Source: a virus
Taxonomy: Duplodnaviria; Caudoviricetes
Virus record (IMG/VR): IMGVR_UViG_3300018031_000009
Coordinates: 1 to 50,152 of that record
Length of the DNA: 50,152 nucleotides
Reading direction: 5' to 3' (one strand)
In this document: positions 1-50,152 of the stretch, in pieces
Layout of the letters: every line of letters begins with the position of its first letter
How positions within the stretch are numbered: the first letter of the stretch is position 1
Notes under the pieces: model-generated
Databases searched by the model: none
Told to the model about the DNA's origin: nothing
Seen by the model: only the letters and a program-made list of their open reading frames with translations
Position numbers and translations under genes: made by a program

Positions 1-2
1 AG

Positions 3-3000
3 AAGACCGATTTCCAGAAACACGCCGTCGCGCTCGACGGCGGGAAGTCGGACCCGTACTGGTCGAACGACGAGGAGATGTTTGCGCGCGCGTGGGAGGG
101 CTTCGTCGGCGACCTGCTCGGCAAGACCCGTTCCGTGGTCGGCGAGGAGGGGCCGCTACGCCCAGCGATCAACAACTACCTGGTCAACCCGGCGTGGTCC
201 GGCGACGGGCGGGTCAAGCCGCCGATGTACCGCGGCATGCCGTATCCGGCCGGCGCGGAGCGCCAGCGGTTTGCCACCTACTTCGCCGCCCTCATCAAGT
301 CCCTGCGCTGGGACGACGCCAAGGGGTTCTCGGTTGACGCCGCTGCCTGGGAAGAGGCTCGCCCGAAGGAGCAAGAGGCGTTCGAGGCCGCGAAGAAGCA
401 CTACTCTGACCAGGCCGACGAGCTGCTCCGTCTGGTCGAGCAGGAGCGCACGGCCGCCCTCCAGGCCAAGGATCAGGCTCGCCAATACGAGCTTGAAGAG
501 GTCCGCCGCCGCGCCGAAGAAGCGCGTCTGGCCGAAGAGGCGCGCAACGCGCCGCCGCCCGAACAGCCCCAGAACGCCGTCCTCCTCGACGACGAGATCG
601 ACAAGTTGATCGACGAGTCGATCGCCCGCACCGAGGAGAAGAAGCAGGAGAAGCCGAAGGAGGATGTTGCTGACGCCGTCCGCGCCACCGACACGGCCAG
701 GGCCGACGCGGTGAAGAAGACGGCGGGCGAGATCGCCGCCAAGGCCGCGACCGAGGGCGTCAAGGGCCTCGACGAGACGATGGCGGGCCTGGTCGAGCTC
801 TTCGGCGGCAACGCGCTCAAGAGCTTCCCGGCCGGGCTCGACAAGGAGACCTACGCCAAGGCGAAGCCGCACTTCCAGAAGGCGCTCGAGCACTTCCAGG
901 CGGCGGGCAAGGCCATCAAGGACTTCATCGACTTCATCGTCACCAACTTTGGCGCCGGCATCAAGCCCTACCTCGCGTTCTTCATCAAGGAGAAGAATCT
1001 CACCGCCGGGCTCGGCGAGCAGAAGAAGACCTCGAGCTCGATGCGGGTCGCGGAGGTGGTTGCCGAGCTGCTCAAGACCGGCAAACCGTTCGATGAGCGC
1101 GTTTTGTACTCGTCTATGGAGATGGAGTTCGGTGGCACCGCCGCCGAAGGCAAGTTCACCCCCAAGGACGCCTATGACGCGATGGAGATGGGTGTCAACC
1201 TCTACGTCCGCTCGAAACGCATGTCCCCGACCCTCCAGGTCGCGCTCGCCGTGGGCGACATCGCCGGCCTTGTGCGCCTGGTCGAGCAGCTCCCGACCCA
1301 GACCCGCCGCACCGGGGAAACCGACGAGTTCCAGCAGTTCTCGACGCCGCCGGCCTACGCCTACCTGGTCAACTGGCTCGCGAACATCAAGTCCGGCGAC
1401 CAGGTGCTTGAGCCCTCCGCTGGCGTCGGCGGCCTGGCGATCTTTGCCGAACAGGCGGGCGGCCGGCTGATCCTGAACGAATACTCGGCGCGCCGCGCCG
1501 CGCTCCTGCGCGAGATGTTCCCGGGCCGCCCGATGTTCACCGAGGACGCGGCGCAGCTCCACAACATCCTCCCCGACGACATCCGGCCCGGCGTCGTGGT
1601 TATGAATCCGCCGTTTTCCTCGACCGCTGGGCGCATTGAGGGCCACCGCGACAGCGCCGAGGGCCTCCAGCACATCAGTCAGGCGCTCCTCATGCTCGCC
1701 GATGGCGGCCGTCTGGTTGTCATCATGGGCGAAGGTATCAACGCCCCGTCGCGCGCCGCCTGGTGGGCCGACGTCCGCAAGAAATACACCGTCCGGGCCA
1801 ATGTCACGGTATCTCGTGACGTTTACCGCAAGTACGGTACTACCTTCCCGACCGTCCTGGTCGTGATCGACAAGGTCGGCCCGCACCAGGGCACGACCGT
1901 CACTGGCGACATCGCCAAGCTCACCGACGCGCCCGCCACCCTGGTCAACGTCCGCGACTCCCGCGGCGTAGCCGTCGAGGGCCAGGCGCCCACCACCCCC
2001 GTAGCCCCGCCCGCGGACCCCATCGAGCAGGACAAGCTGCCCGCGCCGGTCGAGCCCGCGGCGCCGGCCGAGAAGTCCGACGTCAAGATCGAGCGCGCCG
2101 AGATCGAGCGCGCGCTTGGCGCCATCAGCGATGCGCTCTACGACCCGTACAGCCCGCAGAAGGTGCGCGTCGAGGGCGCCCTTCCGCATGCCGGAAAGCT
2201 CGTTCAGTCCGCGTCGATGGCTGCCGTCGAGCCGCCGGACCCCACCCACACCCCGAATCTCCCCGAGAAGACCATCAAGGGCTTCACGATCGAGGTCGAT
2301 GGCGAGACCATCCGGGGCGGTATCTCCCTTGCGCAGCTCGAGGCCGTGGTCTACGCCGGCCAGGCGCACGAGCAGTTCCTCCCTGGCAATATCCGCCGCG
2401 GATTCCTGATCGGCGACGGCACCGGGGTCGGCAAGGGCCGCGAGATTTCCGCGATCATCCTGGACAACATGCGCCGTGGCCGGAAGCGGGCCGTCTGGTT
2501 TTCGGAGAAGCAAACCCTGGTGAACGACGCGCGGCGCGACTTCCGCGACGTCGGCGGGGACGAGAAGCAAATCTTCAACCTCACCACAGAGTACGAGGCC
2601 GGGATGCCGGTGCGCCACAAGGCGGGCGTCCTGTTCTCGACGTACGACACCCTGCGCTCCGGCTACCAGCCGATCGGCCGCAAGCCGAAGAAGGAGAAGC
2701 CCGGCGACGAGAAACTCACGCCGGCCGAACAGGCGAAGGCCGAGGCCAAGAAGCTCGCCGCTCTCCAGAAGAAAGCGCGCATCGACCAGATCGTGCAGTG
2801 GCTGGGCGAGGACTTCGACGGCGTCATCGTCTTCGACGAGGCGCACAATATGGCGAACGTGCTGCCCGAGGAGGGTGGTATGTTCGGTGGCGACGCCTCC
2901 CTCAAGGCGATGGCCGGGCTCGACCTCCAAAAGCGGATGCCGCAGGCCCGGATCCTCTACGTCTCGGCGACCGCCGCGACCGAGGTGCGCAACCTCGTCT

Positions 3001-6000
3001 ACGGCTCGCGCCTGGGCCTCTGGGGCGAGGGCACGCCGTTTGCCGGCCCCGCCAACTTCGTGGCCGAGGTCGAGAAGGGCGGCGTCGCCGTCATGGAGAT
3101 GGTCGCCCAGAACCTCAAGGCGCTCGGCCTCTACATCGCCCGCTCGCTGTCGTTCGACGGCGTCCAGCACGACACTATCACCCACGACCTGAGCGAGGTC
3201 CAGCACGACATCTACAACGAGTTCGCGCGCGTGTGGCAGGGCGTCCTACAGAACATCAACGAGGCGCTCAATGTCACGAAGGCCACCGGCTCGCGCGCCG
3301 CGGCCATGAAGCGCAGCGTCTTCTGGGCGGCGCACCAGCGGTTCTTCAACTCGGTGCTGACGTCGTTCGCGATGCCCTCGGTGATCGAAGACGCCCAGAA
3401 GCAGCTCGCCGCCGGTCACTCGCCGGTCTTCCAGCTCGTGAGCACGGGCGAGGCCGCCACGGAGCGCGCCGTCGCCAAGGCCGAGGCTGCCGGGGAAGAC
3501 CTGAACGACCTGGACGTCACGCCGATGGACTCGCTGATCGAGTTCATCATGAATGCGTTCCCGGTCCAGCAGTTCGAGACCACGATCGGCGAAAACGGCA
3601 AGCCGGTGCAGACCCCGGTTTACGGCTCCGACGGCAATTCGGTCATCAACAAAGAAGCCCAGAAGATGAGGGACGACCTGGTCAAGCACCTCGAGACCAT
3701 CCGCCAGGCGAACCCGGTTCCGAATCCGATCGACATGGTCATCGAGGCGTTTGGCGAGGACAACGTCTCCGAGATCACCGGCCGCAGCCGCCGGTTCGTG
3801 CGTGTGCGCGACGAGGAGGGCAACTACAGGATGCGCGAGGAGAAGCGCACCGACAAGATGCTCTCCTCTGACGTCAAGGACTTTCACAACGGCAAGCGTC
3901 AGGTGCTGGTGTTCTCGAACAAGGGCGGGACCGGCGTGTCCTACCACGCCTCGAACACCATCAAGAACAAGGCGCGCCGCTACCACTACCTCATCCAACC
4001 GGGCTGGCGCGCCGACCAGGCCCTCCAGGGCTTCGGCCGCACGCACCGGACCAACCAGGCCAATGCGCCGTTCTACAAGCTCGTGACGACCAACGTCCAG
4101 GCGCAGAAGCGGTTTATCTCCTCGATCGCCCGCCGTCTCGACCAGCTCGGGGCGCTGACGATGGGCGAGCGCCGCACTGGCGGCCGGGGCCTGTTCTCGT
4201 CCGAGGACAACCTGGAGTCGAAGTACGCTGTCGACGCGCTACAGGTCTTCTTCACGGACCTCAACCAGGGCCGCACGCCGTTCCAGATCAAGGCGCTTCT
4301 GACGGAGCTCGGCCTGGCCGAGAAGATGAACAAGGACACCGGGTCCATCAACTCCCAGCAGGTCCCGATCACGCAGTTCCTCAACCGGCTGCTCTCGCTC
4401 ACCATCGAGCGCCAGAACCAGGTGTTCGAGGAATACTTCGCCCGCCTGGACGAGATCGTCGAGAATGCCAAGGCCCAGGGGACCTACGACATGGGCGTCG
4501 AGGTCATCAAGGCGCTGGAGACGAAGATCGAGCGCGACGAGGTCGCGCACCGGGACGAGCGCACGAAAGCCGAGGCCAAGTACGTCGAGCTCGAGCTCAC
4601 CCTCCCGCAGCACTTCACGTCGTTCGAGAACGCCAAGGGGCAGCTCTACTCGATGCACGACAAGGCTGCTGGCTACTTCATCCTCCGGCACCACAGCAAG
4701 CCCGACCGCGTCGTCGCTCTCATCGACCGCGGCCAGCGCATGAACACGAAGGGCCAGCTCGTGCGGCGCGGCCTCATCATCCCCGTCTCCGGGACCCCGA
4801 AGTATTCCGACGCCATTCACGACTTCGGCGAGGCCGCCGAGGCCGAGAAGGGCCACAGCTCCAAGAGCGTCATCCGCAAGATCCAGGGCGAGAAGTTCGA
4901 GGGCGGACACATGGAGGAGCCGTTCGAGACCTCCTCCGGCTACGTCCGGCGCGTCGGCACCGGGCAGATTTCTCGCGTCCTCGACGAGAAGGGCCGCGAG
5001 GGCGTCGAGGCGATGCTCAACGAGCCCGGCCACGACGCGGGCTACCGCGCCGCAGCCCGCAAGCTCTGGGGGCGGATGCAGGAGTACATCAAGCCCGGCG
5101 AGGTCGATCGCCACTTCCCGCGCGTGTCCCGTATCGGCGGTAAGAAGCCGTCCGACGCGGACGTCCCTGCGGTCCGGGCTTGGCTCGACAACGGCCCGGC
5201 GCGCATCCTCTGGGAGGAAGAGACCGAGCGTACCTCGCCCACCTACGCCGACCGGCTGCACCTCATCACGGGGGCTATCCTCCCGGTCTGGGACCGGATC
5301 CACGGGCACCCCCGCGTGGTGCGGACCCAGACGTCCGACGGCCGTCGGCTGCTGGGCCGGGCTATCCACCCGAAGGACCTGGCGGCAACCCTCAAGGCGC
5401 TGGGCGTGGCGTCCGCCGCGCAGAACATGCCGGCGGCGAAGATCATGGAGCGGGTGCTGGCCGGCGACAGGGCGATCCTGGCGAACGGCTGGGAGCTCAC
5501 CATGTCCCGCGTCAGCGGCGAGCCGCGCGTCGAGATCAAGGGGCCGCCGAGCTTCCTCTATGGCGAGACGAAGAGCCTGCTCAAGTCTCAGGGCGTCATT
5601 CTCGAACGGCACGGATTCTCCGAGCGCGCCTTCGTTCCCGTAGGCGATGCCGCGGTGCTCGAGCGCATCACGAAGGGCCGCCCGGTTGTCGACCTCATCC
5701 AGAAGGGGGCCGAGGACGCCAACGCCCGCACCCCCGGCGCCCCGCGCGAACCCGCGGACGACATCGACTTCGCCCTCCGTTTCGCGTCTGATCCGCGCCA
5801 TGTGCTCGAGCCGGATCACGAGAGTCCGCGGGCACCCGCCGAACTAATTGACAGCCTCGGTCGCGATCTCGACCGCATCGCCGGCCTCAAGCCGGGAGCT
5901 AGCCCGCCGGGAACTTACATGACCGCGCCGCTCGCGGTCGGCATCAAGGAGATCGCCAGGGCGATGGGCGTCGGCGGCCAGGTGTTCGGCATTTCCACGC

Positions 6001-9000
6001 ACAACGCCCCCATCACCATCAACGGCGCGCGGCACGGCGGCAACATCTTCCTCAACGAGGCGTCCGACTCCCCGCACCTCCACACGTTCGGCCACGAGTT
6101 CGAGCACTTGATCGAGAGGGAGGCGCCCGACGTCCACAAGTGGTTCATCAGCGAGCTGGCGAAGTACGTCTCCCAGGAGCGGTATCTGGAGTTCATCGCT
6201 AAGTACGGCCCCCGCTATTTCAAAGGCGTCCTGGACGCACAGACCGGCGAACTGCGTCCAATGACGCCAGACGAGGCGCGCGAGTATTTCAAGAACAATC
6301 CCACCGCGCGCGGCGTCCTGCACAGCGAGTTCACCGCCGAGATAATGGGCGACTCGATGATGCAACAGGAGTTTTGGGACTACCTTGGGAGCCGCAATCC
6401 GTCGATGCTCCAGAGGGTCCTGGTGTTCCTGCGCCGGCTGGTCGAGCAGATCCGCCGCGCGTTCGGCGACGAGTCGCCGCGAAGCATGGACTACTACTTC
6501 AAAGACTTCGACCGCGTTGTGCAGCTCGCCGCCGAGGCGGCGCACCGCTTCCAGCAGCGCAAGGCGTGGCTGGGTGGCGAGACGCTGACCCAGGACCAGG
6601 TGTCGGAGGTGATCGACACCCTGCCGGCTGAGATAGTGGAGAGGGCGCTCGCCGGTGCCATCGTGCAGACGCAGCTCCAGCGACCGACGACGACCGTGGC
6701 GCCATCGCTTGGCGACCGAGCGCGCAACGTGGTTCGGACGATCGAAAACATCTTCGAGCCGCTGGGCAAACTGCCCGGCATTTCGGAGTTCCAGAAACGC
6801 CGCAACCTCGCCCAGGGCGCGATCTCGGCCATCAGCGATGCCGGGAAGGACCTGCACGCGGTTTTCACCGAGGCGACCGAGGCTGACGCCGCGGCGTCGT
6901 TCCGCTACCTCATCACCAAGGGCGCCGCCACGACGGTGATCGTCGACCCGAAGATCCGGGCGCACGCCGTAAAGGTGAAGGGCATGCTCGAGGGCGTGGG
7001 CGAACAGCTCGTCAAGGCCGGGATGCTCAAAAGGGAGACGTTCGAGAAGCGCCGTGGCGGCTACCTGCCGCAGCTCTACCTGCACTCGATTCTCTCCGAG
7101 TCCGACTACTCCCAGCTCGGCACCGGCAAGAAGCCCTCGAAGCTCGGCTATCTCAAGGCCCGCGGCTACGAGTGGGGCTTCGACGGCGATGGCGAGCTCC
7201 GCATCGTTGAGCGCAAGACCGGCAGGCCGGTCTCCGAGGACTGGATCACCCGCCACGGGCCGATCACCGACCCGGGCTACCTCACCGCCGTCGGCTTCAC
7301 GCGCGCGATGCGCGACCTGGCCTTACTCGACTGGTTCAACGACATCTCGAGGAACCGCGAGTGGGCGATGGAGAAGTCGCTGGTGCAGTGGGAGGGGCAC
7401 CGCGTCACCCCGTACTGGCTGCTCTCCGAGGCCGCGGATCTCCGTGCGCGGGCGTCCAAGACCGGGCCGGACTTCGCGAACCGCGTCAAGGTGCTCGACC
7501 TCGCCGGCCGGATGGAGGAGGTCGCCAACAGGGCGATCGGAGAGATCACGGTCTCGAGCGAGTGGATGCAGCTCCCGAATACCCGCCGCTATGGCCGCCT
7601 CCGCGGCATGGTCGTGCGTCGCGAAATCTACGACGACATTGTCGGCGTGGCGCACATCGTCCCGTCCGATGCCAGCCTTCCGGAAAAGATTTTCAGCTAC
7701 GGCGGCGTGGGCTCGAAGGTGACGGGCGTGTGGAAGCTGGTCAAGGTCCCGCTCAACCCGACCTCGCAGATTCGCAACTTCGTGGCGAACATGGTTCTGC
7801 TCAACCTCTCGGGGATGAGCTGGGTGCGGATCGCCCAGCGCATCGGCCAGGCCGCGAAGGAGATGCGGACCGGGGGCCGGCACTACCAGCTCTTCAAGCA
7901 GCGCGGCGGCTCGGCCAACACGTTCGCCGCGAACGAGCTCTACCAGATCGAGACGGAGATGCTCGACCTCCGGGCCAAGGCCAGCGGCCCCATGTCGCTC
8001 ATGCACTTCGCCGCCGTCGGCGCGAAGATCGTGAAGGGCGCCGGGGACTTTTATCAGGGCGTCGAGGCGCTGGGCAAGCTCGCGAAGTTCATCCACGAGC
8101 AGGAGAGTAACGAGGCTTCGGCCGACGACGCCATGCTCGAGGCGAACAAGTGGCTGTTCGACTACTCCCAGGTCGGCAAGACGCTGCGCTGGGCGCGCCG
8201 CGCGCCGATCGGCGCCCCGTTCCTGACTTTCACGATCAAAGTGCTGCCGCGCATCGTCGAGACGATGCTGCTGCACCCGCAGCGGATGATCCCCTATGTC
8301 GCCCTCGCCTGGGGGCTTCCCTACGCCATCGCCGCGCTGACCGGCGTTGACCCGGACGACCAGGAGGAGCTCAAGAAGCGCCTGCCCGAGCACTGGCAGC
8401 GCAAGGGCCACGTCTACATGCTGCCCTTCAAGGACGCGACCGGGCGCTGGCAGTTCGTCGACGTGTCGTACTACCTGCCCTGGTCGATGTGGCAGGAGGC
8501 GATCCACGAGCTCAAGAATGCCGAGCTGACTCAGGCCGCGAAGTCGCTGGGCCTGCTGTCCGGCCCGATCCCCGACCTGATGATTGCTGCGGCGACCGGG
8601 AAGGACCAGTTTACCGGCCGCGACATCGCCCCCGCGGGCGCGCCGCCGGACATCCAGTGGCTCGCCCGGCTGACCTACGTCATGGACATGGCCCTGCCGC
8701 CGATCATCTCGTCGCACGGGTTCGTGGGCATAGACCTCGGGGACCCGGTGAGCTGGATCTCCGGGAAGCTCACGGACGCCCTGAAAGAGAGCACTGCCCG
8801 CGGCGGCGAGCAGCGCACGACCGTAGGCCAGGCTGTCGCGGGCGCCCTCGGGGCCACCACGCGCGGCGTCGGCGAGGCCGACCTGGGCGCCAGGATCCGC
8901 CAGATGCGATTCGAGGTGAACGAGACGCGGAAGGAGCTGCGCCGGCAGCTCGCGGACCAGTCGCTCACGCCGGCCCAGCGCGAGAAGCTGACCCTCAAGT

Positions 9001-9077
9001 ACACCGACGAGATCATGCGCCGGCAGCAGAAGATCACCGAGCTGGTGGGCAAGGAATCGGCCGCCGAGGCGCGGTAG
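3..9077 (+). CDS. Giant polyvalent (DarB-like) virion/ejection protein, 5'-truncated by the window edge: LPD1 + amino-MTase + Strawberry-notch SF2 helicase + zincin-like peptidase + LPD38-like C-terminus
   Basis: Frame is open from base 3 (KTDFQKHAVALDGGKSDPYWSNDEEMFARAWE, LPD1-like). MTase motif I VLEPSAGVGG (~1404) and NPPF (1605-1616); Walker A GDGTGVGKGR (2412), DEAH (2835), YVSAT, QGFGRTHRTNQ; HEFEH (6093-6107) with downstream EFTAE; FDYS...PFLTF near the C-terminus. Confidence 0.85.
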   Translation, partial: KTDFQKHAVALDGGKSDPYWSNDEEMFARAWEGFVGDLLGKTRSVVGEEGPLRPAINNYLVNPAWSGDGRVKPPMYRGMPYPAGAERQRFATYFAALIKSLRWDDAKGFSVDAAAWEEARPKEQEAFEAAKKHYSDQADELLRLVEQERTAALQAKDQARQYELEEVRRRAEEARLAEEARNAPPPEQPQNAVLLDDEIDKLIDESIARTEEKKQEKPKEDVADAVRATDTARADAVKKTAGEIAAKAATEGVKGLDETMAGLVELFGGNALKSFPAGLDKETYAKAKPHFQKALEHFQAAGKAIKDFIDFIVTNFGAGIKPYLAFFIKEKNLTAGLGEQKKTSSSMRVAEVVAELLKTGKPFDERVLYSSMEMEFGGTAAEGKFTPKDAYDAMEMGVNLYVRSKRMSPTLQVALAVGDIAGLVRLVEQLPTQTRRTGETDEFQQFSTPPAYAYLVNWLANIKSGDQVLEPSAGVGGLAIFAEQAGGRLILNEYSARRAALLREMFPGRPMFTEDAAQLHNILPDDIRPGVVVMNPPFSSTAGRIEGHRDSAEGLQHISQALLMLADGGRLVVIMGEGINAPSRAAWWADVRKKYTVRANVTVSRDVYRKYGTTFPTVLVVIDKVGPHQGTTVTGDIAKLTDAPATLVNVRDSRGVAVEGQAPTTPVAPPADPIEQDKLPAPVEPAAPAEKSDVKIERAEIERALGAISDALYDPYSPQKVRVEGALPHAGKLVQSASMAAVEPPDPTHTPNLPEKTIKGFTIEVDGETIRGGISLAQLEAVVYAGQAHEQFLPGNIRRGFLIGDGTGVGKGREISAIILDNMRRGRKRAVWFSEKQTLVNDARRDFRDVGGDEKQIFNLTTEYEAGMPVRHKAGVLFSTYDTLRSGYQPIGRKPKKEKPGDEKLTPAEQAKAEAKKLAALQKKARIDQIVQWLGEDFDGVIVFDEAHNMANVLPEEGGMFGGDASLKAMAGLDLQKRMPQARILYVSATAATEVRNLVYGSRLGLWGEGTPFAGPANFVAEVEKGGVAVMEMVAQNLKALGLYIARSLSFDGVQHDTITHDLSEVQHDIYNEFARVWQGVLQNINEALNVTKATGSRAAAMKRSVFWAAHQRFFNSVLTSFAMPSVIEDAQKQLAAGHSPVFQLVSTGEAATERAVAKAEAAGEDLNDLDVTPMDSLIEFIMNAFPVQQFETTIGENGKPVQTPVYGSDGNSVINKEAQKMRDDLVKHLETIRQANPVPNPIDMVIEAFGEDNVSEITGRSRRFVRVRDEEGNYRMREEKRTDKMLSSDVKDFHNGKRQVLVFSNKGGTGVSYHASNTIKNKARRYHYLIQPGWRADQALQGFGRTHRTNQANAPFYKLVTTNVQAQKRFISSIARRLDQLGALTMGERRTGGRGLFSSEDNLESKYAVDALQVFFTDLNQGRTPFQIKALLTELGLAEKMNKDTGSINSQQVPITQFLNRLLSLTIERQNQVFEEYFARLDEIVENAKAQGTYDMGVEVIKALETKIERDEVAHRDERTKAEAKYVELELTLPQHFTSFENAKGQLYSMHDKAAGYFILRHHSKPDRVVALIDRGQRMNTKGQLVRRGLIIPVSGTPKYSDAIHDFGEAAEAEKGHSSKSVIRKIQGEKFEGGHMEEPFETSSGYVRRVGTGQISRVLDEKGREGVEAMLNEPGHDAGYRAAARKLWGRMQEYIKPGEVDRHFPRVSRIGGKKPSDADVPAVRAWLDNGPARILWEEETERTSPTYADRLHLITGAILPVWDRIHGHPRVVRTQTSDGRRLLGRAIHPKDLAATLKALGVASAAQNMPAAKIMERVLAGDRAILANGWELTMSRVSGEPRVEIKGPPSFLYGETKSLLKSQGVILERHGFSERAFVPVGDAAVLERITKGRPVVDLIQKGAEDANARTPGAPREPADDIDFALRFASDPRHVLEPDHESPRAPAELIDSLGRDLDRIAGLKPGASPPGTYMTAPLAVGIKEIARAMGVGGQVFGISTHNAPITINGARHGGNIFLNEASDSPHLHTFGHEFEHLIEREAPDVHKWFISELAKYVSQERYLEFIAKYGPRYFKGVLDAQTGELRPMTPDEAREYFKNNPTARGVLHSEFTAEIMGDSMMQQEFWDYLGSRNPSMLQRVLVFLRRLVEQIRRAFGDESPRSMDYYFKDFDRVVQLAAEAAHRFQQRKAWLGGETLTQDQVSEVIDTLPAEIVERALAGAIVQTQLQRPTTTVAPSLGDRARNVVRTIENIFEPLGKLPGISEFQKRRNLAQGAISAISDAGKDLHAVFTEATEADAAASFRYLITKGAATTVIVDPKIRAHAVKVKGMLEGVGEQLVKAGMLKRETFEKRRGGYLPQLYLHSILSESDYSQLGTGKKPSKLGYLKARGYEWGFDGDGELRIVERKTGRPVSEDWITRHGPITDPGYLTAVGFTRAMRDLALLDWFNDISRNREWAMEKSLVQWEGHRVTPYWLLSEAADLRARASKTGPDFANRVKVLDLAGRMEEVANRAIGEITVSSEWMQLPNTRRYGRLRGMVVRREIYDDIVGVAHIVPSDASLPEKIFSYGGVGSKVTGVWKLVKVPLNPTSQIRNFVANMVLLNLSGMSWVRIAQRIGQAAKEMRTGGRHYQLFKQRGGSANTFAANELYQIETEMLDLRAKASGPMSLMHFAAVGAKIVKGAGDFYQGVEALGKLAKFIHEQESNEASADDAMLEANKWLFDYSQVGKTLRWARRAPIGAPFLTFTIKVLPRIVETMLLHPQRMIPYVALAWGLPYAIAALTGVDPDDQEELKKRLPEHWQRKGHVYMLPFKDATGRWQFVDVSYYLPWSMWQEAIHELKNAELTQAAKSLGLLSGPIPDLMIAAATGKDQFTGRDIAPAGAPPDIQWLARLTYVMDMALPPIISSHGFVGIDLGDPVSWISGKLTDALKESTARGGEQRTTVGQAVAGALGATTRGVGEADLGARIRQMRFEVNETRKELRRQLADQSLTPAQREKLTLKYTDEIMRRQQKITELVGKESAAEAR

Positions 9078-9099
9078 GCGCGTCCCGCGCGCCCCGCGC

Positions 9100-9240
9100 G
9101 GAGCGTAAGTGCCTGATTACCCTGCCGTGTCCATTATAGTGGACATGCAGCGAGGTACTGGCAGTACATCGCCAGTCAGAAAAAACGCTATGTTTTTCTG
9201 ACAGTTATCTCTTGATGGTGGGCAGTTTTTTGACCGTTTC
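9100..9240. other. Putative attP region between the convergent polyvalent and integrase genes
   Basis: Lies at the int 3' end. IHF-like TAAGTGCCTGATT (9106-9118) and three inverted repeats: TGTCCA-N6-TGGACA, CGAGGTACTG-G-CAGTACATCG (9151-9171) and GTCAGAAAAA-N8-TTTTTCTGAC (9175-9202). Confidence 0.6.
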
Positions 9241-10185
9241 GACGAGACGTGCTGGGTAGAGGTGGGTGTATCTGCGCGTCGAGGCAAGCGATTGATGCGC
9301 CAGCGCGACGCCCACCTCGGCGAGCGTCGCGCCGCCGCTCAGGAGCGCGCTGGCGAAGCTGTGCCGGAGGTCGTGCGGCCGGACGTGCCGCAGGCCCGCC
9401 GTGTCTCGCGCGGCCCAGAACGCCTCGTAGTAGGCCGAGTCGGACCGCCGGAAGGGCAGGTAGGCGAGTGCCCAGCGCGCCGCCGGATGGACCGGGACCA
9501 TGTGCCGGACGCCGGTCTTGGCGATCCCGAGGTCTAGCCACGCCGCGCGCCCCTGGCGCACCACGGCGCCGGGCTCGAGCCGCAGGAGGTCCGACCGCCA
9601 GCGGAGCCCGGTGTAGAAGGCCAGCGTCCAGAGCGCCCGGTCCTCGGGCTCCATCGCCGCCATGAGGCGCTCGAGCTCGCCCGCGACCAGGTAGATGTGC
9701 CGCGCGTTGTTCGCCGCCGGCAGCCGCATGCGCGTCGCCGCAGCCCCGTCCCCGAGCCCGTGCTCCTTCCAGGCGTACCTGATGGACGCCCGGAGGTAGG
9801 CGAGCCGATTGCGCACGGTGCCGGGCGCGAGGGCGGGGTGCGCCGCGACGTACTGTCGGCAGATGTCGTGAAGTGCCGACATTGGCTTGCCCTGGAACCA
9901 GGGCAGGACGTGCGCGAGGTGCTGGGCGGCCTGTCGGCCGCCTTTTAGGTGCGGGAGCCGGTGCTCGATGTAGAGCGCGACCGCTTCGTCGATCGACGGC
10001 TCGTCGCGCTGGATCCCGGCCGCGATTGCCGTGAGGCGACCAGTCTCCACCCGCTCGAACTCGAAGGCTTGAGCTCGAGTCCACCCCGCAGGAAGCAGTT
10101 GATTGTGGCGGATACGTCGACCCGCGAGCGCGCGGCGTAGCTGGAATCGCCAACGCTTCTTTGCCTTGTCGAAATAGACCGGCAC
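9205..10185 (-). CDS. int: Tyrosine integrase
   Basis: Catalytic set TGLR, AKTG, HDLRH, LAH, RRYTH. Likely GTG start at 10185 (VPVYFDKAKKRWRF). Confidence 0.93.
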   Translation of the reverse strand: MPVYFDKAKKRWRFQLRRALAGRRIRHNQLLPAGWTRAQAFEFERVETGRLTAIAAGIQRDEPSIDEAVALYIEHRLPHLKGGRQAAQHLAHVLPWFQGKPMSALHDICRQYVAAHPALAPGTVRNRLAYLRASIRYAWKEHGLGDGAAATRMRLPAANNARHIYLVAGELERLMAAMEPEDRALWTLAFYTGLRWRSDLLRLEPGAVVRQGRAAWLDLGIAKTGVRHMVPVHPAARWALAYLPFRRSDSAYYEAFWAARDTAGLRHVRPHDLRHSFASALLSGGATLAEVGVALAHQSLASTRRYTHLYPARLVETVKKLPTIKR

Positions 10186-10331
10186 GCCGCTTTGAACGCC
10201 CTTACGTCCTGTTCCTCGAACTCTACCCGCCGCCCGATCCGTGTGCAAGCGAGCGGCCCGCGCGGCGCGGCGAGGTCGTAGACGGTCCTCGGCGCAACGC
10301 CGAGGATTTTCGCGGCGTCGGCGGCGGTCAC
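9945..10331 (-). CDS. xis: Excisionase / HTH_17-type recombination directionality factor
   Basis: TAADAAKILGVAPRTVYDL...RIGRRVEFEEQDV. GTG start overlaps the upstream TGA (GTGA); immediately upstream of int. Confidence 0.8.
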   Translation of the reverse strand: MTAADAAKILGVAPRTVYDLAAPRGPLACTRIGRRVEFEEQDVRAFKAACRSISTRQRSVGDSSYAARSRVDVSATINCFLRGGLELKPSSSSGWRLVASRQSRPGSSATSRRSTKRSRSTSSTGSRT

Positions 10332-10621
10332 TCGATGCCAGGCGCGAGGAACAGACACGTCGCCGGGAAGTCGCCTGCCTCGGCGCATACGCAGCTCACC
10401 TCGCTGCACGGCTCCGTGACCTCCCGCTCGATCAGCAGGCCGAGCTCAAGCGCCTTGCTCTGGACCGAGCCGCCGTCGATGTCGCCAGCGTATCCGTCGC
10501 CGCGCGCCTCTTTGAGGCACCACGCGCCAAACTCAGCAAGCGCCGCCTCGGTGCCCTCGGTCTCAACGAGCTTCTTCGCGGTTATAGGAGCGTCGGGCGG
10601 ACCAGGTAGGCTTGAATCCAT
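10328..10621 (-). CDS. Hypothetical protein with Cys cluster
   Basis: Stop is coupled to the xis start; EPCSEVSCVCAE motif. Confidence 0.55.
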   Translation of the reverse strand: MDSSLPGPPDAPITAKKLVETEGTEAALAEFGAWCLKEARGDGYAGDIDGGSVQSKALELGLLIEREVTEPCSEVSCVCAEAGDFPATCLFLAPGIE

Positions 10622-10860
10622 AACTGCACCTCATGTGCGACTGCGATGTAGGCGGCTGACGGCCGCAGATCGTTCTCCTGGCCCGGCCTGTAGGCTGCCC
10701 AGATCCTGTTTCGTAGCGCGCGTGGAAGCGTGAACCAATGCTTCAAGCAGCCCCACATCGCTGGCGGCACACGGGCCTCGCAGCCCGGCCAGTGGCACCC
10801 GTGTCCGCGCGATTGCCGTGCGGCCTTGACGTGCGCGACCTTGTCGCCGATCGAGGTCAT
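10582..10860 (-). CDS. Cys/His-rich putative Zn-binding phage protein
   Basis: CHWPGC...GCLKHW motif; TAATG coupling with the upstream gene. Confidence 0.7.
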   Translation of the reverse strand: MTSIGDKVAHVKAARQSRGHGCHWPGCEARVPPAMWGCLKHWFTLPRALRNRIWAAYRPGQENDLRPSAAYIAVAHEVQLWIQAYLVRPTLL

Positions 10861-11243
10861 TACGCTCGTCCGCTCCGTCTGTTGGAAGTCCCCCGGTCGG
10901 GGTGTTCGGTGAATCGCTCGAGGTGCCCGTCCAGTACGGGGCCTGGGGCGGCTTGCTGTTCGGTCGCGTGGTCTGTGACGACGCCGCGCTCGAGGTGGTA
11001 GGTCCTCACCACGACGCCGCCGGCCCGGCGCTCATCCGGGAGCTCCAGGTGGGCGCGCACCTTGGCGGCGAGCCGCATCATGGCGTCCGCGAGGTTCTTC
11101 TCCCGCGACCGCTCGCGCTGTCCGACGCAGCGGAGCCCCGTTGGCTTGTGGAGGAGGCGGCAACAGTTCTGGTGCTTGTTGCGGTACTGCCCGCCAGCCC
11201 CCGAGCCGCTGAACCAGGAGACCTCGACGTCATCGGGATTCAT
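10860..11243 (-). CDS. Stand-alone RF-1 (GGQ) peptidyl-tRNA hydrolase domain protein
   Basis: GSGAGGQYRNK, LLHKPTGL, RERSREKN and RTYH...VTDH...VLDGHL match class I release factor domain 3 plus the C-terminal segment. ATGA coupling at 11240-11243. Confidence 0.88.
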   Translation of the reverse strand: MNPDDVEVSWFSGSGAGGQYRNKHQNCCRLLHKPTGLRCVGQRERSREKNLADAMMRLAAKVRAHLELPDERRAGGVVVRTYHLERGVVTDHATEQQAAPGPVLDGHLERFTEHPDRGTSNRRSGRA

Positions 11244-11473
11244 GCGATCCAGTGGGGGTGGATCCACCGACGTTTATCGGTGTCGATGTTGCGGACGTAG
11301 ACACGTCCGCCGTACCCGTGCCGGATCACCGCGCCGGTGTGAAGGTGGCTGCCGAGCTCCCAGCTTATGCCGTCACCGACCGGGTAGAGGCGGCGCACCA
11401 GCGTCGAGAGCATGTCCTCGGCCGCGGAGACCGCGGCGAGTGCGCGGCGGACCGCGTCGGCCCGCGTCTCCAT
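11240..11473 (-). CDS. Hypothetical protein
   Basis: Start and stop overlap neighbours at both ends. Confidence 0.65.
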   Translation of the reverse strand: METRADAVRRALAAVSAAEDMLSTLVRRLYPVGDGISWELGSHLHTGAVIRHGYGGRVYVRNIDTDKRRWIHPHWIA

Positions 11474-11565
11474 CACTCCCCCGCGACCGCGTCGAGCGCG
11501 GCCTCGATCAACATACCGAAGCCGATCACCACGTCGTAGTAAACGGCCATAATCTTGTAGCGCAT
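11473..11565 (-). CDS. 30-aa peptide MRYKIMAVYYDVVIGFGMLIEAALDAVAGE
   Basis: TGATG overlaps at both ends. Confidence 0.5.
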   Translation of the reverse strand: MRYKIMAVYYDVVIGFGMLIEAALDAVAGE

Positions 11566-12212
11566 CACCGCGGCCTCGGGCCGGCGCGGTGCGCCTTGTT
11601 CGGCACGATCCTCCAGCCGTTTCGGTAGGCGGCCCAGACGGCGAAGTCGAGCTGCGCCGGAGTCATGCCCATCGTGTCAGCGATGTTCACGAAGATTTCC
11701 TCGAGCCGGACGTAGTTCTCACCGGCCGGCGGCGTGGTCTTGGGAATGGTGCGGAAACCCTGGTCCTTGAGAAATTTGAGGACGTGCGTGTCGAGCGCCG
11801 CGACCTTCGCCTCCGGGTTCACGAGCATGTAGAACCAGCGCGCGGTCTTCGGGCCGACGCCGGGGATTCCCTCCAGGAACTCCAGCGACCACGGGCGCGG
11901 GTCATCGCCGCCGGTGCGCCAGCCGGCGATGTACTCGAAAGCGCGCTGGATGCGGGTGTACTGGCCGGTGCGCGCCTCGCGCAGACAGACCCCCATGACG
12001 GCGCGGCATCTGAAGTCCTTGACGACGTCGAACGGCAAGCTGTTCACGCTCCAGTGGTATTTACTGAGGAACTCATTGAGCTTCCGCGCCGTGATCTCGG
12101 CCGGCTTGTTGGCGACCATGATGGCGAACAGCAACCACCACTGCGCGTTGTATACGGACTCCCCGGCGTCGCCGATGGCGTTCGCGGTGATCTTGTCGCC
12201 TGGCTCGACCAT
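11565..12212 (-). CDS. HhH-family DNA glycosylase/AP lyase (Ogg2-like)
   Basis: HhH motif LEGIPGVGPKTA with Lys; VAALDTHVL with Asp; IPKTTP...YVRLEE...AQLDFAVW resembles archaeal-type Ogg2. TGATG start at 12212. Confidence 0.8.
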   Translation of the reverse strand: MVEPGDKITANAIGDAGESVYNAQWWLLFAIMVANKPAEITARKLNEFLSKYHWSVNSLPFDVVKDFRCRAVMGVCLREARTGQYTRIQRAFEYIAGWRTGGDDPRPWSLEFLEGIPGVGPKTARWFYMLVNPEAKVAALDTHVLKFLKDQGFRTIPKTTPPAGENYVRLEEIFVNIADTMGMTPAQLDFAVWAAYRNGWRIVPNKAHRAGPRPR

Positions 12213-12418
12213 CAAAAGGACCCTCCTGGCTTCTTCACCCATCCCAGCATGCCCAACCTGGCCTCGAGGGCAGCCTGGTCGAGCGGGTTGTTGGCGTCCT
12301 CGTGCCCGAGGTAGAGGAACACCATCCGCGTCGTCTTGCTCGGCGAGCGAAAGGTGAAGGTGGTGGTGCCACTGACGACCGAGCACGTCCTCATCGAGGC
12401 GACTTCTCCGACTTTCAT
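12212..12418 (-). CDS. Hypothetical protein
   Basis: Coupled at both ends (ATGA/TGATG). Confidence 0.6.
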   Translation of the reverse strand: MKVGEVASMRTCSVVSGTTTFTFRSPSKTTRMVFLYLGHEDANNPLDQAALEARLGMLGWVKKPGGSF

Positions 12419-12657
12419 GTCTTCCTCCGTCGAGCCCGCATCCGCTGCGCGCCCGAGCTCCATGTGTCCGGTACGACCTCCTGGTGATTCTCTCCGGTCC
12501 TCGCTTCGGCGCGCACCGTCTTGCCTTCCAGGCGGATGCCGCGAAGGCGTGCGTCCTTGACGTAGGCCGCGATGCACTCCTCGATCGGCCGGTCGGTGCT
12601 GAACGTCCTGGTGTGGGCGCCATCCACGAAGAACGACACGTCGCGTGCATCTTTCAT
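12415..12657 (-). CDS. Hypothetical protein
   Basis: Coupled at both ends. Confidence 0.6.
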   Translation of the reverse strand: MKDARDVSFFVDGAHTRTFSTDRPIEECIAAYVKDARLRGIRLEGKTVRAEARTGENHQEVVPDTWSSGAQRMRARRRKT

Positions 12658-12902
12658 CAGTAGAGCGCGTCTCGAGTGATCTGCTCGATGAGCTGCTGCG
12701 CCAACTGGCGCGCGCGGGCCAGGCGCTCCTCCGCAACCATCGCGCGGGCCTCGGCGTGCGAGAGATCGCCGCGCAGTTCGCCGATAGCCTGATGAGCTAC
12801 GCGCCATTTATCGTCAAGCTCGGCGAGATCGGCGCGTAACTTCTGGGTCTCGAGCGCAACTCGTCTGTCGAGTTCATCCTCCCAGCCGGGGCTAGCAACC
12901 AT
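12657..12902 (-). CDS. Coiled-coil hypothetical protein
   Basis: Heptad-like LRADLAELDD...RLARARQLAQQL; coupled stop. Confidence 0.65.
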   Translation of the reverse strand: MVASPGWEDELDRRVALETQKLRADLAELDDKWRVAHQAIGELRGDLSHAEARAMVAEERLARARQLAQQLIEQITRDALY

Positions 12903-12903
12903 G

Positions 12904-13167
12904 TCAGTTCAGCTTCGTGGGATCCTGGGGGTTGTTCTCGGCGTCGTGACCGGCGCGAATAGCTGACAGCAGCGCCGACCCCTGCTCGCGCACTGTCTGG
13001 TAGGCGTGACCAAGGCACCCGAGGACCTGATAGCCGCCCGACCCGTCCTCGTTCCGCCACATCACCACGATGGCGTGCGATTGCTTGAGGAGCACGATCA
13101 GCTCGTCGATCGCCTTTTGTTCCTCTGTGGAGCCAGGCTCGAGCTGGACGTAGCTGCCTGTGTTCAT
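12904..13167 (-). CDS. Hypothetical protein
   Basis: ATGA coupling with the upstream gene. Confidence 0.6.
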   Translation of the reverse strand: MNTGSYVQLEPGSTEEQKAIDELIVLLKQSHAIVVMWRNEDGSGGYQVLGCLGHAYQTVREQGSALLSAIRAGHDAENNPQDPTKLN

Positions 13168-13346
13168 GCGCACTTCTCCCGGTAGAGGCGCTCCAGAAAA
13201 TCGGCCTGCCGGCCGGTGAGGACGGTGGTGTCAGCCTTGAGGGGGGTCATCTTTCGCACGAAGGCGCTCTGGTAGTCGTCCAGCTCGTCCTGGTCCACGC
13301 GCTCGAGCGCCTCGATCATTTCGGCGATGGAGACGGAGCGGGGCAT
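13164..13346 (-). CDS. Hypothetical protein
   Basis: YQSAFV...LTGRQADFLERLY motif; fits operon packing. Confidence 0.65.
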   Translation of the reverse strand: MPRSVSIAEMIEALERVDQDELDDYQSAFVRKMTPLKADTTVLTGRQADFLERLYREKCA

Positions 13347-13352
13347 TACGGT

Positions 13353-13499
13353 CTACGCCCCGCGGCGAACGGCGCGCTTCGCGCCGAGGGCGTTTGCGAT
13401 CCTTCGCCGCTGCGACAGCTTTGTGCGCGCGGTGCGCAGGCCCTTCCGCGCCTGGCGGCCACCGAGCTTCCGGCGTTCGGCCCTGGCGTTCACGTTCAC
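13353..13499 (-). CDS. 48-aa highly basic Arg/Lys-rich peptide
   Basis: MNVNARAERRKLGGRQARKGLRTARTKLSQRRRIANALGAKRAVRRGA; GTGA coupling. Confidence 0.55.
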   Translation of the reverse strand: MNVNARAERRKLGGRQARKGLRTARTKLSQRRRIANALGAKRAVRRGA

Positions 13500-13747
13500 T
13501 CCCCCGAGGAGAGCCGCAGCATCGTGAGGCGGTCCAAATATTTCTGCCACATCTCCATCTGGTAGGCGCACGCACGCGCCTCCGCGATTTTCGTGTGGTC
13601 GGTCTTGCCGGCGGCCTCGCGGATGTCGGCCCAGATCCGCACGAGCGTAGGCGCGAGGCGGTCGCGTCCGAGGAGGACGAACATCGGCTCGTCCGGGTGC
13701 GCGTTCGCGTAGCAGTCGAACGCGCCGGGGTTTGCTTTCGTGCCCAT
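13496..13747 (-). CDS. Phage hypothetical protein (DEPMFVLLGRD-type)
   Basis: AGGAG RBS; DEPMFVLLGRD...AP.LV.IWA motif. Confidence 0.75.
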   Translation of the reverse strand: MGTKANPGAFDCYANAHPDEPMFVLLGRDRLAPTLVRIWADIREAAGKTDHTKIAEARACAYQMEMWQKYLDRLTMLRLSSGE

Positions 13748-13769
13748 TTGTCTACTCCTAGTGAACAAA

Positions 13770-14216
13770 TCAGAACGGGATGTCGTCGTCCATATCGCCG
13801 AGCATGCCGCCGGTGGCGGGCTTCGGTGCGGGCTTCGGTGCCGCAGGCTGAACGCGCGGCGCTGGTTGTTCGTCGCCGGACTGCCGGCCGCCAAGGAGGA
13901 CCATGTTCGCGACGATCACCTCGACCGTGTAGCGGTCGACGCCGTTCTTGTCCTGCCACTTCCGGGTGCGGAGTTTGCCCTCGACGCAGACCGCGGCGCC
14001 CTTCTTGAGGTACTCGGCCGCGACCTCGGCGATCCGGCCGTAGAACACGAGCCGATGCCACTCGGTATGCTCCTTGTCCTCGCCGCTGGCCTTGTCCTTC
14101 CACTTCTCGGTCGTGGCAATGTTGACGTTGGTGACAGCGTCGCCGCTCGGCATGTACTTCGTCTCCGGGTCCTTCCCGCAGTTGCCGATCAGAATGACTT
14201 TGTTCAGGGAGGCCAT
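13770..14216 (-). CDS. ssb: Single-stranded DNA-binding protein
   Basis: [27 protein letters not shown] and C-terminal DDDIPF. Confidence 0.97.
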
Positions 14217-14228
14217 AGTAGTCCTTGA

Positions 14229-14432
14229 CTAGATTGAGACAAATTGGTAGTGGACGTGCTCCTCGTAGGCGAGGGCTCGTGTGATCTCGTGCGCGCGCAC
14301 CGCCGATAGCGGGCCGCCGCGCTCGACGTCTTGGGCAAGGGCATGCTGCCCGAGGTCGTGCAGCGCCTCGCGGATCTCTAAGGTCGCGAGACGCCCGGTA
14401 CGGCCCTTCGCGTGGGCAATGCGGCGGTTCAT
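14229..14432 (-). CDS. Hypothetical protein
   Basis: Fits operon packing; ATG start. Confidence 0.55.
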   Translation of the reverse strand: MNRRIAHAKGRTGRLATLEIREALHDLGQHALAQDVERGGPLSAVRAHEITRALAYEEHVHYQFVSI

Positions 14433-14434
14433 GC

Positions 14435-14498
14435 CGTGACCCCCAGCTCCGCGAGCTCCATCAGAACGTGACCCCCAGCTCCGCGAGCTCCATCAGAA
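14435..14498. repeat. Perfect 32-bp tandem duplication
   Basis: CGTGACCCCCAGCTCCGCGAGCTCCATCAGAA at 14435-14466 and 14467-14498. Confidence 0.95.
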
Positions 14499-14688
14499 TG
14501 CCGGCGCGGCGACGCGCCAGCTCGCCCAGGATGGGGCCGCGAGCCAGATCGCGGAGCTCCTCGTCAGCCGAGGAGCAACCGATTCTCACATCGAAGCCGC
14601 GCCCCTCGTGCATTGCGTCGATCGTGGCCGCGAGGCCCACGAGCTTCGCGTGGAGCGACAGGACGCGATCCAGGTTGGCGAACTTCAT
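14461..14688 (-). CDS. Hypothetical protein
   Basis: ATGA coupling with the upstream gene. Confidence 0.65.
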   Translation of the reverse strand: MKFANLDRVLSLHAKLVGLAATIDAMHEGRGFDVRIGCSSADEELRDLARGPILGELARRRAGILMELAELGVTF

Positions 14689-15065
14689 TTCGTCTTCTCC
14701 AGCGGAGCGGCGTGCATGGCCGGCGGGATGTACCAGGCTTGCTCGAACACCAGGCGCCGCATGTCTTCGAGGTGCGCCTTGATGGCGTTGATCGTCGGCG
14801 CCGCGTCCGGTTGCCCGGTCGGGCGCATGCCGGCCCCACAGAGGGCGTCGAGGAGCGTCTGGGCCACGCGCCTCTCGAGCGTCATGGTCGGCTGCGCCAT
14901 GTCGTCGCTCGCCGGCAGCGGCTCGAACACCGCTGGTGCGTAGCAGATCCGAAGGTCGCTGACCGGGTCACGCCGCGCGAATAGGATGTTCACCTCGCGC
15001 TCGAAATTCCTGATCTCGGCATACACCTCGATCGTGCCCTCGCTGTTGAGGCGCTGGAGCTTCAT
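14685..15065 (-). CDS. Hypothetical protein
   Basis: AQTLLDAL..AGMRP...HLEDMRRLVF motif; coupled at both ends. Confidence 0.7.
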   Translation of the reverse strand: MKLQRLNSEGTIEVYAEIRNFEREVNILFARRDPVSDLRICYAPAVFEPLPASDDMAQPTMTLERRVAQTLLDALCGAGMRPTGQPDAAPTINAIKAHLEDMRRLVFEQAWYIPPAMHAAPLEKTK

Positions 15066-15319
15066 TTCTTGCCCCCGTCCTTCTTTTCCTCTTCCGGCTG
15101 GTGAACGCCATTGAAGGCGTTGCGGATGTTCGCCGCGAAGTACCCGCCGATCGACTCTGCGCCGCAGCATGCGTCGTACTCCTTCTGGGAGACGCCGTCG
15201 TAGTGGTACAGGCGGCCGAGCTTGCCGTCCTTGCCCTTGAACCGGATCGCGAGGGTCTTCGTGCGCGGCTCGTAGCCGACCTCGGCGATGTTGCTGCTCT
15301 TGACTGGCTTCATGTCCAT
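15062..15319 (-). CDS. KTSC domain protein
   Basis: VKSSNIAEVGYE...LAIRFK...YHYDGV...SIGGYFAANIR; AGGAG RBS. Confidence 0.9.
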   Translation of the reverse strand: MDMKPVKSSNIAEVGYEPRTKTLAIRFKGKDGKLGRLYHYDGVSQKEYDACCGAESIGGYFAANIRNAFNGVHQPEEEKKDGGKK

Positions 15320-15329
15320 GATGGTTCTC

Positions 15330-15467
15330 CTAGATCAAAACGATGGTGACGGAAATCGCCGCCGCGAGAGCCAGGCAAAAGCCGAGGCCGGTGACGCTAC
15401 GGGATATGGCACAGGCGACTGGAAACGCCCACACGCCAGCGATGGCGATACCGAGTCCGAGGCTCAC
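15330..15467 (-). CDS. Small membrane protein with two hydrophobic segments
   Basis: MSLGLGIAIAGVWAFPVACAISRSVTGLGFCLALAAAISVTIVLI; GTGA coupling. Confidence 0.55.
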   Translation of the reverse strand: MSLGLGIAIAGVWAFPVACAISRSVTGLGFCLALAAAISVTIVLI

Positions 15468-16405
15468 TTGGACCTCGCGCGCGCTGCGACGGGATCGTTT
15501 ACGGCCACGAAGCCGGGGACGTTGAAAGCGGACTTCTGGGCGCCCGCGGTCTTGTTCAGCGCCGACTCGTCGAGCGAGAGGTAGGCGACCAGCTCTGGCC
15601 GGCTCTGAAGCTCGCGGGCGATCAAGCGAATCGCCTGGGCCGCGCCGATGCCGGTCTGAAATTGCGCTACCCACCGCTCGCGGGTGGTGAAGCCGGCGAC
15701 CTTCGTCGCCACGGTGGGCATGACGACGGTCGCGGCGCCGGCCTCGAGGACGGCATCCTGGGCGGCAGCCTCTCCGGCTGCCACAGCGTTCTCGGCGCGC
15801 TGCGTGGCGGAGGCGGCCTGGGCGGCGAGCCGGGCGACCTCAGACTTCTTCCCGGCCGCCTGTGCGACCTCCATGGCGGCCTGGGCGGCGGCGGCCTTCG
15901 CCAGCTCGGCCTTGCTTCTCTCCTCGGCGGCGGCCCGTAGGGCGGCGGCCTGGGCCTCGGCCTCGGCGCGGGCCTTGCGCTCGTTCTCCTCGTTCTGGCG
16001 CCGCACCAGCGCCGCGCGGTCCTCGAGCAGCTTCGTCCAGCCCTTGAGCCCGTCCTTGAGGAAGAGCTCGGCCCGGTCCAAGTGCTCCAGCGCCGGCTTG
16101 AACATGCCGCGGGCGTTCTCGATGATGAGCCGCGCCGGGGCTGTGATCGACCCTCGCATGTCCTCGATGCGAGTCCGTAGGGCGGCGATCGTCCGCAGCT
16201 CGGCGGCGGCTGACTCCGCGATCTCCTGGGAGTCGAACTCGTACGCCTGGGCGACCGCAAGAGTGCTGATGCCGGCGCGGATCAGCCCGAGAGCGTCCGG
16301 GCCTACGACCACGCGCGCGACGAGCGCGGTGGACTCGCTGTCGGGCTTCGCGGGATCCACAGTCAGGATCCGCTCGCGTTTGTCGTCGTCCGGTCCGAGT
16401 GGCAT
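15464..16405 (-). CDS. Coiled-coil protein of the recombination module
   Basis: IE..R..ITAP...FKP...L..AE..LK motif plus an Ala-rich helix; TGATG coupling. Confidence 0.75.
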   Translation of the reverse strand: MPLGPDDDKRERILTVDPAKPDSESTALVARVVVGPDALGLIRAGISTLAVAQAYEFDSQEIAESAAAELRTIAALRTRIEDMRGSITAPARLIIENARGMFKPALEHLDRAELFLKDGLKGWTKLLEDRAALVRRQNEENERKARAEAEAQAAALRAAAEERSKAELAKAAAAQAAMEVAQAAGKKSEVARLAAQAASATQRAENAVAAGEAAAQDAVLEAGAATVVMPTVATKVAGFTTRERWVAQFQTGIGAAQAIRLIARELQSRPELVAYLSLDESALNKTAGAQKSAFNVPGFVAVNDPVAARARSK

Positions 16406-16593
16406 CACTTGATCTCCAGCGCGTCTGCGTCCTGTGTCAGCGGCCGGACCTGTCCGGCGAACCAGATGCCGGTGCGCTTGGCCTCGAAGACCGTCTTGTC
16501 GCCGGTCGGCGTGACGGTCGTGGTGCGGTAGGACTCCCCGGTCGCGCAGCCGGCGAGGGCGAGGAGAGCGATCAGGATTGCGGCGGTTCTCAT
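16405..16593 (-). CDS. Small lipoprotein
   Basis: MRTAAILIALLALAG-C lipobox; coupled at both ends. Confidence 0.7.
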   Translation of the reverse strand: MRTAAILIALLALAGCATGESYRTTTVTPTGDKTVFEAKRTGIWFAGQVRPLTQDADALEIK

Positions 16594-16886
16594 GCGAGGC
16601 TCCTGGGGTTGAGAATTGCGAGCATCACTTCGCGCGCGCGGCTGTTGACGTCGGTGTCGGCAGCATAGATGAATTGCCCGATAACATTGGGCGCGAGCCC
16701 AAGGCGATGGCCGGCCCGCGCGGCATCGAGCTTGAGGTTGTCGACTCCAGCGTCGTAAATCTCGTTGTAAAGCGCGCACAACGGGCACTCGCCGCGCGAG
16801 TTGCGGATGCGGTTGAGGAGGTTCACATCCCACGGGCCGCGCTCGGCGATGATTGGCAGCAGGTCCAGAACGTCGTAGATCTTCAC
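16590..16886 (-). CDS. Hypothetical protein (CPLC motif)
   Basis: GTGA/ATGA coupling. Confidence 0.65.
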   Translation of the reverse strand: MKIYDVLDLLPIIAERGPWDVNLLNRIRNSRGECPLCALYNEIYDAGVDNLKLDAARAGHRLGLAPNVIGQFIYAADTDVNSRAREVMLAILNPRSLA

Positions 16887-17491
16887 GCGGCAGTCCTCCA
16901 TCGGTGCATGGCGACCGCGGCGAGAAAGACGGTGCGGTCCATCGCTGAAAAGAGCTTGCTGTTCGGGTTGTTGGACGACTCGTACTTGTACGTCCCATTC
17001 GCGTCGAGGCGCAGCGCGCCGCGCTCGTGAACGCGGGTCTCCGGCTCCTCGGACTCGATGAGGTATTCGTAGCCCGCGGTTTGGAGCCCGATGTTGCGGC
17101 CGGCGTAGAAGCTGCGCTTCGCGTCGACCACGGCGAGCCGGTTCGGCGCCTTGCGGAAGAAGCCGTCCAGGTCCGGCATGCCGGCAACGCGGATGCGATC
17201 GGAGTAACGCGCGCGTTCACAGAAGCGCGGGGTGAACCCGGTTTCGGAGCAGAACTTGAGCCAAGCCACGTAGCGCATCTCGAGCCACTCCGGCAGCAAC
17301 GCGAGGTCGAGGCGATTCTCGACGTCGAGCTGGATCATCTGGTGGATCGCGATGCCCTCGTCGCGCGCATGCGCGAGCCGGTCCGGCGGGATCTTCGAGT
17401 AGTCGGTGAGCGGCGCGAGGACCTGAGTGACGCTCGGAACGAGCGCGTCGCACCAGCGGTACTCGTGGCCGACTTCGGTGAAGGTCAGCAC
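16883..17491 (-). CDS. PD-(D/E)XK exonuclease (phage Cas4/RecB-like)
   Basis: HEY...VPSVTQVL, G.AIH, AGMPD, VVDAK, LQTAGY; lies near bet. Confidence 0.85.
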   Translation of the reverse strand: MLTFTEVGHEYRWCDALVPSVTQVLAPLTDYSKIPPDRLAHARDEGIAIHQMIQLDVENRLDLALLPEWLEMRYVAWLKFCSETGFTPRFCERARYSDRIRVAGMPDLDGFFRKAPNRLAVVDAKRSFYAGRNIGLQTAGYEYLIESEEPETRVHERGALRLDANGTYKYESSNNPNSKLFSAMDRTVFLAAVAMHRWRTAA

Positions 17492-17685
17492 GGGGGGGCC
17501 ATCAAAAGCGGCTCGTAGAGCTTGCCGTCGGGGCCGCACGGGCTCCAGGGATCGCGCCGGCGCACGATGTCCGCGCCGCGCGCCGCCCCCGTCACGAGAT
17601 CGCCAGTGTCAGGGTGCCCGCACACCGGCACCAACCCTTCCGGGTCGTACCACTTGCAGTTTCGGCAGTAGCGGGTCTTTTCCAT
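17485..17685 (-). CDS. Small Cys-rich protein
   Basis: CRNCKW...CGHP...CGPDGKLYE; TGATG coupling. Confidence 0.65.
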   Translation of the reverse strand: MEKTRYCRNCKWYDPEGLVPVCGHPDTGDLVTGAARGADIVRRRDPWSPCGPDGKLYEPLLMAPPC

Positions 17686-17828
17686 CACATCCACCCTCCG
17701 ATGCTTCGTGGCCCGCGGCCGCCGCGGCCGTCTTTGTAGCCCTCGTCGTAGTAGTGCTGGTCCTTGCTCGAGCCGGCCATGAGGCCGGCGATGAACACGA
17801 TGACCAATCCGGCGATGTACCAGCCCAT
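17685..17828 (-). CDS. 47-aa single-pass membrane peptide
   Basis: MGWYIAGLVIVFIAGLMAG...YDEGYKDG; TAATG and TGATG overlaps. Confidence 0.6.
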   Translation of the reverse strand: MGWYIAGLVIVFIAGLMAGSSKDQHYYDEGYKDGRGGRGPRSIGGWM

Positions 17829-18787
17829 TACTTGTCTCCCCCAGAGAGCCACTTCTGGGCCTCGTTGAACTTCTCGAACGGGAACGCGGCGACCAGGACG
17901 CCGTACTTCGCGCGGAGGTCCTCCTCCGTCTTGCCGGCGCGGGCCAGGCTCGCGGTGAGGATGCGTTGCTGTGCCGGCTTGAGCGGCGTGTGTGGCGCCG
18001 CCCCTGGTGCCGCAGGGGGAAGTTCCGCGCCAACGGGAGGAGGACCATCAGCGACAGACTGCGACACGGGGGCGGCATTGACGGGGTCCGCAACGGCCGG
18101 CTGCTGAGTCGCCACAGGAGCCACCCGCGGGGCATCTACGACAGTTGCCGGCGTTGCGGATTCGGTGAGGGACTTCGGCCCCTCGACGCGTACCGACTCG
18201 ACATCGATCGCATCGTTGAGGGCCTTGCCGTGCATTTCCTCGGCGGTCGGGCCGCCGCAGAGCTTCGGGAACGCGCGCCGGAGCGCCTGGGCTTCCGCGC
18301 ACTTCTCGAGCTGGCCGATGGGGCGCTTCGTCCACATCGCGTTTGGGACTTTCGTGTCCCTCCCCTTCGTGGCGTAGGTCTCGGTCCAGAACACCTTGGC
18401 TGGAAACTCCGCGACCTGGCCCTGCACGAGCCGCTTCACCACGATGCGCGCCCACTCGGGATAGTCGATCGTGAAGTCGGCGACGGTGAGCGTTTGCATC
18501 GTGCCGTACTCGGTGTCGCTCAGGCCGATGTACTCGCCCGTGGACTCGGCTTTCTGCCGGTAGTAGTCCACCGAGGGCATGATGACGTCGCGGTAGCCGT
18601 TCGACTTCTTGTCGAACATCGGAACGATGTGGCAGGGTTTATCTAGGGGGTCCACTCCACGCGCTTCGCACCACCCGAGGACCATTTCGATCGATTCCAG
18701 CGCCGCGCCGGGATAGAGACTCGATTGGAGGACCAGGAGCGCCTTCGTGCGGTCCATCTTGAAAATCGGGAAGTTGTGGTCGTTCAC
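17828..18787 (-). CDS. bet: Bet/RecT-family ssDNA annealing recombinase
   Basis: SLYPGA...C...GVDP...HIVPM...YR..A..TGEY.G and MWTKRPIGQLEKCAEAQALRRAFP. Confidence 0.92.
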   Translation of the reverse strand: MNDHNFPIFKMDRTKALLVLQSSLYPGAALESIEMVLGWCEARGVDPLDKPCHIVPMFDKKSNGYRDVIMPSVDYYRQKAESTGEYIGLSDTEYGTMQTLTVADFTIDYPEWARIVVKRLVQGQVAEFPAKVFWTETYATKGRDTKVPNAMWTKRPIGQLEKCAEAQALRRAFPKLCGGPTAEEMHGKALNDAIDVESVRVEGPKSLTESATPATVVDAPRVAPVATQQPAVADPVNAAPVSQSVADGPPPVGAELPPAAPGAAPHTPLKPAQQRILTASLARAGKTEEDLRAKYGVLVAAFPFEKFNEAQKWLSGGDK

Positions 18788-18797
18788 CGATTCGCCC

Positions 18798-18989
18798 TCA
18801 CTTCTTCCCCCTCTTGGCGGCGGCCTCGCGGTCCGCGATGATCCTGGCGGCCTCGGCGGCGATGCGGGTCTCAACGCGCTCGATGGCTTCGCGCGCGAGG
18901 TACTCGTAGTGCGGCTGGAGGAGGTAGACGGTCCCGAGGACCAGCAGGCCCCCGAAGAACCCAGCGAGCGCGTGAGAGACGCCGCTCAC
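18798..18989 (-). CDS. Small membrane-anchored protein
   Basis: N-terminal hydrophobic helix; GTGA coupling. Confidence 0.6.
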   Translation of the reverse strand: MSGVSHALAGFFGGLLVLGTVYLLQPHYEYLAREAIERVETRIAAEAARIIADREAAAKRGKK

Positions 18990-19051
18990 CTGGAGAACCA
19001 GGTCGCGGCGCTCGCCGCGATCAGGCTGATGAATACGATGAACGTGAGCAT
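18986..19051 (-). CDS. 21-aa hydrophobic peptide, first gene of the left operon
   Basis: MLTFIVFISLIAASAATWFSR; stop is coupled to the next GTG. Confidence 0.45.
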   Translation of the reverse strand: MLTFIVFISLIAASAATWFSR

Positions 19052-19058
19052 GGCGCGG

Positions 19059-19087
19059 AGCCTAGTCAACCGTTGCTCTCATGTCAA
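19059..19087 (-). promoter_or_regulatory. sigma70-type early-left promoter (PL-like)
   Basis: TTGACA (19087-19082) - 17 bp - TAGGCT (19064-19059) on the minus strand. Confidence 0.75.
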
Positions 19088-19115
19088 GAAGAAAATGACT
19101 AGTGTCGAAGACCCG

Positions 19116-19301
19116 TCAGATACGGGACGGGAAACGGATGACGTTCGGGGGAAGTTCGGGGGGTGAGACGCTTGCCGCGGCCTCGACATAGAGGATGACC
19201 AGCGGCTTGTCGTTGCGGTGCAGGCGGCGGTACATCTTGAGCAGGTACGCCTCGTCCTCGGGGAGGGGAGGGGGGGCGGTAGTAACCAGTTGCTTGGTCA
19301 T
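19116..19301 (-). CDS. Small protein resembling an XRE-repressor C-terminal domain
   Basis: EDEAYLLKMYRRL...KPLVILYVEAA and C-terminal NVIRFP; downstream of the repressor. Confidence 0.6.
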   Translation of the reverse strand: MTKQLVTTAPPPLPEDEAYLLKMYRRLHRNDKPLVILYVEAAASVSPPELPPNVIRFPSRI

Positions 19302-19337
19302 GTCAGCATGCTGCTCTCCCGCCTTTGGATTGGTGAA

Positions 19338-19715
19338 TTATGCCTGGGCTCTGCTGCGCTGCTGCTGGCGCGCGATCTCGCGGCGGGCCGCTTCGACGGC
19401 GTTGTCGAGGATTCGACGCCCGTCCGCCGTGGTGTTGGTGTAGGTCCAGACGACGCTCTTGATGTTGTCGGTGCAATTTGGCACCAGGAGCTCCCAGACC
19501 TCGGCGCCGAAGGCGTGCGCCACCTTCTCGACGTTGGACAGCAGCGGATCGTGGCGGGCGTTGAGGAGGTTGTTGACCGTCTTCTGCGGCACGCCGGCTG
19601 CCTTGCCGATCTTCACGCTGGACATCAGCCAGGGCCGGGCGGCACGCAGCCTGTCGAGATTTCCACGGATGAACGTCATGGTCGAGCCCTCCGGCAACCG
19701 CTTACGTCCGCGCAC
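19338..19715 (-). CDS. XRE-family HTH repressor (CI-like, no S24 peptidase domain)
   Basis: NLDRLR...IGKAAGVPQKTVNNLL...PLLSNVEKVAHAFGAEVWELL; AGGAGG RBS; divergent from the replication genes. Confidence 0.85.
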   Translation of the reverse strand: MRGRKRLPEGSTMTFIRGNLDRLRAARPWLMSSVKIGKAAGVPQKTVNNLLNARHDPLLSNVEKVAHAFGAEVWELLVPNCTDNIKSVVWTYTNTTADGRRILDNAVEAARREIARQQQRSRAQA

Positions 19716-19790
19716 ACCACCTCCTAGTCGTCAGCGTCACACGCGGATCACACCACGGGGCTGGTGCGCTGTCAAGTCGGCCATCAGGAC

Positions 19791-19819
19791 TTGCAAACCT
19801 AGTAAAGCACGCCTATCCT
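19791..19819 (+). promoter_or_regulatory. sigma70-type rightward promoter (PR-like)
   Basis: TTGCAA (19791-19796) - 17 bp - TATCCT (19814-19819), with CCTAGTAA in the spacer. Confidence 0.7.
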
Positions 19820-19833
19820 ACACCTTCACCCCT

Positions 19834-20241
19834 ATGGACGAAGCCTCGTTCGTATCACACTTCCCAGGCGCGCGCCCCGCGGGCCGAGGGAAGTACACCG
19901 TGCGCTGTCCCGCGCACGATGACCGCGATCCCTCGCTGTCGATCGCGTTTCTCCCCGACGGTCGCGTGCTCGTTCACTGCCATGCTGGATGCGAAGCGGC
20001 AAGCGTAGTCGCGGCCGCCGGGCTCACGATGGAATCGCTCTTCCCCGAGGGCGTGAAGGTGCGCGACTACATGCCGGGCGGCGGCCCGTCGCGGCGCGAG
20101 CGGCGCACGCTTGACGACGAGGTACGCATCATCGCCATCGCGAAGGCGGATCTGGCCCTCGGGAAGAAGCTCTCCGAGCCCGACCAGGCGCGGGTGCGAA
20201 CCGCGGCCGATCGTCTGCGGCGCGCCGGGAGGGCGGCGTGA
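19834..20241 (+). CDS. Stand-alone primase-type CHC2 zinc-finger protein
   Basis: CPAHDDRDPSLSI...VHCHAGC; no TOPRIM domain follows. Confidence 0.85.
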   Translation: MDEASFVSHFPGARPAGRGKYTVRCPAHDDRDPSLSIAFLPDGRVLVHCHAGCEAASVVAAAGLTMESLFPEGVKVRDYMPGGGPSRRERRTLDDEVRIIAIAKADLALGKKLSEPDQARVRTAADRLRRAGRAA

Positions 20242-20498
20242 CGTCGTACTACAACGGGAAATTTGTCGACTTCACGCAGGCCGTCCAGCGGACTGGCGCG
20301 AAGACTCACACCTGGGCTGTGCTTACCGTCCAGGGCCACATCCCCGTCGGGGCGGTCAAGTGGTTCGGCCGCTGGCGCGGTTACGCCTTCTTCCCGTCAG
20401 CCGAGACCGTGTTCGAGCAGCACTGCCTACGCGACATTGCTCGCTTCTGCGAAGAACGGACCCGCGAGCATCGCCTGGCCCGGAGGGTGGCGGCGTGA
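20238..20498 (+). CDS. Hypothetical protein
   Basis: GTGA coupling at both ends; WFGRWRGYAFFP motif. Confidence 0.7.
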   Translation: MTSYYNGKFVDFTQAVQRTGAKTHTWAVLTVQGHIPVGAVKWFGRWRGYAFFPSAETVFEQHCLRDIARFCEERTREHRLARRVAA

Positions 20499-21094
20499 GC
20501 GACGGCGTCCGGTACTTCCGCGTCCGCAACTTCGAGCGGTTTCAGCACTACCGGGACCGCTCCCCGCCGTGGATCAAGCTCTACAACACCGTGCTCGAGG
20601 ACTACCACTACACCCGCTTGCCGGACGCTGCGCGATCGCACGTCGTTGCTATCTGGTTGCTAGCAAGTCGCACCAGTAACCGTATCCCCATGGATGCAAG
20701 TTGGGTGCAAGCAGCTATCAAGGCCACGGGGCCGGTAGACCTGGAACTACTGGAAAAACAGGGGTTTATCGTTGTGGAGCAGAGTGCTAGCGAGGCGCCA
20801 GCAAACCGCTCCGGTCACCGTACAGAGAGAGAGAGCAGAGGAGAGAGAGAGCAGACACGCGCTGCGCGCGCGGTGTTCACACCCCCCTCACTCGAGGAGG
20901 TGCGGGTCTTCGTCGCCGCGGAGAAGCTGAACGTGGACCCGGAGACGTTCGTCAGCCACTTCAAGTCGAACGGCTGGAAGGTTGGCGGCAAAGCCCCGAT
21001 GAAGGACTGGCAGGCCGCATGCCACACCTGGTCGTCGCGGAAGGGTAAGGAGCAGCCGCCGGCCGTCCGGCCAGAACCGCGCGGGTTGATTTGA
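20495..21094 (+). CDS. Phage replication initiator (O-like)
   Basis: NFERFQHYRDRSPPWIKL N-domain; FTPPSLEEV...F..HF.SNGWKVG...MKDWQAA..TW C-domain. Confidence 0.8.
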   Translation: MSDGVRYFRVRNFERFQHYRDRSPPWIKLYNTVLEDYHYTRLPDAARSHVVAIWLLASRTSNRIPMDASWVQAAIKATGPVDLELLEKQGFIVVEQSASEAPANRSGHRTERESRGEREQTRAARAVFTPPSLEEVRVFVAAEKLNVDPETFVSHFKSNGWKVGGKAPMKDWQAACHTWSSRKGKEQPPAVRPEPRGLI

Positions 21095-21096
21095 CC

Positions 21097-22107
21097 ATGC
21101 AAGTCCTCAACGAGATCATCACCGAGTCGGACATCGCGAAGGTCCTGGACGCCATCGAGCTCCAGGAGGTCCGGCCGGCGTCGGACTGGTGCTCGAAGCT
21201 GCTGCTGCCCGATCCCTCCGCGCAGGGCCGGATGCTGCCGTGGGGGAAGGCGCACGGCAAGTTCGATCTGCGTCCAGGCGAGGTGACGATCTGGGCGGGC
21301 GAGAACGGCGCCGGCAAGAGCGGCGCGATCGGCCAAGTGATCGCGTGGCAGCAGCCGAGGTGCCGGGCGATGATCGCCTCGATGGAGATGCCGCCGGTCC
21401 TCACGTTGCGGCGGATGGCGAACCAGATGTTCGGCGGCCCGGCGCCGCGCGAGTTCGCGGCGATGTTCGCCGACTGGACCGGCTACGGCGAGGAGTCGCG
21501 GCTGTTCATCTACGATCAGCTCGACACGGTGCCGGCGAAGAAGATCCTTGCGGTCACGCGCCTCGCGGCCGAGCGGCTGCGGCTCCACGACATCGTGATC
21601 GACTCGCTGACGAAGTGCGGCGTCTCCGGGCGCGACAAGTACGACCAGCAAATCGCGTTCGTGGACCGGCTCGCGTGGATTGCGAAATCGACCGGCGTCC
21701 ACATCCACCTGATCTGCCACCTCCGCAAAGGCGAGGACCAGTACGGTGCGCCGAATAAGTGGGACGTGCGCGGCCCCGGCGAGCTGACGGACCTGGTAGA
21801 CAACGTCGTGCTCATGTGGCGTAACCGCGCGAAGGAAGAGGCCGAAGAGGCGGTCGCGCTCGACAAGACGGTCGCGGAGGACATCGCGAAGCAGTGCGAC
21901 GTCTACCTCAAGCTCGGGAAGCAACGGCATTTCCCGTGGGAGGGGACGCTCGGGCTCTACTTCGACAAGCGATCTGGTCAGCTCACGCCGCGCCAAGACC
22001 GCGCGCCGATGCCGTGGCCCGCGGCCGGGAAGCCGGTGCCGTTCGAGTATCGAGCGGCGGACGCCGCGCCAGACCGAGTGACCGATGAAGGTTTCGAGGA
22101 ATTCTAG
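21097..22107 (+). CDS. SF4 (DnaB/T7 gp4-like) replicative helicase without primase domain
   Basis: AGENGAGKS, ASMEM, IVIDSL, CHLRK, DVRGPG...DNV. Confidence 0.9.
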   Translation: MQVLNEIITESDIAKVLDAIELQEVRPASDWCSKLLLPDPSAQGRMLPWGKAHGKFDLRPGEVTIWAGENGAGKSGAIGQVIAWQQPRCRAMIASMEMPPVLTLRRMANQMFGGPAPREFAAMFADWTGYGEESRLFIYDQLDTVPAKKILAVTRLAAERLRLHDIVIDSLTKCGVSGRDKYDQQIAFVDRLAWIAKSTGVHIHLICHLRKGEDQYGAPNKWDVRGPGELTDLVDNVVLMWRNRAKEEAEEAVALDKTVAEDIAKQCDVYLKLGKQRHFPWEGTLGLYFDKRSGQLTPRQDRAPMPWPAAGKPVPFEYRAADAAPDRVTDEGFEEF

Positions 22108-22110
22108 ATC

Positions 22111-22227
22111 GTGGAGATCGCCTGGATCATTTTCGAGTTTGGCGCACTTGTATTCTTCGCCGGGCTTGGGCTCTGGTGGATCGTGTTCAAGACGTTCGAG
22201 TACCTTGACGAAGACCGACGCGACTAA
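22111..22227 (+). CDS. 38-aa membrane peptide
   Basis: MEIAWIIFEFGALVFFAGLGLWWIVFKTF...; GAGGA RBS. Confidence 0.5.
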   Translation: MEIAWIIFEFGALVFFAGLGLWWIVFKTFEYLDEDRRD

Positions 22228-22261
22228 CCCGTTTCGACTTGGACCATACCGAGACCAACCC

Positions 22262-22531
22262 ATGATCCCGCCAGAGAAGCTCGCCGAGCTTGAGCTCAAG
22301 CACCCGGGCACGATCATCGTGGGCACGGTGAACAAGTCGAACGGGCTCAAATCCGTCGTCTACTTCCCGCGCTCGCTGAAGACGATCGAGCTGCTCATCG
22401 CCCGCTTCGGGTTCGGCGAGGAGCTGCACGGCTCGGTCATGCACATCAACCCGCCGAAGGAGCCCGGTGAGGTCGCGATCGGTTCGCCGCTGACGAGCGC
22501 GCCGCCGGAGCTGACGAAGAGGTCGACGTGA
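22262..22531 (+). CDS. Hypothetical protein
   Basis: Stop is coupled to the next GTG. Confidence 0.6.
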   Translation: MIPPEKLAELELKHPGTIIVGTVNKSNGLKSVVYFPRSLKTIELLIARFGFGEELHGSVMHINPPKEPGEVAIGSPLTSAPPELTKRST

Positions 22532-23040
22532 ACTGCCGTCGCTGCGCCAACATCCGAACCCGCCTGGTGGATTGGTTCATCGCGCTCTGCTGCCGCTACG
22601 GTCGCGAGGATCACCTCATGGACATCGACGGCAACGGGCACTACATGCGCCGCTGGGAGTTGATCCGCACGCCTTGGTTCGGCGTCCGGCTACACAACAC
22701 GCTGCGCCCCGACCTGGACAGGTATCTGCACGACCACCCCTGGGCCAACGTGTCGATCATCCTCAAGGGCTTCTACGTCGAGGCGCTTCCGCTGTTCGAC
22801 GAGCCGACGTTCGTGATGCACGCATGGCGTGGCGTGATGGTTGAGCCAGTGCGGAATGTCACCCGCGAGGCCGGTGCCGTGATCTTCCGGCGCGCCTGCG
22901 ATCGGCACAGCCTGACCGCGCTCTCGTGCGTGCCGTGCTGGTCGCTGTTCATCGTCGGCCCGCATAGGCGGGGATGGTGTTTCTACACGCCCGCAGGCAT
23001 GGTGCCGGCGGACGAATACAAAGCGAAAGGGAAACAGTGA
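22528..23040 (+). CDS. Cupin-like HDHPW-motif protein
   Basis: LHDHPW...SIILKGFYVE...FRRA...HSL...WSLFIVGP. Confidence 0.7.
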   Translation: MNCRRCANIRTRLVDWFIALCCRYGREDHLMDIDGNGHYMRRWELIRTPWFGVRLHNTLRPDLDRYLHDHPWANVSIILKGFYVEALPLFDEPTFVMHAWRGVMVEPVRNVTREAGAVIFRRACDRHSLTALSCVPCWSLFIVGPHRRGWCFYTPAGMVPADEYKAKGKQ

Positions 23041-23378
23041 GCACACCTACCGAAGAAGGCATCCAGGTCGGCGACGAGCGGAGCGTCCCCGCGGCGCTCG
23101 AGGAGCAACCGCGGCGCGGCCGGGCGTTGGATGCCTCGGAGCTGGCGGCGATGGAAGCCGTGCAGCAGCGCGGCGCCTCGAGCGTCATCGACGTCGAGAT
23201 CAACGCCGCGATCGAGCGCCTCCTCGACGGGGGCATCAAGGTTGCGGAGTTCGCTGTCGTGGTGCAGACAGCCGAGGGCGGCGTCAACGTCACGTCCAGT
23301 CACGGCGTCATGGGCGCGATCGGGATGCTGGCAAGGGGCGACGCCCTCGCTCGCAAAATCATGTTGATGCAGAAGTGA
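23037..23378 (+). CDS. Hypothetical protein
   Basis: GTGA coupling at both ends. Confidence 0.65.
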   Translation: MSTPTEEGIQVGDERSVPAALEEQPRRGRALDASELAAMEAVQQRGASSVIDVEINAAIERLLDGGIKVAEFAVVVQTAEGGVNVTSSHGVMGAIGMLARGDALARKIMLMQK

Positions 23379-23941
23379 GCCACGAGGGCGACATCTTCCT
23401 GCGAATCTCCGCGGCCATCGGGTCGGGGAGATCGCTGGTCTTCATCGGCGAAATGCAGCTCGCCGGGTGGCAGGACTCGCACAACGGCGGGTCCAAGGTG
23501 ACGCTCTGGCTGCCGGACGCGGAGGCGCTCGAATGCTTCCGCGACCTGACCGCCCGCAAGGGCAAGATGGCAGGACAGCGGCTCGCCGTCGTGATGATGG
23601 AAGTTCTCGACGACGAGTCATTCGGTTCCACACCGGCTGCGCCTAAGGCTTCCGAGCCCGTCGGGCGGGCGCAGCCGGTTGTGGAGCCGAGCGGCCCGGC
23701 GTGTGCCTGGCTAGTAATCCGTTGCCGGGAGCCGGTGTTTCAGACCTGGCTCGCCCACATCTACCCGGCGCTGTGGTTGAAGCACGATTTCCAGAACGCG
23801 GAGCCCCGGGCGCGCAAGGTTGTGCTCGACCTGTTGCAAGTCAACTCCCGAAAGGATGTGGATGGCGACGAACTGGCGCTGCGCCGCTTCAACCACCTTC
23901 GCGTCGCCTACGCGAAGCACCTCGAGTCGCGGGTGGTTTGA
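23375..23941 (+). CDS. Hypothetical protein (nin-like region)
   Basis: Coupled at both ends. Confidence 0.7.
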   Translation: MSHEGDIFLRISAAIGSGRSLVFIGEMQLAGWQDSHNGGSKVTLWLPDAEALECFRDLTARKGKMAGQRLAVVMMEVLDDESFGSTPAAPKASEPVGRAQPVVEPSGPACAWLVIRCREPVFQTWLAHIYPALWLKHDFQNAEPRARKVVLDLLQVNSRKDVDGDELALRRFNHLRVAYAKHLESRVV

Positions 23942-24324
23942 TGTACGTCACCTACAACAACGCGCAGCCCGAGGGCTCTTTCCGGCCCGCAGTCGACTTC
24001 GAGCTCATCCACGAGCGCCCGCTGGAGGTGATTCCGTACGTCCGCCTCGCGGCGACGATGTTGAATCAAGGCGTCAACGACAGCCGGATCAACACCTGGA
24101 CCGAGGTCAACCGCAAGCGTCGTGGGCGCAAGGCGCGGCCGGGTTTGCCGCTGACGCCGATCGAGCGCATGCGTGAGGACGCGCGCGGCTGGCTACTCAG
24201 CGACAGCGAGCGTCCATACGGGTTCGCATGGTGCTGCCGCTTGCTTGGACGCGATCCTACGGAGACGCGCGCCAAGGCGTTTACGGCTCCGCGCACGATG
24301 CACTACGTCCCCCTGATGACATGA
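23941..24324 (+). CDS. Hypothetical protein (A..WL...F...C..L..DP motif)
   Basis: TGATG and ATGA coupling. Confidence 0.7.
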   Translation: MYVTYNNAQPEGSFRPAVDFELIHERPLEVIPYVRLAATMLNQGVNDSRINTWTEVNRKRRGRKARPGLPLTPIERMREDARGWLLSDSERPYGFAWCCRLLGRDPTETRAKAFTAPRTMHYVPLMT

Positions 24325-24704
24325 CCCCGAATCAGCGCAGCGTCGTGCGACTCCGCGGTCTGGGCTACGACCCGATCGAGACGGTCGAGCATCGCATCCG
24401 CGGGCGCCGCTCCAAGGATCTGTGGGGCGGTGATGTTCTGGCGATTCGTTCGGCGCGGCCAGTGGGTCCAAGGATGCACTCGTGGTTCGTCGGCGAGACC
24501 TTGCTCGTGCAGGCGACCAGCGACAACGGCGGCAACGTCGCGGCGCGGGTGCGGAAGCTCATCGGGCTGCCGTCGACGGCGCGGCTGCTCGCGGCTGGGT
24601 GGCAGATCGAGGTCCACGGATGGGAGGGGGACCAGGTGCGTATCGTTTCCATTTTGCTGCTCAACGGCGTCGTGCAGGCGCCAGGGATCAAGCTCCGTGA
24701 CTAG
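24321..24704 (+). CDS. Hjc-like PD-(D/E)XK endonuclease, putative Holliday junction resolvase
   Basis: LRGLGY...VE...DLWGGDVLA...VQATS...IEVHGW. Confidence 0.7.
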   Translation: MTPNQRSVVRLRGLGYDPIETVEHRIRGRRSKDLWGGDVLAIRSARPVGPRMHSWFVGETLLVQATSDNGGNVAARVRKLIGLPSTARLLAAGWQIEVHGWEGDQVRIVSILLLNGVVQAPGIKLRD

Positions 24705-24827
24705 ACCGATCGGCTCGACGCGCTACCTCAGTCGAGGGATGCCGCACAGCTTGAAGCGCGACCGCAAGGTGTTCGTGCTGAACATGGCGGACTTCCCGGC
24801 GTGGATGACCCAGCAACCGAGGGTGCG

Positions 24828-25175
24828 ATGGCCAGCAGTTTCCTACCTCCCGGCCTGACGTTCCGCGCCGCCCTCCAGTACGGCTATGTCGGCCGGCTGG
24901 TGTGCGAGGACTACACCCGATGGGTGAAGACGCTGGAGTGCTGCTGCGGTTGCGGGCAGCCGGCGGATGACCCGCACCACCCTAAGCTCATGGGCTTCGC
25001 TGTCGCGGGCTCGAAGGTGCCGGATTGGTGGACGATCCCGCTCGCGCGGGCTTGCCACGATGCCCTGCACCAAAACGTGGAGCTGTGGGAGCGCCGGCAC
25101 GGGCTCCAGAGCGACCACATCCTGATGACGTTGACCAGAGCCCTATGGGCTGGGGTGTTGAAATTCAACTCGTGA
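24828..25175 (+). CDS. DUF968/HNH-like protein
   Basis: YTRWVKTLECCCGCG...DDPHH...D..TIPL.R.CHDALH...WE..HG.Q. Confidence 0.8.
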   Translation: MASSFLPPGLTFRAALQYGYVGRLVCEDYTRWVKTLECCCGCGQPADDPHHPKLMGFAVAGSKVPDWWTIPLARACHDALHQNVELWERRHGLQSDHILMTLTRALWAGVLKFNS

Positions 25176-25187
25176 AGGAGTGATTTA

Positions 25188-25511
25188 GTGGAAAGCGTGA
25201 TGCTGGTTACGTTGGGGTTGGCGGTAGCGTTCTTGGCCGGAATCGCATTCGGATGGGTGGTTGCCTACCAGCGCGGCTTCCGGGCTGGCTGGACCAAGCC
25301 GTGGCGCAAGCCGCACGGGTTGAGGGAACTCGCGGAGGCGTGGGACAAGCAAAAGATCGCCGCGCGGCAAGAGCGGGTCGAGGAGGCGTGGGATAAGCAA
25401 CAGAGCCCCCCCCTCGCCGGCGGGGTTGCGCAAGGCGTCCAGATGGGACCCGGCGACGCCTTCAAGCCCGGTGACGGCCTGTACCAGCCGGTCGCCAAGA
25501 GCGAGTCGTGA
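25188..25511 (+). CDS. Membrane-anchored hypothetical protein
   Basis: AAGGAG RBS; N-terminal TM followed by YQRGFRAG. Confidence 0.7.
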   Translation: MESVMLVTLGLAVAFLAGIAFGWVVAYQRGFRAGWTKPWRKPHGLRELAEAWDKQKIAARQERVEEAWDKQQSPPLAGGVAQGVQMGPGDAFKPGDGLYQPVAKSES

Positions 25512-26026
25512 ACCGCGTAGATTGGCCGCACGTCCTCCGCTCGATCGGGCTCCAGCTCGATCCGAAGCGGCCCGTGGCGGCGCTCGCCGAGGCCCTCAAC
25601 GCCGAGGGTTTCGAGGTCTCTCGCGACACGGTCCGTAACTGGACCGGCGGGCGCAAGGGGCGCCTCACCGATCCCGACGTGGTTTTGTGGGCGTCCCGGC
25701 AAGCGATCCGCCGCGGGATCAAACTCCGGCCGCCCTTGTCCGCCATGACGGCCCAGGAGCTCCAGGACGAGGTCAACCAGCGCACCTCGAAGGTGCTCCA
25801 GGGGATTGTCCGGCGGAATCCGCCGCCGGTCGGCGGACGGCGTGGCGTGGCGGTAGCTCAGTCGGTAGAGCGCGGGGATGTGGCCCCCGTCGTCGTGGGT
25901 TCGAGCCCCACCCGTCACCCCCCGCTGCCTGCCGACGCCGCCGAGAACGCCGCCACCGCCGCGGAGTTCGCCGCGCGCGAGGTCGCGCCGGCCCCCTCAG
26001 ACGATGACGTTGGAGACGTAATGTGA
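25508..26026 (+). CDS. HTH-like protein whose 3' half overlaps a tRNA gene
   Basis: VAALAEAL...VSRDTVRNWTGG; GTGA start coupling and TGATG stop coupling. Confidence 0.6.
   Translation: MNRVDWPHVLRSIGLQLDPKRPVAALAEALNAEGFEVSRDTVRNWTGGRKGRLTDPDVVLWASRQAIRRGIKLRPPLSAMTAQELQDEVNQRTSKVLQGIVRRNPPPVGGRRGVAVAQSVERGDVAPVVVGSSPTRHPPLPADAAENAATAAEFAAREVAPAPSDDDVGDVM
25847..25919 (+). tRNA. tRNA-His (GTG)
   Basis: Acceptor GTGGCGG/CCGTCAC, D arm GCTC/GAGC, anticodon arm CGGGG-ATGTGGC-CCCCG (GTG at 25880-25882), T arm GTGGG-TTCGAGC-CCCAC, discriminator C. No encoded CCA or G-1. Confidence 0.85.
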
Positions 26027-26415
26027 TGGCAGCCTTTCACCAGGACCTCCTGCCGGCGATCGAGCTCGCCCTGATCCAGTGGGCGGCCTGGGTGCGGGCG
26101 TACAACGTCCGGGGCCGGCTCGGGCTGCCCGACCATTCGCCGGGCTTCCTGTCCGGCGGGATGCATGGCAGCGTGGATGCCTCCTTCGAGGAGACATACG
26201 GCCACGAGATCGACGTCCGCCGCGCCAGCGCGATCGAGGCGGTGATCCAGGGGCTCGTGCGCCCCGAGCAGATCGCCCTCGAGGACGAGTACGGCCTGAG
26301 CATCAACAAGTGGCGGTTCGTGGTGTTGCAGGAGGGCTTCGAGGTCGTCCTGGCCCGCGCGAAGCGGAACGTCCTTGCCGGTGTCCGGCGCCGCGGCGAT
26401 GTTTGGCTTGGCTGA
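26026..26415 (+). CDS. Putative Q-like late regulator/antiterminator
   Basis: L..WA.W...LG.P...D...IEAVIQGL...QIAL...Y pattern; position at the end of the nin-like region. Confidence 0.55.
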   Translation: MAAFHQDLLPAIELALIQWAAWVRAYNVRGRLGLPDHSPGFLSGGMHGSVDASFEETYGHEIDVRRASAIEAVIQGLVRPEQIALEDEYGLSINKWRFVVLQEGFEVVLARAKRNVLAGVRRRGDVWLG

Positions 26416-26416
26416 A

Positions 26417-26581
26417 ATGACCATCCGGCCGCGAATCACGCTGCGGCGGGTCAAGTCGGGGACCGGATACCTCGTCACCGTGAGGTCTGACTACTGGCAC
26501 CGATCCACCTACGTCCCGGTGGCTACGTTCGGGGAGGTGGTGCGCGCGCTTTCGGAGAGGTGGGAGAGGTACGCCCCATGA
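26417..26581 (+). CDS. Hypothetical protein
   Basis: ATGA coupling to the next gene. Confidence 0.5.
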   Translation: MTIRPRITLRRVKSGTGYLVTVRSDYWHRSTYVPVATFGEVVRALSERWERYAP

Positions 26582-26976
26582 ACCGGCGAGGCTTCCTTGC
26601 CGCTCTCGGGTTGGGGTTGGTCGCCCCTGCCTGGGCATTTAAGCCAAAGCCAACTCACCCACTGTTCGCCGGGCAGGTCGGCCACTACAGCGAAATCACC
26701 ATCCGCCACATCGAGGCCATGAGGGCGGCGATCGATTCCGCTGAGTGGGGTTCCGAGTATTTGATTGTCGTAAACCCAAAGCAATTCAAGTGGTTGAAGG
26801 AGGGGGCGGCGCGCTCTTCCTGGAGGGAGGTCCACCGGGCCTGGAGGGTGGCCGGCAGGCCAGGAAGCAGCGATCCTCGCTCGGTCCTGGCCGCGACGAA
26901 GTGCGATCTGTGGCATAGCCTGCGGTTTGCGGAAAAAGTCACGCTTCCACTCGACGTGGTTGACGCCGGTCCCTAG
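26578..26976 (+). CDS. Tat-signal protein resembling a major-capsid fragment
   Basis: MNRRGFLAALGLGLVAPAWA signal; HPLFAGQVG and other blocks resemble the MCP at 47097-48386. Confidence 0.6.
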   Translation: MNRRGFLAALGLGLVAPAWAFKPKPTHPLFAGQVGHYSEITIRHIEAMRAAIDSAEWGSEYLIVVNPKQFKWLKEGAARSSWREVHRAWRVAGRPGSSDPRSVLAATKCDLWHSLRFAEKVTLPLDVVDAGP

Positions 26977-26988
26977 TAGGGGGATACT
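26960..26988 (+). promoter_or_regulatory. sigma70-type promoter (pR'-like)
   Basis: TTGACG - 17 bp - GATACT, with CCTAGTAG in the spacer. Confidence 0.7.
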
Positions 26989-27054
26989 CTGCTCGTGGGG
27001 ACGGCGCTCGCCCCAACTGAACGGCGCCCTCCGGGTTCCCGGAGCTATCTACCC

Positions 27055-27083
27055 AGCGCCGGCTCCCGCCGGCGCTTCCATTT
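27055..27083 (+). terminator. Terminator/attenuator-like hairpin
   Basis: AGCGCCGGC-TCCC-GCCGGCGCT followed by a weak T tract (TCCATTT). Confidence 0.45.
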
Positions 27084-27095
27084 CTGGAGCTCAAC

Positions 27096-27326
27096 ATGCC
27101 CGACAAGGTGCGCCCGCTGAACGTGTACGCCCCGGCGGGCGTCCGCAAAGGCAAGATCGAGGAGCGCGTGCGCCGCGGCGAAATCGGGGCTCTGAGCGAT
27201 GTGCCCGCCCCGACGCCGGTACCAGGGCTCGGCGAGCGCATTGCGCCCGCCGGCAGCATCGAGGAGAAGCTGTTGAAGGACGCGGAGCGCAAGAAGCGCG
27301 CGAGCGCCCCGCCGATCAAGGACTAG
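27096..27326 (+). CDS. Hypothetical protein
   Basis: GGAG RBS; downstream of the promoter. Confidence 0.65.
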   Translation: MPDKVRPLNVYAPAGVRKGKIEERVRRGEIGALSDVPAPTPVPGLGERIAPAGSIEEKLLKDAERKKRASAPPIKD

Positions 27327-27336
27327 CGCGCGGGCT

Positions 27337-27465
27337 TCACCACTTCGGCCCGAAGAGCAACTCGAGCAGCACGAGCAGGGCGATCGCCACGATGATGGCG
27401 ATGATCTCGCTGCGGCGGTTCTTGGGACTGCCCTCGTTGGGGTCATCGTAGCGGTCGCCGCTCAT
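27337..27465 (-). CDS. 42-aa membrane peptide
   Basis: EIIAIIVAIALLVLLELLFG; ATGA coupling. Confidence 0.55.
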   Translation of the reverse strand: MSGDRYDDPNEGSPKNRRSEIIAIIVAIALLVLLELLFGPKW

Positions 27466-27680
27466 GGCAATAGCGGCCTAATGTCGAGAGGGATGTTTCG
27501 CCTCGCGAAGCGGTAAGCTGCCAGCCGACTCTCGAACCCTGCGATCGGCGCATGGAATCCCAGGAATGCCGACTTCGAGCTGTATCGAGCGTAGGTCACG
27601 CGCATGTCGTAATGCACGCCGTCGAACGTGACTCCCGGTGGGACCGCGACGAGCCAGTAGTAGACGTCGGACGTTTTCAT
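27462..27680 (-). CDS. Hypothetical protein
   Basis: Coupled at both ends. Confidence 0.6.
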   Translation of the reverse strand: MKTSDVYYWLVAVPPGVTFDGVHYDMRVTYARYSSKSAFLGFHAPIAGFESRLAAYRFARRNIPLDIRPLLP

Positions 27681-28078
27681 GCGAGCGCTTCCACGTCGAA
27701 GGCTTCCATCGCGGCGTTGAAGCCGTCCGGGTCGTTCTCCGAAAACGTCCAGTCGGAGATCACGTCGATGCCATTGCCTAGGACCAGGGTGATCGTGTGC
27801 CGGCGCTGACTTGCCGGACTGCGCCCCACGTCCTTCGTCAAGATCAGGTAGGCCAAATCGACGTTGAAGACCAGTTCCATCGCGGTCTTCATGTCGCGCG
27901 CTGGCTCCAGCTCATCGCCGCCATCGTCCACGGCGATCAGGGCGAAGCCCGCGGCGTCCAGGTGCGCGATCAGATTGGCGACGATGCGCCGCTCCAGGCG
28001 CCCCCCGGGGCTGACTTCCTGCGCTGCATCGACGGCGAGGGATGGGACCTGAACGGCCCCGCAGGTCGGGCACTTCAT
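27677..28078 (-). CDS. Early-phage hypothetical protein
   Basis: AVDDGGDE...LVLGNGIDVISDW motif; coupled. Confidence 0.7.
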   Translation of the reverse strand: MKCPTCGAVQVPSLAVDAAQEVSPGGRLERRIVANLIAHLDAAGFALIAVDDGGDELEPARDMKTAMELVFNVDLAYLILTKDVGRSPASQRRHTITLVLGNGIDVISDWTFSENDPDGFNAAMEAFDVEALA

Positions 28079-28296
28079 GTGAGCTTCTCCCCCGCCTCGT
28101 TGTAGCGTTCGACGCTGTTGACCTGGGGATCCATGCCAACGATCGTTTCGATCATTCGCATCGCGACGGACTGAGCCATGGTGAGGAGGGCGTCCTCGCC
28201 GCCGCTGATGACCGGCTCAAACTGGATGCAGATGTCCACCTTCGTCTGGTCGGCGTCCGCCGCCGGGTCCTGGATGGTGATGATGACCTTCGCCAT
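28075..28296 (-). CDS. Hypothetical protein
   Basis: GGAGG RBS; coupled stop. Confidence 0.65.
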   Translation of the reverse strand: MAKVIITIQDPAADADQTKVDICIQFEPVISGGEDALLTMAQSVAMRMIETIVGMDPQVNSVERYNEAGEKLT

Positions 28297-28297
28297 G

Positions 28298-28483
28298 CTA
28301 TACGTCCTCCCCTAGTTGTCGGACCAACATCGAAACGCACAGGTCGTCGGCGAGCACATCGGTGCATCGCCCGTCATGGACGACGAATACGCGATCTACG
28401 TCACGCGACATGGAGACGAGCCGAAAGCGATCCGGCACTGCGTTGCCGCAAACGTAGCAGCGAAGCGCGGGCTTAGACGCCAT
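28298..28483 (-). CDS. Small Cys/His protein
   Basis: CYVCG...HDGRC. Confidence 0.55.
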   Translation of the reverse strand: MASKPALRCYVCGNAVPDRFRLVSMSRDVDRVFVVHDGRCTDVLADDLCVSMLVRQLGEDV

Positions 28484-28736
28484 GCGGGAACGCGCAGATG
28501 AGGTACTCGCGCCCGTCGATGTACGCGCGGCGCATCGCCTGATCGTAGATCGAGTAGAGCGCAGCGACTTCGTCGCTGACGAATTCGTGAGCCGGCTCGG
28601 CGGTGTCGCCCATTACCGCGTAGGCTTCGACGTGCATCGGCACGCCGATCGCGATGGTGAGCTTCTCGCGCGCAGTGAGGCGCGCCCAGGGCGCGTCCGC
28701 GGGGCCGGTCTGTTCCCATGTGGTATCGAAGCGCAT
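28473..28736 (-). CDS. Hypothetical protein
   Basis: GAGGAG RBS before ATG at 28736. Confidence 0.7.
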   Translation of the reverse strand: MRFDTTWEQTGPADAPWARLTAREKLTIAIGVPMHVEAYAVMGDTAEPAHEFVSDEVAALYSIYDQAMRRAYIDGREYLICAFPHGV

Positions 28737-28851
28737 GCTGTTCTCCTCGTCGTGGTGGTAGTTGGAGGCGCCCTCCCGTGGTGGGAGGACGCCTGGGACT
28801 ACCGGCAGCGCGGGTCGCCTCGCGGAAACTCGATGCCGCCTTGCTTGCAAC

Positions 28852-29490
28852 CTACTGAGGGCTGACCTCGCCCTGGTCGGTCGAGAACTTGGGGCTGGCT
28901 TCGGCCGCCAGATCCGCACGCGCTTCGCGGATGAGGGCCTTGCCTTCGGCGACCATTGACGTGTCCTCGGTCTGGATGCCGACGTGGACCATCTTCACAC
29001 CCAGGTCCAGCTTCGAGCAGATGAAGTCGCGAACGGAGCCGTTCGCGGCAACGCCGCCCCAAATGGCAGAGACGCCGCCACCGACTGAGATCCGGCACTG
29101 CGCCGACGGAGCAGCCGCGCCGAGCGAAACCGATGCCGCCTGCCTGGGGGCGGAAACGGTCTGCACCGGAGCGACGGTAGTCGGAGCGGTGGCTTTGGCA
29201 ACCGAAGCGGCTGCCGCAGCGGCGAATGACGATGATTTGCTGCTGGCGTGTGACGAAGGCGAGAAGTTGTTGAAGCCGTTGCCGATGTTCACGGAGTTGT
29301 TGGCGTTGCCGCCCTTCCCGCCGTGACCACCCTTGCCGCCTTCGCCGCCCTGCCCACCTTGGCCGCCGTTCCCGCCGTTGTTGCCGTTGTTGCCGTTGCC
29401 GTTGCCATTGCCATTGCCGTTGTTGCCGGCAAACGCGGCCGACGCGAACGCCAGCGCGAGCGCGACGATGATGGTGGTGATGCTCTTCAC
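28852..29490 (-). CDS. Exported Gly/Asn-rich low-complexity protein
   Basis: Sec signal ending ASAAFA; GN/GGx repeats; C-terminal two-Cys domain; AAAGGA RBS. Confidence 0.75.
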   Translation of the reverse strand: MKSITTIIVALALAFASAAFAGNNGNGNGNGNGNNGNNGGNGGQGGQGGEGGKGGHGGKGGNANNSVNIGNGFNNFSPSSHASSKSSSFAAAAAASVAKATAPTTVAPVQTVSAPRQAASVSLGAAAPSAQCRISVGGGVSAIWGGVAANGSVRDFICSKLDLGVKMVHVGIQTEDTSMVAEGKALIREARADLAAEASPKFSTDQGEVSPQ

Positions 29491-29504
29491 TTGAGGATTT
29501 CCTT

Positions 29505-29738
29505 TCATGGTTGAGGGACTCCTTGGCCTTGCTGTTTGTTGTAGACGTTGGGGGTGGTACGAAACCTCTCCAGCACCTCGGCGCGCACGCTGCGCACCGA
29601 TGCGATCGGAGTGATATTCGCTACGTTCGTCACCTTGCCGTGAAGCACACGCAGGACGACGCCCGTCTCGAAGTTGATGAAGAGCCACGGCATTGGCTGC
29701 CGCACGCTCCCGGTGGTGATGGTCGGGTCGAGGTTCAC
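29505..29738 (-). CDS. Hypothetical protein
   Basis: GTGA coupling. Confidence 0.55.
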   Translation of the reverse strand: MNLDPTITTGSVRQPMPWLFINFETGVVLRVLHGKVTNVANITPIASVRSVRAEVLERFRTTPNVYNKQQGQGVPQP

Positions 29739-29911
29739 TCGGCGCGCTCCTGCCCGTCGCGAGCCGTGATGACGCGCGCCGGAGCGGCGCCAAAAATCTT
29801 GTCGAGCGCCTCGCTCATCTGGCGCAGCCGAGCCTTCTCGCGATCGGCGCATGAGAAGTAGGCGTGAAGCATCGTCAGCGGCAGGTTGCAGTAGGGGCAG
29901 AGCGGGATCAT
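29735..29911 (-). CDS. Small CxxC protein
   Basis: CPYC...H...C; coupled at both ends. Confidence 0.6.
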   Translation of the reverse strand: MIPLCPYCNLPLTMLHAYFSCADREKARLRQMSEALDKIFGAAPARVITARDGQERAE

Positions 29912-30252
29912 TCGCCGCGGTCCTTGGCGACCAGGGAAGCGAACAGGCACGCGAGGATGCGGATGCCGCGATGCTCCTCGTCCAACGGCCCGAGCCAGTA
30001 ATGTGGCGGGCTCTCCTCAAACTCGAGGTCGGTGCGCGCGTCTGCCTCGAACAGCTCCGACATGATTGCGTCGGCGCGGCGCTCGGCCCGCAAAGACTCG
30101 ATGTAGTGTTCGGACCACCCCTCGCCCCAAAGCCATTTACGGGCTAGGGCCGTAGCAACGCACGCGCCGATGGTCGCATCCTTGTTCTGTTCGATGAACT
30201 TGGCGGCGTACAACAGGACCGTCGAAGGCTTCTTTATGGCGGAAGGTTTCAT
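29908..30252 (-). CDS. Hypothetical protein
   Basis: ATGA coupling at both ends. Confidence 0.7.
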   Translation of the reverse strand: MKPSAIKKPSTVLLYAAKFIEQNKDATIGACVATALARKWLWGEGWSEHYIESLRAERRADAIMSELFEADARTDLEFEESPPHYWLGPLDEEHRGIRILACLFASLVAKDRGE

Positions 30253-30491
30253 TCCGGGTCTCCATTGGTTCCGGGGTGCGCCTCGACGCACTCGGTATCG
30301 GTGTGGCACCGCTCGTCGAAGAAGGCCGGCGCGAGCGCGAGAACGAAGAACAGGATGCCGATGCCGCCGATGATGACGGCGTAGGCGAAGAAGCTCGCGG
30401 CGTCTTTAGTGTGCGTCGAGCGCGGCTGATGCCGCGCCTCTACCACGCGCTTGACCATGCGCTGCGGGTATTTGGACCAGTTCATTTGCAT
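30249..30491 (-). CDS. Single-pass membrane protein
   Basis: GGAG RBS; TM FFAYAVIIGGIGILFFVLALA; CHTDTEC. Confidence 0.7.
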   Translation of the reverse strand: MQMNWSKYPQRMVKRVVEARHQPRSTHTKDAASFFAYAVIIGGIGILFFVLALAPAFFDERCHTDTECVEAHPGTNGDPE

Positions 30492-30512
30492 GACTCCGAT
30501 AGTAACCGATTG

Positions 30513-30608
30513 CTAGGCGAGCGCGCGCCAAAATATCCAGGCGGCGACTGCCATAATCCCGACGATGATCGGGTAGAACAGCACCGACGACTCGTTGCGG
30601 CGGCGCAT
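30513..30608 (-). CDS. 31-aa membrane peptide
   Basis: MRRRNESSVLFYPIIVGIMAVAAWIFWRALA; TGATG coupling. Confidence 0.55.
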   Translation of the reverse strand: MRRRNESSVLFYPIIVGIMAVAAWIFWRALA

Positions 30609-30901
30609 CAGTAGCCGTCCCGCGCGAAGCCGGTGGAATAGTGCCTGTCGATGCTCTGCGACTCACGGCCGTAGTTGGGCGTTTCGCAGTAGCGGCGATT
30701 GAGTATTCCTTGTGCCGCCCGGACGGCGTTGTGCAGCGCCTCGTCCTCGTTGCGACCGTATGTCGCGCAGAGTGAGAGTGGGTGGTGGTCGCCCGTGCCG
30801 TAGGAGTAGACGCGCGCCATGAACGGAAAGATCGCGCCGCGTGGCGCGCGGTCTACCGAGACGCGCAGCCGCACGGGGATGGTGGGCTCGATGATCTTCA
30901 C
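30608..30901 (-). CDS. Hypothetical protein
   Basis: Coupled at both ends. Confidence 0.65.
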   Translation of the reverse strand: MKIIEPTIPVRLRVSVDRAPRGAIFPFMARVYSYGTGDHHPLSLCATYGRNEDEALHNAVRAAQGILNRRYCETPNYGRESQSIDRHYSTGFARDGY

Positions 30902-31137
30902 AGCGGCGGCTCCTCCTCTTCCTCGTCGGTGTAGTCACCGATGAGGCTGTCGAGCACGTCCAGGAGGTCGTCCATCGCGTTGAGCTGGCGGGTGATCTCC
31001 TCGCGTTCCTCCGGGGTGCCCTCGGTCTCGTCCTGTGCGGCGGCGTCCCATGCCTCTCGCACGTCCGCTAGGCGTGCGCCGGCACCTATCAGGTGCTTGC
31101 GGATGCCCTCGCGGGTCGTGAGGTCGTGTGTGCTCAT
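30898..31137 (-). CDS. Acidic helical protein
   Basis: AGGAG RBS; Asp/Glu-rich with EEEEE near the C-terminus. Confidence 0.7.
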   Translation of the reverse strand: MSTHDLTTREGIRKHLIGAGARLADVREAWDAAAQDETEGTPEEREEITRQLNAMDDLLDVLDSLIGDYTDEEEEEPPL

Positions 31138-31457
31138 GTTGGTGCTCCTGATGTGACAGGGAAGTCCCCAAGGCCGGGCCAGTCGTCGCGCTCGCGCGCG
31201 GATAGGCTCACGATCAGCCCAAGCTCGCTATCGTAGGCGTCGCCCTCCCAGCCATCGTGCGCCCGAACGTGATACATCTGCTCAAGGCTCGGATCAACGT
31301 CCGGGCCGTCCGCTTCCTCCGGCGTGCATTTGCGGAGGCACAGCACGATCTGTCCGGCGTGCGCCGTGTAGTCCGGGTGCATGCTGAATTCGGTCGGATA
31401 GTAGAATCGCCAGCACAGGCCGGCTTTCTGATCGGTGCGGGTGAATGGCATGCTCAC
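31134..31457 (-). CDS. Hypothetical protein
   Basis: MYHVRAHDGWEGDAYDSEL motif; coupled at both ends. Confidence 0.7.
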   Translation of the reverse strand: MSMPFTRTDQKAGLCWRFYYPTEFSMHPDYTAHAGQIVLCLRKCTPEEADGPDVDPSLEQMYHVRAHDGWEGDAYDSELGLIVSLSARERDDWPGLGDFPVTSGAPT

Positions 31458-31795
31458 TCCTCCCGCGCGGCCGCACGCATGGCGGCGGCGACGGCGGCCG
31501 CGGTTTGCCCGCGCCCATCGTTCCAGAGCACGAGGTCTCCCCCGGGGTCGGACGACAGCTCAAGCCCAAGATGTGCCAGCACGCGCCGGGTGCTGTCGTC
31601 GACGATGGCATGCGGCAGCGAGAGCCGGCAGGCGGCGGCGCGGATGGCGCCGTCGGCACACCAGGAGCGGGCCGCGGCTTCGGTACTCAGGCAATCCGCG
31701 CCCATGGCGTCACGGGCGTAGGCGCCAGTCGTCCAGCCGCTGTCGATGAGCGCGGCCGCGGCGGTGAGCACCGCAGTAAATGGTTGTGGCTTCAT
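31454..31795 (-). CDS. DUF6197-like protein
   Basis: VL..AA.LI..GW..G.YAR...WC..GAI...WND...T...V...M..AA; GAGGAG RBS. Confidence 0.75.
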   Translation of the reverse strand: MKPQPFTAVLTAAAALIDSGWTTGAYARDAMGADCLSTEAAARSWCADGAIRAAACRLSLPHAIVDDSTRRVLAHLGLELSSDPGGDLVLWNDGRGQTAAAVAAAMRAAAREE

Positions 31796-31809
31796 GCGTG
31801 TTGCTCCTC

Positions 31810-32121
31810 TCAGGTGGCGTGACAAGTGGCGTTGCCGACCGGGAAGAACCACTCGTCCGGCATGCCGTCATGCTCGCCGTCGTATGGGTCGATGTGGGCG
31901 AGTTCGCGCGGGCGCAGGATCACGCCCTTGACCGGGCAAGAGAGGCGCACGCGGCTCGGCGCACGCGGCGCCTCGTAGACGATCGACGGATCGAACAGGC
32001 CATAGCGCCCCGGCGGCGGCGGGTGGAAGCCCCCCGCGGCCTTGACGGTCGCGCCCAGGAGGCCCAGGCCGACGAGCATCAGGATGAGGCCCAGCGTCTC
32101 GCGTGCGTTGGCGCGGATCAT
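31810..32121 (-). CDS. Membrane-anchored/exported hypothetical protein
   Basis: N-terminal hydrophobic helix; ATGA coupling. Confidence 0.65.
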   Translation of the reverse strand: MIRANARETLGLILMLVGLGLLGATVKAAGGFHPPPPGRYGLFDPSIVYEAPRAPSRVRLSCPVKGVILRPRELAHIDPYDGEHDGMPDEWFFPVGNATCHAT

Positions 32122-32348
32122 GCGGGCGTCTCCCCCAAGAGCTTGCGACCCTCGGGCGTGCGGGCGTACTGGACGGTGCTCCAGGCGTCACGCGCGCCTC
32201 TGTCGAACTGGCGTTTCGTCTGCCAATCGAGGGTGCTGTGAAAGATGACGTGCCGCATGCAGTCCTCGATCTCGGCCACGTCGGCGTCCGTGAGCGGCGA
32301 CTTGATCGCCGCGCGGATGGCTTTGGCGTAGGCGGCTCGGGTGCTCAT
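32118..32348 (-). CDS. Hypothetical protein
   Basis: IEDCMR...HSTLDW.T...F motif; coupled. Confidence 0.7.
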   Translation of the reverse strand: MSTRAAYAKAIRAAIKSPLTDADVAEIEDCMRHVIFHSTLDWQTKRQFDRGARDAWSTVQYARTPEGRKLLGETPA

Positions 32349-32884
32349 CAGATGCCTCTCTGCGCGTCTTCCGCGTCGTTGCGGGCTACGGCGGCGAGCG
32401 GGCCATAGACCGGCTGCCCATCGTGCCGGGCGAGCGCAGCGGCGTACCGCTCACGGCTGATCTCGTCCAGCGAGGCGAGGTAGTGGACCTGCTTCGCGCG
32501 CGGGTCGTCGCTGTCGAGCCACGCGCCAGCGGGCGCGAGGTAGGCGACGTAGCTGGTGCCGGGCTGGCGAGCGTTGCGTGCCATCGCAATGGCGGCGGTC
32601 AGCGCGTCCTGCGGGAAGTGTTCGGGGAAGGCAAGGGCGACGATGATCCAATCGCAGTCTTCTTCGTACCAGCCGAGCCCGAAGCCGCCGACGGCGGGAT
32701 GGGTTGCATCGACGTATGGTGAGCGAATCGCGCGCAGCGCGGCGGGCATGTCAGCCATCTTGGCGGGGGTGATGTAGTAGCCGCCATGGGATGACGTGGA
32801 TACCCGCACGATCCCCTTCGCAACGTCGGAGCGATGATCGGCGCGGCCCCAAGGGGTGCGCCCGATAGCGAGAGCGTTGTTCAT
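32348..32884 (-). CDS. DUF7007-like protein
   Basis: TPWG...GI..VST.SHGG...WYEEDCDW..V..AFP..F. Confidence 0.75.
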   Translation of the reverse strand: MNNALAIGRTPWGRADHRSDVAKGIVRVSTSSHGGYYITPAKMADMPAALRAIRSPYVDATHPAVGGFGLGWYEEDCDWIIVALAFPEHFPQDALTAAIAMARNARQPGTSYVAYLAPAGAWLDSDDPRAKQVHYLASLDEISRERYAAALARHDGQPVYGPLAAVARNDAEDAQRGI

Positions 32885-33294
32885 GCGGCCCCCGGAGCGG
32901 TCAGCTCCCACTTGGCAGCCACGGCGGCAAGCCGATCCAGCCACTCGGCCGGCGGGAATTTGTCATGAACGCGTTGGAGTGCTTCGAGGAAGAAGCGATC
33001 CCCTTGGCGCTCGTGCTCTACGCCAAGGCTCGCGTAAACCTCGTCGAGCACCGCGACCACGGGCATGGCCTCAATGTCCATGTCAGGGTAGTAATGCTCG
33101 TCCGTGATGAGCGCGCCAATGGCGCACTTGAGGCCGGGCATGTCGTAGGCGTCGCCCCGATAGCGGCACTTGAACATGGAATGCGTCTCACCCTCGAAAT
33201 TGTTGGCCTCTTCCATGCGCCCGCAGGGCACGCCCTGTGCCATCAGATGCGCGTGAACGCGGTTGAGCACGTCCTGCCTGTCCATGTATGTCAT
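32881..33294 (-). CDS. Early-phage hypothetical protein
   Basis: HL.AQG...C.YRG...KCAIG.LI.DE.Y...LQ..HD motif; coupled. Confidence 0.75.
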   Translation of the reverse strand: MTYMDRQDVLNRVHAHLMAQGVPCGRMEEANNFEGETHSMFKCRYRGDAYDMPGLKCAIGALITDEHYYPDMDIEAMPVVAVLDEVYASLGVEHERQGDRFFLEALQRVHDKFPPAEWLDRLAAVAAKWELTAPGAA

Positions 33295-33419
33295 TGCGGT
33301 CCTCTCAGAAGGTGAATGCCGGCCCCGATCCCGAAGAGCGCGGCACAGGTGGCCGCGACCGGGAACAGGACCGACGTGAAGAAGTCGGCGAGCGCGAGCG
33401 CGATCAGGATGCCGGTCAT
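33291..33419 (-). CDS. 42-aa hydrophobic peptide
   Basis: ATGA coupling at both ends. Confidence 0.55.
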   Translation of the reverse strand: MTGILIALALADFFTSVLFPVAATCAALFGIGAGIHLLRGPQ

Positions 33420-33502
33420 TTGCGAAACATAATCCAGAGCGGGCACGCGATGAACGCGAGTACCGCAACCTCTCGGGCAAGCTCGATTTCGGCGGGGCTC
33501 AT
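33416..33502 (-). CDS. 28-aa hydrophobic peptide
   Basis: ATGA coupling at both ends. Confidence 0.5.
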   Translation of the reverse strand: MSPAEIELAREVAVLAFIACPLWIMFRK

Positions 33503-33723
33503 GCGAACGCCTGCCCGCGAGTCCAGGCGACCGTAAAGCCGGTGCGGACTTCGCTCGTGATGACGTGCGTTGCGCTGGGGTGAGCGGTTAGCGCCTCGCG
33601 CGCCGCGCTCATGTGGTTGAGGTGATGGTGGGCTGGCTCGAGGACGCCGCCGCCCCCGAGCAAAGCAATGGCAATGTCGCCGGTGTCTCGGCTGACGATC
33701 AGCGGGATGGCGCGGATCTTCAT
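33499..33723 (-). CDS. Hypothetical protein
   Basis: ATGA coupling at both ends. Confidence 0.6.
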   Translation of the reverse strand: MKIRAIPLIVSRDTGDIAIALLGGGGVLEPAHHHLNHMSAAREALTAHPSATHVITSEVRTGFTVAWTRGQAFA

Positions 33724-33884
33724 GCGCGCCCCCGCCATGCACCAGCAAAGGCTGACGGAATCTCGCTCAGGACTTCCAGGACGCCGCGCGCGGCCGCCTC
33801 CACGCACGCCCCGACAACCAGGAACGGAAAGGCGACGCACAGCACCACGCGCCGGGCGATTGTGTTGCGGATGGTGGCGATCAT
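33720..33884 (-). CDS. 54-aa membrane peptide
   Basis: GGAGG RBS; RRVVLCVAFPFLVVGACV; coupled at both ends. Confidence 0.55.
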   Translation of the reverse strand: MIATIRNTIARRVVLCVAFPFLVVGACVEAAARGVLEVLSEIPSAFAGAWRGRA

Positions 33885-34081
33885 GCACCCTCCACGGCGA
33901 GCGTGACCAGGAGGCGCGAGCCGATTGCCGGCGTGGCGTGGCCGACGAACGCGCTCTTGCGGACGTAGAGCGTGCCGATCACGATGTCGTCCTTTTGGAC
34001 GTTGACGCCTTCGGCATCGACTTCCGTAAAGCGGAAGGTGCCCGGCGTTTCCTTCTCGAAGGCGAAGCGGACGGTCTTCAT
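33881..34081 (-). CDS. Small beta-rich hypothetical protein
   Basis: AGGAG RBS; FEKETPGTFRF...IGTLYVRKSA. Confidence 0.75.
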   Translation of the reverse strand: MKTVRFAFEKETPGTFRFTEVDAEGVNVQKDDIVIGTLYVRKSAFVGHATPAIGSRLLVTLAVEGA

Positions 34082-34083
34082 GG

Positions 34084-34281
34084 CTACTCCTGGTGGTTTA
34101 GGGGGATCGGGTAGCTGCGCGCGACCTTGCCGACGCGCGCCGGCTGCGGTTTGAGCATGGTGATGCGGGAGAGCAGGTGCCGTGCGCCGTAGAGGGGATA
34201 CTCGGCGGTGAGCTTGCCCAGCGCGTCGCGCAGGATTTCGCGCTCGGCCCCGGTCATGTAGAGGGTGTAGTGGTCGCTCAT
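34084..34281 (-). CDS. Hypothetical protein
   Basis: ATGA coupling. Confidence 0.6.
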   Translation of the reverse strand: MSDHYTLYMTGAEREILRDALGKLTAEYPLYGARHLLSRITMLKPQPARVGKVARSYPIPLNHQE

Positions 34282-34493
34282 GTGCATGCCTCGCAGTAGC
34301 GGACGCGCGCAGGAACGCTGGCATTGCAGCCGCGGCATTCGTGCGTCTGGTTGGAGCAGCCGGTTTCGTGAGCCGGCATGCCGTTGATGACCAGCGCCGC
34401 GCAGGACGAGCACGCGACGCGGTAGGAGCGGGTGAAAGGGACGTGCGTCGTTCGGTCAAAGCCGGCGAGCCGGAGTGCTTCGATCTGGGTCAC
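34278..34493 (-). CDS. Cys-rich Zn-finger protein, first gene of the inverted cassette
   Basis: CSSC.ALVING...HETGC.N...CRGC...CEAC. Confidence 0.7.
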   Translation of the reverse strand: MTQIEALRLAGFDRTTHVPFTRSYRVACSSCAALVINGMPAHETGCSNQTHECRGCNASVPARVRYCEACT

Positions 34494-34527
34494 GATTAGG
34501 TGCGCCTTATCAGATATGGCAAGATTG

Positions 34528-34564
34528 CCTAGTCACAGATTACTAGGAACCGGCAGGAAGTCAA
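34528..34564 (-). promoter_or_regulatory. Leftward promoter overlapped by a 20-bp operator-like palindrome
   Basis: TTGACT (34564-34559) - 16 bp - TAATCT (34542-34537); CCTAGTCA-CAGA-TTACTAGG at 34528-34547. Confidence 0.65.
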
Positions 34565-34584
34565 GCCCCTCTAATTGAGGGATC

Positions 34585-34899
34585 GTGAACAAAGGTCACA
34601 CAAGGATGCGTGTCGAACCATCGACGGCCGAGACCATGCGCGAGGCGCTCGCCCGCGTTGAGGTTGTGGCGCGCGCGTTCGGGTGGACCGAGGACGACAA
34701 GGCCGCGGCCCGTGCGCTCGCCCAGCGCCGGCCCGGCGCGCTCCTGTCGCAGCTTCGGGTCTGGTCCGCGATGAAGCCGGGGCCGGACCCCGCCATCCCT
34801 GTCACGTTCGCCGTGCCCGGCTGGGGCGCGATGGACTGTCCCGTGTGCGGGAGGCCGGCGGGGACATGCGACTGCCACGGCGGCGCGACCCCGGCGTGA
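34585..34899 (+). CDS. Hypothetical protein (C-terminal CxxC...CxC)
   Basis: Stop is coupled to the next GTG. Confidence 0.55.
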   Translation: MNKGHTRMRVEPSTAETMREALARVEVVARAFGWTEDDKAAARALAQRRPGALLSQLRVWSAMKPGPDPAIPVTFAVPGWGAMDCPVCGRPAGTCDCHGGATPA

Positions 34900-35150
34900 G
34901 CCCCAGCCGTATGCAGAACGAGCCGCGCAGCGTCGCCTTTCGCGCATGGGAGGGGACGACGGACGCCCTGTGGCGGGGCGCGATCTACACGGTCCTCGCG
35001 ATTGCGGGCCTGATCTTCTGGACTGCCACCGGCGGCGCGAAAGTGACGGAATACCGCCACTCTCAGGTCAGGCGTCGGAACCGCGACATGGTTGCCAGGC
35101 GCGCCAGGACGCGCTCCAGCGCCCCGATGACCGACCGGCATGGTAGGTAG
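34896..35150 (+). CDS. Single-pass membrane protein
   Basis: GAIYTVLAIAGLIFW followed by a basic tail. Confidence 0.5.
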   Translation: MSPSRMQNEPRSVAFRAWEGTTDALWRGAIYTVLAIAGLIFWTATGGAKVTEYRHSQVRRRNRDMVARRARTRSSAPMTDRHGR

Positions 35151-35158
35151 CTTGGAAA

Positions 35159-36259
35159 ATGACCAACCAGACCCTTACCGCGGTGCAGCAGGCAGCCGCC
35201 GCTCGCGACGCGCTGCTGCAAGGGCATGGCTCACCGCCGCCCACGACGCCGCTCCCAGCCGACGCCTTTGAGGACGTACCGGCTGACGAGTCGGTCCCGC
35301 CGCTGGCTCAGTCCGAGCCCGAGCGGATCATCCACGAGGTCGAGGCCGCGGGCGAGCACGACCCCGCGCGGGCGCCGGCCACCCAAGATACGGTTGATGC
35401 GCTTGCGCAGCGGATCGTGCTCTTCGACCGTATGAGAGCAGACTACGAAGCCGGCCTGTCCTTCGCGGCGCTGGGGATGAAGTACTGCATGAGCCGGCAG
35501 AGAGCCCAGCAGCTCCAGAAGCAGCAGGGGTGGATTCGCCGGCTCACCGGGCGCGTGGTCGCGAGGCGGGAGGAGCTTGTCGCCCAGGACGTGCTCGACA
35601 AGGCGCGCGCCGATGAGGGGGCGCGCTTGACGACAGAAGCAGCAACCGCACCGCATCGGTTCAAGGACAGCAGCGGTCAGCCCTTGACAGCCCTTGACAG
35701 CGCGGGCCTTGACACACCCTTGACACCTGCGTTTTTTGGATCCTTGACGCCGGCCAAGAGGCGCAAGACCGAGAAGCAAGCCGTCGATGCTGTCGCCACC
35801 GAACAGGCTGGCGTGATCGCGGACCACAAGGTCAAGCTGGCCGCTGCGCTCAAGCTGGCATCGGACCTCACCGACACGGCCGCCGTTATGCTCGGGGCGC
35901 TGAAAGTCCTTAGCGAACAGGGTGTTAGGGCCATCATCGAGGAGGCATGTAGCATCCTGGCTACAAGCAAGGAGCACGCGCCGCTCGCGCGCAGCCTGGC
36001 TCAGTTGCTACGCCTCGATGCGCAGGTCACTGTCCTGAAGGACATTGCTGCCACGGCTCACCGCTCGATCGGCGGGGGCACGGTGCATGTGACCGAGGCC
36101 AGGCGTGTAGCGCATGACATACGAAACGATGCGGGTGAGGGTGATGACGGGAACAACGAGATCGTCAAGCTGATGCTGGAGAACAGGGGACGACGACTCA
36201 AGGGAGGGGGAGGCAGCGCGCCCCCTGCGTTGCCGAGCCCCCGGAGTCCCGTTTCCTGA
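35159..36259 (+). CDS. terS: Terminase small subunit (putative)
   Basis: HTH MRADYEAGLSFAALGMKY.MSRQ...QQGWIR followed by long helices; upstream of terL. Confidence 0.7.
   Translation: MTNQTLTAVQQAAAARDALLQGHGSPPPTTPLPADAFEDVPADESVPPLAQSEPERIIHEVEAAGEHDPARAPATQDTVDALAQRIVLFDRMRADYEAGLSFAALGMKYCMSRQRAQQLQKQQGWIRRLTGRVVARREELVAQDVLDKARADEGARLTTEAATAPHRFKDSSGQPLTALDSAGLDTPLTPAFFGSLTPAKRRKTEKQAVDAVATEQAGVIADHKVKLAAALKLASDLTDTAAVMLGALKVLSEQGVRAIIEEACSILATSKEHAPLARSLAQLLRLDAQVTVLKDIAATAHRSIGGGTVHVTEARRVAHDIRNDAGEGDDGNNEIVKLMLENRGRRLKGGGGSAPPALPSPRSPVS
35626..35749 (+). repeat. Cluster of (C)CTTGAC(A/G) direct repeats inside terS
   Basis: Copies at 35626, 35682, 35692, 35707, 35718 and 35742. Confidence 0.85.
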
Positions 36260-36779
36260 CCCCGCCCCCCCCCCAGGGGGTGCGCGCAAAGCGAACTGTG
36301 GCTCCGGCTCGGGTGGGAGAGAGGACCCTCTACCTCCGACCCCCTCACTTTCCCGAACACGAGAGACGGGAAGGTTGGGTCCTCTTCCGGTGTTTCGGAG
36401 GCAACCCCCGCCGGGGGTGATGGGACCCGGTCGCAGGGCAGTACCGTCACACGATTTTGCTGCGCGCGATCGCAAGAGTCCTGCGCGCGATGATCCGACC
36501 GGCGGTGCCGGAGCTCGAGATGGCGCGCCCTGCCGAGGCGCCTCGGGCCGCCCTGAAAAGGGCCTTGCCGGTGCCGTCGGTCGGCTTCTCGGAGTTCCAG
36601 ATCAGGGCGCGGCAGGCGGGGTGTCGATGACGCGGGTGGCTCCGCCGGGGTCTTCGCCGCCGGGTAGCCGCCGGCACGCAGCGCCCTGTTCTGGGACCCC
36701 CTGATTCGTCACGCTTTACCGTACGCTGCCCCGTTGCGCGCGTCGGTACGGTAATCGTTTACTAACCAAGGAGTTGCAG

Positions 36780-37121
36780 ATGGCAAAAGACCGGCCAGCG
36801 ATGGACCGAGATCAGATGGCGGCCGATCATGCGCGGGGCGCGTGGTCGGATGTGCGCGAGCCGAAGACGGCCGCCTACAAGCCGAAGGACAAGGCGGGCG
36901 AGACCCCCTGGTCCGCGGCTGTGCGCCGGGTGAGGGAGTCCTACGCCGCCACCGCCGGCAAGGCTGCCGAGGCCGTGAAGGGTGCCGCCTCGAGCGCCGC
37001 CGACGTCACCTACAAGGCCGTCACCGGCCAGGACGCCGGTGCCATCCGAAAGCGGGCCTCCGACGCGGCCGGGCTCCGGGACGCTCTCAAGCGGGACGAG
37101 AGCACGGGGTACGGGGCATGA
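36780..37121 (+). CDS. Small Ala/Lys-rich protein
   Basis: AAGGAG RBS; ends GLRDALKRDESTGYGA. Confidence 0.75.
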   Translation: MAKDRPAMDRDQMAADHARGAWSDVREPKTAAYKPKDKAGETPWSAAVRRVRESYAATAGKAAEAVKGAASSAADVTYKAVTGQDAGAIRKRASDAAGLRDALKRDESTGYGA

Positions 37122-37249
37122 ACGACGCCAGCAAGCCCGTGGGTCCCGGCACCTTCCGGCTGACCATCATCGCCGCCTCCGTGCGCGCCTGGTTCCTGGC
37201 CGCCGACCGCCGTCGCGCGCGCCGAGCGGCGAAGCGGAGGGGCCGATGA
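37118..37249 (+). CDS. 43-aa peptide with basic tail
   Basis: ATGA coupling at both ends. Confidence 0.5.
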   Translation: MNDASKPVGPGTFRLTIIAASVRAWFLAADRRRARRAAKRRGR

Positions 37250-37488
37250 GCCACGAGCGGTCCGAGACGATGCAGCTTCCCTCCGGGAAGTGGCACAACG
37301 TCTACGGCAAGGACACGCCGAAGGCCGGGGAACGGCTGCCGGACACGGCCGAGTACGACTCCGTCGACGAGGCGGTTACTGCCGCCAAGGCGCGCTCCGC
37401 GGCCGAGGGCCGGAAGACGCGCCGGTCCGAGTCCCGGGAGCTCCGGGACTCGTTGAAGCCGGACCGGACCGGCGGGTACGGGTACTGA
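37246..37488 (+). CDS. Small protein
   Basis: GGAGG RBS; ends ELRDSLKPDRTGGYGY. Confidence 0.7.
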   Translation: MSHERSETMQLPSGKWHNVYGKDTPKAGERLPDTAEYDSVDEAVTAAKARSAAEGRKTRRSESRELRDSLKPDRTGGYGY

Positions 37489-37489
37489 C

Positions 37490-37642
37490 ATGCCCGAGGA
37501 GTCCACCGTGCCGGTGCCCGAGAACGCCTCGAGCGCCTATCCGCCCTACCGGAAGGCGAACCCGCCGAAGCGGCGCCGGCGCAAGAAGGCCCGCCGGCAG
37601 TCGCCGGGTCTGAGCTCGGTCAAGCGGCCGGCGGGGTACTGA
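37490..37642 (+). CDS. 50-aa basic peptide
   Basis: KRRRRKKARR; ends GLSSVKRPAGY. Confidence 0.55.
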   Translation: MPEESTVPVPENASSAYPPYRKANPPKRRRRKKARRQSPGLSSVKRPAGY

Positions 37643-37696
37643 GATGCGCCTCGAGCCCGTGCCGATGCCGCCGTGGCGGCCCCGCCGGAGGGGCAA

Positions 37697-37849
37697 GTGA
37701 AGGTCGTGAAGCTCCCGAACCGCACCCCCATCTGCCCGGAGACGAGGATGGCCTGCGGGCGGAAGTGCATGGGGATCATCTGCATCCGCGCGCTCGAGAG
37801 CACGCGGGCATTGAAGGCTCGTCGGGACGCGGAGCGGGCCAAGCCATGA
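37697..37849 (+). CDS. 50-aa four-Cys peptide
   Basis: GGAGG RBS; ATGA coupling to the next gene. Confidence 0.5.
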   Translation: MKVVKLPNRTPICPETRMACGRKCMGIICIRALESTRALKARRDAERAKP

Positions 37850-38112
37850 GCACGGTCCGGGAGCTCTGCACGGTCCGGGAACTCTTCACCCCCGAGCGGG
37901 CTGCCGCCGTACTGGCGGTGGGCAGGAACAGCCGCCCGCTGAATCCCAGCCGGGTGGCGGCGCTGGCCGCCGCGATGCTGGCCGGGACCTTCGACTCAGA
38001 AGCCGGGCTGCCGGTCAGCTTCCGAGCTGGGCATCCGAGGAACGGGCAGCACCGGATGGCCGCGATCGTGCTGTCCGGCGTGACGCTCGAGCTGCCGGTG
38101 AGGTGGCGGTAG
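37846..38112 (+). CDS. Stand-alone ParB/Srx-like domain
   Basis: TPE.A...L...NSRPL...V..LA..M..G.F...NGQHRMAAIV.SG. Confidence 0.7.
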   Translation: MSTVRELCTVRELFTPERAAAVLAVGRNSRPLNPSRVAALAAAMLAGTFDSEAGLPVSFRAGHPRNGQHRMAAIVLSGVTLELPVRWR

Positions 38113-38130
38113 TACCGCACTGGTGATGCC

Positions 38131-39666
38131 ATGTCGGTGAAGCGGAAGCTCCACTCGACGTGGCAGATGTCGAAGGAGGACTTCAAGATCCTCGAGCTCA
38201 TGGCCGACTACTACGCGGATCCGTACGGGTTCGTGTGCGACGTCTTCGCCTGGGGCAAGGGCGAGCTCTCCGAGCACGCCGGCCCGGACGACTGGCAGCG
38301 CGAGGTGCTGCTCGAGATTGGGCGCCGGGTGGCCGAGAACACCGAGGAGAAGCCGGACGGCACCTGGGACATGAAGCCGTTGGCTGACGCCATCCAGATC
38401 GCGGTCGCGTCGGGCCACGGGGTTGGGAAGAGCGCACTGATCGCGTGGATCATCCTGTGGTTCATGTCGACGCGCGAGCACCCGCAGATCCCGGTAACGG
38501 CGAACACGCAGCACCAGCTCTTGACGAAGACGTGGCGGGAGCTGTCGCGCTGGCACCAGCGGTGCTTCCACAAGCACTGGTTCGAGTGGACGGCGACGCG
38601 CTTCTACCACAAGGCGTTTCCGGAGACCTGGTTCGCCGCGGCGATTGCCTGGTCGAAGCAGCACTCGGAGGCGTTCGCGGGAACGCACGAGAAGCACGTC
38701 CTGCTCTTGATGGACGAGGGCTCGGCGATCCCGGACATGATCTGGGAGGTGTCGGACGGCGCGATGTCGACGCCGGGCGCCATTCGCATCGCGTTCGGCA
38801 ACCCGACGCGGAATCACGGCCGGTTCTCCGAGTGCTTCCGCAAGTTCAAGGCCCGGTGGTGGACGCGGCAGATCGACTCGCGCACCTCGCGGCTGACGAA
38901 CAAAGTCCTGATTCAGCAGGCGATCGACGACTACGGCGAGGACAGTGACTTCGTCCGGGTCCGGTGGCGCGGCCTGTTCCCGCGGCAGTCGGAGACGCAG
39001 TTCATCTCGAGCGAAGCCGTCTTCGCGGCCCAGCAGAAGAACCTCCCCGAGGAGGCGTACAAGGACCAGCCGAAGGTGGTGTCGGTCGACGTCGCGCGGC
39101 ACGGCGGCTGCAAGACGGTCATCACGATGCGGCAGGGCCGGAAGGTCTGGCCGCAGATCAAGCTGCGGATCCCCGACCTGGTGCAGGTTTCGCGCCACGT
39201 CGCGAACGTGATCGAGGATTTTCAGCCGGACGTCCCGACGCAGGTTGACGCGACGGGCATGGGATGGGGCGTGGTCGACACGCTGCGCTCCTGGGGCTAC
39301 GCGGTGAGCGGCGTCGAGGTCGGCACGAAGGCGGACCGATCGGAGCAGTACCACGATCGCCGATCCGAGCTCTGTGACAAGATGAAAAAGTGGGTCGGCG
39401 ACGGCGCGGACATCCCGCCGGATCCCGAGCTCGCGGACGAGCTCACCTCGCTCGCGCACCGCTACGACGACAAACAACGGCTCGAGCTCCTCTCGAAGCA
39501 GCACATGGAGAAGGTGCTCGACCTCCCGAGCCCCGACTGCGCGGACTCGCTGATGATTTCCTTCAACGCGCCGTTGGTCGGGACCAAGTCGTCCGACTCG
39601 ACGGCGGCCCGACGCAAGGCCCGCGAGAAGCGGGGCGAGCGTTTTAATTGGAAAGCCGGAGCATGA
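38131..39666 (+). CDS. terL: Terminase large subunit
   Basis: SGHGVGKS, LLLMDEG, FGNPTR, VDVAR.G, D.TG.G.GV.D, SPDCADS. Confidence 0.95.
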   Translation: MSVKRKLHSTWQMSKEDFKILELMADYYADPYGFVCDVFAWGKGELSEHAGPDDWQREVLLEIGRRVAENTEEKPDGTWDMKPLADAIQIAVASGHGVGKSALIAWIILWFMSTREHPQIPVTANTQHQLLTKTWRELSRWHQRCFHKHWFEWTATRFYHKAFPETWFAAAIAWSKQHSEAFAGTHEKHVLLLMDEGSAIPDMIWEVSDGAMSTPGAIRIAFGNPTRNHGRFSECFRKFKARWWTRQIDSRTSRLTNKVLIQQAIDDYGEDSDFVRVRWRGLFPRQSETQFISSEAVFAAQQKNLPEEAYKDQPKVVSVDVARHGGCKTVITMRQGRKVWPQIKLRIPDLVQVSRHVANVIEDFQPDVPTQVDATGMGWGVVDTLRSWGYAVSGVEVGTKADRSEQYHDRRSELCDKMKKWVGDGADIPPDPELADELTSLAHRYDDKQRLELLSKQHMEKVLDLPSPDCADSLMISFNAPLVGTKSSDSTAARRKAREKRGERFNWKAGA

Positions 39667-39824
39667 ATAAGGTCAAGTACCGCAATCTCAAGACGGGCCA
39701 GATCAGGACCGTGACCGTCGTGCAGAGCCGGAAGCTGGTCGAGCAGAGCGGCACCCTGACGCTCGCGCGCGCCAACCGCATCCTCACGCGGGGCGGCTAC
39801 GAGCGCGCCGGGAGCCGGGCGTGA
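39663..39824 (+). CDS. 53-aa basic peptide
   Basis: ATGA/GTGA coupling. Confidence 0.55.
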   Translation: MNKVKYRNLKTGQIRTVTVVQSRKLVEQSGTLTLARANRILTRGGYERAGSRA

Positions 39825-40003
39825 AGACGTCGGCCATTTTCCTGTGGCTGGTGATGTACCCCGCCTGCGGAGACGCCATCTACGACCTGATCCAAGGGCC
39901 GTTCTCGTCTGTCGCCGCGTGCGAGATCCAGCAGGAGCTCGTGGTCGCGGTCAAGGGACCGCCCGCGCCGGGCTCGATCTACAAGTGCGGGCCGAGGCCA
40001 TGA
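39821..40003 (+). CDS. Small Cys-containing protein
   Basis: GPFSS..ACE...C motif; coupled at both ends. Confidence 0.55.
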   Translation: MKTSAIFLWLVMYPACGDAIYDLIQGPFSSVAACEIQQELVVAVKGPPAPGSIYKCGPRP

Positions 40004-40242
40004 CCCTCGATCTGCGGGACCCGTCTGGTTTTACTCACCGACTCGTGCTAGAGCGCGGCGTGTGGCACGGCGCCGAGAACATTGCGCACATCGTCACGCG
40101 CAAGGATCAGAAACGGCTGCGCGAGGTGATCCTCGCGCGCCTGGAAGAAGGTCGACTTCTGCCGACCGGCTACACAGCAGACGTGGTTGCGGGGACGCTG
40201 AAACAACGGGGCGCGAAGAGCGCCACTATTTCAACCGACTGA
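40000..40242 (+). CDS. Hypothetical protein
   Basis: ATGA coupling. Confidence 0.55.
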   Translation: MTLDLRDPSGFTHRLVLERGVWHGAENIAHIVTRKDQKRLREVILARLEEGRLLPTGYTADVVAGTLKQRGAKSATISTD

Positions 40243-40250
40243 GGTAGCGC

Positions 40251-42857
40251 ATGGACTACAACATGGGCGAGACGAGTCAGGGCCAGGAGACTAACCTGCG
40301 CTCGACCGACGACCGCCTCGCGCGCTACGCCGACGGGATGCAGCCTGGCTCGTTCCAGAACGTCCTCGAGGAGATCCGCTGGGAGCCGCCCTGGCGGCGC
40401 CAGTCCGACAAGGGCGCGGACTACTACGACTCGAATCAGCTAGACAACGAGACGCTCCAGCGCATGCGCGATCGGGGCATCGCGCCGATCGTCTACAACA
40501 TCTGCGCGCCGGTCATCGACGTCTCGATCGGCCTCGAGGCGCGCAACCGCACCGACGCGCGCGTCCTGGAGTCCGGCGACACGCCGGAGAAGTGGACGCA
40601 GGTCGCCTCGGTTCTGGGCTCGCGGCTGCACAAGGCCGAGCGGAGGAGCCACCTCGACAAGGCTTGCGCGGACGCCTACGGCACGATGCTCAAGGCGGGC
40701 ATCGCCTGGGTTGAGGTCGCGCGCGAGAACAACCCGATGGAGTACCCGTACCGGGCTGCTCACATCCACCGCCGGGAGATGTTCTGGGATTGGCGCGACC
40801 TTTCGCGTGATCTCCGGCACGCGCGCTACTTGGTGCGCTCGAAGTGGCAGGACGTCGACGTGGCGCGGATGTTGATGCCCGAGCACAAGGAACTCATCAA
40901 CGAGGTCTACAACGGGTGGCAGGGCCACAACGACCTCGACCTGGACCTCCTGTCGCGGACCGACCTCGCGCAGGGCTTCGAGGACGAGCGGATCTTCGTC
41001 ATCCCGGACTTCGAGTGGCGCAACACCGCGCGCCGCCGGATCCGCTTCTACGAGACGTGGTATCGGGTCTGGAAGCGCAGCTTCGTGATGAAGCTCGCGC
41101 ACGGGAAGACGCTGCCGTTCGATCGTGAGAACCGCGAGCACATCGCGGCTCTGCTGTCGGGCCAGGTGCAGGTCGAGCCCGCCGTGTTCCCGGAGGTGCG
41201 CCTCGCCATGTGGATGGGGCCGCACCGGATGTTCGACGTCCCGTCGCCGTACCGGCACGGGCGGTTCCCCTACATCCCGTTCTTCTGCTACCGGGAGGAC
41301 CTGACCGGGGTCCCGTACGGCCTAATGCGCCGGATGATGCCGGCGCAGGACGAGGTGAACGCACGCCGCAGCAAGATCATGTGGTACCTGGCGTCGCGGC
41401 GCCTGATCGCCGACTCCGACGCGATCGACAAGACGCACAACTCGCACGACGAGGTGATGGACGAGCTGTCGCGGCCAGACGCCGCGATCTGGCTGAACCC
41501 GGAACGGAAGAACCGCGACGACAAGGCGTTCCGCGTCGAGGCCAACCTCGACATCACCGACTCGCAGCGGTGGATGTACGAAGATGCGGTCGGCATGGTG
41601 AACAAGTCGGCCGGCGTCTTCCAGACGATGCTCGGCGACACGTCCGCCAAGGGCCAGCCGCGCGCGGGCGTGGCGATCAACTCGCTCATCGAGCAGGGGA
41701 TCACGACCCTAGCGGGCGCGAACGACAATTTTCAGTTCGGCCGCGTGCGCTGCACCGAGCACCTCCTGGACATGGTCAAGGAGGACCTGGAGACCGGCGA
41801 GAAGCATCTGACGATCGGCTCCGGCAAGGCGAAGCGCACCATCATCCTCAACCAGCGCGTCGAGAAGACGGACGCGGCAGGCAACACGACGTCCTCGATC
41901 CTGAACCACGTCCGCATGGCGGAAGTGGAGCTCGAGCTCGAGGAGGTGCCGAGCACGCCGACCCAGCGCCAGCAGGATTTCGCGGCCCTCTCGGAGCTCG
42001 TGAAGGGCCTCGCGCCCGAGGTGCAGGCCGCCGTCACCGACTTCATCATCGAAGCGTCGACCCTCCGCGACCGCGCGAAGATCGCCGATCGCATCCGCCG
42101 AGTGCTCAACCTGCCGGAGGACGTGCCGCCGGAGCAGGCCGATGCTGCCCGCGAGGCTGCCGAGGCCCAGGCCGCCGAGCAGGCCGACCTGATGAAGCGC
42201 GCCGCCGAGGCGAAGATCCGCAAGGACAACGCCGGGGCCGAGAAGACCGAAGTCGAGGCCGCCGCCAAGTCGGTGGAGATGGCCGCTACGATGCAGACCG
42301 GCGGGGTGGACCTGAGTCAGGCGCTCGAGCAGAGCCAGAAGGCGCTCGACGCGGCCGAGAAGCAGATCCAGGACCTCGAGGCGACGATCCGCGAAATGGA
42401 GATCACCACCACGAGCGAAATCGAGCGCGAGCGCATGAAGACGGCCCTGACGAAGGTGCAGTCGGCGATGCGCGAGGCCCAGGCCCAGATGAAGGCCGCC
42501 CAGGCGCAGGACGCCGCGCAGGCCCAGGTCACGCAGCAGGGCGTCAAGCACGAGGTCGAGAAGGGCTCGATGCAGGTCCAGCACGCTGGCGAGCTCGAGC
42601 GCGCCTCGATCCAGGGCGAGCAGCAGAAGGCGAAGGCCGGCTTGCAGCTCCAGAACACGAAGGCCAAGGGCGAGGTCGCCGCCGATCGCGCCAAGCATGG
42701 CGGCGCGCAAGCGACCGATCGCGCCAAACACCAGGGCCAGCAGCAGGTCAAGCACGAGCAGCGCAAGGGCGAGATCGCCGTCGCGCGCGAGAAGCAGAAG
42801 GGTCTGGCTGCCGTGCAGCAGGCGCGGCGCCAGGCGCAGTCGAAACCGAAGAAGTAA
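40251..42857 (+). CDS. Portal protein (P22/933W-like) with long coiled-coil C-terminus
   Basis: WR...DYYD..Q, N...P.ID...G.E, FPYIPF, PYGL.R.M...QDEVN.R.SK; follows terL. Confidence 0.92.
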   Translation: MDYNMGETSQGQETNLRSTDDRLARYADGMQPGSFQNVLEEIRWEPPWRRQSDKGADYYDSNQLDNETLQRMRDRGIAPIVYNICAPVIDVSIGLEARNRTDARVLESGDTPEKWTQVASVLGSRLHKAERRSHLDKACADAYGTMLKAGIAWVEVARENNPMEYPYRAAHIHRREMFWDWRDLSRDLRHARYLVRSKWQDVDVARMLMPEHKELINEVYNGWQGHNDLDLDLLSRTDLAQGFEDERIFVIPDFEWRNTARRRIRFYETWYRVWKRSFVMKLAHGKTLPFDRENREHIAALLSGQVQVEPAVFPEVRLAMWMGPHRMFDVPSPYRHGRFPYIPFFCYREDLTGVPYGLMRRMMPAQDEVNARRSKIMWYLASRRLIADSDAIDKTHNSHDEVMDELSRPDAAIWLNPERKNRDDKAFRVEANLDITDSQRWMYEDAVGMVNKSAGVFQTMLGDTSAKGQPRAGVAINSLIEQGITTLAGANDNFQFGRVRCTEHLLDMVKEDLETGEKHLTIGSGKAKRTIILNQRVEKTDAAGNTTSSILNHVRMAEVELELEEVPSTPTQRQQDFAALSELVKGLAPEVQAAVTDFIIEASTLRDRAKIADRIRRVLNLPEDVPPEQADAAREAAEAQAAEQADLMKRAAEAKIRKDNAGAEKTEVEAAAKSVEMAATMQTGGVDLSQALEQSQKALDAAEKQIQDLEATIREMEITTTSEIERERMKTALTKVQSAMREAQAQMKAAQAQDAAQAQVTQQGVKHEVEKGSMQVQHAGELERASIQGEQQKAKAGLQLQNTKAKGEVAADRAKHGGAQATDRAKHQGQQQVKHEQRKGEIAVAREKQKGLAAVQQARRQAQSKPKK

Positions 42858-42867
42858 GGAGACGAGC

Positions 42868-43215
42868 ATGCCAGGTCAGGACAGCTACAGCGACGCGGGG
42901 ACGGCCAAGCTCCGCAGCTTCACCGTCGACAACGGCGGGCGCTCGGAGGCGGTCGCGGTGAGCTCCACCTCCGCGGAGTCGAGCCCGATTCTTGCGCCAC
43001 AGGCGATCGTCACCCCGACGGTCGATGTCTTCGTGCGGCAGGGTGAGGACGGCAGCAACGATGCGCTCGACGACGGCACCGACATGGCGCTGCTCGCGAA
43101 CAGCACCTACCGGCTGACGGACATCACGCCGGGCAACACCCTCGCGTTCATCGTGGTGGAAGCCACGGATACCGGCTTCGTCTTCATCACGCCCGAGAAC
43201 GGCGAGCTCGGCTAA
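42868..43215 (+). CDS. Putative small beta-rich virion protein
   Basis: AAGGAG RBS; beta-strand-like pattern; located in the head module. Confidence 0.65.
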   Translation: MPGQDSYSDAGTAKLRSFTVDNGGRSEAVAVSSTSAESSPILAPQAIVTPTVDVFVRQGEDGSNDALDDGTDMALLANSTYRLTDITPGNTLAFIVVEATDTGFVFITPENGELG

Positions 43216-43220
43216 CCGTC

Positions 43221-43994
43221 ATGCGTTTCCACCGCGTCGGTAGCGTGCAGCTCGGCGTGACCATCGCCGGCAAGTTCGAGGCCGGAGGTGGCGGGCCCGT
43301 GGCCGACCTCACCCTGATGCTCGCCCATTTCGACGGGGCGGACAACCAACCCACGACGACCGATGAAGTCCCGACCGTCCTCTGGGACCTGGATCCCGCG
43401 GCTGGCGGGGCATCCGAATCCCATCTCGATACCGCGCAAAGCGTGTTTGGTGGGTCGGCACTGACCTGCGGAACCTCCACGGGGATTGACGCTACGGCCG
43501 CGAGTTTCGTGTCACCCCACGCGGGCTCTTGGACATACGAGGTGTTTTATCGGATCTCCGCGGCGGACTTCTCCGGAGGCATGGCCGTCCAGCTTTTGAC
43601 CGCCGCAGGCGAAAATTCTGCGTGGTTTCAACCTGGCGCCGGGGCGGAGAATGACTTTGCCTTCATCGTCTGGAATCAGGCTGGGGCAATCTTCATCATC
43701 AATACCGCTGTCGGAGTCCAGAACGCCGATGAGTGGTACTACGCGAGCATTGTTCGGGATGTAGTGGCCGGCACCTACGACCAGTACCACGGCCTCGTTT
43801 CGGGGGGCGTGGCAACCCGCCAGTTTCAGGACGCGGTAGCTACTGACGCGAGGAACATGGAGCGCTTCAACTGGAGCGCCAATATCGGGAGTGACGGCCG
43901 ATGGATCGAGGAGAGCAGGTTCAGCAGGGTGGCCCGGCCCGGCTATTCCGGGGCGTCCTATGCGATCCCGGCGGCCCCGTTTGTCCTCGACTAG
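43221..43994 (+). CDS. LamG/ConA-like jelly-roll virion protein
   Basis: LAHFDGAD...D, TAQSVFGGSAL, WTYEVF, WYYASIVR, IEESRFSRVAR. Confidence 0.75.
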   Translation: MRFHRVGSVQLGVTIAGKFEAGGGGPVADLTLMLAHFDGADNQPTTTDEVPTVLWDLDPAAGGASESHLDTAQSVFGGSALTCGTSTGIDATAASFVSPHAGSWTYEVFYRISAADFSGGMAVQLLTAAGENSAWFQPGAGAENDFAFIVWNQAGAIFIINTAVGVQNADEWYYASIVRDVVAGTYDQYHGLVSGGVATRQFQDAVATDARNMERFNWSANIGSDGRWIEESRFSRVARPGYSGASYAIPAAPFVLD

Positions 43995-44020
43995 CAACGG
44001 TTTACTTCAAGGAGACACCA

Positions 44021-45649
44021 ATGTCCGAACGAGTCAATGACCCGCGCCTGCAACTGCTCGAGCGCACCCCCGAGGGGGACCTCCAGCTCCAGGGCGACGC
44101 CCAACTGCTCGACGCGGACGGCAACGTCCTCGCCGCCGAGGGCGGCACCGGCGAGATCGCGCGCGAGACCGTGCCCGAGTTCTCGACCGACGCGGGGAAC
44201 TACGTCGAGTATGTGCTGCACCGTGAGCTCGTCGCCGAGGACTTCGACACCCCGATCCAGGGCGCGGTCACGGCCGAGCAGACCGTCGACGTTGGCGGCG
44301 CAATCCTCGGCGCTGATCCGACCGGCCTGGCGGACGACACCGCGGGATTCCAGGTGGTCGACGTCGGCGGCGCCAAGGTCGGCGGCAGCGCGACCGGGCT
44401 CTCGAACGATCCCGACGCAGCCGGCTTCCAGGTCGTCGACGTGGGCGGCACCAGGGTCGGTGGAGACGCCACTGGTCTCGCGAACGACAGCACGATCTAC
44501 GAGGCGATTGTCTCGGTGGACGGCGGCGCCCCGCAGGGGATCGCGCTGCTCGGCTCGGCGGCGCAAATCTACACGGATCTTCTGACCGAGCTCAACGCCG
44601 AGACCACTGGCGCGACCTGGGCGCTGATCGGCGGCAATCTGCGGCTGACCTCGGATACCCCCAGCGGCGCCGGCAGCACCATTCTCCTGACCGACCTCAC
44701 CGAGGACGATGTCTTCGCGGCCCTGACCGACTTCGTCGAGTACGAGGCCCCGGTGGCGGGTACGTCGCTGACGACGTACACCGCATCCGTGGTGATCGAC
44801 GGCGCCGCGTCGGAGCCCATTAGCATCGAGGGTCCGGACGCCCAGACGTACACCGATCTCCTGGCCGAGCTCAACGCCGACACGACCGGGACCTGGGCTA
44901 TCGTTTCCGGGAATCTGCGGCTTACGTCGGGGACCTTGGGTGTCGCCTCGACGGTCGTCATCACCGCTGGGACGCTCTTCCCGGCCCTGGACGACTTCGT
45001 CGAGATCGAGGCGGCCGTTGACGGGACCACGACCGATTACACGTTCACATTCTTCGTCGATGACAGCGGCGCCGTTCCGGTGACGATCAACGGCGCGGCT
45101 GCCCAGGACTACGACAGTCTGGTGGCGCAACTCAATACGGCTACGCCCGGCTTCACCTGGTCGGTTGCGACCGGGAACCTCGTGGCGACCGCGGACACCC
45201 CCGGCGCGATCGGGAGCTTCGAGATCACCCTGGATGAGCTCTTCCAGTTCCTCACCGATTTCGTCGAGATCGAGCCGCGCATCGCGGGCGAGGACGCGAT
45301 CACGTCGGTAGGCATCCTCATCCAGCAGCTTCCCGCGGACGCGATCTTTCTTGGCGGCATCGTCAGGGTCCCGATAACGTCGTTCAACCCAGGCACCTCG
45401 CTGACGATCGACGTGAACATCGGCGACTTCGAGGATAGCGGCGAGACGATGGTCAATGACGTCGACCTCACGATTGCTGATGTGGCTACGCTTTCAGCCG
45501 CGACGACCTTCGTAGGCGCCCGTGTCGTCGGCGAGTTTGAAGGCGATGGCACGGTCTGGGTCGACTACATCCTGACCGGCGCGGCCCCGACCGTCGGACG
45601 AGCCACCATCATCGTGCGGTACTTCGTCGCCGCACCGCTACCAGCGTAA
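44021..45649 (+). CDS. Acidic repeat-containing head decoration/fibre protein
   Basis: AAGGAG RBS; three short and three long internal repeats; C-terminal LPADA...IDVNIGD domain resembles 48414-48887. Confidence 0.75.
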   Translation: MSERVNDPRLQLLERTPEGDLQLQGDAQLLDADGNVLAAEGGTGEIARETVPEFSTDAGNYVEYVLHRELVAEDFDTPIQGAVTAEQTVDVGGAILGADPTGLADDTAGFQVVDVGGAKVGGSATGLSNDPDAAGFQVVDVGGTRVGGDATGLANDSTIYEAIVSVDGGAPQGIALLGSAAQIYTDLLTELNAETTGATWALIGGNLRLTSDTPSGAGSTILLTDLTEDDVFAALTDFVEYEAPVAGTSLTTYTASVVIDGAASEPISIEGPDAQTYTDLLAELNADTTGTWAIVSGNLRLTSGTLGVASTVVITAGTLFPALDDFVEIEAAVDGTTTDYTFTFFVDDSGAVPVTINGAAAQDYDSLVAQLNTATPGFTWSVATGNLVATADTPGAIGSFEITLDELFQFLTDFVEIEPRIAGEDAITSVGILIQQLPADAIFLGGIVRVPITSFNPGTSLTIDVNIGDFEDSGETMVNDVDLTIADVATLSAATTFVGARVVGEFEGDGTVWVDYILTGAAPTVGRATIIVRYFVAAPLPA

Positions 45650-45655
45650 CGCTGA

Positions 45656-45799
45656 CAGCAAGCCGCTCTCTCGCGAGAGCGGCTGACTGTGTGCGTTCTA
45701 CAGAACAGCGCCCGCGCGGGTAACTCTCGCGACGACGCTCCCGGCCCCGATCGCGGTCTTCCGCTCGGGATGCGAGCGGGCGCTGTTCTGTGTGCGTTC
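45656..45799 (+). other. Structured intergenic element (hairpin plus branched stem)
   Basis: AGCCGCTCTC-TCGC-GAGAGCGGCT; perfect 16-bp IR at 45700-45715/45776-45791; CTGTGTGCGTTC at 45687 and 45788. Confidence 0.7.
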
Positions 45800-45882
45800 A
45801 CGCATGCCTGTGCATGGCAGTCTCCGTGCCCCTTCGTCTGGGTGAAGACGTCCCGTGACCAACGCGATAAGTGGAGACCACA

Positions 45883-47019
45883 GTGAGTACCGTGAAAGAC
45901 CTGCAAGACCTGACGTATTTCAACGACCACCCCAACGAGCTTCCCGAGAACCAAGACCTCATCGACAAGCTGCTGGCCGGCGAGAAGATCCCGACCAAGA
46001 GTTCACTCCTCGCCGGAGACGGCGCGGGCGACGGTGCGGACGAGGGAGCGGATGCCGAGGCGACGGCCAAGGCGGAAGCGGAAGCGAAGGCGGCGGCCGA
46101 TGCCGCAGCGAAGGCGACAGCCGACGCGGCAGCCAAGGCCAAGGCCGGTGACGATGCCCAGAAGGGCGCCGTTGCCACGAAGGACGGAACCGGGACCATC
46201 CCGTATGAAGTCCTCCAAGGGGCGCGCCAGCGAGGCGAGGCCGAGAAGATCCGCGCCGATGAAGCCGAGCAGCGCGAACGCGACGCGAACACCCGTGCTG
46301 CCGCAGCGGAGAAAACCGCCCAGGTGCTCGAGGCGCGCGCCGCCGAGCTCGACGCCGCAGCGAAGGCCGGCAAGCCCGCATCTGGCAAGTCGACCGACAC
46401 CGACGAGATCCGCGAGCAGATCAACGCCATGCGCGAAGACCTGCCGGCGATGGCCGGGATCCTCGAAAAGCTGCTGGCGCGCGTGGACTCCTCCGAAGCC
46501 AAGGCCGCAAGGCTCGAGGCCAAGGACAAAGTCAACGACGACGCGGAAGCGGAAGTCGTGCGCGATGAAGTCCAGGTCCAGATCGACAGCAACCCGTCTC
46601 TCGCCCTCTGGCAAGAGAAACACCCCAAGGTGTTCGATCGGGCCTGCGCGATCGACGACCGCCTGAAAGAGGACCCCGTTTGGGGGAAGAAGCCTCTGAC
46701 GGAGCGGTTCGCCAAGGTAGTGCGCGACGTACTGGAAGAGGAACCCGAAGCACCGAAGCCCGACCCGGCGAAAGCCGGCGATGGCAAGGACGGCGGGAAG
46801 CTCTCTGTGGGCACGGATGTTCAGGCCAAGATCGATGCGGCGCTCGCCAAAGCCAGCAAGAAGGCTCCGGTGACGCTGTCCGACATGAAGGGCGGCGAGG
46901 CGCCCGGCCCGGACGAAATGGCCGACATCGAGGCGATCTCGGTGGATGAGCTCGCGGTTGCGATGCAGAAGATGCAGCCGGCACAGCTCGAGGCTTTCCT
47001 CGGACGTTACCAGGGCTAA
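45883..47019 (+). CDS. Capsid scaffolding protein
   Basis: Acidic and helical; TKDG.GTIPYEVL..AR motif; directly upstream of the MCP; GGAG RBS. Confidence 0.8.
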   Translation: MSTVKDLQDLTYFNDHPNELPENQDLIDKLLAGEKIPTKSSLLAGDGAGDGADEGADAEATAKAEAEAKAAADAAAKATADAAAKAKAGDDAQKGAVATKDGTGTIPYEVLQGARQRGEAEKIRADEAEQRERDANTRAAAAEKTAQVLEARAAELDAAAKAGKPASGKSTDTDEIREQINAMREDLPAMAGILEKLLARVDSSEAKAARLEAKDKVNDDAEAEVVRDEVQVQIDSNPSLALWQEKHPKVFDRACAIDDRLKEDPVWGKKPLTERFAKVVRDVLEEEPEAPKPDPAKAGDGKDGGKLSVGTDVQAKIDAALAKASKKAPVTLSDMKGGEAPGPDEMADIEAISVDELAVAMQKMQPAQLEAFLGRYQG

Positions 47020-47096
47020 TCGCGCCCGCGGTTAGTAACCGTTTGCTAGCGCGCGCGCCCTGACCCAATTCACTTCAACCAGCAAGGAGTACGAAA

Positions 47097-48386
47097 ATGC
47101 AGACCCAAGTTCCGGTCGGCTCCCCGCTCGCGCGCAAGCTGTTCAGCATCGGGCTGTTCACTCAGTACCAGCAGGCAGCCGGCTTCGGCCGCAATCTCCG
47201 CGGCCCCATGCCGACGCAATCGGCAGCGGAGGGCAAGATCAAGATGCAGTCCCCTCCGGGGATGCCCGTGGTGATGGCGACCGACCTCACCAAGACGGCG
47301 GGTGACGCCGTCAGCATCGACTGCTTCGACATCATCGGCGGGAAACCGCTGGTCGGCGACGTCAACGCGGAAGGGAAGGGCGAGAAGCTCACCTCCACGT
47401 CGATGGACGTCCGCATCGACCTTCTCACGAAGGTCGTGGATGCCGGCGGCAAGATGGCCCAGAAGCGGACGCTCCATCAGCTCCGCGGCATCGCCCGCAG
47501 CCAGCTCGTCGGCTACTACGCCAAGCTCGACTCGCAGTCGACCCTGGTCCACATGGCCGGTTCTCGCGGCACGCAGTCCAGCCGCGACTGGCTGATCCCC
47601 ACGGCGGCAGACGTCGACTTCGCCGGCATCCTCATCAACACGGTGAAGGCGCCGACGTACAACCGTCACTTCGTCGCGAACAACGGTGCCACGAAGGAGA
47701 TCACGCAAGGCGGTCTCCAGCTCGCGTCAATCGACTCGGGCGACGTGCTCTCCCTGGAGCACTTCGACATCTTGCGCGCGATGCTGGACGACATGGTGTA
47801 CCCGCTCCACCCCGTTCGGATCCAAGACGATCCGGCCGCGGCGGACGAACCCATGTGGTGCATGTACGTCACCGCGCGGCAGTGGAACTCGATCCTGGTG
47901 AACACGACCGGGCTCGTGTGGCGGACGTTCCTCCAGAACGCCTGGAACCGCAAGAACTACGGGTCGAAGCACCCGCTGTTCAGCGGCGAGACGGGCATGT
48001 GGAACGGCATCCTCGTGAAGCGGCTCGATCGCTTCTCGATCCGGTTCCTGCCGGGTGACGCCCACCAGTTCGTTGCTGTCGCCGACCGCTTCACCGCGGC
48101 CGAGACGGCGGGCACCGTCAACGCTGGCCTCACGGCCGGCTACGCGGTCGACCGCGCGCTGCTGCTGGGCGCGCAGGCCATCGGCTACGCTCTGGGCGTC
48201 AACGAGGGGTCGCAGTATTTCTTCTCGTGGCTCGAGCGGAAGTACAACTTCGAGCGAAACCTCGAAGTGGCTGGCGACCAGATGCACGGCAAGGCGAAGA
48301 TCCGCTTCGGCTACCCCGACAACGAGGGGAACGTCGAGCCCACGGATCACGGCGTCATCGCCTTCGACACCGCGGTCAAGCTGTAA
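47097..48386 (+). CDS. Major capsid protein (N4-gp56/DUF4043 family)
   Basis: DLTKTAGD.V, P.VGD..AEG.GE.L, HPLFSGETGMWNGILVK, DRALLLGAQA, DHGVIA.D; AAGGAG RBS. Confidence 0.92.
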   Translation: MQTQVPVGSPLARKLFSIGLFTQYQQAAGFGRNLRGPMPTQSAAEGKIKMQSPPGMPVVMATDLTKTAGDAVSIDCFDIIGGKPLVGDVNAEGKGEKLTSTSMDVRIDLLTKVVDAGGKMAQKRTLHQLRGIARSQLVGYYAKLDSQSTLVHMAGSRGTQSSRDWLIPTAADVDFAGILINTVKAPTYNRHFVANNGATKEITQGGLQLASIDSGDVLSLEHFDILRAMLDDMVYPLHPVRIQDDPAAADEPMWCMYVTARQWNSILVNTTGLVWRTFLQNAWNRKNYGSKHPLFSGETGMWNGILVKRLDRFSIRFLPGDAHQFVAVADRFTAAETAGTVNAGLTAGYAVDRALLLGAQAIGYALGVNEGSQYFFSWLERKYNFERNLEVAGDQMHGKAKIRFGYPDNEGNVEPTDHGVIAFDTAVKL

Positions 48387-48413
48387 TCCACCGCACAACT
48401 CAAGGAGAACACC

Positions 48414-48887
48414 ATGACCATCATCAACCCCGCGGACCTCTTTCTCAAGGCGGTCCAATCCAGCGGGGAAGGCAACGCGGTTGCCGACCAGCGCAAGGTC
48501 GTCGCCGAGGACGGCTTCTTCGAGACCGTCGGCAACAAGCTACGACTGGGACTCCTCCCGGCCGGAGTGGAGCTGCACGAGCTCAAGATCGAAGCGCCCG
48601 ACTCGGATGACGGCGCCAACCTCGTCGTCGACATCGGCTACGAATTCGCCGATGGCTCCGGCGGCGTCAGCGACTTCTTCCTCGACGGGTCCACTGGCCT
48701 CCAGGCCGGCGCCCCGACGGAAGTCGTCTACGACGTCTTCAACCGTGGCCCGGATGACACCTTCCCCCTCCTTCTCCAGAAGGATGCCTACATCACGCTC
48801 GTCATCATGACGGGTGCGGGTGCGAGCAACGTCGGGGGCGGGACGTTCTACTCCGCGTGGCGCGGCGTCACCTTCGGCGCCAAGTAA
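48414..48887 (+). CDS. Putative capsid decoration/cement protein
   Basis: Follows the MCP; LPAG...LVVDIGY...DFFL; AAGGAG RBS. Confidence 0.7.
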   Translation: MTIINPADLFLKAVQSSGEGNAVADQRKVVAEDGFFETVGNKLRLGLLPAGVELHELKIEAPDSDDGANLVVDIGYEFADGSGGVSDFFLDGSTGLQAGAPTEVVYDVFNRGPDDTFPLLLQKDAYITLVIMTGAGASNVGGGTFYSAWRGVTFGAK

Positions 48888-48914
48888 CCCCACAAGGGTT
48901 GCATCGCTACTCAG

Positions 48915-48946
48915 CTCGCCGGGCCACAAGCCCGGCGGGTTGTTCT
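48915..48946 (+). terminator. Putative intrinsic terminator after the capsid genes
   Basis: CGCCGGGC-CACAA-GCCCGGCG followed by GGTTGTTCT. Confidence 0.5.
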
Positions 48947-48992
48947 CACCGCACTCACCGAGCGCGGCGAGCACAGCCCACAGGAGACCGAC

Positions 48993-49694
48993 GTGAAATT
49001 CGTGAAATACATCGGCACGAAGCCCCTGAAACGCGACGAGATCACCGGCCTCTTGTTCGAGCCGGGCCAGGTTCACCCGGTCGACGACGCGCAAGGCGCG
49101 CGGATGACCGGGCACACGGATATGTACCTGGAGGTCGACCCGCCGGAGGGCGCCGCGCTGCCCGATGGCGTCGGGGCGGGCCTCGCCGACGTGCTGCTCA
49201 GGCGGCGCGCGCAGCGCCAGGCCGAGGACGAGGCCGCGGCGTACCTGTCGGTGCCCGTGAATGTCGGCGGCATGAACGGCTCGGCCCTGGAGTCCTACGC
49301 GCTACGCGAGTTCGGCGTCCGCTTCGAGCCCGGCATGAAGGAGCCCGCCATGCGTGAGCGCGTGGTCTCGCTGGTCCGCGGGCGCGAGTTCGACGTCGGG
49401 GTCTCCAAGATCGAGGACGTCCCGCAGGCGTCCGCGGTCCCGAAGCCGGCGCAGGAGCCGAAAGTCAAGTCCACCACGAAGCGGCGCGCGCCGCTCGTGA
49501 TTCCGCCCGATCCCCGCGACCTCGAGGGCCTCCGCGCCCAGAACGACGGCCCACAGCCAGTCACGAAGTCTCCCCTGGACGACGGGGTGCCCGTCACCAT
49601 CACCGACAGCGGCGATGTGGTCGAGCAGAAGCCGACCACGTTCCTCGAGATCCCCGAGGTCGGGCAAGGGCCGGCGGCGGTTGAGGTCGTCTGA
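48993..49694 (+). CDS. Head-module hypothetical protein
   Basis: AGGAG RBS; VKYIG.K...D..TG..F.PGQ..PV N-domain. Confidence 0.75.
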   Translation: MKFVKYIGTKPLKRDEITGLLFEPGQVHPVDDAQGARMTGHTDMYLEVDPPEGAALPDGVGAGLADVLLRRRAQRQAEDEAAAYLSVPVNVGGMNGSALESYALREFGVRFEPGMKEPAMRERVVSLVRGREFDVGVSKIEDVPQASAVPKPAQEPKVKSTTKRRAPLVIPPDPRDLEGLRAQNDGPQPVTKSPLDDGVPVTITDSGDVVEQKPTTFLEIPEVGQGPAAVEVV

Positions 49695-50026
49695 TGGCCT
49701 ACATCCTCCAGGACGTGCTCGACCGAGCGCGGTTCCCGCTCAACGACGACGACGCGGACCGCTACCCGGACGCCCGGCTCATGCCGGTCGTGAAGGGCGC
49801 GTTCGAGACGGCCTTCCGCAAGCGGCCGGACCTGTTCTTCGCCCTGCTGACCGACGTGCCGCCGCTCGACTTCTCGGCGATGGTGGTCGGCGAGCCCTTT
49901 CCGCTCCCGGACGAGTACCTCCAGGTGATCGCAGATTACGTCACGGCTCGCGCGGAGGGCGTGGACGACGAGCACATGAGCACCGGCCGCGCGCGCAACT
50001 ACTACGAGCTGTTCCTGATGGGGTGA
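49694..50026 (+). CDS. Putative head-tail adaptor (DUF6682-like)
   Basis: V.DRAR..LND.D..RY.D..L...RPDLF...DYV..RA...DDE. Confidence 0.7.
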   Translation: MAYILQDVLDRARFPLNDDDADRYPDARLMPVVKGAFETAFRKRPDLFFALLTDVPPLDFSAMVVGEPFPLPDEYLQVIADYVTARAEGVDDEHMSTGRARNYYELFLMG

Positions 50027-50030
50027 TGAA

Positions 50031-50152
50031 ATGTCGACGGCCTGGAGCGAGTTCTTCCCGAGCATCGTGCCGGACCTCCCCGGCGCCCCGCTGCCCCTGG
50101 TGGAGCATCACGTCCGCGAGGCCGTGCGCGAGTTCTGCGAGCAGACCCTCTA
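50031..50152 (+). CDS. Putative head-completion/tail adaptor protein (3'-truncated)
   Basis: WSEFFP.I.P..PGAP.PL....VREA..EFC..T; runs off the window. Confidence 0.65.
   Translation, partial: MSTAWSEFFPSIVPDLPGAPLPLVEHHVREAVREFCEQTL

Follow-up and report, generated by a model that had tools for sequence, protein, structure and literature searches.

To our knowledge, the rescue of ribosomes by GGQ proteins always involves a sensor, be it a codon reader, an ArfA-type adaptor, the tail of ArfB or the body of PrfH. Part of this picture of sensor dependence comes from passages of PMC6514570. ArfB (YaeJ) and mitochondrial ICT1, small GGQ proteins that stand alone and lack a codon reader, carry out codon-independent release on stalled ribosomes. 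PrfH (RFH), a member of the RtcB2-PrfH repair pair, is derived from a release factor, lacks domain 1 and presumably acts on ribosomes that are damaged or have stalled; it retains a domain-2/4 body. MTRFR (C12orf65), also a small GGQ protein without codon recognition, depends on a partner and has split large subunits as its substrate. Both PHROGs and the annotation of mycobacteriophages already list small phage "RF-1 domain" proteins; examples from cultured phages are gp204 of Mycobacterium phage ScottMcG and gp53 of Tunturiibacter phage Tunturi_4, with the groups phrog_3122 and phrog_20323. The literature that was searched, which lay mostly outside the subscription journals, yielded no experimental function for phage GGQ mini-factors, and none is given in the searched passages, which include parts of PMC6514570, PMC7824862, PMC5966550, PMC10732093, PMC3483164 and PMC9583779. 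The word "phage" does not occur in the searched text of PMC6514570, whose supplementary family lists may include such proteins.

Here we analyze a protein of 127 aa (P0001) encoded at 10860-11243 on the minus strand of a 50,152-bp phage record; this whole stretch is called the window. To judge from its sequence, the protein is a small, strongly conserved remnant of RF1 carried by a temperate phage, in which the GGQ part is kept and the stop-codon reader is lost. In the best reading, to which we give an even chance, P0001 is a codon-independent, ribosome-dependent peptidyl-tRNA hydrolase that sustains translation in infected cells.

Domain architecture and release-factor class

The coding sequence (10860..11243, minus strand; 127 aa plus stop) starts with an ATG at 11243 and ends with a TAA at 10862-10860, and its GC content at the three codon positions is coding-like (GC1 0.75, GC2 0.50, GC3 0.84). 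If translation began instead at a GTG at 11267, the protein would have 135 aa; the nearest homologues, P0002 and P0003, start where the ATG falls and not at the GTG. The window has a standard reading under table 11.

An earlier note, made from the DNA letters alone, had described a 127-aa protein with an intact GGQ, an ERS.xKN motif and an RTY...VTDH...VL.G.L segment, and all of these motifs were located (GGQ at residues 17-19, ERSREKN at 44-50, RTYH at 80-83, VTDH at 89-92 and VLDGHL at 103-108). The GGQ domain (RF-1, PF00472) covers residues 2-67 (11043..11240, minus strand) as a Pfam match and holds invariant columns in 39 homologues. Within it lie the codons of the catalytic tripeptide (11187..11195, minus strand), which is present in 202 of 203 family proteins, and the family signature GGQYRNKHQNCCR, residues 17-29. 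Residues 68-76 (11016..11042, minus strand) correspond in the alignment to E. coli RF1 to a shortened end of helix alpha-7 and the switch-loop region. They are followed by a domain-4 remnant, residues 77-112 (10908..11015, minus strand; VRTYH...VTDH...VLDGHLERF), which aligns to the C-terminal region of RF1/RF2, and by a mildly basic C-terminal tail, residues 113-127 (10863..10907, minus strand), where the last block of the structural model is of low confidence (pLDDT 55). The protein thus consists of RF1 domain 3 and a shortened domain 4, an architecture that we call type A. The architecture and the RF1 ancestry are shown by the sequence comparisons; that the protein works as a stand-alone, codon-independent derivative of a class-I release factor is in our judgement evenly balanced.

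The alignment of P0001 with E. coli RF1 and ArfB bore out the statement of the note that domain 1, the PxT/SPF loop and an ArfB-type basic helix are absent: P0001 lacks domain 1, the ArfB-type tail and the whole of domain 2, PxT/SPF loop included. The protein begins at approximately RF1 residue 217, with nothing aligned to RF1 1-216, and unlike RF1 it therefore has no PxT stop-codon reader. What it shares with bacterial RF1 (PrfA) is the GGQ domain and the C-terminal motifs RTY..., V.DH and VL.G.L. The (near-)invariant residues G17, G18, Q19, N22, R29 and H32 are equivalent to G233, G234, Q235, N238, R245 and H248 of RF1. The stretch that follows the GGQ is different, being HVNTTDSAIR in RF1 and [HY]RNKHQNC[CV]R in the phage family. 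A metal site formed by H24/C27/C28/H32 was considered and is not supported; position 28 varies (C/V/L/I/A) in homologues.

Profile searches gave the same picture. The Pfam RF-1 profile (PF00472) matched P0001 with 59 bits (E 5.4e-16, residues 2-67; cut-off 35), and with 58.5 bits in a six-frame search of the record. The full-length factor profiles stayed far below their cut-offs, with 51.8 and 54.7 bits for RF1 (TIGR00019 and NF001859; cut-offs 423 and 400) and 52.2 bits for RF2 (TIGR00020; cut-off 370). P0001 has neither the domain 1 nor the PxT-bearing domain 2 of an RF1, and it lacks domain 2 and hence the SPF loop of an RF2. The NCBIfam prfA and prfB alignments reach profile positions 335/347 and 349/353, i.e. 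into the C-terminal region. The ArfB profile (NF006718; cut-off 100) reached 25 bits, over residues 40-74 alone; the long linker and basic C-terminal helix of ArfB are lacking, and the C-terminus of P0001 aligns to RF1 domain 4 instead. Over their 20 C-terminal residues, type A proteins have a median net charge of 0 (range -5 to +4), which indicates that a basic tail is not a conserved family feature; together with the alignment, this led us to reject an ArfB-like tail for the family. The PrfH profile (TIGR03072; cut-off 166.65) gave 34.7 bits. Unlike PrfH, type A proteins have no domain 2, and the window holds no match to RtcB (PF01139) anywhere in its 50,152 bp, so that a PrfH-style pairing with RtcB is absent and the remark of the note that no rtcB lies nearby holds for the entire record. 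The comparison with RF1, RF2, ArfB and PrfH by profile and structure, which the note had proposed, thus places P0001 nearest to RF1/RF2.

By definition, type A proteins are 100-170 aa long, have their GGQ among the first 35 residues and carry, towards the C-terminus, a domain-4 remnant of the pattern R-T-Y...D-H. P0001 agrees with this definition (127 aa, GGQ 17-19, R80, Y82, D91) and carries the type A signature GGQ[HY]RNKHQNC[CV]R. Types A, B and C were assigned by regular expressions, a rough procedure that left 56 of 203 proteins unclassified, many of them type C. The longer members (type C) have the same signature and retain an RF1-type PPT loop (...QRVPPTE..GRVHTS); they score 131-198 bits as RF1, compared with 53-115 bits as RF2 and 33-53 bits on the PrfH profile. 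The fact that these longer members keep the PPT loop and score as RF1 indicates that the family is a reduction series of RF1 and is derived neither from ArfB nor from PrfH.

The RF1 ancestry, and the possibility that the longer members with their PPT loop may still read stop codons, could also speak for a modulator of normal termination, which competes with or aids host RF1/RF2 at stops or titrates PrmC, the RF methyltransferase, for instance so that read-through or termination is adjusted at phage genes. In RF1, PrmC has the GGQ loop as its substrate, and the fold matches of P0001 include 2b3t, the complex of RF1 with PrmC. We consider such a role very improbable: the type A proteins are without any decoding loop, and no link to recoding is seen in a window that is normal under table 11. 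The decoy for PrmC that the note had envisaged finds nothing in its favour, and for a decoy the conservation of the invariant residues in the region of the catalytic helix and of the domain-4 motif would be needless.

The AlphaFold model of P0001 (mean pLDDT 83, pTM 0.57) predicts a GGQ domain of three strands and a long helix (residues 47-66) and has a pLDDT of about 90 at residues 81-110; the geometry between the domains is uncertain in this model, as the pTM indicates. The top matches in both sequence and fold are RF1/RF2, and among the matches listed in a Foldseek search against the PDB every one with E <= 0.001 is a chain of RF1, RF2 or mitochondrial RF1. Relative to E. coli RF1, P0001 has two 6-residue deletions, one in helix alpha-7 and one in the switch loop; a gapped HMMER alignment to the PDB chain of E. 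coli RF1 places gaps of 7 and 2 residues in the same region. Since alpha-7 and the switch loop are together 12 residues shorter than in RF1, the domain-4 remnant may not reach the decoding centre.

An alpha-7/switch loop so short that it may not extend as far as the decoding centre of the 30S subunit is also what could be expected of a factor like MTRFR (C12orf65), which would hydrolyze peptidyl-tRNA on split 50S subunits and not on the 70S ribosome. P0001, likewise small and with a GGQ but no decoding parts, has weak matches to C12orf65 structures (sequence E 1.6e-4 and 8e-4; Foldseek rank 50). This explanation is nevertheless quite unlikely, as P0001 is far nearer to RF1/RF2 than to C12orf65. 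Moreover, it retains a conserved remnant of domain 4, which in RF1/RF2 is part of the superdomain on the 30S side, and no partner resembling MTRES1, nor the bacterial RqcH or RqcP, is encoded nearby.

Size, distribution and conservation of the family

The family is large, widespread and mostly viral. It was found in 343 IMG/VR contigs, in 354 metagenome stretches and at 24 loci in 185,579 species genomes, and the Atlas clusters nearest to P0001 contain 68-93% viruses among the members with known taxon. Near-identical DNA is absent from GenBank phages. Among 50,697 GenBank phage records no close type A relative was found; the top matches, with 32-34% identity, are full-length RF genes. Most protein matches in this collection come from records that are unannotated or resemble bacterial DNA, and they represent full-length RF1/RF2 genes and not phage mini-RFs. 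The RF-1 proteins of cultured phages belong to the same broad HMM family as P0001. At 115-118 aa they share its GGQ domain and carry a related motif behind the GGQ (GGQNRNKRDTAVR, GGQHRNAKQNGVR), but in place of the RF domain-4 remnant they end in a type B C-terminus, F..WL...NLK.E. The PHROG mini-RF profiles match P0001 over residues 1-66 only. Beyond the earlier note are the conserved domain-4 remnant, the derivation from RF1, the widespread, mostly viral family and its prior cataloguing in PHROGs and mycobacteriophage annotation.

An alignment of 39 sequences has 15 invariant columns at a mean column identity of 35%. R21, N22, K23, H24, Q25, N26 and R29 are invariant in all 39 homologues; in the domain-4 remnant of the 39 type A proteins R80 and Y82 are conserved to 100% and D91 to 92%. 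The median dN/dS across 221 pairs is 0.10 (range 0.017-0.49), a pattern of substitutions which indicates that the family is under purifying selection.

These values bear on the suggestion that P0001 is the non-functional leftover of a captured prfA gene, a decayed fragment under relaxed selection as the note had put it. The protein is indeed a truncated RF1, and the sequence immediately before it may contain a weak PxT-like relic in the same frame: with 4 of 6 type C proteins as queries, the tblastn match continues in frame as far as 11354, onto R-Q-P-P-S-H-R-R-G. This stretch crosses one stop codon, with a second in-frame stop just upstream of the motif; the GC3 of its frame is 0.51 compared with about 0.87-0.88 in the 78-aa ORF that occupies this region, a six-frame translation of the window contains the pattern two times, and no such relic is present in L107, the closest relative with flanks. 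An upstream relic of the PxT loop is hence unproven from these sequence data. The low dN/dS, the 15 invariant columns, the occurrence in hundreds of viral contigs with GC contents from 37% to 68%, the intact frame and the coding-like codon-position GC all argue against decay, and we regard a mere leftover as extremely improbable.

Genomic setting and linkage to tRNA genes

The gene lies in a block on the minus strand with the order repressor-like gene, RecT, exonucleases, SSB, HhH-GPD-like protein, GGQ gene, excisionase, integrase. This agrees with the early operon proposed in the note, and a placement among integration, excision and recombination genes fits the annotation. Within the leftward early block the gene is on the int side, where lambdoid phages harbour accessory host-modulating genes. 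Upstream, a 78-aa ORF without family match (11240..11476, minus strand; GC3 about 0.87-0.88) has a stop that overlaps the start of the GGQ gene (ATGA). Downstream, a Cys/His-rich 92-aa ORF (10582..10860, minus strand) belongs to phrog_18063 (E 1.5e-30), and its start overlaps the GGQ stop (TAATG). A programmed frameshift from the 78-aa ORF into the GGQ ORF was rejected, as the 78-aa product has no RF similarity. A scan for promoters and terminators between 9000 and 20600 gave a result no better than shuffled sequences.

Neither flanking ORF is conserved beside any homologue examined. In an all-against-all ORF comparison between the window and 79 related IMG/VR loci, no family was common to the neighbours in the window and those in the 79 loci; the commonest neighbour, setting aside artefacts from frames overlapping the GGQ gene, occurs at 21 of the 79. 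None of 104 further genome and metagenome loci shares a neighbour with the window, save for one terminase-like match distant from the gene. A fixed partner protein was therefore rejected, and since no protein-coding neighbour is conserved, the factor probably acts without a phage partner.

New here is that type A relatives are typically embedded in phage tRNA arrays. Within 711,520 bp of IMG/VR loci there are 577 tRNAs, distributed over 56 of 80 loci, and a tRNA lies at most 500 bp from the gene at 44 of 76. The median distance between gene and tRNA is 8 bp (53 loci with tRNA), and in 51 of these 53 all tRNAs are co-oriented with the gene. Five of five whole records (166-374 kb), picked from tRNA-rich loci, have the gene inside the single main tRNA array. 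After clustering at 70% identity a tRNA is present no more than 1 kb away in only 10 of 21 clusters, which means that the counts per locus are inflated by redundancy; in loci of at least 3 kb from cellular genomes the linkage is weaker (6/20). Adjacency to an array is thus typical but not universal for type A, and the copy in the window is not embedded in one: the window's sole tRNA, a tRNA-His at 25847-25921, lies at a distance of 14.6 kb.

The embedding of relatives in phage tRNA arrays indirectly favours, among the roles that the note had listed, a codon-independent rescue that supports translation. It also bears on an arrest factor, which would cause premature release of nascent chains on elongating host ribosomes, as a tool for host shut-off or as an abortive-infection or exclusion toxin of the prophage. 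The lack of any module for codon or mRNA-channel selectivity is compatible with such a factor, and so is the accessory int-proximal position in a temperate phage, a region in which exclusion and host-modulating genes are common. Genes that lie within phage tRNA arrays, and in the same orientation, argue for support rather than for a block of translation. There is also no adjacent conserved immunity or antitoxin gene, and a codon-blind terminator would hit phage mRNAs equally. Together, these points make an arrest factor unlikely.

Proposed role in infected cells

The preferred role as a hydrolase that sustains translation would resemble codon-independent release by ArfB and ICT1. The relatives are mostly inside tRNA gene clusters, so the factor probably frees stalled ribosomes during infection. 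For P0001 we infer binding to the ribosome, hydrolysis, the choice of substrate and the benefit to the phage. The protein would enter the vacant A site of a halted ribosome with peptidyl-tRNA in the P site and place its GGQ in the peptidyl-transferase centre in the manner of RF1, whereupon the peptidyl-tRNA would be hydrolyzed. Because it has neither a codon reader nor the mRNA-channel probe of ArfB, its selectivity would come mainly from competition: the ternary complex would shield elongating ribosomes, and targets would be ribosomes with a lasting empty A site, e.g. on cleaved mRNA or where the loss of tRNA has left codons hungry. Such jams could arise from host defences that target tRNA or mRNA, or from degradation of host RNA by the phage. 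The protein would then be an accessory factor that keeps translation running early in infection, and in most relatives it would be co-transcribed with the phage's own tRNAs.

In favour of this role, all known recognition modules are missing, yet the protein is under strong selection (dN/dS 0.10; R80 and Y82 invariant). Against it stand the distance of 14.6 kb between the copy in the window and its nearest tRNA and the lack of a sensor for an empty mRNA channel, as a codon-blind factor could harm phage translation too. With its 12-residue shortening, the domain-4 remnant may also fall short of the decoding centre.

As a wider and more tentative possibility, which we would not expect to hold in full, phages may on repeated occasions have trimmed RF1 in steps, first to domains 2-4 with a PPT loop, then to domains 3-4 and then to domain 3 with a new tail. 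This may have yielded a new class of stand-alone A-site factors, devoid of both codon reader and mRNA-channel probe and with purely kinetic selectivity, which end translation on ribosomes idling at sense codons and reside in tRNA arrays as the second half of a counter-measure to tRNA-targeting immunity. That phage tRNAs counter tRNA-cleaving immunity is a theme of PMC10264068 and PMC11555353; in the passages of these papers that were searched the term "release factor" is absent. If the proposal is true, a protein component would be added to this picture: phage tRNAs would refill the pool, and the mini release factor would unjam the ribosomes that are already stuck, a counter-defence acting on the ribosome itself. 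A conserved, virus-specific GGQ factor without a sensor would, if true, represent a new way of substrate choice, and its gene inside a tRNA array would be a simple genomic marker for phages that invest in the maintenance of translation.

Sequence and structure of the mini release factor

The GGQ protein of the window (P0001, 127 aa) is encoded on the minus strand from an ATG at 11243 to a TAA at 10860. All motifs listed for it in the earlier note are found in the translated ORF: GGQ at residues 17-19, ERSREKN at 44-50, RTYH at 80-83, VTDH at 89-92 and VLDGHL at 103-108. The codon-position GC of this frame is coding-like (GC3 0.84, GC2 0.50). Both ends of the ORF overlap a neighbour: upstream, the ATG shares an ATGA with the stop of a 78-aa ORF, and downstream the TAA shares a TAATG with the start of a 92-aa ORF.

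The Pfam RF-1 model matches residues 2-67 with 59 bits (cut-off 35). The NCBIfam models of RF1 and RF2 cover residues 2-112/113 at profile positions 212-335 of 347 and 225-349 of 353, with scores of 52-55 bits that lie far under the cut-offs of 370-423; the PrfH model gives 34.7 bits (cut-off 166.65) and the ArfB model 25 bits (cut-off 100). PHROG mini release factor profiles reach only residues 1-66. Alignment with E. coli RF1 (RF1 and ArfB were taken from annotated K-12 regions) matched P0001 to the part of RF1 that begins at about residue 217 and ends near the C-terminus, i.e. to domain 3 plus the C-terminal strands and helix of domain 4, with two 6-residue deletions, one at the end of helix alpha-7 and one in the switch loop. 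No residues of P0001 aligned with domain 1 or domain 2 of RF1, and the ArfB tail had no counterpart in the alignment with E. coli ArfB; the claimed absence of domain 1, of the decoding domain and of an ArfB-type tail is thus borne out. An AlphaFold model built with 39 homologues had a mean pLDDT of 83 and a pTM of 0.57. Among the Foldseek matches listed from the PDB, every one with E <= 0.001 was an RF1, RF2 or mitochondrial RF1 chain; C12orf65 occurred only at rank 50.

The GGQ module serves in the ribosome-dependent hydrolysis of P-site peptidyl-tRNA. This catalytic module is intact in P0001, as are the residues aligning to N238, R245 and H248 of RF1, and the known substrate-recognition modules are all missing. 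From this combination we infer a codon-independent release factor, and we consider it likely that the protein is a ribosome-dependent hydrolase without codon recognition. The observations of the earlier note are confirmed, and its interpretation is supported in part.

Distribution, selection and architectures of the family

A word-indexed search of proteins of 69-223 aa found 54 small homologues of P0001. The alignment of 39 of these small proteins contains 15 invariant columns, from which we derived the signature GGQ[HY]RNKHQNC[CV]R (RF1 equivalent GGQHVNTTDSAIR); GGQ itself is kept in 202 of 203 stored family proteins. A profile search against 1.84 billion cluster representatives resulted in 10,690 matches with E <= 1e-3, 2,745 with E <= 1e-10 and 37 with E <= 1e-30, and 148 of the 150 best matches were shorter than 240 aa. 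Scans with back-translated patterns, which are limited to members still carrying the signature, gave 375 candidate stretches in IMG/VR, of which 343 were confirmed; in metagenome contigs 354 of 515 were. In species genomes (one each of 185,579) only 24 of 48 candidates were confirmed, mostly on MAG contigs from many phyla. GC content spans 37% to 68% among the viral loci retrieved. In the ESM Atlas the nearest clusters consist of RF-1-domain proteins 123-131 aa long and are 68-93% viral among members with known taxa.

Selection was estimated by the Nei-Gojobori method from 180 homologous ORFs and the window, using pairs with dS between 0.05 and 1.5. The median dN/dS was 0.10 (range 0.017-0.49, 221 pairs); a subset of 35 non-overlapping pairs spanned 0.04-0.49. 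For the window and L107, its closest flanked relative, the value is about 0.31, with dS near saturation (1.25). Relaxed selection, by which the earlier note would have recognised a decayed prfA fragment, is therefore not seen, and together with the size and the invariant columns of the family this leads us to reject such a fragment.

The signature is shared by three forms, types A, B and C, a rough classification made by regular expression. Type C proteins (about 150-232 aa) retain the RF1-type segment ...GGHR.QR.PPTE..GRVHTS..., with PPT as PxT loop, and the full switch loop. All six tested scored higher with RF1 (131-198 bits) than with RF2 (53-115) or PrfH (33-53). In four type C proteins (P0127, P0136, P0157 and P0164) the N-terminus lies at the start of domain 2. 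Longer members of 217-232 aa, represented by these four and the ORF at L085:5824-6387, are RF1 without domain 1; with the PPT form of the loop and the phage signature following GGQ, members of this length might still read stop codons. One of them lies on a Rhodovibrio sodomensis genome scaffold.

Type A, the form of the window, consists of domains 3 and 4 and nothing else. Across 39 type A proteins R80 and Y82 never vary and D91 is conserved in 92%, so that the remnant of domain 4 is under constraint; the median net charge of the last 20 residues is 0, and hence there is no ArfB-like tail. Given the short alpha-7/switch loop and the uncertain inter-domain geometry of the model, this remnant may not reach the decoding centre. 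For this reason an action on the large subunit, as in MTRFR, is kept as a rival reading.

Type B (about 115 aa) has an unrelated C-terminus in place of domain 4. The members found in cultured phages were of this type only, i.e. Mycobacterium phage ScottMcG gp204 and relatives and Tunturiibacter phage Tunturi_4 gp53; the two named proteins are annotated as 'RF-1 (domain) peptide chain release factor'. The 50,697 GenBank phage records contained no close relative of type A; there the best matches to P0001 and its homologue P0005 were stretches of 32-34% identity, inside full-length release factor genes where annotated. The simplest reading of these sequences is that types C, A and B form a reduction series from RF1, a direction which we infer.

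Upstream of the GGQ ORF, at 11268-11354 on the minus strand, the window translates in the same frame, with a stop codon between, into R-Q-P-P-S-H-R-R-G, at the spacing of the type C motif R-V-P-P-T-E-R-R-G; a second stop closely precedes the motif. The resemblance may be what is left of the decoding loop, or it may have arisen by chance in a GC-rich off-frame.

Linkage to tRNA arrays

No conserved protein-coding neighbour of the mini release factor genes was found; tRNA genes recur instead. In 80 IMG/VR loci (the gene plus or minus 5 kb) aragorn detected 577 tRNAs in 711,520 bp, with at least one in 56 loci. ORF boundaries were defined for 76 loci, 53 of which contain tRNAs; in these the nearest tRNA is at a median distance of 8 bp, and 51 of the 53 have all their tRNAs on the strand of the mini release factor. 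A tRNA occurs within 500 bp in 44 of the 76. Locus counts are inflated by related phages; at the level of 70%-identity protein clusters, tRNAs are present in 12 of 21 and within 1 kb in 10 of 21. Metagenome loci of at least 3 kb, which come partly from contigs shared with IMG/VR and are not fully independent, have tRNAs in 22 of 45 cases (within 500 bp in 16), and 203 of 220 tRNAs share the strand. The linkage is weaker in cellular genomes (6 of 20 loci).

As a control we used five whole records of 166-374 kb, picked for many tRNAs near the gene. They contain 26-46 tRNAs each (Rfam); among the 150 matches listed (11 more exist) there is one array per record, with single strays in three records, and the gene lies within the main array in all five. 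In a contrast set of five records with zero or one tRNA within 5 kb, three have 9-33 tRNAs at 7-26 kb from the gene; a fourth has its single tRNA at about 0.9 kb, and the fifth, which is 54% complete, lacks tRNAs.

The unit tRNA-Met(cat), mini release factor, tRNA-Arg(tct) recurs in 13 loci (L028, L030, L031, L033, L034, L039, L041, L048, L051, L058, L060, L062 and L076); tRNA-Arg(tct) is likewise directly downstream in L046 and L075. Several protein genes of tRNA-rich phages are repeated neighbours, not universal ones: a dual-specificity-phosphatase-like protein (21 of 79 loci), a 194-aa protein without Pfam match (17 loci), an AAA_33 P-loop kinase (10 loci), an RNaseH-like PF04308 protein (10 loci) and a radical SAM protein (9 loci). 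Examples of these neighbours are at L065:48-560, L009:2998-3468, L063:2965-3432, L072:8284-9831 and L075:2811-3395. The kinase and the phosphatase could hint at RNA end-healing.

The window phage and the proposed role

The window copy is an exception to this linkage. The record (50,152 bp, GC about 66%) looks complete, with a CheckV estimate of 91%, and is a tailed temperate phage whose terminase, portal and major head genes occupy 38-48 kb, with a primase/helicase at 21 kb. Its only tRNA, a tRNA-His (GUG) at 25847-25921 on the plus strand (Rfam, 58.4 bits), is 14.6 kb from the mini release factor gene; it lies inside mechanically called high-GC3 ORFs on both strands (25508-26026, plus; 25265-25918, minus).

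The GGQ gene is part of a single minus-strand block that starts with a repressor-like gene (19338-19715) and continues with RecT, two exonuclease-like genes, SSB, small ORFs, an HhH-GPD-like protein, the 78-aa ORF, the GGQ gene, a phrog_18063 protein, excisionase and integrase. Its gene order is typical of a leftward early operon, and the earlier note is right to speak of an early operon; the statement there that no rtcB is nearby also holds, since the whole record has no RtcB match. The int-proximal end of such an operon is the site of accessory genes in lambdoid phages. Promoter and terminator scans of 9000-20600 were uninformative.

The phrog_18063 protein (10582-10860, minus; 92 aa, Cys/His-rich, E 1.5e-30, unknown function) is translationally coupled to the mini release factor stop and was found beside none of the homologues. 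The HhH-GPD-like protein (11565-12233, minus; phrog_11575, E 8.7e-37) has a weak Ogg-HhH match under the cut-off and is possibly a DNA glycosylase-like accessory gene. A single plus-strand ORF of 2,999 aa (78-9077, GC3 0.92) ends just short of the integrase; its residues from about 409 to 634 are DNA-methyltransferase-like (phrog_9133, phrog_6263), helicase-like motifs and an HExxH motif are visible by eye, and the product may be a giant multi-domain protein of the anti-restriction type. A 170-aa protein encoded with the rightward early genes (22528-23040, plus; phrog_4786, E 9.5e-34) carries the label 'cysteine dioxygenase', an unusual annotation in a phage.

GGQ rescue and release factors are a known kind of protein, and small phage 'RF-1 domain' proteins are already catalogued in PHROGs. 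Passages in the literature list such a protein in the cluster C mycobacteriophage McGee (PMC9583779) and mention one in Pseudomonas phage PA73 (PMC3483164). Morgado and Vicente describe that some tRNA arrays of mycobacteria and mycobacteriophages contain an RF-1-domain CDS, Pth and tmRNA, and they suggest extra rescue factors (PMC5966550). The main text of a review on release factor evolution gives RF1, RF2, ArfB and RFH as the bacterial forms, with 0 occurrences of 'phage' (PMC6514570). No functional study of a phage GGQ mini-factor was found in the searchable literature, in which the type A architecture, the descent from RF1, the viral specificity and the general embedding in tRNA arrays appear to be undescribed.

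[quoted passage not shown] Further rivals to this explanation are a shut-off toxin and a modulator of termination. A role in maintaining translation fits the presumed co-transcription of most relatives with phage tRNAs and the early-operon position here. It also matches ideas in the phage-tRNA papers and the general argument of a jumbo-phage review, whose passages name PTH2 and Pth1 and no RF-1-domain protein (PMC7824862). We regard the explanation as a whole as evenly balanced between right and wrong: the mini release factor would keep translation running in the infected cell while host tRNAs or mRNAs are cut.

What the first reader, a model, noticed from the sequence alone, without database searches (positions are those of the whole stretch)
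25508..26026. Complete tRNA-His nested in-frame inside a protein-coding gene
Seen: a fully paired cloverleaf (25847-25919) on the same strand as a 172-aa HTH ORF. The ORF reads through it without a stop, continues ~35 codons, and couples (TGATG) to the Q-like gene. The tRNA has the His discriminator C but lacks encoded G-1 and CCA, and its anticodon loop starts with A. Known: RNase P and 3' nucleases cut at tRNA folds, and G-1 is the main HisRS identity element in most bacteria. Inference: either an mRNA-processing switch that destroys the HTH cistron and changes Q-like gene expression, or a tRNA decoy or replacement against anticodon nucleases.
Basis: partly seen in the sequence, partly recalled or inferred. 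Interest (0 to 1): 0.85.

Follow-up and report, generated by a model that had tools for sequence, protein, structure and literature searches.

The report
tRNA-His gene nested inside phage gene
A complete histidine tRNA gene sits in frame inside the floppy middle of a real regulatory-type gene of an uncultured temperate phage, so one stretch of DNA is both tRNA and protein code; this layout is rare, has one published bacterial precedent, and has been seen by this scan in other phages.

Summary
A canonical tRNA-His(GTG) lies at 25847-25919 (+): ARAGORN and Rfam RF00005 at 58.4 bits against a cut-off of 29. The 172-aa ORF 25508-26026 reads through it, and its TGA overlaps the next gene's ATG.

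The ORF is a real gene on both sides of the tRNA. A metagenomic relative, L002 (68% identical overall, 78% over residues 1-101), has no tRNA. It keeps the same N-terminal domain, the same C-terminal tail (dN 0.10, dS 0.90, Fisher p 1e-4) and the same TGATG junction.

The tRNA is an in-frame insertion into a proline/alanine-rich linker that is predicted to be disordered. Contigs from other runs match the sequence without differences, and one run also holds the tRNA-less allele.

Base -1 is C, whereas all 119 cellular tRNA-His genes compared have G.

The most likely mechanism is inferred, not shown: one operon transcript yields either the full protein or, after RNase P and 3' trimming, the tRNA.

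The published precedent is selC nested in selB (Mukai 2021). This scan has already noted nested tRNAs in marine phages on other DNA. I class this as a new variant of a known kind. No RNA data were available.

The parts
25508..26026 (+). 172-aa host gene that contains the tRNA (GTG start overlapping the upstream stop; TGA stop overlapping the next start)
   Evidence: ORF list. The codon-usage log-likelihood favours this frame over both shifted frames in the N-part, the tRNA part and the tail. Relatives are P0001 (171 of 172 identical), L002:11-526 (171 aa) and P0003 (96 aa).
25508..25846 (+). N-terminal 113 codons: helical HTH-like domain (about aa 1-75), a further helix (82-103) and the start of the Pro-rich linker
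   Evidence: AF2 model: blocks of residues 1-70 have pLDDT 73-92, with helices 6-17, 22-32, 39-47, 56-69 and 82-103. The Atlas structure rows match HTH_3 clusters at TM 0.79-0.85 by row over residues 3-78 (a lead). Pfam gives only sub-threshold HTH hits. P0003 matches residues 2-74 at 38% identity.
25846..25846 (+). Base -1 of the tRNA: C, where bacterial tRNA-His genes encode G
   Evidence: Read directly. All 119 cellular tRNA-His genes with the same 5' half have G here, as does Erythrobacter phage XM05 tRNA-His. It is the third base of a Gly codon (GGC), so G would be synonymous.
25847..25919 (+). tRNA-His(GTG), 73 nt, canonical cloverleaf, discriminator C at 25919, no encoded CCA (CCC follows)
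   Evidence: ARAGORN. Rfam RF00005 at 58.4 bits, E 1.5e-11. Cloverleaf is the minimum-free-energy fold. Best identity to the cellular tRNA-His genes compared is 63 of 73, and 83% to the phage XM05 tRNA.
25878..25884 (+). Anticodon loop ATGTGGC (A32, U33, GTG 25880-25882, G37, C38)
   Evidence: Read directly. The cellular comparators have TTGTGGT (114) or TTGTGAT (5) of 119. Other contigs in the same runs carry T at 25878 and T at 25884 (table 3).
25920..26023 (+). C-terminal tail of the host protein (about 35 codons, Ala/acidic-rich), translated only by ribosomes that have read through the tRNA
   Evidence: Log-likelihood favours frame 0 by 32.5 and 19.7 over the shifted frames. The last 28 codons against L002 show 11 synonymous and 6 non-synonymous differences, dS 0.90, dN 0.10, Fisher p 1.0e-4. 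There is no in-frame ATG, GTG or TTG between the tRNA and the last codon (read).
26012..26028 (+). GGAG (26012-26015) plus the TGATG stop/start overlap that leads into the next gene
   Evidence: Read directly. The same TGATG junction is in L002.
26026..26415 (+). Downstream 129-aa gene, a possible late-gene regulator (Q-like or sigma region-4-like; lead only)
   Evidence: GC3 0.91. Homologues follow the HTH gene in L002 (72% identity) and L003 (46%). 9 relatives were found, none with a functional name (2 are called 'hypothetical protein', the rest unnamed). Atlas leads. No Pfam or PHROG hit.
25188..25511 (+). Upstream 107-aa gene of the same operon, whose stop overlaps the start of the host gene (GTGA)
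   Evidence: ORF list and GC3 0.83. No family hit of note.

Best explanation
A working-looking tRNA-His gene was inserted, in frame and on the coding strand, into the disordered Pro/Ala-rich linker of a small early-operon gene of a temperate phage. That gene has an HTH-like N-domain and a conserved acidic tail.

The locus has no promoter-like site of its own, so the tRNA can only come from the operon transcript. Each RNA molecule therefore has two possible fates.

1. Ribosomes read through the tRNA sequence. This adds 24 tRNA-encoded residues to the linker, keeps the cloverleaf unfolded, and ends at the TGA that overlaps the start of the next gene, a possible late regulator.
2. The cloverleaf folds and RNase P plus 3' nucleases cut it out. 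This leaves a stop-less 5' fragment of the host gene and a separate 3' fragment that still carries the next gene with its own GGAG.

Shown: the tRNA, the open frame, that both flanks are one conserved gene, that the tRNA is the derived state, and that the sequence is not an assembly error.

Inferred: co-transcription, processing, translation of the full-length protein, and any benefit of the coupling.

Whether the released RNA is charged with histidine is open, because the G-1 identity base is missing.
For: The tRNA is canonical.

The gene is real on both sides.
- Codon statistics favour the frame in the N-part, by 92.4 and 77.0 log units over 113 codons, and in the tail, by 32.5 and 19.7 over 35 codons.
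- Relative L002 has no tRNA by ARAGORN or by Rfam at E up to 5. It encodes a 171-aa protein with the same N-domain, the same tail and the same TGATG junction.
- The tail has dN 0.10 against dS 0.90, Fisher p 1.0e-4.

The tRNA is the derived state.
- The segment just upstream of the tRNA aligns to L002's linker (score 13.5; 0 of 500 shuffles reach it). The tRNA itself matches nothing there (290 of 500 shuffles reach its score).
- L002 and P0003 share a PPI.KPA..PP linker motif at the spot the tRNA occupies.

The insert lies in a region modelled as disordered: pLDDT 41-54 from residue 101 to the end.

No sigma-70-like promoter lies between 24000 and 26959, and no + strand terminator-like site follows the tRNA.

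Contigs from three runs are identical across the junctions. One run also holds an L002-like allele that replaces 25644-25939 (296 nt) with 293 other letters.

The same layout, a nested same-strand tRNA with the ORF stop on the next start, and the same either/or model are published for selC in selB (PMC8124441).
Against: There are no RNA or protein data: no RNA run holds the stretch.

The arrangement is seen in one lineage only: the window, plus P0001 at 171 of 172 residues, plus near-identical contigs. The nearest relative lacks the tRNA. Selection for keeping the frame open after the insertion therefore cannot be measured. The tail's low dN/dS may largely predate the insertion.

About 2 in 9 random insertions would stay open.

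In a 133-nt context, the predicted minimum-energy fold is not the cloverleaf. Such predictions ignore tRNA tertiary contacts.

The missing G-1 suggests the tRNA may be a poor HisRS substrate, or in early decay.

The promoter and terminator scan is a crude consensus scan.
Confidence: 0.6

Rival explanations
1. This is a tolerated accident. A recent insertion of an ordinary phage tRNA gene landed in a linker and happens to keep the frame. The protein merely tolerates the extra residues or is dispensable, and nothing about the overlap is selected or regulatory.
For: The chance of an open, frame-preserving insertion is about 2 in 9. Only one lineage carries the tRNA, and a tRNA-less allele circulates in the same community. 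The linker varies in length and sequence among relatives: L002 has its own roughly 27-aa extra segment and P0003 ends inside the linker. Related phages keep a tRNA at the end of the same operon, but between genes (Achromobacter phage CF418P1).
Against: Even a neutral insertion forces tRNA release and the host mRNA to compete for the same molecule. Earlier notes of this scan report the frame staying open in many relatives of other nested phage tRNAs (not checked here). The precedent in selB is conserved across orders.
Confidence: 0.25
2. The RNA is not a normal histidine acceptor. Lacking G-1, it acts as a decoy or a nuclease-resistant stand-in aimed at host anticodon nucleases, or it is a tRNA gene in early decay.
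For: Base -1 is C, although G would be synonymous in the host codon. All 119 cellular comparators and phage XM05 have G-1. A32 and C38 differ from all 119 comparators. The window encodes no Thg1-like enzyme (0 matches) and no HisRS (0 matches). Phage tRNAs with altered anticodon loops are proposed to evade host tRNases, colicin E5 being named among them (PMC10264068, abstract). That colicin E5 cuts tRNA-His is recalled, not checked.
Against: All other conserved tRNA positions are intact and all stems pair, which argues against decay. The host and its HisRS are unknown. Some bacteria charge tRNA-His without G-1, or add G-1 after transcription (recalled knowledge, not tested here).
Confidence: 0.13
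3. It is an artefact: an assembly chimera or a sequencing error creates the apparent read-through.
For: The record is a metagenome assembly, and tRNA genes are repeats that can mis-join contigs. Several short contigs of other organisms do pile up on the tRNA (records 4, 13, 14, 18, 25, 27).
Against: Contigs from different runs span both junctions with 0 differences (X4 record 11; X1 record 1; X5 record 16; X6 record 26 covers 25855-26105). A separate 43.7-kb contig encodes the same protein. The flanks belong to one gene, as L002 shows.
Confidence: 0.02

Closest known systems
selC (tRNA-Sec) nested inside the selB ORF of Alphaproteobacteria (Mukai 2021, Int J Mol Sci 22:4605, PMC8124441; abstract and passages read)
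   Same: A whole tRNA lies on the coding strand inside an ORF. tRNA base 1 is the first base of a codon. The ORF's stop overlaps the start of the next ORF. The proposed model is the same: tRNA processing gives a non-stop mRNA, so protein and tRNA are alternatives. Both cases are bioinformatic only.
   Different: Here the tRNA is an ordinary elongator (His), in a phage, with no functional tie to the host protein. It sits between two conserved protein parts instead of forming a C-terminal extension. It is known from one lineage only, with a tRNA-less allele alongside, and it lacks its main identity base.
Nested in-frame tRNAs in a small gene of SAR11-type marine phages
   Same: A phage tRNA lies in frame in the flexible middle of a small conserved gene.
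   Different: The host gene is different: no look-alike of this protein was found in other windows. The phage is a high-GC temperate type from freshwater sediment. The tRNA is His. Here only one lineage carries it, so selection on the frame cannot be counted.
tRNA genes at the end of the early-right operon of temperate phages, e.g. Achromobacter phage CF418P1 (OQ817832.1), whose capsid protein is the nearest at 54% identity
   Same: The position in the genome map is the same: after the replication and 'nin-like' genes and before the packaging genes, on the same strand.
   Different: In that phage the tRNA lies between genes (45322-45408, after a CDS ending at 45290). Here it is inside one.
Bacterial tRNA-His genes (119 cellular examples with the same 5' half; Erythrobacter phage XM05 tRNA-His)
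   Same: The acceptor 5' strand and D-arm are the same, as are the GTG anticodon, C73 and the T-arm type. Up to 63 of 73 bases are identical.
   Different: C replaces G at -1. The loop has A32 and C38 instead of T32 and T38. There is a G-T pair at 4:69.

Membership tests
tRNA (Rfam RF00005) | Score over the family's gathering threshold, with a full-length cloverleaf | tested here: met
   58.4 bits against 29, model positions 1-71 of 71, E 1.5e-11. ARAGORN calls tRNA-His GTG. The cloverleaf is the MFE fold of the 73 nt.
Bacterial tRNA-His | Genome-encoded G at position -1, opposite C73 | tested here: not met
   25846 is C. All 119 cellular comparators have G, as does phage XM05.
Bacterial tRNA-His | GTG anticodon and discriminator C73 | tested here: met
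   GTG at 25880-25882 and C at 25919. All 119 comparators have C73.
Nested tRNA inside a protein ORF (selB-selC type, Mukai 2021) | An entire tRNA on the coding strand, read through without a stop, within an ORF that is a real gene | tested here: met
   (frame). (both flanks are one conserved gene).
Nested tRNA inside a protein ORF (selB-selC type, Mukai 2021) | The ORF's stop overlaps the start of the next ORF | tested here: met
   TGATG at 26024-26028. The same junction is in L002.
Nested tRNA inside a protein ORF (selB-selC type, Mukai 2021) | The arrangement is conserved across relatives, as a sign of selection | tested here: inconclusive
   The tRNA is present in the window, in P0001 and in near-identical contigs. 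It is absent from L002 and L003. No further relatives were found in viral, genome or protein collections.
Nested tRNA inside a protein ORF (selB-selC type, Mukai 2021) | The tRNA is excised from the mRNA, and protein and tRNA are alternatives | not testable with these tools
   No RNA run holds the stretch. This is also untested in the published case.
HTH_3 / Cro-C1 type DNA-binding domain (PF01381) | Pfam match over threshold, or a clear fold match | tested here: inconclusive
   Pfam gives only sub-threshold HTH_Tnp_Tc3_2 (18.1 bits against 31.5) and HTH_NDX. Foldseek against the PDB gives no match at E up to 0.001. Atlas structure rows match HTH_3 clusters at TM 0.79-0.85 by row (a lead).
Phage antiterminator Q (PF06530) for the downstream gene | Pfam or PHROG match, or a fold match | tested here: not met
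   0 Pfam and 0 PHROG families at E up to 0.1. The AF2 model is too poor to search, at pLDDT 45. Only Atlas leads exist: 0.92 to a Q-family cluster, and sigma region-4-like structure rows at TM about 0.5.

The most novel reading that the evidence does not exclude
The overlap is a selected timing device of the lysis-lysogeny programme. Folding and excision of the tRNA from the early-right transcript shuts off the HTH-like protein. It also frees, or changes the translation of, the coupled late-regulator cistron.

On this reading the released G-1-less tRNA, with its altered anticodon loop, serves as a histidine tRNA or decoy that host anticodon nucleases cannot cut. The phage's own GGQ mini release factor (10860-11264, minus strand) clears ribosomes stalled on the stop-less 5' fragments that the excision creates.
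Probability: 0.1. Interest if true: 0.85.

Novelty: new variant of a known kind. Interest (0 to 1): 0.6.

Why it matters
Gene finders and annotation rules forbid a tRNA inside a coding gene, so cases like this are usually hidden by truncating or dropping the ORF.

Here two natural alleles of one gene, one with and one without the tRNA, occur in the same sediment community. That gives a clean before/after pair. It shows that a tRNA can be carried as an in-frame passenger in a disordered protein linker.

If both products are made, the locus is a compact natural test bed for three questions:
- how translation and RNA processing compete for one transcript;
- what happens to the resulting non-stop mRNA;
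- whether a tRNA-His without G-1 can work.

It also extends the single published bacterial precedent (selC in selB) to phages, to an ordinary elongator tRNA and to an internal position in the protein.

Tried and rejected
Expression. The look-up of sequencing runs listed six DNA holders and no RNA holder. This says nothing either way about expression.

More relatives. The searches below yielded only P0001, P0003, L002 and L003.
- Word-index protein search with the ORF and with alignment A1.
- Full HMMER scan of 1.84 billion representatives. It gave 4 hits. P0002 is a spurious ORF over a tRNA array and P0004 is a weak low-complexity match; I dropped both.
- Viral contigs by protein and by three DNA strings.
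- Genome contigs by alignment A2.
- blastn against 50,697 phage records. Only the tRNA matched, in 2 records.

I therefore could not fetch P0001's 43.7-kb contig, the 101.9-kb contig that carries the downstream gene, or the longer L002-type contig.

Rejected ideas.
- L002's linker is a decayed tRNA. Rejected: ARAGORN finds none, Rfam finds none at E up to 5, and the local alignment is no better than shuffles.
- The tRNA has its own promoter or terminator. None was found (a weak test).
- Flanking direct repeats. None. A CGCCGCCG on both sides is simple triplet sequence.
- A phage Thg1 or HisRS. None.

Function of the host protein. Foldseek against the PDB gave nothing at E up to 0.001. The pdb_via_wide library was not available. 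The model of the downstream protein was too poor to search.

Literature. Six searches found no paper in the held library describing a tRNA nested in a phage ORF. Only Mukai 2021 uses such terms. Papers PMC9144972 and PMC5418858 were opened and were irrelevant. One search was a malformed query.

Supplements. Supplementary tables of PMC10264068, which analyse anticodon-loop changes in other species, are closed. They might bear on the A32/C38 reading.
Full report
WHAT THE WINDOW IS. The window is an IMG/VR virus record of 50,152 bases, estimated 91% complete, with 66.5% G+C. It is a temperate tailed phage. PHROG hits identify an integrase (9205-10248, minus strand), a RecT-like annealing protein (17828-18874, minus), a primase/helicase (21091-22107, plus), a large terminase (38131-39666), a portal (40251-42857) and a major head protein (47097-48386). 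An HNH/DUF968 gene lies at 24801-25175.

The capsid protein is closest to Achromobacter phage CF418P1 (54% identity). Next come 933W-type, Vibrio, Pseudomonas, Ralstonia and Burkholderia phages. A proteobacterial host is therefore likely but not shown.

The finding lies near the end of a plus-strand gene string running from about 20238 to 27326. This is the "early-right" operon, upstream of the packaging genes.

THE OBSERVATION. ARAGORN finds exactly one tRNA in the window, tRNA-His(GTG), at 25847-25921. Rfam's tRNA model matches 25847-25919 over its full length at 58.4 bits against a gathering score of 29, E 1.5e-11. The 73 nt fold into the cloverleaf at minimum free energy.

Read directly, the tRNA has:
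- a 7-bp acceptor stem with one G-T pair;
- T8, A14, G18 G19 and T33;
- GTG at 25880-25882;
- T54 T55 C56 A58 and discriminator C at 25919.

Base -1 (25846) is C. CCCCG follows the discriminator, so no CCA is encoded. The anticodon loop is ATGTGGC.

The ORF 25508-26026 (172 aa) runs through the tRNA, and tRNA base 1 is the first base of codon 114. Its GTG start overlaps the stop of the upstream gene. Its TGA overlaps the ATG of the downstream gene (TGATG), eight bases after the end of a GGAG.

IS THE ORF A GENE, AND DOES IT REALLY CONTINUE PAST THE tRNA? In a 66% G+C genome an open frame means little. Two of the three phases of this tRNA are stop-free, and the same is true of all 119 cellular tRNA-His genes examined. 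All three forward frames are also open from the tRNA to about 26007-26026. The test has to be coding signal and homology.

Codon statistics trained on 12 confident genes of the window favour the ORF's frame over both shifted frames:
- by 92.4 and 77.0 log units in the 113 codons before the tRNA;
- by 32.5 and 19.7 in the 35 codons after it.

Homologues are few.
- P0001 is the same protein, 171 of 172 residues identical, on another contig.
- P0003 is a 96-aa protein matching residues 2-74 at 38%.
- The decisive one is a metagenome contig, L002. It encodes a 171-aa protein that is 78% identical over residues 1-101 (68% overall).

L002 has no tRNA by ARAGORN and no tRNA match in Rfam even at E up to 5. 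Yet its protein ends with the same tail (AEN.AT.AEFAAREVAPA..DDDVGD.M) and the same TGATG junction to a homologue of the downstream gene, which is 72% identical.

Over the last 28 codons, the window and L002 differ by 11 synonymous and 6 non-synonymous changes, giving dS 0.90 and dN 0.10, Fisher p 1.0e-4. The tail is therefore protein-coding sequence under purifying selection. There is no in-frame start codon between the tRNA and the tail, so in the window it can only be translated by ribosomes that have read through the tRNA.

WHICH STATE IS DERIVED? The 16 bases encoding QGIV just upstream of the tRNA align to L002's linker; 0 of 500 shuffles reach the score. The tRNA aligns to nothing in L002; 290 of 500 shuffles reach its score.

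L002 (NPPIPKPAAAPPPDEAEN) and the distant P0003 (PPIEKPAEVPPAQ) share a Pro/Ala linker motif. At that spot the window has NPPPVGGRRG, the 24 tRNA-encoded residues, then PPLPADAAEN. The tRNA is therefore an insertion into the linker. L002's linker is not a decayed tRNA.

AlphaFold2 models residues 1-70 as a confident helical domain (pLDDT 73-92). Everything from residue 101 onwards has low confidence (41-54), including the tRNA-encoded stretch and the tail.

The first 38 codons of the two alleles differ by a single synonymous base, while the rest is at dS about 0.9. This is a mosaic joint typical of phage recombination.

IS IT AN ASSEMBLY ERROR? Six DNA runs from freshwater sediment hold the stretch; three of them may be the source. 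I laid contigs from four runs.
- X4 record 11 (3914 nt) spans 25591-26415 with 0 differences and 0 gaps.
- X5 record 16 spans 25188-25899 with 0 differences and 0 gaps.
- X1 record 1 spans 25188-25960 with 0 differences and 0 gaps.
- X6 record 26 spans 25855-26105 with 0 differences and 0 gaps.

In run X4, a second contig (record 12, depth 5.2 against 11.4) joins 25643 to 25940 with 293 other letters in place of 296. In X6, a contig leaves the window at 25643 into sequence that reads like L002. So the tRNA-bearing and tRNA-less alleles co-occur in the same habitat.

THE tRNA ITSELF. All 80 listed titles are Actinomycetota MAGs (mostly labelled Gaiellaceae, Gaiellales, Thermoleophilia or Actinomycetes, a few Solirubrobacterales). 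This is a truncated, non-random sample and says nothing about the host.

In the 119 usable genes:
- base -1 is G in 119;
- base 73 is C in 119;
- the anticodon loop is TTGTGGT in 114 and TTGTGAT in 5;
- none encodes CCA;
- the best identity to the phage tRNA is 63 of 73.

The nearest phage tRNA, from Erythrobacter phage XM05 (83% identity), also has G-1, C73 and CCA. One cellular-type contig in run X6 likewise shows G just before 25847 (table 7).

The phage tRNA therefore deviates at -1 (C), at position 32 (A) and at position 38 (C). The -1 base is the third base of a glycine codon, GGC. G would be synonymous there, so the coding frame does not explain its absence.

The window encodes no Thg1-like enzyme and no HisRS. 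G-1 is the major HisRS identity element in most bacteria, and some lineages do without it or add it after transcription. Both statements are established knowledge recalled here, not tested.

The phage's own genes use CAC 141 times and CAT 8 times in 7,539 codons. A GTG anticodon would thus match its usage.

HOW IT MOST LIKELY WORKS. No sigma-70-like promoter lies between 24000 and 26959. The only one found starts at 26960, downstream. No plus-strand terminator-like site follows the tRNA (a crude scan). The tRNA would then be made from the operon transcript.

If it is made at all, cutting it out must sever that copy of the host mRNA. The 5' piece would lack a stop codon. The 3' piece would begin in the tail and keep the downstream gene with its GGAG. 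Conversely, ribosomes translating through 25847-25919 would keep the cloverleaf unfolded.

This is the model Mukai proposed for selC nested in selB. I regard the anatomy as shown, at confidence about 0.9. The two-fates mechanism is the best inference, at 0.6 overall. A selected regulatory role is unproven.

The main rival is that this is a tolerated accident. About 2 in 9 insertions would stay open. The linker is variable. Only one lineage has the tRNA.

A second rival is that the RNA is not a normal histidine acceptor but a decoy, a nuclease-resistant variant or a gene in early decay. The missing G-1 and the altered loop point that way, and phage tRNAs with changed loops have been proposed to escape host tRNases (PMC10264068, abstract and passages). 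The otherwise perfect cloverleaf argues against decay.

WHAT THE NEIGHBOURS ARE. The N-domain is HTH-like only at lead level. Pfam hits are below cut-off. No PDB fold match reaches E 0.001. The ESM Atlas structure rows match HTH_3 clusters at TM 0.79-0.85 by row.

The downstream gene has no Pfam or PHROG family. It has nine relatives, none with a functional name (two are called 'hypothetical protein', the rest unnamed), and a poor model at pLDDT 45. Atlas leads point to an antiterminator-Q cluster (0.92) and to small sigma region-4-like phage proteins. "Q-like" is therefore a reasonable guess, not a finding.

COMPARISON AND NOVELTY. Mukai 2021 (PMC8124441) reports tRNA-Sec genes nested in selB ORFs whose stops overlap the next start. 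The paper calls it the first nested tRNA in a bacterial ORF.

This scan has already noted in-frame nested tRNAs in a small gene of marine SAR11-type phages on other DNA. Those notes are AI notes that I did not check. They led me to the Mukai paper, which I read myself. No look-alike of the present protein is among the scan's other windows.

Six literature searches found no paper in the held library on a tRNA nested in a phage ORF.

The present case is a new variant for four reasons:
- it is an ordinary elongator tRNA;
- it lies in a temperate high-GC phage;
- it sits between two conserved parts of an unrelated regulatory-type protein;
- a natural tRNA-less allele exists alongside it, and its key identity base is missing.

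LIMITS.
- There are no RNA or protein data.
- The host is unknown.
- Only four family members are known.
- The comparator tRNAs are a truncated sample.
- The structure-based labels are leads only.

Noticed in passing
window 10860-11264 (-): A 134-aa phage protein with a Pfam RF-1 (GGQ peptidyl-tRNA hydrolase) domain: PF00472, 59.6 bits, E 3.7e-16. It looks like an ArfB-like mini release factor. If tRNA excision leaves stop-less mRNA fragments, such a factor could free the stalled ribosomes. That link is pure speculation.
   Followed up: partly
window 25498-25643 vs L002 1-146: The first 38 codons of the host gene, plus the 10 bases upstream, are almost identical between the window and L002 (one synonymous difference). 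The rest of the gene is at dS about 0.9. This is a sharp mosaic recombination joint inside the gene.
   Followed up: partly
L002 921-1304 (+): L002 carries an extra HNH-type endonuclease-like ORF (127 aa, Cys/His motifs) between the Q-like gene and the twin-arginine-signal gene. The window lacks it there and instead has an HNH/DUF968 gene at 24801-25175. Free-standing endonucleases may drive the mosaicism around the tRNA site.
   Followed up: no
window 26960-26988 (+): The only sigma-70-like promoter match in 24000-28000 (TTGACG, 17 nt spacer, GATACT) lies just after the 26560-26976 gene, downstream of the tRNA locus.
   Followed up: no
window 26560-26976 (+) and L002 1345-1764: A conserved small protein with an N-terminal twin-arginine-like signal (NRRGFL...) follows the Q-like gene in both phages. 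It has a faint PHROG hit to major head protein (E 0.054).
   Followed up: no
protein P0002: A 386-aa database 'protein' is plainly a spurious ORF read through four tandem tRNA copies, with a repeated ...LAQLVERW.FKPVVVGSSPTG... segment. This shows that tRNA-derived peptides sit in protein collections and can seed false homology.
   Followed up: no
window 25820-25840 (+): A GC-rich hairpin (CCGCCG/CGGCGG arms) lies directly 5' of the tRNA, inside the Pro-rich linker codons. In a 133-nt context, the predicted fold competes with the cloverleaf.
   Followed up: no

What the first reader, a model, noticed from the sequence alone, without database searches (positions are those of the whole stretch)
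26578..26976. Twin-arginine signal fused to a fragment resembling the phage's own major capsid
Seen, after the NRRGFL...AWA signal, versus the MCP: HPLFAGQVGHY vs HPLFSGETGMW; ITIRHIEAMRAAID vs LSLEHFDILRAMLD; YLIVVNPKQF vs WCMYVTARQW; SWREVHRAW vs VWRTFLQNAW; DLWHSL vs GMWNGI. The last four blocks are colinear and the first is displaced to the N-terminus. The gene lies ~20 kb from the head genes. Known: some defences sense capsid protein (CapRel, Lit). Inference: an exported or membrane-tethered capsid-domain mimic acting as a decoy, assembly tether or exclusion factor.
Basis: partly seen in the sequence, partly recalled or inferred. Interest (0 to 1): 0.8.

Follow-up and report, generated by a model that had tools for sequence, protein, structure and literature searches.

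The report
Export-tagged capsid-domain mini-protein in phage
A small accessory gene of this temperate phage joins a bacterial twin-arginine export-type leader to an old, shrunken copy of the central (A-domain) part of a phage head-shell protein, a gene design that I found in no paper and whose job is still untested.

Summary
The gene at 26578-26976 (+) is real. It encodes 132 aa: a twin-arginine-type leader (MNRRGFL..AWA), then about 105 residues.

Compared directly with this phage's own capsid protein (47097-48386), only the displaced HPLF block beats chance (BLASTP E 0.001; 1 of 1000 shuffles reach it). The other four blocks do not.

An exhaustive search found a rare family of 10 small proteins (106-149 aa), all with the same leader. 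At family level the capsid link holds:
- 9 of 10 members hit major-head PHROGs.
- 6 of 10 hit NCBIfam TIGR04387 (N4-gp56 capsid).
- 4 of 8 hit Pfam capsid families.
- All hits lie below curated cut-offs but map colinearly.
- hhalign against 10 diverse capsid proteins scores 41.2 (probability 77%); 200 column shuffles reach at most 17.7.
- The capsid profile picks this ORF alone among 583 other frames of the window.

Against this, a family profile does not find the capsid protein. A less diverse capsid alignment gives probability 16%. The AlphaFold model is poor and fold searches found nothing.

Best reading: a Tat-routed, stand-alone A-domain derivative, probably an envelope-acting accessory or conflict factor. 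Export and function are untested. This scan's earlier notes report the same design on other DNA (at least 78 genomes).

The parts
26578..26976 (+). Gene for the 132-aa protein P0001 (stop included)
   Evidence: ORF and translation. The start is shared by all 10 family members. The ATGA overlap with the upstream ORF is visible in the sequence. The GC3 frame signal follows this frame.
26578..26637 (+). Twin-arginine-type leader, residues 1-20: MNRR, GFL, an Ala/Gly/Leu-rich stretch, and A-W-A before the likely cut
   Evidence: RR and the F two residues later are invariant in 10 of 10 members. Pfam TAT_signal is hit by 4 of 8 members at 13.4-20.7 bits, below the 22.7 cut-off. The family profile's best PDB match is the CueO Tat signal peptide, E 0.073. 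The cleavage site is read from the sequence only.
26656..26715 (+). Displaced HPLF block, residues 27-46, resembling MCP residues 292-311
   Evidence: BLASTP E 0.001. 1 of 1000 shuffles reach the score. phrog_334 positions 255-281 match, E 0.046. The MCP-HMM domain covers residues 15-46.
26695..26739 (+). First predicted main helix, about residues 40-54, proposed counterpart of MCP helix 220-232
   Evidence: The AF2 model of P0001 has H39-54 and the AF2 model of the MCP has H220-232. Pairwise similarity is not significant. The helix is covered by PHROG alignments in relatives P0004, P0007 and P0010.
26755..26934 (+). Core capsid-like segment, residues 60-119: strand YLIVVN, a long helix with the family motif AAR..W....R.WR.AGRPG, then the C-terminal hairpin remnant
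   Evidence: hhalign aligns 60-119 with MCP 253-309, with controls. MCP-HMM hits fall on the same segment in all 10 members.
47097..48386 (+). Major capsid protein P0002 (429 aa), N4-gp56 / Phage_capsid_3 type
   Evidence: PF13252 E 1.4e-95. phrog_334 E 8e-91. Solved relative 8h89.
47853..48023 (+). MCP residues 253-309, the segment that the small family resembles (strand, two-part long helix, HPLF, hairpin)
   Evidence: hhalign. The AF2 model of the MCP shows E253-258, H260-269, H272-287, E299-302 and E305-309, with pLDDT 84-92 there.
26375..26581 (+). Upstream 68-codon ORF whose stop overlaps the start of the gene (likely translational coupling)
   Evidence: GC3 0.84. No family hit.
26960..26988 (+). 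Promoter-like site over the 3' end of the gene, ahead of the next ORF (27096-27326)
   Evidence: Consensus scan: 1 site found against 0.5 expected from shuffles. Not evidence of function.

Best explanation
The gene encodes a member of a rare, conserved family of small proteins. Each has (i) an N-terminal twin-arginine (Tat)-type leader and (ii) a ~100-residue module that descends from the central A-domain segment (helix, strand, long helix, hairpin) of an HK97-fold major capsid protein of the N4-gp56 / 933W type.

Proposed mechanism:
- The small module folds in the cytoplasm, perhaps as an oligomer, since A-domains pack around capsomer axes.
- The leader takes it to the TatABC translocase.
- Signal peptidase cuts after A-W-A (residue 20), and the module is released into the periplasm or stays at the outer face of the inner membrane.
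- There it acts as an accessory or conflict factor. My preferred guess is envelope-stage exclusion of incoming phages, and not a part of this phage's own head.

Shown here: the gene is real, the leader motif is conserved, and the capsid relationship holds at family level. Inferred: export, cleavage, oligomerisation and the exclusion role.
For: Family. An exhaustive phmmer search of 1.84 billion representatives gave 8 hits at E <= 0.001 (self plus 7), all 106-149 aa. Two more members came from a profile search. All 10 share the leader, with invariant R3, R4 and F6, and the mature-part invariants R79, W82, R90, G93 and P95.

Conservation by region. Mean pairwise identity is 0.43 in the leader and 0.40 in the core 60-98, against 0.12 in residues 26-59.

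Capsid link in three libraries.
- PHROGs: 7 of 10 members hit phrog_1357 and 4 of 10 hit phrog_334, both major head protein. 9 of 10 hit one or the other.
- NCBIfam: 6 of 10 hit TIGR04387, best E 1.3e-4.
- Pfam: 3 of 8 hit Phage_capsid_3 and 1 of 8 hit Phage_capsid_2.

Mapping. The hits are colinear. P0007 residues 29-128 match phrog_1357 positions 178-260, and P0010 residues 29-127 match positions 179-259.

Profile tests.
- hhalign score 41.2, against a maximum of 17.7 in 200 column shuffles.
- With an MCP HMM, 6 of 10 members beat all 300 of their own shuffles, and all 10 map to HMM positions 234-304.
- Among 584 frames of the window the MCP HMM finds the MCP and then only this ORF: 12.7 bits, E 0.0014, with the next frame at 1.9 bits.

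Secondary structure. The order of predicted elements agrees between the two AF2 models.

Precedent. Stand-alone ~100-aa A-domain proteins exist (Family 4 encapsulins; PMC8346489, passages read).
Against: - Every single library hit is below its curated cut-off. The best Pfam capsid hit is 17.8 bits against a cut-off of 23, and the best TAT_signal hit is 20.7 against 22.7. TIGR01409 is hit by only 1 of 10 members.
- The reverse test fails. A family HMM searched against the 584 window frames does not place the MCP in its top 10.
- hhalign of the family against the single MCP gives probability 0.4%. Against a 45-sequence but less diverse MCP alignment it gives 15.7%, E 0.0017.
- The AF2 model of P0001 is poor (pLDDT 61, C-terminus unmodelled). 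Foldseek found no capsid fold in BFVD or PDB.
- No genomic context could be obtained for any other member, so it is not shown that the family is phage-borne.
- The host is unknown, so the presence of a Tat system is assumed.
- Nothing bears on function.
Confidence: 0.55

Rival explanations
1. A capsid mimic that acts in the cytoplasm before or instead of export. It could be a decoy for host defences that sense capsid protein. Or it could be a poison or tether that binds capsid subunits (its own or a rival's) and holds them at the Tat machinery or the membrane, with the leader serving as a handle.
For: The retained pieces are the most conserved elements of the capsid family: HPLF.G is invariant in 45 of 45 MCPs and is present in P0001 and P0003. 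The leader is as conserved as the core (0.43 against 0.40), which is unusual for a leader that is merely cut off. Unchecked notes from earlier in this scan describe the same leader type on fragments of capsid, portal and other virion proteins in other phages; these are leads, not evidence.
Against: Divergence from the capsid protein is deep, and the family has its own invariant Arg/Trp motif where the capsid helix differs. A faithful surface mimic would be expected to stay closer. The hydrophobic stretch after RR is 17-18 residues in four of the five members where it could be measured (25 in P0004), and most members have a Pro near its end. That looks like a cleavable signal more than a membrane anchor.
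Confidence: 0.2
2. The capsid resemblance is chance or convergence. The gene is simply an unrelated small Tat-exported accessory (moron) protein.
For: All hits are sub-threshold. The reverse HMM test is negative. hhalign probability is 15.7% with alignment A6. Four of the five blocks are at chance pairwise. Fold searches are empty. The 10 members are related to one another, so their library hits are not independent.
Against: Capsid families are the top recurrent hit in three libraries built differently (38880, 24736 and 18950 models), always on the same segment and in the same order. The hhalign score is about 14 standard deviations above column shuffles and persists without this phage's own proteins. 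The ORF is the unique second hit within the genome.
Confidence: 0.15
3. A helper of this phage's own head assembly. For example, a membrane-bound nucleation or docking piece that uses A-domain contacts to hold nascent capsomers.
For: It is homologous to a capsomer-forming domain. The leader could hold it at the membrane.
Against: The gene lies about 20 kb from the head module, at the end of the early-right (primase, helicase, HNH) operon. The closest phage by capsid protein, Achromobacter phage CF418P1 (54% identity), and all 50,697 phage records lack a relative by tblastn at E <= 1. An essential assembly part would be expected to be conserved with the head genes.
Confidence: 0.06
4. A dead remnant or a miscalled ORF.
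For: GC3 (0.75) is lower than in neighbouring genes. No RNA run holds the stretch, so nothing is known about expression.
Against: A 10-member family has the same start, the same length class and invariant residues at 24-33% identity to P0001. The start is coupled to the upstream ORF and a Shine-Dalgarno-like GGAGAGG is present.
Confidence: 0.04

Closest known systems
Family 4 'A-domain encapsulins' (Pfam PF08967/DUF1884; PDB 2PK8), Andreas & Giessen 2021, PMC8346489 (passages read)
   Same: Stand-alone proteins of about 100 aa that keep only the A-domain of the HK97 fold, with two main helices around a small sheet. Function unknown.
   Different: Those proteins are cytoplasmic, have no signal peptide, occur in hyperthermophilic archaea and two Bacteroidetes genera, and sit downstream of enzymes. 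This protein is phage-encoded, carries a twin-arginine leader, has no enzyme neighbour, and gives no PF08967 hit in 0 of 8 members scanned at E <= 1.
N4-gp56 / 933W-type major capsid proteins (PF13252, TIGR04387, phrog_334, phrog_1357; solved relative 8h89)
   Same: Local, colinear similarity over about 55-85 profile positions covering helix, strand, long helix and hairpin of the central domain. The HPLF.G motif is present.
   Different: The small protein has only about a quarter of the length. It lacks the N-arm, E-loop, spine helix and P-domain. It scores below every family cut-off, has its own invariant Arg/Trp motif and a 15-20 residue insertion before the hairpin, and in P0001 the HPLF block sits at the N-terminus.
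Bacterial Tat signal peptides (PF10518, TIGR01409), e.g. the short CueO leader
   Same: An RR-x-F-L(-K) motif at residues 3-8, a moderately hydrophobic Ala-rich stretch, a Pro near its end, and A-x-A before the likely cut. The family profile's best PDB hit is the CueO signal peptide.
   Different: The n-region is very short, so profile scores stay under the cut-offs. The passenger has no cofactor-binding family. Export is untested.
Prophage superinfection-exclusion and moron proteins of the envelope (P22 SieA, Ltp-type lipoproteins; papers seen only as search listings)
   Same: A small accessory gene of a temperate phage, outside the structural module, with a product directed to the envelope.
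   Different: No sequence relation was tested or found. Those proteins are membrane proteins or lipoproteins, not Tat passengers, and none is reported there as capsid-derived (listing only, not read).

Membership tests
Tat signal peptide (PF10518 / TIGR01409) | Twin-arginine motif (S/T)-R-R-x-F-L-K near the N-terminus | tested here: met
   RR is invariant and F at RR+2 is invariant in 10 of 10 members. L/I/F follows, and K, R or Q follows that in 5 members.
Tat signal peptide (PF10518 / TIGR01409) | Profile score above the curated cut-off | tested here: not met
   Pfam TAT_signal: 4 of 8 members, 13.4-20.7 bits against a cut-off of 22.7. TIGR01409: 1 of 10, E 0.06. P0001 itself has no hit.
Tat signal peptide (PF10518 / TIGR01409) | Moderately hydrophobic h-region followed by an A-x-A type cleavage site | tested here: inconclusive
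   The uncharged run after RR is 17-25 residues with mean Kyte-Doolittle 1.5-1.9 in the 5 members where the simple measure worked. In the other 5 a charged residue right after the motif stopped the count. A-W-A at residues 18-20 is read from the sequence. No signal-peptide predictor was available.
Tat signal peptide (PF10518 / TIGR01409) | Tat-dependent export | not testable with these tools
   Needs tat+ and tat- strains and an RR>KK mutant.
HK97-fold major capsid protein, N4-gp56 type (PF13252 / TIGR04387) | Full fold: N-arm, E-loop, P-domain with spine helix, A-domain | tested here: not met
   Members are 106-149 aa in total. Matches cover only profile positions of about 210-270 of 376 (Pfam) or 171-260 of 356 (phrog_1357).
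HK97-fold major capsid protein, N4-gp56 type (PF13252 / TIGR04387) | Sequence relationship to the family's A-domain segment | tested here: met
   Met at family level only, through sub-threshold but concordant hits, hhalign with controls, shuffles and the within-genome scan. Contrary results.
HK97-fold major capsid protein, N4-gp56 type (PF13252 / TIGR04387) | Three-dimensional A-domain fold | tested here: inconclusive
   AF2 pLDDT 61, helices 39-54 and 67-91, sheet not modelled.
Family 4 A-domain encapsulins (PF08967) | Match to PF08967 / DUF1884 | tested here: not met
   0 of 8 members at E <= 1. P0010 and P0011 were not scanned against Pfam. No 2PK8-like chain appeared among the PDB profile hits at E <= 10.
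Family 4 A-domain encapsulins (PF08967) | Two-gene operon with an enzyme upstream | tested here: not met
   The neighbours 26023-26415, 26375-26581 and 27096-27326 have no Pfam or PHROG hit.

The most novel reading that the evidence does not exclude
Phages carry a so far undescribed class of export-tagged mimics of their own virion proteins. In this member, an A-domain cut out of a capsid protein is sent by the Tat pathway, folded or as a capsomer-like ring, into the cell envelope. There it would intercept proteins that normally dock on the capsid A-domain surface, such as parts of incoming kin phages. Alternatively, it would drag cytoplasmic capsid-binding host sensors to the membrane. Either way it would be a new weapon in phage-phage or phage-host conflict.
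Probability: 0.3. Interest if true: 0.85.

Novelty: new variant of a known kind. Interest (0 to 1): 0.68.

Why it matters
Domains taken from HK97-fold capsid proteins are known to have been re-used for cell-internal compartments (encapsulins, including the stand-alone A-domain Family 4). A capsid-derived domain that a phage tags for export would be a different kind of re-use. It would place a piece of virion architecture in the periplasm, the compartment through which every incoming phage genome must pass.

If export and a conflict role are shown, this would open a testable new class of phage accessory proteins. It would also give a handle on what the A-domain surface binds. Even if the function turns out to be mundane, the family shows how far profile-level evidence can rescue a similarity that is invisible pairwise.

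Tried and rejected
Searches for relatives and context.
- The word-based homologue search found only the query itself.
- tblastn of P0001 against 50,697 phage records found no match at E <= 1.
- blastn of 25000-29000 matched only about 70 bases, at the tRNA-His.
- Single proteins and sub-alignments (P0001, P0003, P0004, A4, A5, P0006) found no true relative in viral contigs, genome contigs or metagenome contigs.
- The one hit, L013, matched leader residues 1-21 only and lies in no long ORF. I rejected it as chance.
- The genome search with A2 found nothing in the two genomes reached through L012 and L011. In 401 genomes of the order of G001 there were 7 matches, all to leaders of much longer proteins or to a frame with stops. 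The family was therefore not found in those genomes.

Structure, atlas and complex.
- Protein atlas: scores of 0.82 (chance range) and TM below 0.5. Uninformative.
- Foldseek of the P0001 model against BFVD and PDB found nothing.
- Complex prediction of the MCP with mature P0001 returned 'no answer'. It is listed here only and used neither for nor against binding.

Sequencing runs.
- No RNA holder is listed.
- The stretch is held by 6 DNA runs labelled freshwater sediment metagenome, 3 of them possible sources of this DNA.
- Contigs of 4 runs cover the gene with 0 other letters, so no test of selection was possible.

Other ideas rejected.
- Lysis-gene idea (SAR endolysin or spanin downstream of a Q-like gene): there is no family hit, the neighbours have no transmembrane segments by eye, and the 'Q-like' label for 26023-26415 has no hit either.
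- Lipoprotein: there is no Cys near the leader.

Literature.
- Searches for Tat plus prophage plus capsid, for Tat plus exclusion, and for truncated HK97 A-domains gave no paper describing a Tat leader on a capsid fragment.
- This covers only the library held here. Supplements were closed and not consulted.
- PMC13128918 was opened for one passage. It uses the CueO Tat signal only as a tool, so it is not a precedent for this design.
Full report
What the window is. The window is a whole IMG/VR virus record of 50,152 bases, estimated 91% complete, with 65-70% G+C. It is a temperate phage.
- Integrase at 9205-10248 on the minus strand, with SSB and exonucleases in a leftward block.
- A rightward block with primase, helicase and an HNH nuclease.
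- A tRNA-His at 25847-25921.
- A minus-strand block of small, mostly unassignable genes at 27462-35141.
- The head module: terminase large subunit 38131-39666, portal 40251-42857, and a major capsid protein (MCP, P0002) at 47097-48386. The MCP matches PF13252 at E 1.4e-95 and phrog_334 at 8e-91.
- The MCP's nearest cultured relative is Achromobacter phage CF418P1 at 54% identity. 933W-like, F116 and Bcep22 heads are more distant. A solved relative is 8h89.

The gene. ATG 26578 to stop 26976 gives 132 residues (P0001). The start codon overlaps the stop of the upstream 68-codon ORF (ATGA), and GGAGAGG lies about 10 nt upstream. GC at third positions is highest in this frame all along 26570-26930. 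At 0.75 it is lower than in the neighbours (0.84-0.91). The gene is the second-last of the rightward block. A promoter-like site overlaps its 3' end.

All five pairs are at the stated places. BLASTP aligns only P0001 27-46 with MCP 292-311, at E 0.001. One of 1000 shuffles of the mature part reaches that Smith-Waterman score. Without that block, 176 of 1000 shuffles do as well, and 82 of 1000 when the MCP is restricted to residues 206-315. On this pair of sequences alone, four of the five blocks are no better than chance.

A family exists. The word-based search found only the query. The exhaustive phmmer search of 1.84 billion representatives found 7 relatives at E 4e-10 to 8.5e-4, all 106-149 aa. 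A profile search added two more. All come from metagenome assemblies, unnamed and one per cluster, on contigs of 0.6-19 kb.

In the 10-sequence alignment:
- The N-terminus MNRRGFL is almost invariant (R3, R4 and F6 invariant).
- An Ala-rich stretch follows and ends in a near-conserved Pro.
- The mature part carries Y..(V/I)HP.Q..(D)LR..AAR..W.DAYRAWR.AGRPG...PR.IL, and then P....GEIG..EGFRFI.

The leader (0.43) and the core 60-98 (0.40) are the best-conserved parts. Residues 26-59 are not conserved (0.12).

The capsid link at family level. The members were scanned one by one.
- PHROGs (38,880 families): 7 of 10 hit phrog_1357 and 4 of 10 hit phrog_334, both 'major head protein'. 9 of 10 hit at least one. 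P0009 hits none.
- NCBIfam (18,950 models): 6 of 10 hit TIGR04387, the N4-gp56 family major capsid protein, best E 1.3e-4.
- Pfam: 3 of 8 hit Phage_capsid_3 and 1 of 8 hit Phage_capsid_2.

Every one of these hits is below its curated cut-off, and the members are related to one another, so the hits are not independent. They do agree in place and order. The Y..HP.Q strand-helix maps to Pfam positions 210-245, and the hairpin of P0003 maps to positions up to 270. In P0004, P0007 and P0010 nearly the whole mature part (residues 17/29 to 119/128) aligns to phrog_1357 positions 171-260 of 356.

Profile tests and controls.
- hhalign, family against 10 diverse MCPs (A3): score 41.2, E 2e-5, probability 77%, aligning P0001 60-119 with MCP 253-309.
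- Controls: 200 column shuffles of the family gave mean 12.3, sd 2.0 and maximum 17.7. The reversed alignments gave 9.0 and 8.7. Leaving out P0001 and P0002 gave 37.3 on the same segment.
- MCP HMM against the members: 6 of 10 beat all 300 of their own shuffles. The other four were reached by 1, 2, 4 and 6 shuffles. All 10 best domains fall on HMM positions 234-304.
- MCP HMM against all 584 stop-to-stop frames of at least 50 aa in the window: it finds the MCP and then only this ORF, at 12.7 bits and E 0.0014, with the next frame at 1.9 bits. An HMM from a second alignment gives 10.0 bits against 1.5.

Results that go the other way.
- A family HMM searched against the same 584 frames does not list the MCP in its top 10. 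Arginine-rich spurious frames score 4-8 bits.
- The family profile against the single MCP sequence gives probability 0.4%.
- Against 45 closer MCPs (A6, lower diversity) the same alignment appears but with score 29.3, E 0.0017 and probability 15.7%.
- The family profile finds no capsid chain in the PDB at E <= 10.
- The AlphaFold2 model of P0001 is weak (mean pLDDT 61; residues 18-33 and 116-132 below 50). Foldseek finds nothing in BFVD or PDB.

I take the relationship as probable, about three in four, and not proven.

Which part of the capsid protein. The AF2 model of the MCP is confident over residues 140-360. It shows the long spine helix 126-154 and then H220-232, E253-258, H260-269 plus H272-287, and the hairpin E299-302/E305-309. 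The P0001 model shows H39-54, an unstructured 60-66 (YLIVVN), H67-91 and H100-106. The order helix, strand, long helix, hairpin therefore fits. By the textbook layout of the HK97 fold (recalled, not computed here), the elements after the spine helix belong to the A-domain. The family has an extra 15-20 residues (AGRPG...PR.IL) before the hairpin, and its own invariant Arg/Trp positions.

The displaced block. The same segment of phrog_334 (about positions 241-281) matches residues 21-47 of P0001 but residues 94-130 of P0003, whose C-terminus reads NPLFKG..VWNGFQF in colinear order. P0001 keeps a weaker C-terminal hairpin remnant (CDLWHSLRF) and has an HPLF.G copy right after the leader. P0007 and P0010 have PLWG and PFWG there. 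Whether this is a partial duplication, a permutation or chance cannot be settled here.

The leader. RR-x-F-(L/I/F), often followed by K, is the Tat consensus. There is a 13-17 residue Ala/Gly/Leu stretch of moderate hydrophobicity, a Pro near its end, and A-W-A at residues 18-20. Together these fit a cleavable Tat signal. Profile support is partial:
- Pfam TAT_signal is hit by 4 of 8 members, below the cut-off.
- TIGR01409 is hit by 1 of 10.
- The CueO signal peptide is the best PDB hit of the family profile, at E 0.073.

There is no Cys for a lipobox. Export itself is untested and the host is unknown. The only near copy of the capsid gene in species genomes is a 1.6-kb contig in a metagenome bin, which says little.

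What it most likely is and does. The sequence evidence supports a conserved small protein made of a Tat-type leader and an old derivative of a capsid A-domain segment. The rest is inference.
- The Tat route suits a passenger that folds or oligomerises before transport, as an A-domain might.
- The gene's position outside the head module, its absence from the nearest phages and its lower GC3 mark it as an accessory gene.
- The deep divergence and the new invariant residues suggest a re-used scaffold with a new partner, more than a faithful capsid mimic.

I therefore favour an envelope-acting accessory or conflict factor, with exclusion of incoming phages as my first guess. Cytoplasmic mimicry (decoy or tether) is the main rival. 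A complex prediction of the MCP with the mature part gave no answer and is not used.

Comparison with what is known. Stand-alone A-domain proteins of about 100 aa are described as Family 4 encapsulins (PF08967). They are cytoplasmic, occur in thermophiles and sit next to enzymes (PMC8346489, passages read). This family gives no PF08967 hit (0 of 8), has a leader and sits in a phage, so it is not a member. It is also not a capsid protein, since it lacks three quarters of the fold. As a Tat passenger it would be ordinary in mechanism but unusual in ancestry. My literature searches found no paper on a Tat leader joined to a capsid fragment. That covers only the held library, without supplements.

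Earlier notes of this scan. After my own tests I looked up the scan's notes. They report the same design, a twin-arginine-type leader on fragments of capsid and other virion proteins, in at least 78 other genomes. One of these is an 'A-domain paralogue' compared with Family 4 encapsulins. These are unchecked AI notes. I did not test them, and they do not enter my scores. They do mean that the design has been seen before by this scan on other DNA.

Verdict. This is a new variant of a known kind (an exapted HK97 A-domain, here export-tagged and phage-borne). Interest 0.68.

Noticed in passing
window 25508-26026 and 25847-25921: A tRNA-His (anticodon GTG) lies inside the long ORF 25508-26026, so the 3' half of that ORF is probably not coding. 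The tRNA is the only part of 25000-29000 with DNA matches in the phage collection (an Erythrobacter phage, 83%).
   Followed up: partly
window 26960-27014: This ~55-base stretch, which holds the promoter-like site TTGACG-17-GATACT, also occurs with 6 differences and unrelated flanks on separate short contigs of runs X3 and X4. It may be a shared regulatory element or a relative's copy.
   Followed up: no
window 27462-35141 (minus strand): A block of small genes between the early-right operon and the packaging genes. Of the ORFs I scanned there, only phrog_4158, phrog_17693 and two weak hits appeared. No holin, endolysin or spanin was recognised anywhere I looked, and the record is estimated to be 9% incomplete.
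   Followed up: partly
window 10860-11267 (minus strand): A 135-aa protein with an RF-1/GGQ release-factor domain only (phrog_20323, phrog_3122).
   Followed up: no
window 22528-23040: A 170-aa protein matching phrog_4786, annotated cysteine dioxygenase (E 9.5e-34). This is an unusual metabolic-type gene in the replication operon.
   Followed up: no
window 78-9077: A single ORF of about 3000 codons at the left end, open at the record's start. Not analysed here.
   Followed up: no
L011 (genome contigs): A 90% identical fragment of the capsid gene lies on a 1.6-kb contig binned into an Egibacteraceae metagenome bin. So short a contig gives no reliable host.
   Followed up: no
The label is unverified.
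   Followed up: partly
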